Positions 1-61,768 of a stretch of 61,768 nt of DNA are shown here, in pieces (the first letter of the stretch is position 1; each line of letters begins with the position of its first letter). Below the pieces are notes generated by a model that had not been told where the DNA came from, ran no database searches, and saw only the letters and a list, made by a program, of their open reading frames with translations. The DNA is taken from assembly GCF_001194135.2 (NCBI RefSeq), contig NC_068983.1, forward strand, positions 119,860,221 to 119,921,988. The letters are read 5' to 3'. Source of the stretch: Octopus bimaculoides. Its lineage: Eukaryota. Made by a program: the position numbers and the translations under genes.

Positions 1-77
1 TTAGTACAATAAAGCCAGACTAAATCAACAATGAAGAAAGATACTAACCATTCAATGCTCATTTTCATATATATATA

Positions 78-78
<1 letters not shown>

Positions 79-123
<45 letters not shown>

Positions 124-140
124 TGTGTATGTGTGTGTGT
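79..140. repeat. (TG)n microsatellite
   Basis: Direct observation. Confidence 0.95.
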
Positions 141-2747
141 ATATGTATGTGTATATGTGATGTTTTAAGAAACATTCCAAATTGTATAGCAAATAGGTAA
201 AGGGGGTAGTGTGCGAGTGAAAGTGCAAACTAGTTTTCCAGTTCTACTAGAAAATATTATTAACAAAGGAAAATATACATGCCAGCAAAATTTTAAAACA
301 AATGGGACAGGCATGTTTTTGACAAACTTACATATCTAAAGTACAAAAAATTACATCAGTATCCAAGATTATCAAAGATTGGAAGAGTCTCGTACTTGTT
401 GCTAAAAATTCAAGTCACAAGCTGTTTGTCATTCTGTAACTATGAAAGACTTCTTCAAATTCTGATCAACAGAACCATGTTCTAAAACTGATTCTACCTA
501 GCTGTCAAAAAAATAATGTCAGATGATAAACCTTATAGATATTCTTTCACGTAAACACACCACGTCACACTAAGGCCAGTTGTTCTTCCGGGCATACCAT
601 TCAATAGTCATTACAATGAAGAGACTGAAACAAAGATTATACAGAGTTAGCAAAAAATGCAACAATGATCCCCCAAAAAATTATGTCCTGAAATACCTTA
701 CACACCCTGTATATAAATATATAGGTATGGTGATGCAAACAGGAAAAATAGAACTTAAAATTATGAGTATATGTATATTTTTATTAATATTTAGCAGAAA
801 CAACAGAGTAACTCAAGGGTCAAGAGTTTTGTGTGCTGGCACTTATCAAATAAATGCCAATGTTTGCTAAGTACCAATACACAAAACTCTCAGTCTTTGA
901 GTCACTCTGTTACTTCTGCTAAATATTAATATACATATCTATGACACCTTATTTTTTGTACAGTTACTGTATGCCAAATTCTGCTCGTGCTATTTATCAA
1001 ATAAAGTTTATGGTAGAAAACACATGCCCAAGATGTTGCAAAGCAAGACTAAATCTGGAATGAAGTGGTGCTATTGTAAATTACATAACCATGTTGTGTT
1101 GTGAGGCATTCATAGTATGTGTGTTTGTGCATGTTTTGATGTACAGATAAGAAGAAAAAGCTTTCAAAACTTGAAGTATAAAGGATATCCATATATTTAC
1201 AACAACATTCATTGAAAGTTCTTTGTTACTAAGCAGCACAACTTGATTATGAAATAATGCCAGTAATAAAATAATAAAAAGCAAATACAAGACCTTAGAT
1301 CCAAAAATAAATATTTATTCAATGTTTTAAAAAAAAATCAAAGAATACTATTTTTCTTCACAAATTCAATATAAATTATGTCAAGTCCCAGAAGTGGATT
1401 GATTTTGTTGTCACAATTCATCTATTCTACTTAATTTTTTTTTTATATTCTGCAATCTGACATCAATAAAATGTACCCTTCATTCCCAGTGATATTTTGG
1501 CAAGACAATAAATCCCACTTTCATTTTAAATCCTTTAACTGACCCAAAACATCAAATTTGTATGCACAGGTGATAAAAGTTACTGTGATATTTACTATGA
1601 TCAAACTTTTAGAAAATACTTTTCTGATAGTAGAAGCCTGTAAATAAATACATGATGCTAGACAATTGAAAAATGGTTACAATTATCCAGTCCATTTGAT
1701 GGTTTAACTTTTTTAAGAACCATAAAAAATTAGATCTGTTTAAAATAATAACATTTACTAAATGATGAACACAGTACAAGTCAGTTTCCAATACTATAGG
1801 GGTCAGATTTTTAGCTACAGCCCTTTATTACTACTTACAAAAGAAATAGTCTCATGAAAAGGCTTTGCATCACACATTTCAAAATACCACTGAGATGAAT
1901 AATGCTGATTAGCCATTACTTGATAAAAAACAAAGATCAAATGTAAAAATTCCAATACATAAAAGATAAATAACATATCTTAAGGACAACAGTTAAGTTG
2001 CTGACTGCATTTATCCTACATGTTAGTGTGCAAGATGAATACCACATATGTAAGTATTACTGGGATCTTTCTTATCTTCTATATAAACGATTATTTCTAA
2101 AAACATTTATTCCCAATACTCATTTACTCTAAACCGCATTGAACTTGCATTGAAAACTTCAGGAAAACATCTTTTTAACTAGAGGAAGATGTTATAAATT
2201 GTAATTTTTCTGAGTAAAAGCAAATTGAGACTAATAATTTATAATAATAATAATAATAATAATAGATAAAAACTATTATGAAATATAGTCACAGATGAAC
2301 TGTCCAAATAGGTTATCTACAGTGGACATAAAATATATACATGGACTAGTGAGATTTGATATGCTTCCACAGGATATATTTCACAGTCAGTTCAAAGTCA
2401 TAAATATCTATGTTATAAAATTAATGTATTCATGAAAGATTAAATGTTATCAGTTATTCACAGTATTTATATGAGGACAAAATGTCCACAGGTGATATGT
2501 AATGCAAACACCTGACAGTCTTACATTAAGTAACAGTTGGTAATCAAACTGTGAAGAGCACCCATAAATAAATACAGTTCTTGGTTCCATAATGATCACT
2601 TAAGCAAACATATACCTGTAAAAAATGCTATCACTGTACTCAAAGGTACCAATATAGCAGAAAACCATATTTAAATGGGTTTTGAGTGAAAACTATCACT
2701 CAATTTTAAAAATATTTCAAACAAAAACTGTTCTTTCTACAGAAATG

Positions 2748-2932
2748 TTACACTTCTTGGAAGACAGCATTGTGTGTGTCTATAGTTTTCTGTGTATAGG
2801 CTGCTTTAAACACAGTAAAAGTTCCTATCAAAGACAATGCAATCATTAGATAGAACATTCCTGACCAGCCATACATTGTTGATGCAATACCAATGATTGG
2901 TCCTTCTATCACAGTACCAATGCTACCAAAGC
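2748..2932 (-). CDS. SLC37-like exon 13, terminal (FGSIGTVIEGPIIG...YGWSGMFYLMI...AVFQEV*)
   Basis: ttccag| ... TAA at 2748-2750; followed by AT-rich sequence with minus-strand AATAAA candidates (e.g. ~2106, ~1824). Confidence 0.92.
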
Positions 2933-5900
2933 CTGGAAGTAAAAATAAGTCAATTGATTATAACATTTATATATCTCAGATGTAAGTTAGAATTAAATTA
3001 GCAAACATAGACTAGACTCTGGCCTTCATCTATTTCTTTTAACTTAAGTGCAAAATTAAATTTCAAGGTCATTCCAGTAATGAATGGAATTGGTATTTTC
3101 TGAAAGCCACATTGCTACAAACTTGATATATCTCAACAAAAAAATTGTTTCAAACACGACATTCCTCAACAAAAGATAGATTGGTATATAAAACTGCATT
3201 ACATAGTTATGGGCAATGAAATTTTGAATGAATATAGCTAATCTCCACAGCAAAAGGGTTAATGCTAATTTATGTTATGTAATGTAAATTAAACCAAGAA
3301 GATGTGAAAAATTGGTGAGGAGGTAAAATTCTATGATGGTAGGGTTTGCAGAAGGGATGATAATAGATTGGAATGTCTAACACATGCCAGAATGGGAAAT
3401 AGTATCAAAATGTTGTTGTTCAACAATCGTATAAAAAACTTATTAAGGATCTACAAAGAGGTAGGTTGTAATATGAGCATAAAAATACATTTTCTGAATA
3501 GCCATCTTGACCAATTTCCAAGTAATTTAGGTGCTGTAAGTGACAATCAAGGGGAGAGATTCCACCAAGATATCAAAATTATGGAAGAATGGTACCAAGG
3601 ACACTGGGATTCTCACATGATGGCTGATTACTGTTGGTGCTTGAAAAGAGACCTGCCATCAACATGCAAATATGCTAGAGAGTCTTATAAGAGAAAATTT
3701 TTGCCAGAGTGAAAGCTTCATATCTCTTTTTTTTTTTTTATTGTAAGTCATTTCTATCATTATAATGTAAGTTTACAGTAATTTGAACTGCTTGTATTCA
3801 TGAAACTCTTTACTCTTTTACTTGTTTCAGTCATTTGACTGTGGCCATGCTGGAGCACCGCCTTTAGTCAAGCAAATCAACCCCAGGACTTATTCTTTGT
3901 AAGCCTAGTACTTATTCTATCGATCTCTTTTGCCAAACCGCTAAGTTATAGGGACGTAAACACACCAGCATTGGTTGTCAAGCAATGTTGGGGGGACAAA
4001 CACAGACACGCAAACATATACACACACAAACACATATGTATATATACATATATACGACGGGCTTCTTTCAGTTTCCGTCTACCAAATCCACTCACAAGGC
4101 TTTGGTCGGCCCGAGGCTATAGTAGAAGACACTTGCCCAAGGTGCCACGCAGTGGGACTGAACCTGGAACCATGTGGTTGGTAAGCAAGCTACTTACCAC
4201 ACAACCACTCCTACGCCTAAAACTGGAAAATAAATTTGAACACATGACTTAATTTTTTAGTCCTAATTGGAAAAATCTGGAAAATGGCACATAGGCTGTT
4301 GATAAGAATCAGGACTTGATAGAAATCAGGGCCAAGTTGAAATTTGTATTCAGCACACCCAAATTACTTGTAATCAAGTGTCAGATATCATTCAATAAAA
4401 CATGTGTTCCCCAGTGTAATGTTACTGATAGGAGTAACAGTGATGATAAAGTGGTGCTGATGGTAGAGATGATGGTTATAGCAGTGATGACAGCAATGAT
4501 AGTACTAATATTTCAGGATCTGGACAGTCTTGTCTTTCATAATCTCCTCTGTGAAGCTCACAGTCCTTACTACAGGGCCCTACCTTGAAACAACAGAACT
4601 CTCTTCTTCCCATGTTACAGTGGCATTATCCAGTTATTTGTTCAAAATTTACTGAACTGATGTCTGCCATACAGTCCAGAACTAGTCCTCATATAGCCCA
4701 GTGTTTAGTTTTGTTGTTGGATATGCTTTTACTTCATATATCTTCTTGGATTAGGGCTGAACACAGAAACCTTTACCAGTCAGAATATTCTAAAGAATTA
4801 ATCTGATGTACCATGGATTGATCAACATCATGTTTCAATTGAAACCTAATGCGGATAGTAGGATAGTTACTGAGGGTCTTTATTCAACAGATATCACACT
4901 ACTCTAGTAATAATTTGCCTCAAAATATTCTGATGAACCTTTATTACAACTCATGGAATTCAACATGATTGGTTAACTGCAAAAAATCAGATATATCCAC
5001 TCAAAATTTTCTTACTCTTTTACTATAGAAAGCAGTTTTATATATGAATCTATCTTTTGTTGAGAAATGTCATGCTTGAAACTACATTTTGCTAAGAAAT
5101 ATCAAGTTTATTGAGGTAATGTGACTTTCAGAAAATACCAATTCTATTTTTTGGAAGATATTTAACATCATTACTAGAATGACCATAAACTTTAATTTTG
5201 AAGTGAAAAGGTTAATGAGTCAATAACTAAGGAGTCCATTAGAGTAGGACTCTGTGATAAAAGTTAATCCTTTCACACAACATAGAGTTGCACTGGGCCA
5301 GCTCTTAATTCTAATTTTCATAGCATTAAATAAATACAAGGTAAAGCTCTATGATGTTAAGACACTGGCCTATTACAAATTGCTGAACCTTGAGAGTTGT
5401 AATAGGTGTGTAAGTCAACAAAATATTTTGCTTTCAATTTGTCAATTTATCCACTTATAACAGTTACCCTGCCAGTTTATATTGGGGTGAACTGGATCAC
5501 TAAAATTTAGATATCTTGTTTATTAATGCAGCTCAGTACCAGTGGCAAGACATGAACTGCCAACCCTTTAACTGATGGTCTGCTATCCAATCAAATCAGC
5601 TCCTTGAAGTGTACAGTAAATGAAACCACAAAACAATTTTAACAGATATAGCTTCCTTTATAACTAGTCATTTTTAATTGCAGATGCATTAACAAGAAAA
5701 TCTACAATATGTAAAACAGACAGGTTGTAAATGAGGCTAAAGTATCATTAATCCTAATTTCAATAGTTCTAACCTAACTCCAGCCTTTATGTGATGCTAC
5801 CTGGAAAAGTATGTAACCAGTTCTTGTCTACCTGCATAGCTATAAACTTCCCATTAACAACAGTAGAAACAATAAAGCAACCAAAGGAAACAAGATCTAT

Positions 5901-8900
5901 TTCAATTTTACTGCAACATATGACAATCACAATCTTATGTATGAAATAAAAAAAAAAACAACCATCCACATTTTGAACCAAAGAAAAAAACAACAAAAAA
6001 CAAAAATAGACTGACTGGCTCAAAAATATTTTTTCCTATATCTACTAAAAATGAAATGTTTTTTTGCACAAAATTCTTATTAGTAATGCTCTTAATTGTA
6101 TTGTATCTATCAAAAATGATCCCATCTTCTTCAATGCAGAAGTATCAATAGTCTTTTTCTCCAAAAGGTTAATTCAATACTCATTTTTAACAAAATTTTA
6201 TTCAACTTTAATCTCTTGCAATACAGTATCATTGTCATTTCTTCTGTAATTGTTTTGTGTATGTGTTTACTTCTGTCTTATAACCTTATTTCCACACTGG
6301 CAAAATGATTTGCATATTTGGATGGTTGGGTATTGTACAAAACAATTGTCATTTTAACACTTAAGTACCCCTCCTGTCTATATTAAAGATCCTAAATCTT
6401 TTATTGTAATAGTAAATAGTTTGGTATAGTAATCCTATCTGCTATAGGCACAAAACCTTTAATTTTTTTTTTTGGGGGGGGGGCTAGTTGACTACATCAA
6501 CCCCAATGCTCAACTAATACTTATTTCACCAACCCCAAAAGGATGAGAGATAAAGTCAACTTAAGTGAAATTTGAACTCAGAACATGCTGCCAAGCATTT
6601 TGTCTGTTAACTCACCACCTTTATAGTTTCATATAACAACAAATAATATAGTGTAAAATTTACAATTACAGTACTACCATTAACAATATCCCATCTATAC
6701 TTTTGTAAACTATATCTAGTCCTAGTATACTGCTAGACCTAACTTTGAATTAACTGTGAAAACAAGGAGCTTTTGCAGACAACTACTATAGAATTAATTA
6801 GAATCTAATTAAAAAGAAGATAGAATTAAAGCAAGATGTTGGTGCTTACCATTAACAAAACCTACAACAGCAGCTCCAGCATTGCGACCATTTAGTTCTC
6901 CAATCCTTGACGGTACAGCGGCTCCTGGGACAAAGATGATATATATATATATATATACATGTTTAAACCAGTGGTTCTCAACAAGGGTCCATGTGACACC
7001 TGAGAGTCCATGTAAGCAAAATAGCATATTGGGTCCACAGTAGTATTTTAAGGGTAACTGAAAAAAAATTTTACTTTCATCATCATCATCATCATCATTT
7101 AACGTCTGTTTTCCATGCTAGCATGGGTTGGACAGTTTGACTGAAAACTGGTTAGCTGAGGAGCTGCACCAGGTTCTAATCTGATTTGGCATGGTTTCTA
7201 TGGCTGGATGCCCTTCCTAATGCCAACCACTCCAAGAGTGTAGTGAATGCATGGGACATTAGATAAATGTCTTCTACTATTGCCCTAGGCTGACCATAGC
7301 CTTGTGAGCAGATCTGGTAAACAGAAACTGAAAGAAGCGCATAGCATATCATCATCATCATCGTCGTCAGCTTTAACCCTTCAGGATTTAGATTATTCTG
7401 TCAAATGTAATATTTATTCACACTGTTTTGAATTAATCTTGCATTGTCTTCTTTGTCTGAGGTTTTAATAATGTGATTGCTTATATTTAGAATAACATTG
7501 TAGTGTTGGTGTGAGAAGCCAGATCTAGCTAATTTGAACATAAAACAGGTGGAATATTTTGGCCAGATATGGCCAGTTTAAATGCTAAAGGGTTAACATC
7601 TGTTTTCCATGCTAGCATAGGTTAGATGGTTTGACTTGAGCTGGTAAGCCAGAGAGCTGCACTAGGCTCTAGTGGTCTGTTTTGGCTTGGTTTCTATGGC
7701 TGGATGCTCTTCCTAACGCCAACCACTTTACAAAGTGTACTAGGTGTTTCTTTTTTACAAGTCACTGGCACCGGCATGGATGTCTTTTATGTGTCACTGA
7801 CAATGTTGGTGATTCACTTAGCTTGATGAGTCTTCCTAAGTACAGCAAATCGCCAGAAGTCTTGGTCACTTGTCATTGCCTCCGCGAAGCTCAACAACCA
7901 AAGATCATATTTCACTACCTTGTCCCATGTCTTCTTTCCACAAGTTCCCTCTATATGTGTATCCTTGTCTAGATATCATGTAATGGTTATAAATCATCAT
8001 CATCATAAGCGAGATTGCTTGTTTCCAGTCTCCCATGAAAAATATGTCCAGGTAGGGGAAAGTATTACCTTGCTTGGAAACAGGTGAGGATTAGCAACAG
8101 GGAGGGCATCCAGCCGTAGAAAATCTGTTGCAACAAATTCTGTCTGACCAATACAATCTTGGAAAAAGCGGACTTTAAATGATGATGATGGTGGTGGTGG
8201 TGGTGATGATGATGATGATATGATGATGATGATGATGATGTACATTTCTATACTTCTTAAACTATTATCCATATTTCAATAACCCACTATAAAAGGAAAG
8301 AACACTTTACCATTCCAGTTGTGATAATCAAATCAATATATTTTGAAAATACATACAATGTATATGAAATGTATATCAGTATACAATATATGGCCCCTGG
8401 CAGCCCTAAAGAAGTAATTAATGTTTGATTTTTTCTTTTTTATATCAGAATATTTTTCTTCCCAAGAAATGCAAATCAGAGCTGAAACTTGGCCCCAATT
8501 TTATAAAGTGAAGCATCCTCTCTTGGACAGGATGCCAGTCTACTTCAGGCAACATCGCCAGATAAACTGGTATGTGAACTGAAGTGACGCAGAAACATAA
8601 TAAACATAATGTAATATCAATGTGGTTGAGTGGTTAAAAAGTTTGCTTCTCAAACACCTAGTTTTATGTTCAATTCCACTAGATACAAGGGGGTGCTGAA
8701 AAGTTCCTGGCTTTAAGGGTATTTGCAAAAGGCCTGGTTGAGGGCCAACCTTCCAAGTTCTTTTACATGGTTTAGAAAAACTGAAGGACTGCTGCAATAA
8801 ACACGTGAATCTGAGAGGGGAATATGTTGAATGAAATCTGATCCTCCTATATTTTCTTTAACCCAAAGCCAGAAACTTTTCAGTACCCTCTTGTAATACC

Positions 8901-11900
8901 CAGGATAAGTGTATTTTACTTTAACCCTGGGTCAGCCAAAGCTTTGTGAGTGAATCTGGTTAAGGGAAACTGAAAGAAACCTCTCTGAACTTACAACCAA
9001 CTGCTGAGATAGTTTTTTCACTCTTTAAATATTCAGCCACGTTGCCCCTTTTGCAGTCTATTGTTTGTATCACTATGATAAGAGCATAAGAATAAATGAG
9101 TCTTCCACACTACAACAATATTCATTCAGAATTAAGTAGAAACAAACTGACCTAATATTGAATCAGGGCCACAGTTGAATGCACCAGCAAGGAACATGAA
9201 AATATTGTTGAAATATACACCCCAATGGCTGGTCCAACTAAACATGAGAAGACTGATTGCACTCAATAGAACTGAGATTCCTGTTCCAAAAAGAGGTCCT
9301 TTGGAGAAAAATCTACAGAAAACAAAGAAAAGAATTAAAAATATTAATATTGGATCAACATTAAAGCTATTATCAGGGAGTGAAAGAACATATTTTTCTT
9401 TTCTTTCTTTCTATTATTATTATTATTATTATTAAGGTGGAAAACTGGCATGATGAGCATGATGGGCAAAATGTTTAGCGGCACTTTTCCTGTCTTTATG
9501 TTCTGGGTTCAAATGCAGGAGTCAACTTTGCTTTTCATCCTTTCAGAGTCAATAAAATAAACACCAGTTGAATACTGGGGCCGATTTAATCGACTTAGCC
9601 TCTCCCCCAAAACTGCTGGCCTTGTTTAAAAAATTTGAAACCATTATTATTATTATTCCTTCGTAACACAGTGTAGGTAAAAATGCACCGGATTCTTTAG
9701 TCATCTGTTAAGTCACAACAAGGACCCCAGATAGATAATACTTTCCTTAAGATGTGTGCTGTACCCAATAAGGCTGCTTTTTGCAAGACATCAATCTTGC
9801 ATGGGATTTCCAGTTGCCTTAAGAAGTCTTGAAGTTTCAATGGGATTGAACCCAATGCTCTGATCACCATTGGTATCATTTTTACATTACTGCATTCCAT
9901 ACAGTCTTGCCATTTCCACTTTCAATTCGGAGGTGCGTCCAGAACGATGAAACCATTCTGTTTGCCCTAGTCCAGTGCCCAAGTATTGCTGATCTGTGTG
10001 TTTATGTCGAACACCTGCTGTCGCATGTAGGATGGATCCAGCTATCAGCTGAATCCATTGTGAAGATTGCTCCACTGCTCTCTTTTGGCCGGGAGGAGAA
10101 GGCAATTTTTATTTGTCTAGTGGCTGTAGCGAAAGAGGTAGTATGGTGGACCCGTTTGAAAGGGCTAAAGACAGGCACTTTCCTGTTTGACCAAGCCCTG
10201 ATCAACTTTTTCAAGTTTCACTTGAAAAGGAAGTTGAAGGTGGAGAGTGAAGTGTTGCCTTATAGCAAGTTTGTTGAAAGGTGGGTGAATATTGGAAGAA
10301 TGGCCAGTGTGAAAGGACCAATTCTGAGCATGCACCTGTAAACCAAAGAAGGGCTCTTGCTCTGTTGTTCAGGTACCTGTGGCTTTTGTGGGTTTTTCCA
10401 CGAGGTCCTTAAAGCGCCTCCTCTATTGGGAGTTTTAAATTGTTTAATTTTTAATCATTACATATATTGTTTACATGTTGTAAAACCCATTGCATCGTCC
10501 TGTTTCTGTTGTTGTATGTGTTTTGATGTAATTTTATGTAAGCCCTTGTGACCAATAAACAAATTAATTATTATTATTATTATCATCATCATCATCACTG
10601 TCATCATAGTTCCTTTGATATCGGTTAGATAAGAAATATCAAGCGACAACCAGTAACCTGGGACAGGCATGGTAGTGTAATGTTATGGTTCAACAATTTC
10701 CTACAAACCACACCCTACAATCTCAAAGAGAGAAAGAACGCATTAGAATCTAATGTGTTCTTTTCAGGTTATCATAGGTCTATGTTATCTAATGATTAGA
10801 TAAGATAGACCGAAGATAACATGAAAAGATGGCTGTAAAGGCTTTAATCAGAGGTCACTCAATCAGGATTGATCCTGGGGTAAACAACAACCACTGACTA
10901 ACACTTTTTTTTTATCCATTTTACAATTGTTGTGGTGGTTGCCCACTTCTTTCTTCAACCCACATGAAATGCCTGTCTCTTTCACTTGTCAGCCCTACTC
11001 AAAACTTGTAATAAACATTCTGTTCAATTCCAGATTTTACTGTACACACATTTTTCCCTACTAACACCACGGTACAGAAGTTCAAACTGAACATCAACTG
11101 CAATCATATCGCTAGTTTAGATGGGTGTGTAAAAGTTGTGGTCACTGTTTCTTCTTTGATTATTTAATCATATAGTATTTTCAGATCTAAATTTTAAGGC
11201 AATTTCAAATCAGCATATGTACCTATGTATAACAGCACACATGTATCTCTATTATTGATGTTGTTGCTGTTTAGCACCAAATCAGCTCTGATGAAGCAGG
11301 CTTATGATCAAAGATATTCTGGCTGTGACCATTTGGGACTACATTGCTCAATACCTCTTTTCCACTTTTGAGATGGTAGGGTGTGATTTGAAGAAAATAT
11401 GTTTGTTATTTCTGGCAAGGTCGTTTGTTAGCTCATGTGTCTATGTACACATGTATGTCTGTGTTTGCTTACATGATTGTCTGAGATTGTGCACACGTTT
11501 CTCTGGGTTTGTGTACACATGTATGTCTGTACACACTGTCTCAGTTTGAGTACACATGTATAAATGCACAGATGGAAGAATGTACTTCCCAGACTCAAGT
11601 TATACATGTTATTTATCTGAGCATCTGTTAATTACAATATTAAGCATATACAGCAGTTGAATAATACAGCTAAGTACAATATGAAGAAATAAAAATTACT
11701 TGCAACCCACCTGTCCATGACAAAACCAATCAAAGCACTTCCTAATACACCACCAACTTCAAAGGCAATAGAGAAAATACCAGCTTTACTTTTAGAATAC
11801 TTCAGCTAGAAAGAAAACCATAAAAGAGAAGAGAATATGAAATAAAATAAGAGGAAAGGCAGCAGGGAATTTTTAAATACTGATTTTTTACATCTTATTC

Positions 11901-14900
11901 TAATTCATACAGTCATTTATATTTTATTTCTATATTTTTGCTTTTTAACTTTAATGTTTATGTATTTTGATTAATATATTTATTTTTATTTCTATGTTCA
12001 TTTTCTCATGCTTACATGGGCTCGATGAGTCTTCTCCAACATGGTATCTCACTACTTGTAATCCCTTATTTCCTTTTTGAGGTTCAACCCCTTGAGATAA
12101 GATTTCACCACTTCTTTCCATATATCTTCCATGGTCTTCCTCTTCTGCAGGTTCCCTCCAGCTGGCCACATCTTAACCCTTTCATTATCAACCTGGCTGA
12201 AACTGGCTCTGGCTACAAATGTCTTGTTTTCACAAGTTTTGAATTAAAATCTTCCACCAAACCTTAGTCACAATTTATGTTCCTAACACTAACTGAATGA
12301 TAACTAAGTTATTTTACTAAATTCTTTGTTATGTTTAAAGTAATTGAAAGAAACACAGAGCATTTCAAAATAAATACAATAACAAAAGGCTTAAGTAAAC
12401 TCTCATCTGCCATATTTATGCAGTATCTTCTCTTACATCCTAAATCCGATTCCTTTTATATTCAGTTCTTCTCACTTTTCCTTTGTGTTCCTTCATTCAT
12501 GCACACTAATGCAAGACATCCAGTAGTACACACTCACCTCATTTCTTTCCAGCTTTTGCACCCTCTGCCACTGTTAACCGGGTTACCAAGGTAACACATT
12601 CTAATGACTTAAATAACATTTGAAAGAATATATTTCATAAATGTTCTTACTGCCAACAACTGTGCATCTCCTACATATGAAGATTTCCTTTTCTGTCAGC
12701 TTCCTAGTGATCCACTATATCCCTTGTCTGCCCACGGTTAACAATAAGTACACTATATGTTATTCCTGACAGTTTTGTTTCTGCAAAACCAGAAAGGCTA
12801 CTTCCTAAAAAGGCAGTTGAGTCCTGTCATCTTTCCTACTAAAACTTCTGTTTTAACCAGATTTACTCAAGGCCTCCCAATTCTATGCTCTCAATTCTCA
12901 AGATCTTTCACAGATTCAGATATGGAAACTTAGTCATTAATATATATAGGAAGTTCCCTTGGACAGCTGGTCTTACACACTTTTGTAACAGTGTGGAGAA
13001 CTACAATAAACAGGAGACTGTTGAGAACTGACCCTTGATGGACACCTACCTGTATGTTAAATTCCTCACTGTACTTGTTAACTCTCATTTTGCAGATGGT
13101 ACCTCAGTACAAGATTCGCACAGATCTCACAAACTATTTAACAATATCCCATTTTCTAAACACATACCAGTTTGTAAAGCATTGTACTAAATGAACAGCC
13201 TTCACATCAAATTATACTTGGTATAGTGATTTGCTATTTACAAAGAACTTCTCGTGTAGTTGTTTCACAATAGAGTATTAGTGGTACTCCGTTACACACA
13301 AACCCAAACTGCATCTCAACTCACTTCTTTTCCTAATCAATTGTGCTATAGATTTCTTACTTTCATAACTTAGTCCATCAATATGAGACATCTGTGGCTG
13401 CCACTTTCTAGGAATGTCAATTGACTATGCATTTTAGTAGAGCACGCTCCTTACTTTGCTAGATATTTTCAGCATTTCTGCAATTATCACTGATACTCTA
13501 GCAGCTTCTTCTGCCATGAGATCCTTAATTGCACAGTAAACTCTCAGAGTTGGTCCCACTGTTGCATCTACTTGGAAAGTTACCTCACTTCCATGTATTT
13601 TCCTCATTCAGCAATATATCATAGTAACATCTCCAAGTGAAGGAAAGTATGCCACTATCATTTCAAACGTATTTTTCCAATAAAGTCTGATTCCTACTGA
13701 TACACTGTCTTGCCATCTAAAACATCTCATATCTGATTTTTTTTTTCATTGTAGAACATTACATTCAGTTTCTATCCATACCATGTACACCAGCTCTTTT
13801 TGCAACCTAATATTGCTCCCTGCTCTCCACTTTCTTCCAGTCTAACTGGGCCTGTCACTTAGTTTTATGGCTTTATATGCTGTACTACATCATCACTGTA
13901 TTACATAACTGGAGAATATTACATGTTGGTGCAGAGTATGCCATTTACTTGTACTTTGCACCAATTACAACACATTATCTCATAAAAACTCCAAACAATC
14001 ATGTATGTTATAGGTTTTTGTTGCACCCTTGCTAAGTATACCTGACATATAGCCTCTCTTCTAGCTACTTGGTATTGCTTTTTGCTTCCCTTATTCTTCC
14101 ACTGTTTCTAGGTCTGTCTATTAGCTTTTAGTGCTATCTACAAAACTATTTTACCACCATGCCAACTTCCATTTAGCTGAGACCTTGCACCAGCTACATA
14201 TCCTGTTTCTCACAATCAGTTAACCACCCAGAAAAATTCATACCTTTGTTTTTTTGCCTGACAAGAACCTAACTGAAGTTTCCTTTGTTCTTATGTTTTG
14301 TATAAAACACACATTACCTGCTTGAGTTCCAGCAACTTCACAATCTCTCCTGACCTACTTTCATAATACTGATGTTGGTGGTAGTAACAATCACAGTGAT
14401 GTGAAGTTAGTGAAATAATATGGGGCTCTAGCACTGGCACTGGACTTTGATTATGAGATCAGTAATATGTAAACAATAGGATGTGAAGAAACTAGTGCTG
14501 GTCTGTTAGCAAATAGTATAAAATGTTCAAAAATGAAATAAATTCATTTTCCATGAGCTAGCATTTTGGCAGGACCTTTTGTCATAGAGCAAATGTTTTC
14601 TAATGGTACTGACTAAATAAATTATGTAAGAGAAAGAAAAAAGGTCAATAGTTGAGTGTCTTAACTCTATAGTCATTGAGCTCCATATCTAAGCAGACAA
14701 ATTTCTTGACAGGAATTGAATAACATACCTCCTAGTCAGTTGACAAACATACAAAATAATACTTTATGGCATATCAACAGCAAGAATCTAAAATCCAGTA
14801 TCAACATGTCAAATCACTTAACTCAGTGAACACTACTGGCAAATGACATTGGAACCCAACAATAAAGAGAAAAATCATATAAAATAATCTTACCTCATTA

Positions 14901-17900
14901 TATAAATACATTGGTAACCACATGAACATACAGTAACGGACAACCTTCAGACAAAACACAGCCAATGCTACATCAAAGACCATCCTGGAAAGTGCAATGA
15001 TAGCAATCTGTATTAATAGGAATACAAAATTTTCGTTTCTTACTTGAGAACAATGTCTCAGATTTATAGGAGACGGAAAATATGATTATGTGATGTTCAT
15101 GCCTTTCTCAAAGTTATGAACAGAGATCATCAACTAGCCTTTTGGTTTTCTCTTCTCTTAAACTCTGGCCTTCCTTTAGTATTCCTGTTGTTTTAGATTG
15201 ATGTATAGAGTATGTATATATGTAAGTATACTGTAAAATGTTAATATGAATGTCATCATCATCATCATCATCGTTTAACGTCCGCTTTCCATGCTAGCAT
15301 GGGTTGGACGATTTGACTGAGGACTGGTGAAACCGGATGGCAACACCAGGCTCCAGTCTGATTTGGCAGAGTTTCTACAGCTGGATGCCCTTCCTAACGC
15401 CAACCACTCAGAGAGTGTAGTGGGTGCTTTTACGTGTCACCCGCACGAAAACGGCCACGCTCGAAATGGTGTCTTTTATGTGCCACCCGCACAAGCCAGT
15501 CCAGGGGCACTGGCAACGATCTNNNNNNNNNNNNNNNNNNNNNNNNNNNNNNNNNNNNNNNNNNNNNNNNNNNNNNNNNNNNNNNNNNNNNNNNNNNNNN
15601 NNNNNNNNNNNNNNNNNNNNNNNCATGTGCCACCCGCACAAGAACCAGTCCAGGGGCACTGGCAACGATCTTACTTGGCTTGCCGGGTCTTCTCACGCAC
15701 AGCCCATTTCCAAAGGTCTCGGTCCGTAGTCATCGCCTCGGTGAGGCCCAATGTTCGAAGGTCTTGCCTCACCACCTCAGCCCAGGTCTTCCTGGGCCTA
15801 CCTCTTCCACGGGTTCCCTCAACTGTTAGGGTGTGGCACTTTTTCACGCAGCTATCCTCCTCCATTCTCACCACATGTCCATACCAGCGCAAATAATATA
15901 TATATTATAAAAATATGTTAGTGTTATTTAATTTCTGAAAGGTTTTGCTGCCGTTTGTTTATGTAGTTTGATTTCTTTATCCATCAGTTTTTACTAAGAT
16001 AGAGGCGTGAGTAAAATTAATAATAGAGAATTGAAAATAAAACTTTGGAAACAGCCTAATGGGAGATAATTGAGAAAGACTTGAAAGTCAACGTAAGATT
16101 GTAATCATGTAAAGTAAAGTAAATATAACAAATAATCCAGAATCTTTGTCCAATACTGGATCAATCCCAAAATCTAATCAGTTCATGCCAGTCACGATAC
16201 CAGACATCCCTGAAAGTTTCATCCAAATCCATCCAACGGTTCTTGAGATATCTTGTCCATAGACAAACAAACAAACAAACAAACATGACTGAAAACAATA
16301 CCTCTACCTTCATTAAGGCGAAGGTAATCAAAGGAGCTACTTGAAACAGCTGTAAGGAATTGAGACCTGAACATCTTTGTTACTCATTTATATTCTGTTC
16401 ACCTACTTGGAATCTACACTTCAGAAATACTATAGAAAGTACCTTTATAAAAGTACATGTCTGAATTACCAAGAGCAGATATCTTCACTTATCTGGGTTG
16501 CGTTGTCCGCACACACGGCAGGAATATCAGGCTCAAACACCCCTGCATGGAGTCTTGGTATTCAATATTCAATTAATATTGTTTGGGTGTGAAGATTATA
16601 CCGACCTAGCAAGATGACTCAATTTCAGTACCTAATTCAACTGAATTATAATTATCTATACATATAAATTTGACATGGGCAATTCTTTCTTGTCTTGCGA
16701 TTCATGGTCAAATGGCTGGGTGGAATTGCGCAAAAAATTACACAGATGTATAGAATCATCCGGTGATGATGCTGGACTTTTTTTTATTTTTCTCATAGCT
16801 CCTGTGGTTAGTGAGATAATCTCCTATAATAATACTCTTGTGTTTATGAATGAGAAAGGAAGGGATGATGCATGAATAAGGAAGGAAGGGTGATGTCAGC
16901 ATTTCAACTCTGAGTGAATATATGTGTGTGTATGTAAAAGGGGAGTTTGTGAATGTGAATGTGTGCATGTGTGTGTTTGTGTGCAATGGAAGTGAGATGG
17001 TTAACATTCAACGCCGAAAAGAAAAATCCTACAGCATTTCAACTCTGTGTATTTGATATGTTTCACTAGAGTGCAATCTGTTCTCTATAAAGGTACATGT
17101 CTGTTTTTTGTTGATATAAAGTAATTTCTTTGGTATTTCTAGACCAAATTTTATTTAGCATCATTATTATTAAATTTATGCATTTCTAATCAATTTGGAG
17201 ATATTTCCTATTGAGTTGCAGATTTTTAACAATGCATTTGGTGATTATTTGCTTTATGTCTTGGGCGAAATTTACAACTTACAATAAAAGAATAAAATTA
17301 TTATTTCATTCAAAAATTGATGAGCTTTGTTTTTAGTGATGACTTGAAATGGCAAATATTTTTTCTAACTGTATTTGCTTCAAAAAGCATACTTTTCTTT
17401 ATATTTAGCAATTCTTTATAATTACTTTTACAATGTGCCTAAATAAAAACCATCATTATAGATCAGCATTTCTCAACCTTTTTCACGATTTGGCTTCCAT
17501 TGGACATAGAAAAAACTTATTTCAGCTCCCCTGTGTCGATGAAAAATTTAATTCAGCTCCCCATGTATCTGAGATAACCAGCCAGCCCATGACAAGTCTG
17601 CCGAAAGGGGGAGAGGCAGAGAATTTTCGTACAGCTGGAGGCTCCAACCAAAACAGGGGAACCGAAATGATAAGGTTGAGAAATGCTACGCCTGAATTCC
17701 TTAACCCCCAAACATCCACAGGACTACCACCTCATGAACTGCATCTGAAGGTTGGCGTGCCAATCATGCTGCTAAGGAATTTAGATGCTCCAATAATGTG
17801 CAATGGTACATGGATGATTATCAAAATATTGTGCTCCCAAGTTCTGCAGGCAACAACCTTGAATGGACCAGCGGCTGGCAAAGATGTACTTATAACTCCC

Positions 17901-18415
17901 CTGTTCCTCACTCCCACCGATACAACCTACAAGTTTAAATGGATGCAATTTCCCATCAAACTCTGCTTTGCCATGACAGTCAACAAGGCACAGGGTCAAT
18001 CACTGCAAGTGGTTGGTTTGAATCTGACAGAGCAAGTATTCTCACACAGACAACTGTATGTTGGCTGCTCCCGTGTTGGCAGTTCCCATGGTCTTTCCAT
18101 TTGTGCACTCAAGGGAAGGATGAAGAGTGTTGACTACCAAAAGGCACTCCAATGATAACAATGGCAACTTCAACTGCTCCAATTTCAACTGCTCCAATTT
18201 CAACTCCACAATTTTTTCATCATCCTGCCAGCCCACATAAGTCCAGTCTTGCTTTGCTCTCCTTACTAACTCACCATGACTGACATACTTTTTTTTCTAC
18301 CAAGATCCATCGCCCAAACAACACTTTGTGTCCCCTTCTTCCTTTATTATTTTTTTTTTTTTTTGATGTCTTCGGTTTTTCTCTTTGTGTTGTTCTCTGA
18401 CCAGGTGAAACCGGG

Positions 18416-18454
<39 letters not shown>

Positions 18455-21400
18455 CTATGTGTGTGTTTGTATTTGTGTTTGTCCCCTCCCCAACCGCTTG
18501 ACAACTGGTGTTGGTGTTCTTATGTTCCAGTAACTTAGCAGTTTAGCAAAAGTGACTGATAGAATAAGCACCAGGTTTTAAAATAAGTACTGAAGTCAAT
18601 TCATTCAGCTAAAAATTCTTCAAGTGTGTGCCCCGGCATGGCTGCAGTCTAATGATTGAAACAAGTAAAAGATAAAGATACTCGAAGCCTATTTTCATGT
18701 TAACAACAACATGAAGAATCTCACCCAACTTCCCCATCTACTTTTAATCTAATCCCAGATGGGACTGAAAACAAGTGTATCTTTCATAAGTGCTCAGTTT
18801 CCCAGAGCTATCCTAAGTTGCTGTGTGGTGGGCTTTGTTTAAATGTTGTTTTAGTGTAGTTTGTTAATACTACAATCAAACATCAGAACTAACATTGTTG
18901 TGTTGGACTATTCATTTCAGTCATATGTGACCAACCTGCCACAGAACCTTCTGAACACATGTCAGCCTGACTGGCTGCAGCTAGATGCACTGTAACCCAT
19001 CTTCTTCTCCCATGTGATGTCCTTGATCATCATCAACAACAGACTATTATTATTATTGAGTGAGAGAGCAGTGCATGCCATCAAAGTGACACTGGGGTAA
19101 AATATACAAAGCCCAATATATCCATCATGACTACCCGTCTGATAAGGGTACACCAGGCACATGCTTCACAACCATATGTGCGCGACATGGTGATCTCATA
19201 TCAAGATAAACAGTGCATGACCTCGCAGGTGGGGCCCAGTTAGAATTTTCTTCGGGTTGAGTAGCCCATCCTGCTCAAAAGGTCCCTGAATAAGGTTTGT
19301 TTAAGGATGTTGAGCAAAACACCCATGTTTCCAAAGGTGAATTATTCAAACCCCAAAGGATTCCTCTCAAAACATGGCTATGATGCTCCCCCACTACTTC
19401 TGCTCGTGATCAGAGATGCACATATCGTCAGCCACCAAGGGACATGCTCAACTGGTTATGGTCAAACAACTGACAAGCAAATCTGTGATATTGAGCAGAA
19501 TATTTGCTGTAGCCCATTTTTTATACCAAGACAAAAGCAACGTACATGATAACACTTCCACCACCACCACCAGCAGCAGCAGCAGCAGCAACATAATCAA
19601 ACTCATTAGCTTTATTAAACTAAAAGGTGCTTACGGGATTTTCATGATTTCAAAATAACTCATTTTTTTCTTTTCTTCTGTCGGATTTTGATTTTCTGTG
19701 AAATGGAAAAGAAATTATGGCAACATGAAATAAACTCAATAGTTTTTTACTATTTTCATGCCTATTGTGTCTACATCTACACTGAGTTAAAAATACATAT
19801 ATAAATGATAATAATCTTCCTAATTCTATGAAGAATTGTTTTTATTTATGTATAATTCAAGAAATTTAATACAAAATATCATGGTCAACACAGTGGTTCG
19901 GTGGCGGGGGACACACACATTATATCTAACTATTAAGAAAAAATAAGATGATAAAATATACTGATTTTTAAGTACAAAAAATGAGGGTCACGTCATATTC
20001 GAAATAACATAATACTTAAGTAAGTTATCATCAGTTAACATTTGTTTCCCATGCTGGTAAGGACTGGACAGTTTGACAGGGGCTGGCAAGCCAGAAAACT
20101 ACATCAGGCTTCTCCATCTGTTTTGGTTTTTATGGTCTTTTTGGCTGGATACGATTCCTTATGTCAACCACCTTACAGAGTGGACTGAGTGCTTTTTACA
20201 TTGGCACCAGCACTACAGAGGTCTGTTTTGCATGGTCTTTACAGTAGGATGCCCTTCCAAATGCCAACCACTCAACAGGGTACACTGGATGCTTTTTCAC
20301 ATGGCACCAGTACTAGTACGGTTAACAAATAACTTGCAAATAACTTGAGGTGAGTATGGGGGGGGGGTGGATCAGAGGAGGTGGCCTTGTGCCTGGTGAT
20401 GAGAGGTTAGAGTATGACAGAGGGACAGAAACAGATGTCTTGTTGTAGAGGAGATACACGGTTACCCAGCAAGAAAGAGAGAGAGTGGTCAAGAACGAGA
20501 GGGAAAGTGGGAGAGAGCAAGAGTGTGGCAAAAATATGTTTAAGAGAAAAAAAAAACAACTACCTTACAACCTCCCTAAATTGTAGGGAATCTAATATAT
20601 TTGCAGATCTAAGGTGCAGGAGTTTAAATCTTAGAGAAGAGATGCATAATGATATTGTTTCAAATTTTGGCACAAGGCCAGCAATTTCAAGGGAGAGGGT
20701 AAGTCAATTACATTAGCCCCAATGATCAATTGGTACTTATTTTATTGACCCCAAAAGGATGGAAAGTTGACCTTTGTGGAATTTGAACTCAGACCATAAA
20801 GACAGACAAAACACCACTAAACATTTTGTTGGTGTGCTAACAATTCCGCCAGCTCACAACCTTGATGCATAACAATATTAATAATTTTTCTAACATAGGT
20901 ACAAGGCCTGAACTATTTTGGGAGAGGTATTGAAGCCAGTATGCTCCGTTGGATGAAGCCAGTATGCTCCGTTGGAAAGGAATGAAGCCAGTATGCTCCG
21001 TTGGATGTGTAATGTCAATGTGAATACCCGTCAGAGTGTAAGTATCTTGAGAGAAAAGCTGAACATTAGAAGCATCAGTTGTGGTGTGCAAGAGAGACGA
21101 TTGAGAATGGATGAGGATAGCTGCGTGAAAAAGTGCCACACCCTAACAGTTGAGGGAACCCGTGGAAGAGGTAGGCCCTGGAAGACCTGGGCTGAGGTGG
21201 TGAGGCAAGACCTTCGTACATTGGGCCTCACCGAGGCGATGACTACTGACCGAGNNNNNNNNNNNNNNNNNNNNNNNNNNNNNNNNNNNNNNNNNNNNNN
21301 NNNNNNNNNNNNNNNNNNNNNNNNNNNNNNNNNNNNNNNNNNNNNNNNNNNNNNNNNNNNNNNNNNNNNNNNNNNNNNNNNNNNNNNNNNNNNNNNNNNN

Positions 21401-23201
21401 NNNNNNNNNNNNNNNNNNNNNNNNNNNNNNNNNNNNNNNNNNNNNNNNNNNNNNNNNNNNNNNNNNNNNNNNNNNNNNNNNNNNNNNNNNNNNNNNNNNN
21501 NNNNNNNNNGGGTGGCACATAAAAGACACCATTTTGAGCGTGGCCGTTTTCGTGCGGGTGACACGTAAAAGCACCCACTACACTCTCTGAGTGGTTGGCG
21601 TTAGGAAGGGCATCCAGCTGTAGAAACTCTGCCAAATTAGATTGGAGCCTGGTGTTGCCATCCGGTTTCACCAGTCCTCAGTCAAATCATCCAACCCATG
21701 CTAGCATGGAAAGTGGACGTTAAATGATGATGATGATGTGACTAGCTGACAGTACTTGACTGCTTCTTATTCTACCAATTCCAAAAGGATGAAATGAATG
21801 GCAAAGTTGACACTAACTATACAATAATAGAATAGATACCAAAGAAATTGAGAAAATTTAGAAATATCTGAATCTAACCTAAAAGATGAAGAGACTGTGG
21901 AAGAAAAAAGTAATAACTGCTGCTGTGGTAATTGGTGCACTTGGAACAATACCCAAACTGCTACCAAGAAGGCTGAAGGATATTGCAGTTGAGACATGGA
22001 TTGTCTGCTTGTAGAAAGAAAAGTTCCATTCTATTTTCTGCAAGAATCCTAAGTAAGATTCTTGAGATTTCAGGAGACACAATATCACCAAACTTCAAGG
22101 CAACATTTCTGCTAACCATAGTAGCATGTGATAGTTTTATTATTATTATTATTACTGAGTGAGAGAGCAATGAAATTTGAGTCAACAATGCTCAAAAGTT
22201 ACATACAGATAATAACAGAACTAACACAGACATCACAGATAAATAATAAAAGTACATATAATAGAGTCAGTGAATATGTGATCCTTTGCAATTCAATTGT
22301 TAAAAAGCTTTTGATTAGGTTTTAAAGCACCTATTCAGATTCAAATAGGTTTTTTTAAAACATCTGTTTGGATCTGACTTTGAATAGTCGATGAAGACTA
22401 GTTCATCAAGAACTATAATGTTCTTGATGAAGAATGCTTTGAAGATTTCTCTCTATAGAAACAATAAACAATATTCTAAAAACAAAGAAAAACATATATT
22501 TCATATTTTGGTTAATAATCCTTAAGCCCACATCACAAGATCACGCAATCATTAACTCACTTAGTCACCTGAGCTTTAGTGATTTGAGACACTAGAGATG
22601 TTCAACCAATCAATCAATCAAATTGGCACATAATTTCATTTTTTTGCTTTTATACTTATAAACCACTGAAAACTTTTCTCCACTGTTGGTTATGAATTGA
22701 CATCAATGCCTCTGTAACATTGCTTTTTTTTTATAGGTAGAGGTGTTGATCCTATGCAAACCCATGTTTACTTCTGGGGAGAGGCAGTCCATATTAGTCT
22801 GGCCTTTATCCTTTGACCAGTCCAGCATTAGAGGCCCTATCAAGAATTTGCACTACGACACCACAACTTAGACTGGATTTTGTAATGGACATAATTTTAT
22901 GGTGGCTGAGTGCATTGGATGCAAGAAATGATGATGGTGGTGTTACACACACGATTTTAATGGATTAGATTTAACCTACAATGAAACTGTAATTCTAGAA
23001 ATTTCAAGAATGACAAAAATGAAATTACTGAGAATAGAAAAAGCTGTCACCTTTGCCAGGCACTTCGATGTTTAATTCATTTGGTTGTTGAAACAACATA
23101 AATACAAGAATACCAAATGACAACTGAAAGAGAGAAATAAATTCAGATCAAATATATTCATGTATATCAGATTATCTGTTATATACAAGTGAATGACTGC
23201 A

Positions 23202-23232
<31 letters not shown>

Positions 23233-23235
23233 GAG

Positions 23236-23285
<50 letters not shown>

Positions 23286-26200
23286 TGTGTGTGTTCATGT
23301 CTATCTGTGTGTTGTAAACCTAAACAATAATTAACCCGAGTGCCATACCATTCATAAGCACACATTAGTGTGCTTAGACAATGAAAACACCCACCACTCT
23401 CACTTTCTCTTTCTCACACTCACACACACACACACACACACACTCTAGCCATCACAGCACTCAAATTATGACCAACATTTCAAGTGTTTTGTTTTTTCAT
23501 GTAGGGATTGAAAGTAGGAGACAGTGTTTCCTAAAACATTCTTAGGACCCATGAAAGAATATTTCAAACAAAATTTTAAAAGTTATTACTAACAAACACT
23601 AATCAAAAAGAAAGTTTAATATTTTGTAATTTATTAGGCTGTTGGGAAACCTTTGTAGATCTTGCCATCATGATATAATTCAAAAGGCCTTATGGAAAGA
23701 TATGAAATCACCACTATTTACTAACAAAAACTCTTATCAGTTATACACAGTCCCTAGCTACTTACAAGAATAAACTGGACATTATTGTACATCTAATTTT
23801 CAGATAAGTGAATTGGTTTCATGAGAGTTAAGTGTACCTTCCATAGTTGTTGTTGGCACTCCGTCGCTTACGACGTCGAGGGTTCCAGTTGATCCGATCA
23901 ACGGAACAGCTTGCTCGTGAAATTAACGTGCAAGTGGCTGAGTACTCCACAGACATGTGTACCCTTAACGTAGTTCTCGGGGATATTCAGCGTGACACAG
24001 TGTGACAAGGCTGACCTTTTGAATTACAGGCACAACAGAAACAGGAAGAAAGAGTGAGAGAAAGTTGTGGTGAAAGAGTACAGCAGGGTTCACCACCATC
24101 CCCTGCCGGAGCCTCATGGAGCTTTAGGTGCTTTCGCTCAATAAACACTCACAATGCCCGGTCTGGGAATTGAAACCGCGATCCTATGACCGCGAGTCCG
24201 CTGCCCTAACCACTGGACCATTGCGTCTCCACACCTTCCATAGATACAATATGGAATCAGTAACATAACTCTAATCAAACAGATAAGCTGGCAGGCAACC
24301 TATCGACTCAATCAGCTATGATATGAGCCAACAAGTAGAGGATACTTGGTTGATCAATAAGCTAGAAATAGCAATCGATTCTCACTCAAATCACACTATC
24401 ATTTTTTTAAATCAAGAATGCTTTATTTAAACTAGTCATATCCAACCCAAATATTCTATCTGTATTATGTTCAAACCAGATAGATCTGGCTTCTAACACT
24501 TACCCAACTATGTCATACTCAAAATAAACAATTACATCACTGAAATTTCAAAGCTATGAGATAATGCATGATAAATTCAAAACAATGTAAATAAATAAGC
24601 ATCACATTTGACAGAATAATCTGAAGGCTAAAGGGGTTAATGTGGTCCTAAATACAATTCCTGAACAAAAACCACAATAAATGTGATTGTGTGTCAGAAT
24701 AGCTTTAATCATAAGGTTTGTTTGATTAAGGTTGATCTGGAACTAAACAACAATAGCTACTAGCTGCAACTTCCTTACCGATATGCTAGTCAATATAGGG
24801 AAGTCTGTACTAGTAAGTTGTAGAGTTACTAATGAAGTGCCTATCTTCATATAGTGTGCAGAGGGTCAAGTCAGCCTGGTGGAGCCCCTACTTTTTCTAT
24901 AAGGTTATAACAATATCTGGGAATTGAGGGTATAAAGAGAAAATGAACTGAAACGGCTCAACTGAGAACTGAACTTGTATCACAGAATCAGTTTCTTGGA
25001 AGATTACTGCCACTTCATAACACTTTTGTACAAATGTTATACTACTGCTACTTCATCATCTTCTTGTAATGCTCGCTTTCCATTCTGGTTCGAGTTGGAT
25101 GGTTTGACTGGAGCTGGTAAGGCCAGAGGCTGCACCAGGCTCCAGTTGTCCGTTCTGGCATGGTTTCTACAGCTGGATGCCCTTCCTAATGCTAACCACT
25201 TTACAGGGTGTACTGTGTGCTTTTTATGTGGCACCAGCAGTAAACATTAAATAATTATCAGTAGTGAATTCTGTTGACCAAGAGGTATGGTCACGTGAAA
25301 AACCAGAACGATGCTGTTTGGACCTGAATTGTATCTTTGACTATGTTAGGAAATATTATCTCTTAAATAGAATAAATACTGTTCAATATTTAATCTAACA
25401 GCTGCTAATTCACCATCGAAGATTAAATAAGTCAATATGAATAAAAATCAAACCTTCCTCAAACAACTCAATGACAACATATTTTTTGTATCAAGAATGA
25501 AAAAAAGTGAGCAGTGTAATCCTAAATACACTGACACACTAAATAAAAAAACCCAGAAAGGGTGGTCATAGCTGGAACATCTTTAATTAGAGTAGACAAG
25601 TGACTAAAAAACGATAAATACCAAGTTGGATACTTACAACGATGATAGAGGGTAGTGTAAATGCGTTCCTCCATCCATAGGAAGTTTGGAGATACACCTG
25701 TTCGAGAAAGAAAACAGACATGTTTTTGTGTTTCAGAATTGGTTAGATTTAGATATTCTTCCAAAAGACTTAAAACCTTATCAATGGTACCAGGGTAAAC
25801 CTTTCTCCAATCTAAATTATTTTTTTCATTTGCTTATACTGAAAACTGCAGTACATCTAATTCATGGCTAACTAACCTTAAGAAGTTTATCTGATTGTAA
25901 AAGTTCTGCTCTAAAATTTAATACAAATAAAGACTTGTGGAAATATCCAACCCATGTTGAGGTGTCATGCTACAATAAAATGCATGAATATATTTTTCCC
26001 AAGGAAAGATAAAATGTCCTGGGATATCCCAGTTTTAAAAAAGGTGCAATATTTCAAAGGAAGAATCAATTTACCAATACAGAGACTGAGATTTACTTCC
26101 AAACTACATACATTTTTAAGAAGGTGAAAGCAATAACAATAATTGAAATACTAAAAAAAAACCCCAAAGCATGATTACACATGTAGAGAAAAACTAAAAA

Positions 26201-29200
26201 TTATATTACATCATCATCATCATCATTGTTTAACGTCTGCTTTCCATGCTTGCATGGGTTGGATGATTTGACTGAGGATTGGCGAACCAGATGGCTGCAC
26301 CAGGCTCCAATCTGATCTGGTAGAGTTTCTACAGCTGGAGGCACTTCCTAACGCCAACCACTCCAAGAGTGTAGTGGATGCTTTTACGTGCCACTGGCAC
26401 GAGGGACAGTCAGGCGGTACTGGAAACAACCACATTCAAGTGGTGTTTTTTACATGCCTCCTGCACAGGAGCCAGTTCAGTGGCACTGGCAACAACCTCG
26501 CTCGAATGTTTTTTCACGAAGAATTTTATGAACTCTTGAGAGAACATGATTTTTTTTTTTTTGGAACAGTATATCTTGGAACACACATAAAGCTATAAAT
26601 AAAACATGTAAATATTGGGTTAAAAAAACCCTGCTGGACAGAAACAGTGAAGGTTACCCATGTATCTGTAATTCTAAGTAAGCAAATTTTACTTCAAAGT
26701 GAAATTAATGAATTTGTAATGGCACTTTGCCAAAAATAATGATTTCAAAGTGAGATTAACACAAAAAGATTTAACTGAAAATAAAATATCATAACATTAT
26801 TTGTAATGTTAATGAAGTTGCCTAGTTAACGATATGTTTTCATTAAGCAAGCAATGAGGCAAAAAGTTCACCACATGACTGCATTACCTTCATGTTTTGT
26901 GGCGAGTTAAGCACAGTAATAGCAACTAATGCAAATTTACATCTTGCAATGTAACTTTTCTAACACCTTTGTCCATTACTTTTGGATAGGGAAAGTTCTG
27001 GTTTTTGTGAATATTTTATATGAGATGCACCCCTATTCATAGAATATATCAGGAGATATTTTGAACATCTTGAATGGAAATTTTGATCACAGTTTCCATT
27101 CAAGATGTTCAAAATGACTACTTTGGGTTAAAATATACATTATATATATATATATATATATTTTAAATGACAAAATTCATACTTACTGCAAGAGCTGTCC
27201 CAATGATTCCACCACCAAATGCACATGTACCAAACATTCCAAAGACAGAGTTACGTAATCTCTCAGGGAACCATTCTCCTAATACTTTCACACAATTTGG
27301 CCAGCACTGTGCCTGCAAATAAATGTTTAAAAATATCAATGCTATTTGGTGTTTTCCTACTCATACCACAGTTTCCATATGATGGCAAAGATTAAGTACA
27401 TCTAAATAGCACTCTCTGTTATCGTATTCTCAGATATTTCTTCACTATTTCTCAGTTCTTAAACACAAATCTGAACAATTTTCTGCTTAATAAACACAAC
27501 TGATAGTCATCACAATAAACAAAAGTAGAGCTATATCTCCTTACTGTATCTGTCTATTACTAATATTTTTTATTGCGGATATTGGACAGATTTCTAATAA
27601 TCTGTTATTTTATTTCTAAATATATATTGGGCCATCCCATAAATAATGCAGTTTTTTCAATTGCATGAACTAAAAGTCTGAGGGGGACAGGATAAACTAC
27701 CTGCATCAACTTGCTATAAAAGCAGGTAGTAATTTTATCTTGTACTTATTCTTAGTGCAAGTTTTGAAGTGTGCAGTTCGATTTTAACGGTTATTTTTTT
27801 CAAAGCTATAATGGAAGGGACAAAGGAGCATATTCAGCATATTTTGTTTTATGAGTTCAATAAAAGCAACAATGCAGTGGAAAATGCAAGGAATATTAAT
27901 GCAGTATATGGGGATCAGACAATAAGTGTAAGTCAATGTCAATGGTGGTTCCAGAAATTCCGAGCCAGAAACTACAGCCTAAAAGAAGACGTCCTGCAAA
28001 CCCTGGTGGAACAAAATTCCATCATAACTGTTGAGGAACTAGCAGAGAAGCTTGGATTTGGTCATTCAACCATTCATCAACACCTGTGTGCCATCAGAAA
28101 AGTCAGCAAATTGGGTCAATGGGTTCCTCACAAACTTTCCGAGTCTAATCTCGCACAGAGAATGAATGTGTGTTCTTTGCTGTCTCATGAATGAACCTTA
28201 AAAATTTAGTCTTCTTTATATCTAAACAAAGTCATCTTTGCTTTTTCACTAAGTGAAATCCACAGGTACATAAAAAAGATGATCTTCACATATTTCACAC
28301 TCTTCCATTTTCATATCTATCCCAGTAAATCTGCACATTCTGCTCGTTTAAAAGTAAATATGTATTCATTGATCAAGCCTAAGTTAATGAACTATAAACT
28401 TAGTTGAACTTAATGCACTAGCCATCTTCCTACAAATACTTGACCATAAATTATTTAGGCTACTTTGTTTTATAAGAAACATTGAAAATAGGGAGAGAGA
28501 TAGAACAGAAAAAAAGACAAAAAAGAATAAAGGAAGATAACCATACATGTAGCCTACAGTTTCTAATCCTATGTTAATGTAAACTAAATTTAATTTAACG
28601 AAATTAATTTACTAGTCCAATCAATATGTGGCAGTAACCTGTTTGAGTTTATTAAGAATACAATTTATGAATGTAAACAGTAAACAGTGGTGAAGGGAAA
28701 AAAAGGGAAAAAATATCAGCAAGGTGCAGGTGTGGTTGTATGGTGAAAAGTTTTCTTTCCAACCACATAGTTCCTGGTTCAGTGCCACTGCATGACTCCG
28801 TAGACATATGTCTTGAGCCAACCAAAGCCTTGTGAGTGGATCTGGTAGATAGAAACTGGAAGAAGCCTGTGTTTTTATCTACAATGTGTCCAACAGTAAC
28901 AACAACTGCAACACTAGCATTAACAGCAACAATGGTAGTAATACCAGCAGCAACAGCACCAGCAGGAGCAATGGCAATGATAATGGCAGCAACAACAGTT
29001 GCGGCACCACTGGCATAGAGGCACAGACACACAAATACATTGGGATCTACAGAGGATTCCTTCAAGCAGCATCTTAACACAGGGGTTTTCAAACTTTTTG
29101 ACTTGCGGACCCCTTTATATTTCAGGCTTTACCTTAGGGACCCCCTTATAAACGCTTATGAAATTTATACATAAATATTTGCTTAAAATAACATATATTT

Positions 29201-32200
29201 TTACATTTATTTATTTAACAGTATTTAACAAATAGGTTTATTGTCAATTAAAAAATTTCAATTAAAAAACATATATAAAATCAAATCGCCCATAAAAAGT
29301 ATTTGCTGTCCATGGACCCCCTGTCTTGTCCTTGCGGACCCCCTGTGGTCCGCGGACCACAGTTTGAAAACCCCTGTCTTAACAGACACAGGTCCTCCTT
29401 TAGGATCCCAGAGAGGCACATTATTACACCCTTGGCCAGTTACTTTCAAATGCCCAGAAGACTCTTTTGAGGTTGCAGATAGATTCTGTTATATCGGTGA
29501 TCAAATCAGCAGTGGTACAGGATGTTCTGAAAGTATTGTTGCTAGAATAAGAATAGGATGGAGGAAGTTCAGAAACCTAATACTTTTGATGACAACCAAA
29601 AAAACTATCTCAGAGTAAAAGGCAGGTTGTATGATGCTTGTATATGGACAGTTATACTCCATGGTAGTGAAACTCTTAATGCATATGACATGCACAGACT
29701 AGAGAGGAATGAAGCTACTATGCTCCATTGGATTTGCAACATCAATATGCATGTATGCCAAAGTGCAAATGCACTAAAAGAAAAGTTGGACATAAGAGGA
29801 ATCAGATGCAGCATGCAAGAGAGAAGACTATGTTGGTTAGGACATGCAATGTGTATGAATGATGACAGCTGTATAAAGAAGAGCCAACTGCTTAAAGTGA
29901 ATGGCACCTGTGAAAGAGACAGACATAGGAAGACATGAGATGAAGTAGTGAGGACCAATCTGAAGATGACAATGAACTGAGATGTCTGGTAATATAAGAT
30001 TCTCAAGAAGACCCACCCANNNNNNNNNNTGAGGACCAATCTGAAGATGACAATGAACTGAGATGTCTGGTAATATAAGATTCTCAAGAAGACCCACCCA
30101 CCTCAGCAAAACTGAGTTTTAGGAGTAGTCACTCACCCACATGTAACAATAAGTTTTCACACACTCAACCCCAATAAACCAAACAACATCTCCTCTTCCT
30201 CACATTTCCTCTTTTTTATGCACTATGTTTATCTCTCCTTCGCACTCCTGCAGCCCAATCCAATCCTCCCTGCCCTTGCCAACTGTAACATTTCTATCTT
30301 GTTGTTCCCCACCTATATGAACTCCCTACTCATGATGCTCTACCATCCCAATTATATTCTCATTCCTGTACTTTGAAAGCATGCCTTGGCACATCAATGC
30401 CTTCTCACTTTTGCTCACTCTCACTCACGCATTCTCTCAATCTCACTTACTCTCTCTCTCCCTCCTTCTGACTAGAGTAACCACGTATCTCCTCTACAGC
30501 AAGACACCTTTTTCTGTTCCTCTGTAACACTCTAGCCTCTCATCATCTGGCACAAAACCATCTCCTCCAATACCACTCCTCCTCTTAATAGCTCTTGCAG
30601 GTTATTTGGTGACCTCACTGGTGCTGATGCTACATAAAAAAGCATCCAGTCCACTATGTAAATTGGTTGGTGTTACAAAGGACATGCAGCCATAAAAAAA
30701 CCATGCCACAACAGACCTTGTCTGTGCTGGTACCACATAAAAAGCACCTAGTTCACTCTGTAATGTGATTGGCATTACTAGTGCATCCAGCTGTAAAAAG
30801 TATGACATAACAGAGATTAGGAGCCTGGTGCAGTCCTCTGGCAAACCAGCACCTGTCAAACTGTCCAACCCATACCAGCATGGAAGACAGACGTTAAATG
30901 ATAATCTATATTGTTACAAAAATGTAACGTTATAATAAAAACCAGTCAGCTAGATAGAAACTAAAGAATCAAGGGAGACAACTGTACATTTACCCTAAAA
31001 CTTCTAACAGACAAATGAGTATTATTTCATGTCAGTGTTACAGAAAGAATAAATCAAAGGTTGTCACTTTACCTGGGCAGTGCCATTTAAAAACAGGAGG
31101 ATGACGAAAGTAGTGAAGTTACTCCACATCCCAAAAGTCATCTGGAAGTAAAAGACAAAATATATAATAATTTTTTTAAAAATTTAACCACATGTGGTAA
31201 GAAGCTTGCTTCCCAATCACAGGGTTCTGGGTTCAGTCCCACTACATGGTACCTTGGGCAAGTGTCTTCTACTATAGCTTCAGGCTGACCAAAGCCTTGT
31301 GAGTGGATTTGGTAGACGAAAACTGAAAGAAGCCCATCGTGCGTGTGTGTGTGCGTGTGTGTTTGCGTATGTATGTATGTAGTTCTGTGTCTGTGTTTGA
31401 CCCCCAACCATCGCTTGACAACCAATGTTGGTGTGTTTACGTCCCTGTAACTTAGCAGTTCTGCAAAAGAGACTGATGGAATAAGTACTAGGCTTACAAA
31501 GAATAAGTCTTGGGGTCGATTTGTTCGACTAAAGGCGGTGCTCCAACATGGCCGCGGTCAAATGACTGAAACAAGTAAAAGAGTAAAAGAATAAAAGAAT
31601 ATGCAATATTTTGTTTGTAAAGAAAAGGAGAGTGAAGATATTTTTAGGTAGAGATTAGCCCAGTAAATTACAGGTATTTATTTTATTGCCCCAGCAAGTA
31701 TAAAAGGCAGATTTTACTTTGGTAAAATGTAAAATCAAAACCCAGAGCTACAGAAAAAAACAATGTAAAATGCTGTCTATATCAGGCTCTCTACCAGTCA
31801 GCATAGGTCTAAAGCCAAGGGTTTCAGAGGAAGGAGTATGGTGTGTTGTGATATTCATGCTTTTCCAAATGCATTAATTTTTAAATGAATTCCAGCTGGA
31901 AACTAAAATTAGAATGTGGTCTCAGTTTAACTAAGAAGTTAGTGTTGAACCACATCAAAATCCATGGCATTATAGCATTACACAACACTATTAACACCAA
32001 AAAACGATACTGTTATGGAATACCAGAATATCAGAACCCCAAAGATCACTTTACCTTGGAATTAAACAACAAAATGTACATCACTACAGTATCACATAAC
32101 ACCATTACAGTACTACAGGAACACGCTTAAAACATTACAACACCACCAGAAAGCACATTACAATATCACACACATTACAGTACCATAACCGACACTAACA

Positions 32201-35200
32201 AAGGAGTAGTGCCACCATGAAAACCGCTATGCTGTTGCTTCACCTGTAAGAAATAACACACAAATTTCCTTCATGTGATCTTTGGTTGCTGAGTTTCATA
32301 GAGGCAATGACAAGTGACCGAGACTTCAGGTGATTTGCTGTGCTTGAGAAGACATGTCAAGCTAACAGAATCGTGGTCATTGCTAGTGCTGGTGACATAT
32401 ATAAAGCACTTGTGCAAGTGACACACGACAAATATCCAGTACAATGTGCCAAGTAGTTGACGTTAGGAAGAGCATCTAGCCAGAAAAACCAAAGCCAAAG
32501 TAGACACTGGTGCCAATGCAGCTCTCCAGCTTACCAGTCCCAGTCAAACCATCTAACCCATGCTAGCATGGAAAACGAACACTAAATGATGATGATGATA
32601 ATGACGATATCCTACTTTAAAATAAAAAGGAGACACAAAATAATGTAGTCTAAGATATGCTATATCTCAGACAAGATGGTTATATCTTGAACACCTTTTA
32701 TCATAAGTCTGTTCAACTAGGATTGCCTTACAGCTAAACAACATCATCTACCACTTCAACACCACATAATCACAACACTAGAGCACAAGACTACAGTACC
32801 ATGTCACTACAACCACTCAAATCACAGCAACAGAAGAATTCTTGCTGTAAAATACAACCTTATACACCAGCTGCCACATCATTACATCATATCAATCCTG
32901 TAACATGAACATTCACCTCCAATTAACTTATAGGTAAACAAAAAAAAATTTGTGTGGGATTCTATTACATCTGGAGTTGGGAGACGGTTCTTTTAATTTT
33001 ATAATACACAACTTACCTAATAGTAAGTGGACAAGATGTGTCATTGATGCACAGGGAGCCAGGCAATAAGCCTGGCCTGACCATGGGTGCAAGGTAGCAT
33101 CTATTTAAGAGTTATTAGGCTGGTAATGTTTACAGTGCATCAATAACTAACTTCTAGTAATATTTGTGGTTGATGGGAAAAAGTCTTTTTTTAATCAATA
33201 TTAAAGCATTTCCACTTATCTCTAACACATGAATGTGAATCTTTGTGTGTGTGTAAAGAGAGAGGTGGGTAGGGAGATGAAACATCATAATTTCACAGAA
33301 TATATATTGATAAATCAGAAATAAACTTACCATTGACAAACCAGAGAAAACAAGACAAAACCCAAATGTTTTCCTTGGCCCAATTTTGTCTCCAACTGAT
33401 CCCAGAAGGATCTGAAAGTTGAAATAATATGAAAAGATATCTATAAAGTAAAATATGTAAATTGAAATACAATAAAATATTTCCTTAAAATATTCTGAGA
33501 TCTAAGTGGATAAGTTAAATACTTTTATTACTTTAAATAGTTGGTCATTGTTTCTATGTGAGTTGGAGCATGTAAAACTATATACAAAGGCTTAAATATG
33601 CAATATGATTCCTGCAATAAATTTAAGCACAAGACCCATAAATAGGTGGTAGTTGTTTAGTCCAAAGTCTGACCGGCAAAGAAAGGTATCTCAGTTGCAT
33701 CCCTGCCATCTTTTCAGGGACATACATGATATGCCCTTTCCTTATTTAAGACAGAAGGATGTGATCTAAAGGAAGTTTGACTGCTATTTCTAGTAAGCAG
33801 AGTGAGAACACAAGATCTTTTCTGCTGATTTGTGAAACTATTTACGCATCAGAAATACCTCAACAAGGTTGCTTGACTGACTAGAAATAGCAGCCAAATT
33901 TCTTGCCTTTAATCATAGTTCACTTTGACCAAGCTTGATCTGGGGCTAATCGGCAACTGATATTTTGCAGCAAAAGTCTTGGTTTTCTTTGTTCTAAAAT
34001 CAACATATATACAACTGACGAACACTATAAACAATGATCATTGGATAAGGAGGTTGAGCAGGAAACAAACTGAAAAGTTATGATAGAGGGCTCTTTCTTC
34101 TGATTGGGTAATATCTAAGACAAGATTTTAGTAATTTATACACATATAATGTTTATTTTTCTTACAATACATCGTCTAAACTAAATCTTTGCTCTCCATT
34201 GAAATTTTAATATATTACACTGTCAATACATTTTGGTATATTATATTCTCATAACAAATATTTTCCTCATCTATTAGACTAGGGGTTCTCAACCATTTTT
34301 TCCCCTATGGATTCCTTTGATTCCTATTTTATTCGGGTGGACCCTCATAGCCATTCGATGTTTAAAAACATCCTATTATATTTTTATACTTAAATATTAT
34401 ATTTTTGCAGAAAAAAGTGTAGGTGGCTACAGCTAGCCACCTACACTTTTTTCTGCAAAAATAGGGGTAGTTTATCCTGTTCAGGCTATATTATTAGCAT
34501 TATTCTGTGATTGAGAATTTAAAATCACTTCTTTAACTTTCTAAGACATCTCAACGCTTCTAAAAGCAAACTTCGTTTGTTTATTTACGTTTGTCGTAAT
34601 TTGAATTTAAATATTATAATTGTATAAAAAAAAATAATAATATTTTGTGTTGTAGAAGTATAATCAATTTATTGCACATAAACCTTAACAGCAAAATTTT
34701 ATATGGACCCCTAAGGATCATATGGAACCACTGTGTTAGACCATTATTTAGTTGAATTTTCTCACCAACATGCTGAATTTACTAGCTCACAGATGACTGG
34801 CTTCTTTTGGGTTTCTTCTATGGCTTTATAGCAGCCTCTGTTATTTTGAACCAGCGAGCAGCATACCTTCTCAACCTCGTTTCTCCTCACCTTGTTACAT
34901 TTTCTATTCTGCTTCTGTCCAAAAGCACTACAATATTCACTTCTAATTAATCCCCACCTCATGAATCTTGTTAGTCTCAGACTGCTCATGTCATAGGAGT
35001 TATCTCCCCTTTTTTTCTTTGATTGACATAACTGTCAACTGCAAGTATGACTTTATAGCTTATACCACACTTTGGCTTATTGTTTTAGGAGCCCAAGTAG
35101 TCATGATTAGACATAGACACGCTCTCGACCTTCCCAACTTTGAATCAGTGGAATATTAAGTATGCAACAGCAAGAAGGAGAGGGGTTTGCATCAGCACTT

Positions 35201-35806
35201 GGCTGCCACTTGTCTGTAGCTAAGTAGACAAGAACAATGTGAAATGTATAATTGCTCAAAGACACAATGCCCATCCAGTCTAGGAGTTGAACTGAGGCTC
35301 ATATGATTGTGAGCCCAACATCCTAACCACTAAACTAGATACCAAGGTCAGGTTTATACCCAGTGGAGCACCTGGGCCTCTATGATTTTGTTAATTCAAA
35401 ACACAATAGAGCCCCATCAAATCTAGGCACCCTAAACAATTTGAAGAGGCCCCAAAACTTAAAAGTACCTTGGTAGATTCAGAGGGGCTCAGTTAAATTT
35501 AATGGAGTTTCAAACGTAAAGGGCCCAATAAATCAAAAGAGGGCCCAATGATTTTAAAAGAACTCTATTGGATTAGAAAATTTAAACAAGTAAAAAAAAA
35601 TACAAGTCATTTATTTTATTGCTGTAAATATATTTTTTTTAATTTTTAACTTCAAGCTTTAGGCTTGACCCCTGGGCCATGGCTCATATTGGTCCATATA
35701 TAAATCTAGGCCTGCGATGCACCTTCACATCTTCTGAGTAATTTATTAACCAGAAAGACCACAATATAAACAGAACATATATACTAGAGTTAAAAACAAG
35801 ATGTAA

Positions 35807-35884
<78 letters not shown>

Positions 35885-38800
35885 AAAATATAAAATGTCA
35901 GTCACAGTTGTAACCTCCTTTCTAACTTACACTAAATGTAATAAAAAAATAGCAATAAAAAATGTTGCTAAAATTAAGCACAAAATACTTGCAGGATTCA
36001 GTTGATGGTCCTCCAAGCCTTAACAGAGGAGTTTAAGAGCAGCTAACTGCAGAGACTTCTAGCTCAAGGAGGGGAACCCTGGAGCAAATCCTGCAGAGAG
36101 GTTTAAGACCAACTAACTGCAGAAACTTCTTGCTCAAGGAGAGAAACCCTGAAGCACATCCTCAGTAGCTGTTCAAAAGCCCTGGGAAAAGACCATTACT
36201 GCGGGAGATATAACCATGTTTACAAGGTCATAATAGACACCATCTGAAGTGGGATTAGTCATTGCAAGCACTTCTGCCCAACAAAGAAGTTTAATTCCTT
36301 CTGTTATGGTTGGCATAAAGATGATGCTAGCTGCTATGTGCATCTCCTTGGGCCTCCTTGCAACAGCAAATGACTAGGAGCTGAAAGCTGACCTGGGGAA
36401 GCAGCTTAAGTTCACAAAAAATGTCACCTCATCATGACTAAGGCCAGATATGACACTAATCTCAGAAGTATCCAAGCAGGTAATTCTATCAAAACTCTCT
36501 TCTCTGGGAGAACTACATATGCAGAGTTAGAAAATATGCAGTTAGTGGAGCTATGGCAAAACAATGGGTGGCAAGCAAGGTGTGATCTTATCAAGGTGAG
36601 ATACAGAGGTTTTTCAGGCCAGTTCCTCAACAGAGCTCATAGCATGCTTGGCATGACAGGGGCCCAGTAGGCAGAAGGTAGTTAGCTGTGGAGGCAGCGT
36701 AGGTTGCTTCATGGTGGCTCTGGGTTAAGAGGTGCAAGCCTTGGATGAGACTGAGCCTGGGTGAGAGTGTCTGATGTTGAGAGACCTGAAACACCTGATT
36801 ACTGATGATGCGTCCAGATGTATCACAAGATGATTCACAGAGAAAGGTATATGTTGTTGATGACCTAGTTCTTTCAGGTGAATCTACAGCAGATTTAGAG
36901 CTATAAAAAATTTGTTTTATTTTTGTGGGGGATGGGGATAGTTTCTGGTAGCAAGTTAGTTTTTATGAGAAAAGGCTGTTAGGCTATAGCTCAAACCCTT
37001 GTCTTTTACTTACACTAGGAACTAGCTAGCATTCTCATTTAAATGAAACTAATCAGTGGTAATCAGCTGACTAGAAGGGAAGCCAACCACAGAAATTGAC
37101 TGCAGAAGGATGAAAGATAAAGTTGACTATGGCAGGATTTGAACTTACAATGCAAAGAACCAGGACAAATATTACATGGCATTTGTCCATCGCTCTACCA
37201 ATTCTGTCAAGCAACTGCTTTAAGTAGCACTAGACCTAAAAAAGATGAATGGCCATAGAATGCCTTTGATCATAATTACACTCAATGAAGACCAACTTGG
37301 GACTAAAACAATAGTAACAAAGGGACTCTACAGTGTTACATGACCTGCTAGAAATAGCTGATAAACTCCAAATTCTATTCTACCATCTTAAAAACAGAAA
37401 AGGCACATTGTATGAAGTAGTTCTTGATACATGGTGCCTGAAAAAAGGCAGGGATGTTTACCAAAGGAAAATCTTTGATCACAGATCTGCTGACTTCAAT
37501 CTAAAACATCATCCTCAGTTAACAATAGAGCTTCTTTCTAGTTCCTTAACCTGCAAGAAATGGTAGACAAATCCCCTTCAGATATCACCTATTATCTTAA
37601 AAATGGAAGGGTACACTGGGTAATAGACTTCTAGATGCACTATGCTGAAGAAATAAAACAAAGAGGTCACAAATGGAACACTTCTGATCATAAGTCTGCT
37701 TATCGGGGTAGATAACAACTACCACAAAACAACAAAAACAAAAAGGAAATTAAATTCTTAATTAACCTGCATGAAAGCATATGGTAACAGTAATGCAGTA
37801 TCCAACCATCCAAGCTTTTCTCTAGGAATATGTAACGACTGCTCCAAATCTGTTTTCACCTGGAATAAATTAAAATATTTTTAAAAAATGAAAAATTTCA
37901 GTATAACGAAAGCAATAAAAAATTCATGTAACATTTACTATGAATTAACTTTGAAGATTTTAATTTCAAATTTTGGTATAAGGTTAGCTATTTCAGGGGA
38001 GTTGGTAAATCAATTACATTGACACCAGTTACTCAGCTGGTAATTATTTTAATGACCCCAAAAGGACAAAATGAATCTTGGGAGTATATGAACTCAAAAT
38101 GTAAAGATGGACAAAATATCACTAAGCATTTTGCCTGGCATGGTAACATTTCTACAAACTTACCGCCTTTTCCAAAGATTTTAATATAAATGATATTAAA
38201 CATTATAATCCCAAATTTGAGAGAACAGAGAGAAAATGATCCACTGTTTAAAATATAAACAAAATGTTTAATGCTTCATCATTATTTTTGCATTCACTTT
38301 TTCTTTGCTGGCATGAGTTGGATGAGACTTTATGAGGTAGTATTCTACTATTTGATGTCCTTCCTATTGTCAACACTATTTGATGTCCTTCCTATTGTCT
38401 TTACACATTAAACAGCTAAGCTGTGGGACATAAACACAGCCCAAACAATGTCAATGAGAATAAATGCAGAGACAAATGCACATGCAGAAAGGCTTACATA
38501 TAGTTTCCAAATACCAAATCTCATTCACAAGGTATTGCTTTCACAAGGCTATAGTGGTAAACACTTGCCCAAGGTACCATGGACTGAGGCCAAATCTAAA
38601 ACCCAAAATAGCTGCAAAAATAGTCATAACTATATGAGACCAACCTTGGTGATTAAAAATACCAATAGCATAAATGAAAAGCTGAAAATGACATATATAA
38701 TTATGATAGATTGTTCCCCATTCAATGTTTAGGTAAACTTAGTCACCCACTCACTCACTCGCTCTCCCCACACAAAAAATGAAACAAATTTCGGAGCCAA

Positions 38801-41800
38801 AAATAGATTTTCTTTTTGCCGTTTTTAGCCCGAAATTTGTTTCGTTTTTATGTGTGGAGAGAGAGAGTGAAAGAGAGAGAAAGAAAGAGAGTGAGTAAGT
38901 GGGTGACGAAGATTACCTAAACATTGAATGGGTTGGGTGGTTTGACTGAGGACTGGCAAGCCAGGAAAATCTCTTCGGGATTATTATATATATATATATA
39001 CATAAAATTTCATTGAAAATAACTCCATTTTCCTAAAAGTTATGAGGGAAAAGCTCGGATCTTGTGAATTTTCCGAAGTCCTCTCCCCAACCTCCCGTTA
39101 CTTTGCGCACATTTTGTTTTTTTCATATTCGTTTCCTACACATTGTTCTACACCCATTCCAGTATATTTTTTGGATTTTCATTTCCGAGCCAAGATGTGA
39201 ACTTTGAAAGTTAGAATTGAGCGAAGATGCAGAGGTTATAGAAGTTAGTGGTAACAAAGTGAGGAGAAGTAGACAATAAATTCATCTTTAAAATAACACG
39301 TTAGAGTTTTCGGATGTATGAGNNNNNNNNNNNNNNNNNNNNNNNNNNNNNNNNNNNNNNNNNNNNNNNNNNNNNNNNNNNNNNNNNNNNNNNNNNNNNN
39401 NNNNNNNNNNNNNNNNNNNNNNNNNNNNNNNNNNNNNNNNNNNNNNNNNNNNNNNNNNNNNNNNNNNNNNNNNNNNNNNNNNNNNNNNNNNNNNNNNNNN
39501 NNNNNNNNNNNNNNNNNNNNNNNNNNNNNNNNNNNNNNNNNNNNNNNNNNNNNNNNNNNNNNNNNNNNNNNNNNNNNNNNNNNNNNNNNNNNNNNNNNNN
39601 NNNNNNNNNNNNNNNNNNNCCGAAAACTCTAACGTGTTATTTTAAAGATGAATTTATTGTCTACTTCTCCTCACTTTGTTACCACTAACTTCTATAACCT
39701 CTGCATCTTCGCTCAATTCTAACTTTCAAAGTTCACATCTTGGCTCGGAAATGAAAATCCAAAAAATATACTGGAATGGGTGTAGAACAATGTGTAGGAA
39801 ACGAATATGAAAAAAACAAAATGTGCGCAAAGTAACGGGAGGTTGGGGAGAGGACTTCGGAAAATTCACAAGATCCGAGCTTTTCCCTCATAACTTTTAG
39901 GAAAATGGAGTTATTTTCAATGAAATTTTATAGAAATACCTTTCAAATGGCATACATTACGATTATAAAGAAATTTGTGGGGAAAAATCTTTTCCAAAGG
40001 ATGGGGGAGAGGACTTTGAAAACTTCACAAGATCCGAATTTTGCGGGTCAAGATATAGGGGTTAATATTCAGGTTATGGGGTATCAAAAGATTCAGTACT
40101 ATTTCCACTACTAACAACTTTAAAATTATAATCTTTTCCATAAGATATCTATCGTAAACATTCTATACGACAACCATGATGACGTCATATTTTCTATGAG
40201 TATGTACCTTAAAAGACATCCACCATCACCTTCACTCACTATCTCTCCCCCTTTCTCTCTCACACGTGCACGCACAGACACACAAAATCTTGATTTTCCT
40301 CTAACATCATGGCTTTATGCAACTGTTGCGATATCACTCTTTATGAAGTTCTCCGTTTCCACGGCAAAAATAACACTGCCATTACATTTTTCATGGAACA
40401 CAGTGACCTGCCATTTACCTACAATTGTCCGACATGTAATTTTCCATGTATTTTGCGGAAGGAAACGAACATGTGGCATTGTCGTAGGATGGTACGACGA
40501 TGTCACCAATCCAGAAGGCAATATGGATGTTCTGAATCTTTATTGAAGAACTCCTTTCTGGAAAACACCCAAGTTCCGCCTTGGAAGATATTGCTCAGCA
40601 CAGCTTAGTCGTACAGATTAATCGAGGAAAATCTTGGATTCTCCCGTAAAACCTCTGTAGATTGGTGGTCTTTCTGCGCTGAGGTCTGCCAGTTTGGGGC
40701 AGAAAACCACCAAAATATGATCGGAGGAGATGGGGTTGAAATTGAGATCGATGAAACGGTTCTGGTCCATCGAAAATATCAACGCAGCAGAATAATCAAA
40801 ACAGTTTGGCTTTTTAGTGGACTGGAACGCTTGACGAAGAGAGCATTTATGGTCCCACTTTTGACGGAATGTGGCGAGGGCAACAGAAGGGATGTTGACA
40901 CCTTCATTCCTATCATTAGACGCTACATCAGGCCGCGATCAATAATTTATAGTGACTGTTGGTGTGCGTATAGTAACTTGAGCAGCATGGGCTATACACA
41001 CAATCAGGTTAATCAATCTGAACACTTTGTGGATCCCCATAACCCAGCTATTCACACTCAGAATATTAAGCGTTTATGGGGAAGCCTGAAAAGTGCACTG
41101 TTCGTCCCGGAATGAGACCGAAGTATCTCAAATAGTATGTTGCTAGGTTACTTTTTATACCGGCCATCTCACCCCCAACTCAGTGACTTCGTAGGTTTCT
41201 TTTGAAAGCTTGAAGACTGTACCCATGTTCCTGAAGACTCGGAAGAATTGGTTCTTGATGTTCAATGACCCTTAAGTGTTTTCTATCATGAAACGATATT
41301 CAACACCATATTTATGAAACCATTCGGATAAATTTTTACAAGTGCACCTCCACGCAGTTCATAAAAAAAACCCTCGGATTTCTCGCGTGTAATCACCTAC
41401 CCTGACCTCCTAATCTGCCGCAAATCCCTTATTTTTCTTTAAAAAAAAAAGGATGGGGCAGGAAACTGGAACCCCACCTTCCTGAAATTATTTGAAAATG
41501 TGCATAAATAGGAAGTATATTCTACAGACCCCCAAAAAATACATAAATGACAAAGCACACCTTTACTCACTCTCTCCACGCGAAATCGAAGCGTACTAGT
41601 TACCGCTTAAAATTGTTCAAGGAAAGTTGAAACACCTGATGCCATTTCAAAACTGTTTTGCAGCTTAGATCTTATANNNNNNNNNNNNNNNNNNNNNNNN
41701 NNNNNNNNNNNNNNNNNNNNNNNNNNNNNNNNNNNNNNNNNNNNNNNNNNNNNNNNNNNNNNNNNNNNNNNNNNNNNNNNNNNNNNNNNNNNNNNNNNNN

Positions 41801-44800
41801 NNNNNNNNNNNNNNNNNNNNNNNNNNNNNNNNNNNNNNNNNNNNNNNNNNNNNNNNNNNNNNNNNNNNNNNNNNNNNNNNNNNNNNNNNNNNNNNNNNNN
41901 NNNNNNNNNNNNNNNNNNNNNNNNNNNNNNNNNNNNNNNNNNNNNNNNNNNNNNNNNNNNNNNNNNNNNNNNNNNNNNNNNNNNNNNNNNNNNNNNNNNN
42001 NNNNNNNNNNNNNNNNNNNNNNNNNNNNNNNNNNNNNNNNNNNNNNNNNNNNNNNNNNNNNNNNNNNNNNNNNNNNNNNNNNNNNNNNNNNNNNNNNNNN
42101 NNNNNNNNNNNNNNNNNNNNNNNNNNNNNNNNNNNNNNNNNNNNNNNNNNNNNNNNNNNNNNNNATATATATATATATATATATAAGTGATGAGCTGGCA
42201 GAACCGTTAGCACGCCGGACCAAGAACTTGGCACATCTCGTCCGTTTTCACGGTGGTGCACCAGCATGGCCGCAGCCACTTGGCTGAAACACATAAATAA
42301 ATATATATATATATATAGTGGATTTTTCAGGCATAGCGTGGATTCTATCCCTGATAATCAAATTTCAATTAACAGTTCAACAGCGTTTTTCTCACGGTAA
42401 AACAATAGTTTTTCTGTGACAGCAGTTACATTTGCCAGATGCCTTAGCTAAGCAAAATAATGTCTTTGCCACTTGACCCTTCTAACCTCTTCTATTTCAC
42501 CAATAGCTAGAAAAGATATCACAGACTTCCAACGAATTCTATTGTTTGGACAAGCGAGTTAGTGAAAACGCAGTGAGAGCAACCATTAGTTAGTGGCCAG
42601 AGACCAACTAGTCATGGCCACAAGCAGGCAACTACTAAAGACAATTGGTCAGATGGAGAAAGAAGGCTATGAGATACAACTTCCCTCGACTCTATAACGT
42701 TCACTAGCTCAATTTCTTTTCTCTTACAAATCATTCTATTTCTATCTGTGGGTTACTACTACGAGAATGTGTACAAACATACAGGCCGAAATTAACTTTT
42801 CTTTTACCTTGTATGATTTTCCATTTACTAGTTATACATACCAACCCGTCGTGATTTTGGATATATACAATGTAACGGTAAATAAATAACCTTTTCTAAC
42901 CTAAACATTAGCACCTACATCTTGACCCGCAAAATTCGGATCTTGTGAATTTTCCGAAGTCCTCTTCCCCACAAATTTCTTTATAATCGTAATGTATGCC
43001 GTTTGAAAAGTAAATTTTTTCATTGAAAAAAAAAACAAAACATTTTCCTAAAAGTTNNNNNNNNNNNNNNNNNNNNNNNNNNNNNNNNNNNNNNNNNNNN
43101 NNNNNNNNNNNNNNNNNNNNNNNNNNNNNNNNNNNNNNNNNNNNNNNNNNNNNNNNNNNNNNNNNNNNNNNNNNNNNNNNNNNNNNNNNNNNNNNNNNNN
43201 NNNNNNNNNNNNNNNNNNNNNNNNNNNNNNNNNNNNNNNNNNNNNNNNNNNNNNNNNNNNNNNNNNNNNNNNNNNNNNNNNNNNNNNNNNNNNNNNNNNN
43301 NNNNNNNNNNNNNNNNNNNNNNNNNNNNNNNNNNNNNNNNNNNNNNNNNNNNNNNNNNNNNNNNNNNNNNNNNNNNNNNNNNNNNNNNNNNNNNNNNNNN
43401 NNNNNNNNNNNNNNNNNNNNNNNNNNNNNNNNNNNNNNNNNNNNNNNNNNNNNNNNNNNNNNNNNNNNNNNNNNNNNNNNNNNNNNNNNNNNNNNNNNNN
43501 NNNNNNNNNNNNNNNNNNNNNNNNNNNNNNNNNNNNNNNNNNNNNNNNNNNNNNNNNNNNNNNNNNNNNNNNNNNNNNNNNNNNNNNNNNNNNNNNNNNN
43601 NNNNNNNNNNNNNNNNNNNNNNNNNNNNNNNNNNNNNNNNNNNNNNNNNNNNNNNNNNNNNNNNNNNNNNNNNNNNNNNNNNNNNNNNNNNNNNNNNNNN
43701 NNNNNNNNNNNNNNNNNNNNNNNNNNNNNNNNNNNNNNNNNNNNNNNNNNNNNNNNNNNNNNNNNNNNNNNNNTTTTTTTTTTTTTTTTTTTAGTGAAAA
43801 TCGTGCGGGTGAAAGGATCAAAATTGACTAAATTTCACACCTTTGAGCCTAGCTGATACTTATTTCATCGACCCCAAAACATACATTTACCAAATGAATC
43901 TTCAAATTTCGAAAAAGGTGTGTCGGTATGTATTTTCTGAAATTCCTCTCCCTACCCACTGAAAAAAATTCCGTTATAATCGGAATCTACACCATCTGAA
44001 GCGTATTCTTATTACTAAATATCCATTTCTCTTAAAGTTATGAATAAACAAAGTGGGAGAAGGGGCACATTGTGTAGGTGTGTCATTATTATAGTTTAGC
44101 ATGCTGGAGAAAATGCTTAACAGCACGTCGTCCGTCTTTACGTTCTAAGTTCAAATTCCGTCGAGGAAGACTTTACCTTTCATCATTTTGGGGGTGGATG
44201 CAATTATTATTGTCCTGGGGTTAGTTTATTTGGTTAATGTTTACAATATTACCCGGGGGTAATATTGTAAACATTAACTTTTTTTTGTCCTGTTAATTGC
44301 TATTTGAAACGTGTTTGTAGAAGTGCGGCAGTAAGCTTATTATTGGTTATTATTTACAGGCATTTCGAAGTGAAAACCTCGTCATTAAAGTTAAAGCAAA
44401 AGTGTTGTCACTAAAAAAGATAAATCTTCTATTAAATATAAATAAAATACTAACTTCTTAACCAGATTAAGTGGGTTTTTTTAAAGTATTTATATATTCG
44501 TTCCGCTTACTCGGGAAACGCAGGTCTATTTTTGTATTTTCCCGGACTGTTTTGGTTCCATGATTAGTCCAGCAGGTACGTTTACATAAATCCAAAAATT
44601 GCTTGTGTTAATATTAAAAATCAAAAAATAACAGAAAAAGTTGTCTCAATCGTGACAACTATTCCGAAAGCACAGTAAAGGGGTGAGGAGTAAAAACTAT
44701 AAAAAAACATTAATTTTTAGATTCTTTTTTTGGTAGAGATGGACTATATGTAATTTTAACCTTCCCCCCCCCTTATTTATTAATTTTTTTTTACGGAATC

Positions 44801-45613
44801 CCACGTTTTAGGCTATGGAGATTCCGATTCTGAAAAAAAAATTTTTGAAAAATTTCAATCCCTCCCCCCACCAAACAGGCTATTTACATGCTAGAAATAA
44901 CAGCCAAATCTCACAAAACTAGTGTTAGGGTTAAGGTTAGGGTTAGGGTCAGGGTTAGGGTTTGAGTTAGGGTTAGGTTTACCCTGTGGATCTATATAAA
45001 ACCGGGGGGGGGAGGATCGAAATTTTGAAATTGAGATTTTTGAAAAATTTTTTTTCAGAATCGGAATCTCCATAGCCTAAAACGTGGGATTCCGTTAAAA
45101 AAACAAAATTTAAAAGGGGGGGGTATACCCAGATTACATATACTCCATCTCCACCCCTTTTTTTATGCGAATTACATTCGTTTTAGAATGTGGAATGAAT
45201 AATACTGAAGAGAAAAAGAAAAAGCATATTTAATTTTGTGTCGTGGCAATTATTCCAAAGGCACAATGAAGTAGGATGGGATTAAAGTTTGAAAAAAATT
45301 CTTTCATGTGAATTACTTGTGAGATGCTATTAAATTTATGAATATCAAAAAAAGACCATGTATACATTTGTGAGTGTGATGAAGGTGTTTATTTATATAT
45401 GGTATAGTAACATTTGTAAGCAAAGCATTTTAAAACTGCTTTCGGTCGAGTGCATAATAGAAATATAAAAATAAAGAGATGAAGTAAATTACATACCACT
45501 CCGAGTGGTTTTCTCAGTAAATAGGTCGAAGCATAAGACAACCAACCTAAACAGAAAACCAGTACTTGTTTACTTCGTAGAAGTGACATGTCGAAAGACA
45601 TTTGGGAAGACAT
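2748..45613 (-). CDS. 13-exon gene, SLC37/GlpT-family (OPA) MFS sugar-phosphate:Pi antiporter, 428 aa; join complement(45497-45613,37767-37859,33331-33411,31073-31141,27187-27312,25638-25697,23051-23123,19635-19695,14894-14984,11711-11805,9152-9312,6850-6924,2748-2932)
   Basis: All introns are GT-AG with compatible phases. Exons total 1287 nt = 428 codons + TAA. Family-like motifs: YASTYLLRKP, LGWLDTALLLPYA, GDKIGPR, WPNCVKVLGEWF, KVVRYCMFMWLP, FEVGGVLG, FNCGPDSILG, GFVNGFGSIG. Confidence 0.93.
3270..4416 (+). mobile_element. DNA transposon 3' fragment, probably CMC/Chapaev-like, interrupted by a SINE
   Basis: CNMSIKIHFLNSHLDQFPSNLGAVSDNQGERFHQDI..MMADYCW motif; terminus ...CCCAGTG at 4416; superfamily assignment from recall. 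Confidence 0.65.
3806..4218 (-). mobile_element. tRNA-derived SINE (abundant family A), full length
   Basis: Minus-strand head with A/B boxes (TGGTTGTGTGG, GGTTCAGTCCC), internal (TA/TG) tract, AG-rich tail; homologous copies elsewhere in the window. Confidence 0.85.
6850..6924 (-). CDS. SLC37-like exon 12 (AAVPSRIGELNGRNAGAAVVGFVNG)
   Basis: tcccag| ... ATG|gtaagc; 75 nt. Confidence 0.92.
7373..7596. mobile_element. TTAA-flanked (piggyBac-like) MITE inserted into a LINE 3' tail
   Basis: ttaa-ccct ... aggg-ttaa ends; related copy at ~24420-24638. Confidence 0.7.
8684..8895. mobile_element. Tc1/mariner-type MITE
   Basis: ~30-bp imperfect TIRs tacaagggggtgctgaaaagttcctggcttt / aaagccagaaacttttcagtaccctcttgta with TA ends. 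Confidence 0.75.
9152..9312 (-). CDS. SLC37-like exon 11 (FFSKGPLFGTG...LAGAFNCGPDSILG)
   Basis: ctgtag| ... TAG|gtcagt; 161 nt. Confidence 0.92.
9436..9650 (+). mobile_element. Short SINE with Nin/Deu-like core; similar copies at ~6430-6620(-), 20650-20910(-), 37970-38170(-), 44060-44220(+)
   Basis: Shared ttttcatcctttc.g.gtc.ataaaata..acc core after a tRNA-like B box. Confidence 0.6.
9655..9900 (-). mobile_element. R4/Dong-like non-LTR retrotransposon 3' end
   Basis: PMVIRALG..LQKAALLGTAHILRKVL C-terminal motif; adjacent (TAA)n. Confidence 0.7.
9903..10560 (+). mobile_element. Tx1/L1-like LINE ORF2 C-terminus and 3' UTR, 5'-truncated
   Basis: ORF 9907..10341 with degenerate C..ET....L.QCP zinc knuckle and FVERW motif; AATAAA at ~10554. 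Confidence 0.65.
11711..11805 (-). CDS. SLC37-like exon 10 (LKYSKSKAGIFSIAFEVGGVLGSALIGFVMDR)
   Basis: ttctag| ... AG|gtgggt; 95 nt. Confidence 0.92.
12020..14350 (-). mobile_element. Old, fragmented RTE-type LINE with an internal MITE insertion
   Basis: EGTCRRGRPW-like C-terminus at ~12100-12170; degenerate ORF-like sequence at 12950-14350. Confidence 0.5.
14894..14984 (-). CDS. SLC37-like exon 9 (MVFDVALAVFCLKVVRYCMFMWLPMYLYNE)
   Basis: ttccag| ... GAG|gtaaga; 91 nt; inside ORF 14801..14983. Confidence 0.93.
15255..15892 (-). mobile_element. Young RTE-type LINE 3' fragment with (GAT)n tail
   Basis: RWYGHVVRMEEDSCVKKC..EGTRGRGRPRKTWAEVV..D...W; family 3' UTR; contains an N gap. Confidence 0.9.
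17465..17687. mobile_element. hAT-like MITE
   Basis: 15-bp perfect TIR agcatttctcaacct / aggttgagaaatgct; no TSD recognised. Confidence 0.6.
17688..18155 (+). mobile_element. Helitron PIF1-like helicase C-terminal fragment
   Basis: GLPPHELHLKVGVPIMLLRNL..CNGT, QFPIKLCFAMTVNKAQGQSL, VFSHRQLYVGCSRV; intronless and N-terminally truncated. Confidence 0.85.
19050..19450 (-). mobile_element. SINE-like repeat ending in (TAA)n
   Basis: End sequence gagtgagagagca beside (TAT)n recurs at ~22156. Confidence 0.5.
19635..19695 (-). CDS. SLC37-like exon 8, central loop (ENQNPTEEKKKMSYFEIMKIP)
   Basis: tcacag| ... CC|gtaagc; 61 nt, phase 1 to 2, joins exons 7 and 9 in frame. Confidence 0.87.
20933..21737 (+). 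mobile_element. Young RTE-type LINE 3' fragment with (GAT)n tail
   Basis: ERNEASMLRWMC..RRLR..EGTRGRGRPWKTW; near-identical to 15255-15892 in the opposite orientation. Confidence 0.9.
21880..22100 (+). mobile_element. R4/Dong-like non-LTR 3' fragment, degenerate
   Basis: RLWKKKVITAAVVIGALGTIPK motif; (TAT)n downstream. Confidence 0.6.
23051..23123 (-). CDS. SLC37-like exon 7 (LSFGILVFMLFQQPNELNIEVPGK-)
   Basis: tttcag| ... AAAG|gtgaca; 73 nt, phase 0 to 1. Confidence 0.87.
23202..23292. repeat. Compound (TG)n/(AG)n microsatellite
   Basis: Direct observation. Confidence 0.95.
23847..24232 (-). mobile_element. Full-length tRNA-derived SINE (family B) with 11-bp TSD
   Basis: A box TGGTCCAGTGG, B box GGTTTCAATTCC, (CAA)n tail; TSD accttccatag at 23836-23846 and 24233-24243. 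Confidence 0.9.
25638..25697 (-). CDS. SLC37-like exon 6 (VYLQTSYGWRNAFTLPSIIV)
   Basis: gaacag| ... GTT|gtaagt; 60 nt; YGWR motif. Confidence 0.92.
27187..27312 (-). CDS. SLC37-like exon 5 (AQCWPNCVKVLGEWFPERLRNSVFGMFGTCAFGGGIIGTALA)
   Basis: ttgcag| ... GCA|gtaagt; 126 nt. Confidence 0.93.
27625..28190 (+). mobile_element. Mariner transposon 5' half (TIR, HTH, WVPHKL), internally deleted
   Basis: EHIQHILFYEF..ARNINAVYG..WFQKF..LGQWVPHKL. Confidence 0.85.
29080..29376. mobile_element. hAT MITE
   Basis: 16-bp perfect TIR caggggttttcaaact; 8-bp TSD tcttaaca on both sides. Confidence 0.9.
29440..30100 (+). mobile_element. Degenerate RTE-type LINE 3' fragment
   Basis: KGRLYDAC..LHGSET..RLERNEATMLHWIC..RRLCWLGH; frameshifted. 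Confidence 0.8.
31073..31141 (-). CDS. SLC37-like exon 4 (MTFGMWSNFTTFVILLFLNGTAQ)
   Basis: ttccag| ... CAG|gtaaag; 69 nt. Confidence 0.92.
31190..31600 (+). mobile_element. SINE family A; further copies at ~18460-18680, 28723-28880, 46507-46900, 51333-51668, 51808-51975(-), 61160-61250
   Basis: Same head, body and tail as the 3806-4218 copy. Confidence 0.85.
33331..33411 (-). CDS. SLC37-like exon 3 (ILLGSVGDKIGPRKTFGFCLVFSGLSM)
   Basis: tttcag| ... ATG|gtaagt; 81 nt; MFS motif A-like GxxxDKxGxR. Confidence 0.93.
35810..35879. repeat. (GA)n microsatellite
   Basis: Direct observation. Confidence 0.95.
36020..36760 (+). mobile_element. Degenerate Hero/NeSL-like non-LTR retrotransposon C-terminus (zinc knuckle and restriction-like endonuclease)
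   Basis: TL.HIL..C.KALG; GLLATA.D.ELKADLGKQLKF; LRPD; GWQARC..I.V..RGF across frameshifts. Confidence 0.7.
37767..37859 (-). CDS. SLC37-like exon 2 (VKTDLEQSLHIPREKLGWLDTALLLPYAFMQ)
   Basis: ttccag| ... CAG|gttaat; 93 nt. Confidence 0.92.
38717..38932. mobile_element. Fold-back MITE (almost wholly palindromic)
   Basis: cccattcaatgtttaggtaa / ttacctaaacattgaatggg termini; ~95-bp imperfect arms. Confidence 0.7.
39620..43055 (+). mobile_element. Merlin (IS1595/ISXO2-like) DNA transposon with long TIRs; disrupted transposase ~40309-41270
   Basis: CPTC zinc finger, IGGDG..VEIDET, VWLF.G.ER, SDCW.AY..L, HTQNI.RLW; ~39890-40060 is inverted at ~42890-43055. Confidence 0.8.
44735..45155. mobile_element. 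Long-TIR MITE with internal telomere-like repeat
   Basis: 48-bp perfect inverted arms 44793-44840 / 45048-45095 plus degenerate outer arms. Confidence 0.75.
44925..44978 (+). repeat. Degenerate (TTAGGG)9 array
   Basis: 9 hexamers, 5 of them perfect TTAGGG. Confidence 0.85.
45497..45613 (-). CDS. SLC37-like exon 1 (MSSQMSFDM...YASTYLLRKPLGV); the true start could be any of three Met codons
   Basis: ORF 45389..45613; donor GTG|gtatgt; 117 nt, phase 0. Confidence 0.9.
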
Positions 45614-46040
45614 TCTCCAAACCGATCTTCCTTTATAAACAAGTCAGTTGAAGAGAAAGAGAGAGACGTCCGGTAGCGAAATAGAGCGAGAATAATTCGA
45701 GTTATGGGACATTTGCCAGTCTCTGACTTCCTGTAACTCGACTCCGATCACCAACTGATGTTGAAAATGTCAACGGTAGATAACTCCAACCGGTACTTGG
45801 GACAATGTGAGTCGTTATTCGCTTTATTTTCACAGACAATATAATATGATTGATTCGATATTATTACCAACTTTCAAACTTTACTACTATTTCATTTGTT
45901 AAACACTGACTTCTGTGGGGAATTAAAGAAGAGAGTTGTCACCGGTCAGATTCAATCTTAGAACAGGAAAATACTGGGGCTGTCTCATTGCTTTCGCCGC
46001 CGCAAAATATTGTATTTTCTGTATTAAATCGATGGTAAGT
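45614..46040. promoter_or_regulatory. Probable bidirectional promoter and candidate plus-strand first exon(s)
   Basis: Locally CpG-richer unique sequence just upstream of the minus-strand ATG; plus-strand donors CAAT|gtgagt (45807) and ATG|gtaagt (46035); ETS-like ACTTCCTG. Confidence 0.55.
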
Positions 46041-48469
46041 AACTGGATATTTTACTCAGTTATTTTAATACATTTCTGACATACAGTTTTATAGATATTT
46101 ATTGACTTTGGGGATTGATGTCACAGTTCTTTCTTTTTTCTTTTTGTTGTGCATTACCTCGAGTTTCACATATGTATAAAACGGAGGAACCTCTATGCAG
46201 TTGCTCGGTTTGCTAGCTATACCAATGAAATCTCCCTCAAATAATACCCTACTATCTTAAATAAGGAAAGAGCGCTTTACATAATGTAGTTGTCCATACC
46301 TCTAAAATATCGAAGTGGTTTGCTTGTTCAGAAGTGACTAAGAGTTTAAAAAAACTAAAATCCTCTTTAGTTTCCTTGGTTTAGGAAACATATACACAGT
46401 TTAATTTCCGAACTGTGTCGTATATATATTTTAAGGCAATCTTTCGTTATATGCACTTAAAAACGGTACACTTTTATTTTTCAGGGATATAGATTTATCT
46501 CTTTTAAGGCGCAGGCGTGTTTGCATGGTAAGACGCTTGCTTTCCAATCAGATGGTTCCAAGTTTATTCTGCCTGGCACCTTCGGCAAGTGCCTTCTGCT
46601 ATAGCCTCGGGTCGATCAAAGCTATGTGAATGAATTTGATAGACGGAAAGTGAAAGAAGCCCGTCATATATGTATGTATATATCCATCTTTGTGTATGTG
46701 TTGGTCCCCCACCACCGCTCAACAACCGGTTTTGGTGTGTCTACGTCCCCGTAACTTATCTGTTCGGCAAAAGAGACCGAGAGAATAAGTCCCGCGCTTT
46801 AAAAAAGTCCTGGGGGTAATTTGTTCGACTAAAACCATTCAAGGCGGTGCCCCAGCATGGCCGAAGTCAAATGACTGAAACAAATGAAAGATAAAAGATA
46901 TATAGAAAACACCACTGCACCACACCCACTCTAAACATAAACTACACTCAACTAAAGCTTTCACCATCGTTCCAAATGTCACGCCTCACTATCTCCGAAG
47001 ATCTCTCCTGACGAAAGCATACCTTTAGCATAGTTAAGACCACATCCCAAAGACTAGCCCTTCTCTTTAGAGGTTATTTCAGAGGATATTTCAGCCCCTA
47101 ACAGCTGCTAATGCTCTGCAGGCTTCAACGGAATTCCACAGTAGTTTACTGCTGCCACATCTGGAATAGTTCTGCTACTATGCTCATTACAGTCTGAATT
47201 GCATCCAGAGAAAGACCTCTTGACAGATCAGTGCTACATCTCTAAAGTATACATCCAGTCTCTGGACTACAGATCTGCTGGTGTGCTGTCTCCCTCCCCT
47301 TCTCTCCCCTTTCTCTCTTTCCTATCTTCTGCCCTGCAGATCCAACAAATCTTCTACATCCACACCCAGGTACTCCGTCCCACTTTTCTTTCCACCTTTC
47401 TTCAACATAAAAATGCATGCTATTATTAATATATATATGTAGCAGTATTGACTACCATACCTGTGTAAATGATTGCTCCTGCTGCACACACACACATACA
47501 TTGTAATGTTGCCTAGCAAGGGAAAACACACAGAAACTAGACTTCAATGAAAATGACAATTGACTACAAAATATATTGCATCCTTTTGTAAATATATATT
47601 AAGAATCAATGCAGTTGTTAACATAACAATAAATACATAATCATGTCATATGAGCACGATGTTCTATTGATTTAAATTGGTCTTATATTTTAGCCAATCG
47701 AATATGTTGAAGATGAGCCTACTCTGATGTCTACTCTATTGTGGCTTTTATAGGCCTATAAAAACTACAATAAATCACCAAGAACTACCACTTCACTAGA
47801 GAAATCTCTGCATCTCGATGTCAAAGAAATCTGTAATTTTCTGAGCCTTAATACATGATTGACATTTGAAAGTTCAGGCAGTGTGACAATAATAAAGATT
47901 TGTTATGGTGAAAGTACAGATAATTTTTTTGACTTTTCCCTCATAATTTATTGCTATGAATCTTATTCATCATCATAATCGTTTAACGTTCATTTTCCAT
48001 GATGGTATATGGGTTGGACGATTTGACTGGGGTCTGGGAAGCCTGGAGGCTGCACCAGGCTCCAGTCTGATCTGGCAGTGTTTCCAACTGTAGAAACACT
48101 GCCAGATCAGACTGGAGCTTGGTGCAGCCTCCTGGCTTCCCAGACCCCAGGCAAATCGTCCAACCCATGCCAACATGGAAAACGGATGTTAAACGACGAT
48201 GATGATGAATAAGATTCATAGCAATAAATTATGAGGCAAAATCAAAAATAATCTGTACTTCCACCATAACATATCTTTATTATTGTCACACTGCCTTCTG
48301 TGTATGCATGCTTATAGTTGGTACTATTGTGGTTATATGACTGAAGTTTGAGTCTGATGGTGCCACTTTTCTTTCTGGCTTTACAGTGTAAGCATGGCTA
48401 CTCCATTAACAATGTGCACCAAAGAAGAACAAAAAGCAGTGATCTGAGAGATGGTAATGGTGAACCAGT

Positions 48470-48900
48470 TCACCATTACCATATCTTGAGCTTGCTGAAT
48501 CTTCTTGTCAGTGGTGGAGGTTGATGGGCGTCCTGCTCTCTCTTCGTGCATCCCACTTATCTGGCCACTTTTAAACTTCTCGATTCATTCATACACACTT
48601 CTATGCGGTAGTATACTGTCCCCATATTGTGCTAAAAGCCTCTGATGAATTTCAACACCTGACACACCTTCCAACCAGAGAAATCAGATCACTGCTCCTT
48701 GTTCTTCTTTGGTGCACATTGCTAGTGGAGCAGCCATGCTTACACTGTAATGCCAGAACGAAAAATGGTACCATAGGCTCAAACTTCGATCACGTGACCA
48801 CAATAGTACCAACTATAAGCATGCATGTGCAGAGAGGCAGTGTGACACTTATAAAGGTATGTTATGACAATAGTGCAGATAATTTTTGACTCCCCCTCAA
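48470..48900 (-). mobile_element. Mariner 5' end (TIR and transposase N-terminus), part of a compound fold-back
   Basis: MAAPLAMCTKEEQ.AVI.FLWLEGVSGVEIHQRL.AQYG..RSVYE.IEKFK..GRP. Confidence 0.8.
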
Positions 48901-49554
48901 GGAGACATGAATATTTTCAAATGTATGAAAAATATTTTTTACAAGCTCTGTCTTGTTGTGTAAAGTAGAATTGTTTGTTGTTTGCTTTACTCGTTTAAAT
49001 ATGGAATTTGAACTATATTTCAAGCTAATATTGTCTTGTATTTGAATGTTTTAAGACATAAGTACAAGTCCTTACTCAAAAACATCAGTTGCTTTTATCT
49101 GCTTGTGGCCTAGCATTCTAGTTGGATGACTACTTAGGGATGTCATTTATTTATCATACATTCTGATCACTTTATATCACTCATAGGAATTAATGCTGTC
49201 CATTATAGTTGGTATTTGATTCTCTTGATTTTCTGATTTTCATGATCCAAACAGACAAAATGGTAAAGGCTTTTCCCCAGAGGATGGTAATGAAGATGCA
49301 CTTGACAGGCCACTTTGACTCACTGGGCTTGCACTTGTTGACAACCATCCCCACCCCATTGAGGCTCATTCTTATTAACTGTGACATGTCATACTCCATA
49401 TAGAAATAAACCAGCCATATCAGGCCCAAGTATTCTACCTCTTGTATGTTCAAACCAGCCAGATTTGGCCTCTTACACCTGCCCTAGAGTGTCATTGTAA
49501 AAAAAATAATCATATTGAAACCTCATGGCTATGAGATAATGCATGAATAATTCT

Positions 49555-49895
49555 AAGGTACATGGCTCAATGGTTAGAGTGATGGATTACAATCATGGGG
49601 TAGTGAGTTTGATTCCCAAACCAGGCTATGTATTGAGTTCTTGAACAAGACACTTCACTTCACATTGTTCCAGTTCACTCAGCTTTAGAAATAAGTTGTG
49701 ACATCACTGGTGTCAAACTGTATCAGCCTTGCCCTTTCCCTTGGATAACATTGGTGGCATGGAGACAGGAGGCTGGTATGCATAGGCAAATGCTGATCTT
49801 CCATAAAACTACCTTGCCTGGACTTGTGCCTCAGAGGGTAAATATCTAGGTGCAATCCCATGGTCATTCATGATTGAAGCGGGTCTTTACCTTTT
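49555..49895 (+). mobile_element. tRNA-derived SINE, CORE-like
   Basis: TGGCTCAATGG A box, GTTTGATTCCC B box, ttgaacaagacacttca core. Confidence 0.6.
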
Positions 49896-50463
49896 ACTCT
49901 AATTCTAAACAAGGTGCATTCAGATTACTCTGTCTAACGTAATGTTTGTTTACATTACGTTTGACAGAGTAATCTGAATGCTAAAAGGTTTTAAGCAAAC
50001 CTATGATCAAAGGCATTCTAGCCATGACCATCTTGTTTTTTAGCCATGTTATATGTGGAACACTGACATACTATCCAGAAGATTTACCTCTCATCCATTT
50101 GAGATTTTTAGCACTAATCTTCAAAAGCTTCTTGAAACTAGGGAGACATTTATATTTCACAGTCAGAATTGCTGAACCATGGAATAAACTACCTGTATCA
50201 GTTATTATCTGTTGAGACACTACATCCTTCAAAACTTCCATGCTTCCTGAAATTTGCCAACAGTACACTTGATGCTCCCACCTCTGTTTTTCTTTTCTTT
50301 ATTTTTCAAAGACTTATTCACTGTTCACTTCCTGTGTATATTCTATGTACTGTTCATGCAGTTTTGGTTACTTTTTCTGTTGAGATGTAGTGGACTTGAG
50401 TACTGTAAACAATAAATTCATTATAACAATCTGTCCTTTTTTTTCTCATTTGTCAACCTCAAG

Positions 50464-50538
50464 ATGTCTGAAGCTGGTGCCAGTGGTGGAAAGTCACCTG
50501 ATAATCGTGATAAATATTTAATGAACCTTATGTCAAAG
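50464..50538 (+). CDS. BUZ gene coding exon A (MSEAGASGGKSPDNRDKYLMNLMSK)
   Basis: Polypyrimidine tract, then aag|ATG ... AAG|gtatgc; 75 nt. Supported by splice signals and composition rather than homology. Confidence 0.7.
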
Positions 50539-51783
50539 GTATGCCTATAAACATTTCATTGAAAAATTATCTGAAACCTCTTTTTCTAATTTGCTAAAAG
50601 GTAACCATAACAACTTGACATCTACCTTAAAAACTCTTAGCTTTTTACATATATTGATTTTTCTGCACCATCAACAGCTGTTGCCATGTGATAAATATAC
50701 ATAATGATTTTAATTGGTGTTTTAAGTTTCAGAATGGTAACGTGTAATGTATTACATCATCATCATTATCATTTAATGTCCACTTTCCATACTTGCATAG
50801 GTTAGATGAAATACATTGACACAAAATTTTCTAGGGTCAGATGCCCTTCCTGTTGCCAACTCTCACCTGTTTCCTAGTAAGGAGTTAATATTTCTCTATG
50901 GCCAGTTCTTTTTTTATTTTTTTGTGAAAAACTGAAAATACACAGCTTAGCTGGTATGATAGTGATACTCATTTTTAACTATTATATGATGTCTAGACAA
51001 GAGTACACCCAAACACATACACACACACATTTATATATATGATAACACAAATGGGTTGAAGCTCACAATAGTTGTTTCATATGTTTTTATTGATGAACAA
51101 ATGAATTACATCATGTAAAAAAACTGTTTTGCTTTACATGAATAAAAAATAAAATTTAACATTTAGGGTTTTTCATACAAATAGTATATATTGTGTATTG
51201 ACTCTCATCTCAGTACTGTATGAGAGTAAAAAGAGAATGCTTTTCTATATCATGTTATCCCCAACTCTACCTTGGTACTTTTTTTATTAAAGTACCTTGA
51301 TTCTACTGAATCCTGAAAATAATTATATATATAGGTGCAGGAGTGGCTGTGTGGTAAGTAGCTTGCTTACCAACCACATGGTTCTGGGTTCAGTCCCACT
51401 ATGTGACACCTTGGGCAAGTGTCTTTTACTATAGCCTCGGGCCAACCAAAGCCTTGTGAGTGCATTTGGTAGATGGAAACTGAAAGAAGCCCATTGTATG
51501 TATATATATATATGTATATATGTGTGTGTGTTTGTATTTGTGTTTGTCCCCCACCATTGCTTGACAACCAATGCTGGTGTGTTTACATCCCCGTAACTTT
51601 GCGGATCAGCAAAAAAGACTGATAGAGTAAGTACTAGGCTTACAAAGAATAAGTCCTGGGGTTAATTTNNNNNNNNNNNNNNNNNNNNNNNNNNNNNNNN
51701 NNNNNNNNNNNNNNNNNNNNNNNNNNNNNNNNNNNNNNNNNNNNNNNNNNNNNNNNNNNNNNNNNNNNATGTGTATATATATG

Positions 51784-51816
<33 letters not shown>

Positions 51817-54800
51817 GATGTGCTTCTTTCAGTTCCTGTTAACCAAATCCGCTCACAAGATTTTGGTTGACCTGGAGCTGTAGTAGAAGACACTTGCCTA
51901 GGGTGCCATGCAGTGGGACTGAACCCCAAGATTACACGGTTAGGAAACAAGCTTCTTAAACACAATAATGCCTATGAAAAATAGGTAGTACCTGTAGCTT
52001 TCACTGGCCTTCTGAGAATGGTGAGATTGATGTACTTGATAAAATGTTTTCAAGTCAACATCTGAAAACATAAGCATGAAGGAAATTCCTATGATCTAGG
52101 GAGGAAAGATTGGCCAAAGTGGTTGCTGAGCTTTAATGGGATTGATACAGTAGTATAGTGAGAGAAGAAACCAATGCTGTTGGTTTGGCCTATTTGGCAG
52201 TCATATGCATCTGGGTAGTTCAGGGGAGTAGAGACCATAGTTGTAACAATAAGATAGATATTATGTCTATGGACCAGAGGTTGTACTGTGTTAATGAGTC
52301 ATTGATAATCAGTTGGATGGTCTTCCTTTAGATGTGGTCTAGGAATTTTATGTGTGTATATATATAATGGCAACAACATACTAGTGTGAAAGCCATTGTG
52401 GATATTTATTTATTTATTGTGCTATGTAGAGTGTAAACAGCTGCTGAAATGTTCCTTTTTTAACTTTATGCTAATATATTTTGAGGTCTCTTGTCTCAGG
52501 CTTAAATCTCACACGTAAAGGATCAATAAGTAATATTAATATGTGAACATCGATTTAAGTGATTACTCACTTTCCTACAAAATTTTTCCCACATCTTTTT
52601 CTCAGATCTCCAATCCTTTGTAAACAAGCACTCATCATCATCATCGTTTAACGTCTGCTTTCCATGCTAGCATGGGTTGGACGATTTGACCGAGGACTGG
52701 CAAGCCAGCAGGCTGCACCAGGCTCCAATCTGATCTGGCAGAGTTTCTACAGCTGGATGCCCTTCCTAACGCTAACCACTCCGAGAGTGTAGTAGGTGCT
52801 TTTACATGCCACCGGCACGAGGGCCAGTCACACGGTACTAGCAACGGCCACGCTCAAAAAGGTGTTATTTATGTGCCACCTGCACGGGAGCCAGTACAGC
52901 GGCACTGGCAACAACCTTGCTCAAATGATTTTCTAATGTACCACCAGCACAAGTACTAGAAGGCGACGCTGGTAACGATTACGCTAAAACGGTCCTATTT
53001 ACAAGCCACTAGCATGGAAGCCAGACAGCTGCTCTGGCAATGAACACACTTGGACAGTGCTCTTAGCACTCCACTGGCGCAGGTGCCAGTCATCGTGTAT
53101 GGTTCAATTACGATTTCAATTTCACTTGCTCCAACAAGTCTTCGCAAGTAGAGTTTAGTGTCCAATGAAGGAGAGGTTGGCATGGGTGCCAGTCATCGGA
53201 TTCGGTTCGATTTCAGATTTCAAATTGCAAATTCACTTGCCTCAACAGGTCTTCTTTGCAAGCAGAGTTTTTAGTGTCCAATGAAGTGAGCTGGCTTATA
53301 TTGGTTTTTGCAGTTTATTTTATTTTATTTTAATTTGAGAATACATCATTGTCATCATTAACATGTTTTCCTTGTTGTCATGGGTTGGATGAGTTTGATA
53401 GGATCTGGTAAGCCAAGCTCCAGTGTCTGCATTGGCATCATTTCTACAGATGAATGCCATTCCTAATACCAGCCCTTTTACAGTATGAATCAAGTACTTT
53501 TTCTTCATGCCACTGTCATTAGTGAAATTGCTAGTAGTGTGCAAAACATAAGAACAGGGAAAAATAAAGAGGAAAAAGTTCCCACCATTTTTTCCTTTTT
53601 CTCTGATCTTTGTACAGGTTATTTTCTGTCAGTATTTATGTAATCTTAATATATAAATCTGAAATTGTGTGTTTGTGTGAAGCCTTTTTGAAAGTTTATA
53701 GAAATCCACATTTTCCACTTTTTCGTAAAAATGTTTACATCAATGGAATTTTCTCGATCTGAACTTTCCAGTGCAGTAATTAGATTTTTAAAATTCCGTT
53801 TACTTTGTGTGATTTAAGGGAGATTTGGCTATCGTTTCTAGCAACATTTATATTCCTTCCCTTCTCCCTGTACCGGCGTTATTATAGGGAGTAAAAGAGG
53901 GAGAGGGAGAGAGAGAGAAAGTGATACATACAAAGTCATAGATTAACTTGGTTACATTTTACACTCTTACTTCTTCTTCCTCTCTCTAATATAATACCTT
54001 TCCTCTACCTCTAACATATTTTTCATAACATAGAAACGTAAAAACACACACGACCACACATACGTGATCCGTGACAACAACATACACATAAACACATACA
54101 CAATTCAACGTTATAGATATAAGATTTAGTTTCTGTGTTTCTTATATAAACACGTGCACGCATTGCTATTTTATAACTGTCTTCCGTTCTCACTTTCTCT
54201 CTCNNNNNNNNNNNNNNNNNNNNNNNNNNNNNNNNNNNNNNNNNNNNNNNNNNNNNNNNNNNNNNNNNNNNNNNNNNNNNNNNNNNNNNNNNNNNNNNNN
54301 NNNNNNNNNNNNNNNNNNNNNNNNNNNNNNNNNNNNNNNNNNNNNNNNNNNNNNNNNNNNNNNNNNNNNNNNNNNNNNNNNNNNNNNNNNNNNNNNNNNN
54401 NNNNNNNNNNNNNNNNNNNNNNNNNNNNNNNNNNNNNNNNNNNNNNNNNNNNNNNNNNNNNNNNNNNNNNNNNNNNNNNNNNNNNNNNNNNNNNNNNNNN
54501 NNNNNNNNNNNNNNNNNNNNNNNNNNNNNNNNNNNNNNNNNNNNNNNNNNNNNNNNNNNNNNNNNNNNNNNNNNNNNNNNNNNNNNNNNNNNNNNNNNNN
54601 NNNNNNNNNNNNNNNNNNNNNNNNNNNNNNNNNNNNNNNNNNNNNNNNNNNNNNNNNNNNNNNNNNNNNNNNNNNNNNNNNNNNNNNNNNNNNNNNNNNN
54701 NNNNNNNNNNNNNNNNNNNNNNNNNNNNNNNNNNNNNNNNNNNNNNNNNNNNNNNNNNNNNNNNNNNNNNNNNNNNNNNNNNNNNNNNNNNNNNNNNNNN

Positions 54801-57800
54801 NNNNNNNNNNNNNNNNNNNNNNNNNNNNNNNNNNNNNNNNNNNNNNNNNNNNNNNNNNNNNNNNNNNNNNNNNNNNNNNNNNNNNNNNNNNNNNNNNNNN
54901 NNNNNNNNNNNNNNNNNNNNNNNNNNNNNNNNNAATTGCTTCATTAGAAATTGCCATCCTACCTCCTACTAAAAGGGATTACCCTGCTATATATATAATC
55001 AGGGCAGCGCAAAAAGTTGTTTTGCACAAGCATTTCTACAGCCAATTAGACGGATGAAATTTACGTACGCTTAATAATGTTACGCCTTCAGACTTTCCCT
55101 ATTAATTTCATCGTCTTTTGAATTATGAACATATTTACATCATACGGGTTTTTCCGTTGTAAGGCTTTCTTTTTTAGTTGATTTTCACCTAGCAAGACTT
55201 ATCGTAGAAGGCGTAATAAGTCACACCCGGACAAGGTCGGGTTATACTGATAGTTATCATATAAAATTCAAGTTTTCAATGCACTGCTTTTTTTAGCATA
55301 ACATTTTATCCAATTTTTTTTTCAATTTTTTATATGTGTGTACTGACTAGCTTTTCAACTGAAGAATCCTTAAGCATAAATTTTAACCATCTCTTGGCTA
55401 TATTACCATTTTTATAAGAGCAGTGAAATATTTCTTCTATTATATAATATACTTTAGCATTCCATTGCATAGTACTGCTCTCATTATGGAATGGATGACT
55501 TCTTTCACTGACATCTTTGGCAGCATTCTTATAGTAATTTCTCTAATGAATAATCAGTCGAGCAAAATTACCATCAACTTTATACCTGCAAAAATTGTGC
55601 CATCACACACTTCAATATCATCTCTCACTTGTTAGTAATTGGAGAAAGGTTTTACATGCTGTTTCTTAAGATATTTCACACAACCCCTCACATTTGTGGC
55701 ATTGGTCCATCACTTGAGAAGTCACTTTGGTAAGTTTGTTCTTCTGGAAGTGATTGTTCTAAAACTCATTATGTTTATAGAGTTTCTATTGGAAGATTTG
55801 TTTTTCACATAATGTATCTAAGGTATATCAACCTGACTGTCCATTCTTCTCCAAGTTAACTGCAAATTCTTCAGTTTTATGGTGCTGCCATTCTTCATTC
55901 TCGAACTATTTCATTCTTTGGTTTCTACCCACAAGTAGTACTCACAGCTAAATGACCTGTCTAGCACACTATCAACTTAGTCATTTACTGTTCTATTAGT
56001 TTTTATAGACTTGTGTGAACATGTCAATATTTGAACACTTACAATGGCACAAAGGCCACATATTTACAGTGAAGGAGAGCCAAGATTGTGTAGCAATCAT
56101 GCCTTGCTTAGATATTAGTTTGGGAATACACTGCCCAAATTTTCTTTAAAAACTTATATATAAGAATTACATCACTTGTTAAAGTTATCGCTACATATTT
56201 TCTATAGAAATTATAGCCAGTACTGATTTTGTTCCAATGTTTCATATCCTAGTACACTTAAGCATTTAATATACTTTCTAGTATATTATGATTGCATAAT
56301 GAAATATGGTGTCCCTACAGGCCATAAGAATTACATTCTTTTCTGCTTTTTTACATGTACAAGTGATATTTTAGAAAGTATATTTCTTTTAATACTTTGT
56401 GTATCATTCTCCTTTCAGCAGGAATCTATGTACTGTGTTCAACCTTTAACTTGGTGTCCACATCTTGAAAAAGTAACTAGTGTTCCTCCACAAGGTCTTG
56501 ATACATCGTCTCCATGTGAAACATGTGGGGATACAAATGAAAATTGGGTGTGTCTTACTTGCTATAAGGTATATATATATATATTTTTTTTAATTGTGTA
56601 AAATTAGGTTTTTATTATTGATTTCTCAGTGATCATTCTATCCAACCAGTGTTGATTCCCTTCAACACTGAATTAACATAAACATTTCTTTTTCATACAT
56701 AACAGACATTGAAATGTGGTTTGATAATTGTTCAGATTTACATACAAAGGTTTTAATAACATAGGTAATCAATTCAGGATGTATACAACTCTAGAGATGT
56801 TCTAAAACTAACTCTTCATTTTCGTGTATATATTCAATTCTGAATAATTATGATGATTGTTCTTAATAACATTTAATTGTTCCTCAAATGATTATTTCTT
56901 TTTATTCTTTGCAACCTTATTCAATACTTGTTTCTTTCTCTCATTGTTGTGAACACTGGACTCAATGCTTTTGGTAATCAATTATGTCTTTTTAAATTCA
57001 GAGTTCAAACCTCACCAGAGTCAATGAAATAAATGCCTGCAATCGGTTGTTGCCAAATTTATGGTCTTTAGCCTGTTAGAAATTATTGTTAATATTTAGA
57101 AACAATAACAGTTTTTACACCACTACCACCAACTAAATATCATTTATTATAAATATCAGGATAACTATGATACCATTTTGAACAGATGTGCCTTTCTCTA
57201 TAATGAATAAATTGTCATATATATATATTTAATTACTGGATTTTACAGGTTTTCTGTAGTCGATATGTACAAGAACATATGGTAAAGCACCATGAAGTAG
57301 AACCTGACCATTATATAGTGTTAAGCTATGCAGATCTTTCTGTATGGTGCTATGGATGTAACAGTTATGTTGAACATGAGGTAAGTGAATGTCAAAAATT
57401 TAACTTTTAAGTTAACTATTTCAAACCACAAAGGCTGTAGCTGTGTAACCCTGGTCAGCCCTCATCAAACAAAGCTATGTTGTTCCAACTTTTATCATCA
57501 GCGTTCTCTGATCATCCTGCCTTCATTTATGGTAACCCAACTTCATTTTCAGATGGTAGGATATGCTTTGAAGGAGATCTATTAGCTCATGCAACTGTAG
57601 AAGTTCCTTTTTACCATGTAGGTTGAGACAGGAAAATAAAATTAAAGAACTGGTTAAAGCACAACTCAGACATGTAGGACTGCCCATTCTCCATGCATAC
57701 ACACATTCAAAAAATAGAGTGCATGTTTGATGTGACTTAATAAATGCCTTCATAATCAGGCTTTTAAGAATTGGTGTTTAGCCTGTTTCATGAGGTGGAG

Positions 57801-59800
57801 TAGATGAAAAATAGATTTTTCCGTGGACAGAATGCTGGTCTTTTGTAAGCAACATTCCCAGAAAATCTGGGGCCTACTCCTGTCAGTGAAGTGAAGCTGA
57901 GGTAATGCTGAATAAAGTATTCTGCACAGAAACTGAAGTAGGTTTGAATTTATGTTATGACCCATAAGTAGATAGTCCAGTGCCTTGTCTGCTGAATCAT
58001 TCCTCATTGTTTCATAGATAAACTTTCACTCTTACACACACACACAAGATGGGACAGGCTGAGGAGTCAGTGTTACACAGGGCAATATCCAAGTACGAGT
58101 GGAGACATCCATGTACTGCATCACCACAACCCACAGAAGAGAAAGAGCATGCCTTTGTGCAGGTCAGGGAAGAAGTCTGGGTTAAACCCCCCAAATGCAT
58201 GGTGCACATCACAGTGGGGAAAGGGGACAATAACCTCTGTAAATTCGAGGAACAATGTGTCCATAGATGGCATGCCACGTCATGTGTTGGATGTGTGCAG
58301 GATCATCACTGCAACGGAGGATGGAGCCAACAGTAATGGACAAGAGGACAAAGCCAGCAGCAACATGCCAGGAACTGGGGCCATTCCTGAAGCCCCACGG
58401 CAGTCACAGAGAGAGCGGTGCCCTCCACACTGGTTGGCTGATTACGAGACAAGTTAAGCCGTGTGGGCAAGTTAGTTGAATGATCTTCATATCAGTGGGN
58501 NNNNNNNNNNNNNNNNNNNNNNNNNNNNNNNNNNNNNNNNNNNNNNNNNNNNNNNNNNNNNNNNNNNNNNNNNNNNNNNNNNNNNNNNNNNNNNNNNNNN
58601 NNNNNNNNNNNNNNNNNNNNNNNNNNNNNNNNNNNNNNNNNNNNNNNNNNNNNNNNNNNNNNNNNNNNNNNNNNNNNNNNNNNNNNNNNNNNNNNNNNNN
58701 NNNNNNNNNNNNNNNNNNNNNNNNNNNNNNNNNNNNNNNNNNNNNNNNNNNNNNNNNNNNNNNNNNNNNNNNNNNNNNNNNNNNNNNNNNNNNNNNNNNN
58801 NNNNNNNNNNNNNNNNNNNNNNNNNNNNNNNNNNNNNNNNNNNNNNNNNNNNNNNNNNNNNNNNNNNNNNNNAGAATCGTTTGTTTATGTAGTCGGCACT
58901 TAATGTATATCGGCTGAATGGACGTCAGTGATTGGTTGAAATTACAAAAATACGACAACTTTAACATGGAATAACTTATGGATTTCTTTTTTTTTTTAAG
59001 AAGACTAAGAGAAAAAGATGTTTTATATGACACATTCTACCAGTGTTTCAAAGTGTTTCGTTAATGAAAAATGTGGCCCCCGTTTTAAAAAAGATCTGAA
59101 GTGGGGCCTGTGGGTCCTGACGGAAGGGCCACAGTGAGCATGCAGGGTCAGAGAGGCATAAACGGTCAGTTGGTGGCAGACAGTGCATCAGAGTATACAG
59201 TGATGGACAGCGCACATGGACGTTGAAAGCGACCCTTTTCCAAACTAACAGGTAAAACTGCTGCAATTCTCTCTTTGCTTCCATCTTTTTCCTCTTTCAC
59301 ATCACATATCAAATATGAATTCATCTACTAGAGATATTCTCTTAGTTCACTTTGAATTTTCTGTATCTAAATATGCTGACACAACAGAATCGATCGTTAG
59401 TATTATATAGTGTAATCACCAATTAAAGATGTGATTTTTCCATTCTTTTTTTTTTTTTTCGTTCTTATATATACAAATTTCTTGAAATTCTTCTAAATGA
59501 TATTTGGATCTACTTGTCATATGCAAGGAATTACTTGGGATGTTTATTCTACTTGCATTTATTGGGTTCTGATGGTCAGATATAGTTAACCTAATTCATT
59601 TAATACTGAAAGCTTTATTGATATCTGCCTGGATCTTTTAATTCCTTTTACTTCTTATTACATACATATATGTACAAATAAATACATACACACACACACG
59701 CATTTCATTATAGATTCTTGATTAATTATTTTGTTTCTGTTTTCTGTAGCTAATCCAAAATGCCAAGAAAACTGCATGTAAACATAAATTTGGAGAATAA
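50464..59800 (+). CDS. Stand-alone HDAC6-type ZnF-UBP (BUZ) domain protein, 134-135 aa; join(50464-50538,56419-56568,57249-57380,59750-59800)
   Basis: GT-AG introns, all phase 0. The translation WCPHL..CETC..ENWVCLTC..CSRY..HM..HH..H..LSYADLSVWCYGC.SYV..KFGE matches the HDAC6 C-terminal zinc finger and its KFGE tail as I recall them. Confidence 0.88.
52633..53250 (-). mobile_element. RTE-type LINE 3' UTR/tail; other tail-only copies at ~7078-7250, 8050-8240, 20030-20320, 25050-25240, 26210-26520, 30600-30900, 32420-32610, 50757-50900, 53340-53520, 60193-60344
   Basis: Recurrent catcatcgtttaacgtc..ccatgctagcatgggttgg..ctggatgcccttcctaacgcca. Confidence 0.85.
54934..55254 (+). mobile_element. 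Possible non-autonomous Helitron 3' end
   Basis: GC-rich hairpin acccggac-aag-gtcgggt followed by a degenerate CTAG-like end (gatagt). Confidence 0.4.
56419..56568 (+). CDS. BUZ gene exon B ((Q)ESMYCVQPLTWCPHL...ENWVCLTCYK)
   Basis: tttCAGCAG tandem acceptor; AAG|gtatat. Confidence 0.92.
57249..57380 (+). CDS. BUZ gene exon C (VFCSRYVQEHMVKHH...LSVWCYGCNSYVEHE)
   Basis: ttacag| ... GAG|gtaagt; 132 nt. Confidence 0.93.
57600..58460 (+). mobile_element. Degenerate Gypsy-type LTR retrotransposon pol (integrase/C-terminal) fragment
   Basis: YEWRHP, VWVKPP..C..QWGKG.IT.VNSRNNVSIDGMPRHVLD, R.S.R.R.PP.WL.DY. Confidence 0.7.
59750..59800 (+). CDS. BUZ gene terminal exon D (LIQNAKKTACKHKFGE*)
   Basis: tttctgtag| ... 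TAA; KFGE motif; AATAAA at 59951. Confidence 0.88.
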   Translation, partial: LIQNAKKTACKHKFGE

Positions 59801-59950
59801 CCATCCTTTAGGAGACTTGGCAAAGAGAAAACATCATAGCAGTCTCATCATTATCTAACTGAAATAACCAATGGTTGATACCTTTCAATGACTGACTTAA
59901 ATGTTCCTATTTCATATTGCAATTGTACCATCTTATTGATGTTCATTTCT

Positions 59951-59956
59951 AATAAA
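59951..59956 (+). promoter_or_regulatory. Polyadenylation signal of BUZ gene (candidate)
   Basis: AATAAA ~150 nt after the stop codon. Confidence 0.5.
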
Positions 59957-60344
59957 AATCACTAAAACTTCTTGTTAATAAATTCATAACTATCATTACT
60001 TCAACATTTTCAACCTTGGCACATAGGGGATAGCAGTACAATCTCTCCTGGAAACCTATGCAGAAATTATTTTGGACTAATCGCCATATTCACAGTATTT
60101 CAGACATCAAAAGTAATGGGGTATCATCACTCTTTTTTTTTTTTTTGTTTGTTTGTCACTGAGATATATATATATATTTATAGATATATATATCATCATC
60201 ATCATCGTTTAACGTCCGCTTTCCATGCTAGCATGGGTTGGACGATTTGACTGAGGACTGGTGCAACCGGATGGCTACACCAGGCTCCAATCTAATTTGG
60301 CAGAGTTTCTACAGCTGGATGCCCTTCCTAATGCCAACCACTCA

Positions 60345-61089
60345 ATATACATATATGCATATATCCATACATATATGTACATACCTACATCTATATGTAT
60401 ACATATATGCATTATATGGGTACAGGACATCAAAAAAATGTTAAACACAATGAGAAACGAAAACAGAAAACAAACTTTTTTCGAGCAACAGAAAAAACAG
60501 AGAAACAAGACATGCAACATAAAGAGTATACCCCTTATTCAGTTGTCCCTGTTCCATCTACTCCACTTCTCTCTGTCTCTCTTCATCCTTGACTCTCTCG
60601 TCACTGACACGTGACGAAAGGGGATCTCTCTTTCTGCCCACTGCCTTCCTAAAGAAAAGACGTGTTTTTTTCCGTCTCTTCTCTCATGGCTCTACCTAGC
60701 ATTCATAATAATTTTTCCATCATCTTGGCTCAACAAACCTCACCATTTGTTTTTACTGTCTTGTTCTTGTTAACACTTTCACACTCCACAAAAAATTCCA
60801 AATTTTAATTAATTTGCTTTGCAGGAAGGACTGTTCCAACGAAGTTGCATATTGTCTTTGCCTTCAAAACACAGAGTAGATGGAACAGGGACAACTGACT
60901 AAGGAGTATACTCTTTATGTTGCATGTCTCGTTTCTCTATTTGTTATTTTCGTTGTTCGAAAAAAGTTCATTTTCTGTTTTCGTTTCACATTGTGTTTAA
61001 CGTTTTTTTGATGTCCTGTACCCATATATGCATGTATGTATACATATAGATGTAAGTATGTACATATATGTATAGATATATGCATATAT
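60345..61089. mobile_element. Long-TIR non-autonomous element abutting a truncated LINE tail
   Basis: 60345-60563 is an imperfect inverted copy of 60874-61089. Confidence 0.75.
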
Positions 61090-61768
61090 TAATATATTAT
61101 TTATATTATTATACGATCGAACGCCACGCATCCTTTTCCAAGTAAGTTTTATCTCTATATATAATAAGTCCTGGGCTCGATTTGCTTGACTAAAGGCGGT
61201 GCTCCAGCATGGCCGCAGTCAAATGACTGAAACAAGTAAAAAAGTAAAGAATATATATATATATATATATATTTTATTTAATATTTAGAATCTACGATTA
61301 AGAAGTCTATCTCCTGGCTGGTGGCACTTATCCATTTTCCTTTACTTTATTCAAAAATTCTTATCGCTCCCTTTAAAATTACGATTTAAGCGTTTTTGCC
61401 TAAGCCCAAGAATTCCAGCATGATGTGCTGCTTGACTGGTCCCCCCCTCTCTCTCTCTTTATATATATATATATATATCTTTCTCTCGCCATGCCTCCGT
61501 CTATCTCTCTCTCTCTAAATCAGTCTCTCTCTCTCTCTCTCTCTCTACTCCTCTCTATCGTAGTTTCCTTAAGGATTCAGGTTCCGGGTATATAAATAAG
61601 AAATCCCTTCTAAATTGTCTTAATCTCTTCTCCGCTGACATACTACGACGAAGTCTGCAAGATTATGCTGCAGATAAGATAGAGATTTTTATTTATTTAC
61701 GGCCTCAACATTTTTCTCATAACTTTTTGCGCTTTAGTCTGTTCTCTATTATTTATCTGTTTCTCTCC

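Follow-up and report, generated by a model that had tools for sequence, protein, structure and literature searches.

A short coleoid gene that probably encodes an HDAC6-type zinc finger without deacetylase domains

In this work we analyzed a 61.8-kb stretch of chromosome CM046603.1 of Octopus bimaculoides (hereafter the window), in which four exons encode a protein of 135 residues formed by a 25-residue leader and a complete HDAC6-type ZnF-UBP (BUZ) domain. We consider it likely that this coleoid gene is real and independently translated into a protein of ~15 kDa that includes only the HDAC6-type finger and the HDAC6 motif that precedes it, a degree of confidence that applies to the whole explanation, its origin and proposed function included. 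HDAC6 attracts much research because it couples the deacetylation of tubulin and Hsp90 to the detection of free ends of ubiquitin, in aggresomes, stress granules and virus uncoating. The tandem Hist_deacetyl domains (PF00850) that, in the same polypeptide, characterize HDAC6 as a class IIb enzyme are absent from the octopus gene. The gene is already present in the public annotation, misnamed "histone deacetylase 6", with seven RefSeq isoforms in O. bimaculoides (134-147 aa); O. sinensis has five and O. vulgaris has one, and across the three species the isoforms span 134-151 aa and carry zf-UBP only. The existence of these models suggests that the gene is expressed. An earlier note on this DNA had counted it against its own reading if the same short protein were already described as a widespread family; this holds in part, as RefSeq already contains short proteins of this kind from octopus and from many other invertebrates, but no paper describing the octopus gene or a stand-alone finger protein was found in the literature, and the proteins do not form one family. 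The octopus gene presents a known domain in a new architecture.

The four exons were located by inspection of the sequence itself and recovered by tblastn; the gene is organized as follows.

50464..50538, + strand: E1 (caag/ATG...AAG/gtatgc); the start codon abuts the acceptor and is followed by the pre-BUZ leader MSEAGASGGKSPDNRDKYLMNLMSK
50539..56418, + strand: intron 1, 5880 nt as assembled, with gaps at 51669-51768 and 54204-54933 and SINE-like repeats
56419..56568, + strand: E2 (tttcag/CAG...AAG/gtatat), N-terminal half of the ZnF-UBP (QESMYCVQPLTWCPH...NWVCLTCYK)
57249..57380, + strand: E3 (ttacag/GTT...GAG/gtaagt), ZnF-UBP core with the pocket residues R80, Y81, W108, Y110 and Y115
57381..59749, + strand: intron 3, 2369 nt as assembled, with an assembly gap at 58500-58872
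59750..59800, + strand: E4 (ctgtag/CTA...GAA TAA), C-terminal helix LIQNAKKTACKHKFGE and TAA stop

All introns are GT-AG and all junctions are in phase 0; a NAGNAG acceptor at 56419/56422 offers an alternative site, 56422, that yields a 134-residue form without Q26. Both approaches agree with the earlier note, which had read four phase-0 exons, 134-135 residues and a leader of about 25 residues ahead of a complete BUZ domain. The same note had counted two internal N gaps and judged them too small for HDAC domains; the gaps number three, all of them intronic (two in intron 1 and one in intron 3). The orthologous loci of Argonauta hians and Sepia pharaonis contain no gaps, and each shows these four exons in this order without any additional coding exon. 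The alignment of the octopus protein with the HDAC6 of the chiton Liolophura is unbroken over every exon junction, and so is that of the domain with the solved HDAC6 fingers.

In a Pfam search the 135-residue protein matched zf-UBP alone (PF02148; score 69.7 bits, curated cut-off 22.7, E=2.6e-19, covering positions 1-61 of the 63 in the profile). The closest solved structures are the ZnF-UBP domains of zebrafish (5g0f, 1.1e-37) and human (5b8d, 4e-35) HDAC6, whereas USP-type fingers match at 1e-11 or worse. As the earlier note had indicated, the 12 zinc ligands of HDAC6 are present at their corresponding positions (C38, H40, C58, C61, C70, C73, C78, H85, H89, H96, C109 and C112); these 12 Cys/His residues, a predicted three-zinc ligand set, are invariant across 22 relatives. 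The pocket residues W68, R80, Y81, W108, Y110 and Y115 correspond to human W1143, R1155, Y1156, W1182, Y1184 and Y1189, and include all the Gly-Gly pocket equivalents named in that note. An Arg together with a set of aromatic residues is the signature of ubiquitin-binding ZnF-UBPs (PMC13493902), and the octopus finger carries this signature, which would place it in the subclass that binds the ubiquitin C-terminus. In the AlphaFold2 model the finger has for the most part a pLDDT >90, and its superposition on the human and zebrafish HDAC6 domains gives a target TM of 0.86-0.93 and an rmsd of 1.6-1.8 A; in Foldseek, all of the 12 top matches were HDAC6.

Compared with the HDAC6 ZnF-UBP (human 3C5K, 3GV4 and 3PHD; zebrafish 5G0F), the octopus protein shows 51-57% identity over ~103 residues, and shares with it the fold, the zinc ligand set, the Arg/aromatic Gly-Gly pocket, the C-terminal KFGE helix and, ahead of the finger, a linker motif G-A-C/S-G-G (G-A-C-G-G in octopus) followed by a short helix. 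Unlike HDAC6, the octopus finger has no tethered deacetylase domain, and has its own ATG and its own 5' exons. The fingers of USP5, USP3, USP16, USP49 and BRAP2 belong to the same Pfam family, and those that bind ubiquitin recognize its free C-terminus in the same mode as the HDAC6-type, but they are far more distant, with 14-30% identity and E values no better than 1e-11, and to our knowledge are always found within larger enzymes. Sequence, structure and the exon boundaries of chiton HDAC6 all identify the octopus finger as HDAC6-type rather than USP/BRAP-type. Judging from its conserved residues, it may bind the free Gly-Gly C-terminus of ubiquitin and unanchored chains, as the HDAC6 finger does.

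The positions and phases of the introns are identical to those of the last four coding exons of full-length HDAC6 in Liolophura, E1 being homologous to the fourth-last of them; this exon-for-exon match therefore points to an origin at the DNA level, by gene fission or partial segmental duplication, the two alternatives that the earlier note had named. The source would have been the last four coding exons of an ancestral HDAC6, and a former internal exon would have acquired an ATG at its first codon, where the chiton has Glu and Octopus, Argonauta and Sepia all have the conserved start codon. Since the product lacks deacetylase domains, it may read or buffer the free ends of ubiquitin, or serve as an adaptor for them, with no coupling to deacetylation; the roles proposed in the earlier note, as a free-ubiquitin sensor, adaptor or competitive inhibitor, are likewise hypothetical.

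The gene could be viewed as a decaying relic or an annotation artefact without function, given that many of the other short "HDAC6" entries in animal genomes are gene-model fragments, derived from HDAC6 genes with giant introns. This is strongly disfavoured, to the point of being scarcely credible: Octopus, Argonauta and Sepia all have an intact reading frame, splice sites and start codon, and every metal ligand and pocket residue is retained. The dN/dS ratio, an estimate that the earlier note had proposed, was 0.067 between Octopus and Argonauta over 135 codons, with dS saturated; intron 2, the one intron compared between these two, does not align. The gene is under purifying selection.

Upstream of E1 the annotated isoforms use three alternative 5' exons, all located between E1 and a divergent transporter gene.

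45497..45613, - strand: first coding exon of an SLC37-like MFS transporter (RefSeq CDS range mapped; lower boundary approximate)
45614..46031, no strand: intergenic region of ~420 bp shared by the divergent CDS starts; putative bidirectional promoter
46032..46034, + strand: end of alternative 5' exon a (ATG/gtaagt), one extra Met; RefSeq isoforms X4/X6
47818..47832, + strand: coding part of alternative 5' exon b (MSKKS/gtaatt); isoform X3
48821..48856, + strand: coding part of alternative 5' exon c (MHVQRGSVTLIK/gtatgt); isoforms X1/X2

The transporter was identified by Pfam MFS_1 (5.9e-24) and by PDB matches to SLC37A2/A4 (3e-14 to 7.5e-9); it extends below position 2751 and occupies at least 43 kb directly upstream on the opposite strand. 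Its start codon, at 45613, lies 4.85 kb from E1, in accordance with the 5 kb given by the earlier note, but the first 5' exon is only ~420 bp away from it. The new 5' exons that would now feed E1 thus start next to the transporter, and from its position between the two CDS starts the region 45614..46031, where GC rises up to 0.42, is probably a shared bidirectional promoter. In Argonauta the transporter neighbour has the same arrangement as in octopus. Synteny between the transporter and HDAC6 across other molluscs was considered and discarded: no MFS gene adjoins chiton HDAC6, none lies beside the finger genes of Batillaria or Mytilus, and none is found within 10 kb of the finger gene in Sepia.

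This arrangement also bears on the idea that the four exons still terminate a single giant HDAC6 gene, with the catalytic exons more than 50 kb upstream, the transporter nested in a huge intron, and the short isoforms produced from internal promoters beside an unannotated full-length mRNA. Gastropods provide precedents: the model of full-length HDAC6 in Haliotis rufescens, with catalytic domains and finger, extends over 330 kb and encloses another gene, HDAC6 introns of 64 kb to ~300 kb occur in gastropods at exactly this position, and in Batillaria 64 kb separate an HDAC-only model from a BUZ-only model on the same strand. In addition, "short" models of Tegillarca and Pomacea share 90% clusters with transcripts that carry HDAC domains plus finger. 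In octopus nothing separates the acceptor of E1 from the ATG, and in-frame splicing of upstream exons does occur, therefore exons located far upstream could physically be joined to E1 in frame. Nevertheless, none of the 13 RefSeq isoforms of the three Octopus species is long, the octopus 5' exons are grouped near the start codon of the transporter, and the ATG is kept among coleoids and absent in the chiton. In Sepia an in-frame TGA lies three codons upstream of the conserved ATG, and because of this stop an in-frame read-through from upstream exons is ruled out in that species. On this balance a giant gene seems quite improbable, and the view of the earlier note, that this is a stand-alone HDAC6-type BUZ gene without deacetylase, is sustained by the short isoforms, the conserved ATG, the Sepia TGA, the low dN/dS and the lack of a catalytic exon in the loci searched.

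The probes of this last search were HDAC6 proteins from three molluscs, an unplaced HDAC6 and human CD2, and no catalytic exon was detected in the window or in the Argonauta hians and Sepia pharaonis loci. At the protein level, no cephalopod HDAC6 with deacetylase domains appeared among the best 120 proteins listed for a sea-urchin HDAC6 query, nor among the best 120 listed for a catalytic-domain profile built from four molluscs, although insect proteins scored within that range. An 843-residue finger-less HDAC6 mRNA (P0399, Logan run SRR27896758), whose GC3 of 0.27 is like that of octopus genes, was considered as a candidate for the cephalopod deacetylase half and was dropped as evidence, since in bootstrapped trees it grouped with molluscs in only 5 of 100 replicates.

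These listings speak against the octopus gene being an extra 3' copy in a genome that keeps, elsewhere, an intact HDAC6 with its own finger. Such a situation is found in the clam Mya arenaria, where a 140-residue HDAC6-like protein, which like that of octopus has only leader and finger, is sister in the domain tree to the finger of an intact 1192-residue Mya HDAC6 encoded on a different chromosome; the Mya protein, unlike the octopus one, is a clear partial duplicate of the HDAC6 of its own species. A full-length cephalopod protein could have escaped, given that the exhaustive search covered one representative per 50% cluster and the word-based search gave only short proteins; however, among the labelled tree entries listed, the cephalopods are represented by three short proteins only. 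We therefore regard a partial duplicate beside an intact HDAC6 as unlikely in octopus.

The domain tree, a BUZ phylogeny of the kind that the earlier note had called for, is a neighbour-joining tree of a short domain without bootstrap, and in it each short protein clusters with the full-length HDAC6 of its own lineage (Mya; Mytilus with oysters; Saccoglossus with hemichordates; shrimp with crab). A single ancient bilaterian family of stand-alone fingers is rejected by this topology. The closest parallel to the octopus gene is in Mytilus, where 147-148-residue proteins annotated as "histone deacetylase 6-like" (e.g. XP_063440611) have the same leader-plus-finger layout and are encoded by the same block of four exons, with introns at identical positions; a related mussel-like mRNA (P0004) has a complete ORF of 144 residues with an in-frame stop upstream, and the deacetylase gene of Mytilus lacks the finger and lies on a different chromosome from the short gene. 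The origin of the Mytilus gene is independent, as the tree places it with the full-length HDAC6 of oysters and apart from the cephalopods; its first exon reaches 5' of the old acceptor, whereas that of octopus begins at the acceptor. Mussels and Mya each acquired similar short genes independently.

A bolder reading, which we put forward tentatively and with somewhat less than even confidence, is that coleoids dismantled HDAC6: the finger and the pre-BUZ motif would have become autonomous and strongly constrained, sharing a promoter with the gene of a sugar-phosphate transporter, while the deacetylase half would either work without a finger or have been lost, and a break at the same intron would have occurred independently in mussels. 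If this is true, the finger with its G-A-C-G-G leader would be a self-sufficient functional unit, and the two activities of HDAC6 would be separable in nature.

The HDAC6 finger is now a separate target of drug programmes, and animals in which it exists as a separate gene under selection represent a natural separation-of-function experiment, which can reveal the role of a reader of ubiquitin ends without a tethered deacetylase. The label "histone deacetylase 6" on a 135-residue protein that has no deacetylase will mislead automated inventories of cephalopod genes. Every stand-alone version retains the conserved leader motif, a hint at a part of this module that is still unstudied.

Four phase-0 exons, read directly and confirmed by tblastn, form the finger gene in the 61,768-nt window (36% GC, nine N gaps), which lies on Octopus bimaculoides chromosome CM046603.1 (GCA_001194135.2) at about 119.86-119.92 Mb; the locus fetched through the RefSeq protein matches it at 100% identity, gaps included, at an offset of 36,031.

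46032-46034 (+), alternative 5' exon, ...ATG/gtaagt
47818-47832 (+), alternative 5' exon, MSKKS
48821-48856 (+), alternative 5' exon, MHVQRGSVTLIK
50464-50538 (+), exon E1, phase 0, canonical splice sites
51669-51768, N gap inside intron 1
54204-54933, N gap inside intron 1
56419-56568 (+), exon E2, phase 0, canonical splice sites
57249-57380 (+), exon E3, phase 0, canonical splice sites
58500-58872, N gap inside intron 3
59750-59800 (+), exon E4, phase 0, closing with TAA

The product has 135 aa, with MSEAGASGGKSPDNRDKYLMNLMSK as its leader and, after it, a complete zinc finger closing in KFGE; the earlier note had described this arrangement correctly and only the exact boundaries are added here. 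Alignment of the spliced product to the chiton HDAC6 is uninterrupted at every exon junction, as is that of its domain part to the solved HDAC6 fingers. The loci of Argonauta hians and Sepia pharaonis are gap-free and carry the four exons in identical order and strand, with no extra coding sequence between them. Therefore, no coding sequence is hidden in the octopus gaps, as the earlier note had claimed for HDAC domains. Its statement that no HDAC exon is visible also holds, given that tblastn queries with HDAC6 from chiton, abalone and mussel, one unplaced HDAC6 and a human CD2 probe found no catalytic exon in the window or in the Argonauta and Sepia loci. A repeat of ~150-300 nt, 87-97% alike and present in both orientations (52629-52912, 15253-15521, 21549-21741, 26214-26513, 60194-60344 and others), is probably a SINE; the finger gene carries one copy in its intron 1 and has another immediately downstream.

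In RefSeq the protein is annotated as "histone deacetylase 6", with isoforms X1-X7 in O. bimaculoides (XP_052822454-63, 134-147 aa), X1-X5 in O. sinensis (134-151 aa) and a single 134-aa form in O. vulgaris. No deacetylase domain is detected in it by Pfam, and the name is misleading. The isoforms differ only by the three alternative 5' exons, which contribute 0-12 residues, and by a NAGNAG tandem acceptor (56416-56424, cag/CAG/GAA, sites 56419/56422) through which Q26 is included or skipped. O. sinensis likewise has models of both forms, and in Argonauta the second acceptor is absent because the position reads CAA.

In fold, metal sites and pocket the octopus protein agrees with the HDAC6 finger. 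It matches Pfam zf-UBP (69.7 bits, E=2.6e-19), and among solved structures the best matches are HDAC6 fingers (zebrafish 1.1e-37, human 4e-35), with the USP fingers far behind (1e-11 or worse). An AlphaFold2 model built with 22 relatives has a mean pLDDT of 83.7, above 90 across most of the finger and 56-71 in the leader, which includes one short helix. By Foldseek this model superposes on the human and zebrafish HDAC6 ZnF-UBP (target TM 0.86-0.93, rmsd 1.6-1.8 A), including structures in complex with ubiquitin and RLRGG. As first noticed from the sequence, all the HDAC6 zinc ligands are kept (12 of 12: C38, H40, C58, C61, C70, C73, C78, H85, H89, H96, C109 and C112), together with the residues of the ubiquitin Gly-Gly pocket; R80, Y81, W108, Y110 and Y115 correspond to human R1155, Y1156, W1182, Y1184 and Y1189, and to these W68 (human W1143) can be added. 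In a 2026 survey of human ZnF-UBP domains, an Arg and up to five aromatic residues separate ubiquitin binders from non-binders (PMC13493902), and the pocket Arg of the octopus finger is exactly the one named in that signature.

The full-length HDAC6 of the chiton Liolophura sinensis (1174 aa) includes two catalytic domains and the finger, and its last four coding exons (EAADGACGG...LLSQQ / GYDAMYAV...CYK / VYCSRF...DNQ / IIHAAK...stop) correspond one-to-one to E1-E4. Intron positions and phase are identical, therefore the octopus gene represents the last four exons of HDAC6 as a block that was relocated or severed; judged from this sequence comparison, it arose at the DNA level, and an origin as a retrocopy is rejected on the same intron-matched exons. 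E1 encodes a motif (50467-50538), G-A-C/S-G-G with a short hydrophobic helix ~10 residues further on, which stands ahead of the finger in HDAC6 proteins ranging from sponge to fish (P0261, P0216, P0186, P0213, P0034 and others) and is kept in every stand-alone version. This leader motif falls outside the crystallised HDAC6 finger constructs, and to our knowledge no function has been assigned to it.

Between Octopus and Argonauta 104 of 135 residues are identical, and the Nei-Gojobori estimates (dN 0.121; dS ~1.8, saturated; dN/dS 0.067) indicate purifying selection, with dN/dS of 0.051 in the finger and 0.159 in the leader; for intron 2, the sole intron tested, the Octopus and Argonauta sequences do not align. 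The protein is under strong constraint.

Three histories remain for this gene. It could still be joined to a giant HDAC6 gene with internal promoters; however, the first codon of E1 is a conserved ATG in Octopus, Argonauta and Sepia, where the chiton has Glu, and in Sepia an in-frame TGA lies three codons before this ATG with no AG in between, so that no coding exon upstream can be read into this one in frame. The thirteen RefSeq isoforms, all short, and the clustering of the 5' exons on the promoter side also speak against a giant gene. Under fission, the enzyme half of HDAC6 would be elsewhere in the genome or lost; under partial duplication, the finger exons would have been copied alongside an intact HDAC6. 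No cephalopod HDAC6 with a deacetylase domain appeared among the best 120 proteins listed in either of two lists, a range within which insects score using a mollusc profile, and a word-based search gave short proteins only. A finger-less HDAC6 mRNA of 843 aa (P0399), similar to octopus genes in base composition, found no place among the molluscs and was set aside.

On the promoter side lies the neighbouring gene:

2751-45613 (-), SLC37-like MFS transporter gene, continuing past the window start; Pfam MFS_1 5.9e-24, start codon at 45613

This gene (428 aa in RefSeq, >43 kb long) contains six of the nine assembly gaps, and its closest solved relatives are the glucose-6-phosphate exchangers SLC37A2 and SLC37A4. 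The 5 kb reported earlier between the two divergent genes is right as measured from E1; from the transporter start codon to the end of the first 5' exon there are only ~420 bp, a head-to-head layout that may represent a bidirectional promoter. In Argonauta an MFS neighbour is likewise head-to-head with the finger gene, and no MFS exon was found within 10 kb of the Sepia gene. Two arms of 319 nt, 99% complementary (38995-39313 and 39620-39938), exactly flank a 297-N gap (39323-39619) and look like an assembly artefact rather than a biological palindrome. Transporter introns also carry two open frames of other origin:

17409-18152 (+), 248 aa, Pif1 2B domain (3.6e-15) and weak UvrD/Herpes helicase C-terminus, probably a Helitron-type helicase remnant
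40609-41112 (+), 168 aa, ISXO2-like DDE transposase domain (DDE_Tnp_IS1595, 3.7e-08), a transposon remnant

Finger-only proteins of 110-170 aa are annotated in cuttlefish, mussels, Mya, several gastropods, amphioxus, Saccoglossus and crustaceans, and an exhaustive search of 1.84 billion representatives (one per 50% cluster) returned 63 proteins of all lengths at E of 1e-30 or better. The earlier note had considered that the short protein could be a widespread family; it is widely annotated, but in a neighbour-joining tree of the finger the short proteins do not form a single clade, each standing beside the full-length HDAC6 of its own lineage. They fall into three kinds: gene-model fragments, partial duplicates and true splits. 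The short models of Tegillarca and Pomacea share 90% identity clusters with transcripts linking catalytic domain and finger, and the contigs with the short models of Batillaria, Elysia, Nucella, Plakobranchus, Pomacea and Babylonia each carry a finger-less HDAC6 model too (in Batillaria on the same strand, 64 kb apart); all these are gene-model fragments. In Haliotis rufescens, a single 330-kb RefSeq gene unites both parts. Partial duplication is represented by Mya arenaria, where a 140-aa copy exists on a different chromosome in addition to an intact HDAC6. Mytilus is classed as a true split: a 148-aa gene has the same four exons as in octopus, and the deacetylase gene, on another chromosome, encodes a product ending in an unrelated, transcript-confirmed tail. 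The same class also takes in a related mussel-like sequence, a spliced mRNA of 1.1 kb whose ATG is preceded by an in-frame stop. In the Mytilus HDAC6-like proteins P0336, P0338 and P0335 (1072-1105 aa) the finger is replaced by this conserved ~100-aa tail (…FPEINFIQLLRAKQKTLE…VLYVHIY…), which one transcript carries. A protein of the protist Paratrimastix pyriformis annotated as HDAC6 (P0031 / P0177, 395-420 aa) is made up of three tandem HDAC6-like ZnF-UBP domains, with no deacetylase domain, and other proteins recovered in the search contain between two and four fingers.

The HDAC6 finger binds the unconjugated C-terminus of ubiquitin (structures 3GV4 and 3PHD; PMC3268394, PMC9065369), and by analogy the octopus finger would bind free ubiquitin and unanchored chains via their Gly-Gly ends. 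With no tethered deacetylase, its options would be limited to reading, sequestering or bridging; buffering of free ubiquitin ends, protection of unanchored chains against disassembly and recruitment of a partner by way of the conserved leader are possible roles. Conservation of the leader motif as well makes us favour a reader or adaptor over a purely competitive inhibitor.

The ZnF-UBP domain is already known, as is the octopus gene under its misleading RefSeq name, and we found no paper on this gene. Its architecture and history are new: a finger gene that is under selection and translated independently was separated from HDAC6 at a defined intron, and mussels provide a parallel case.
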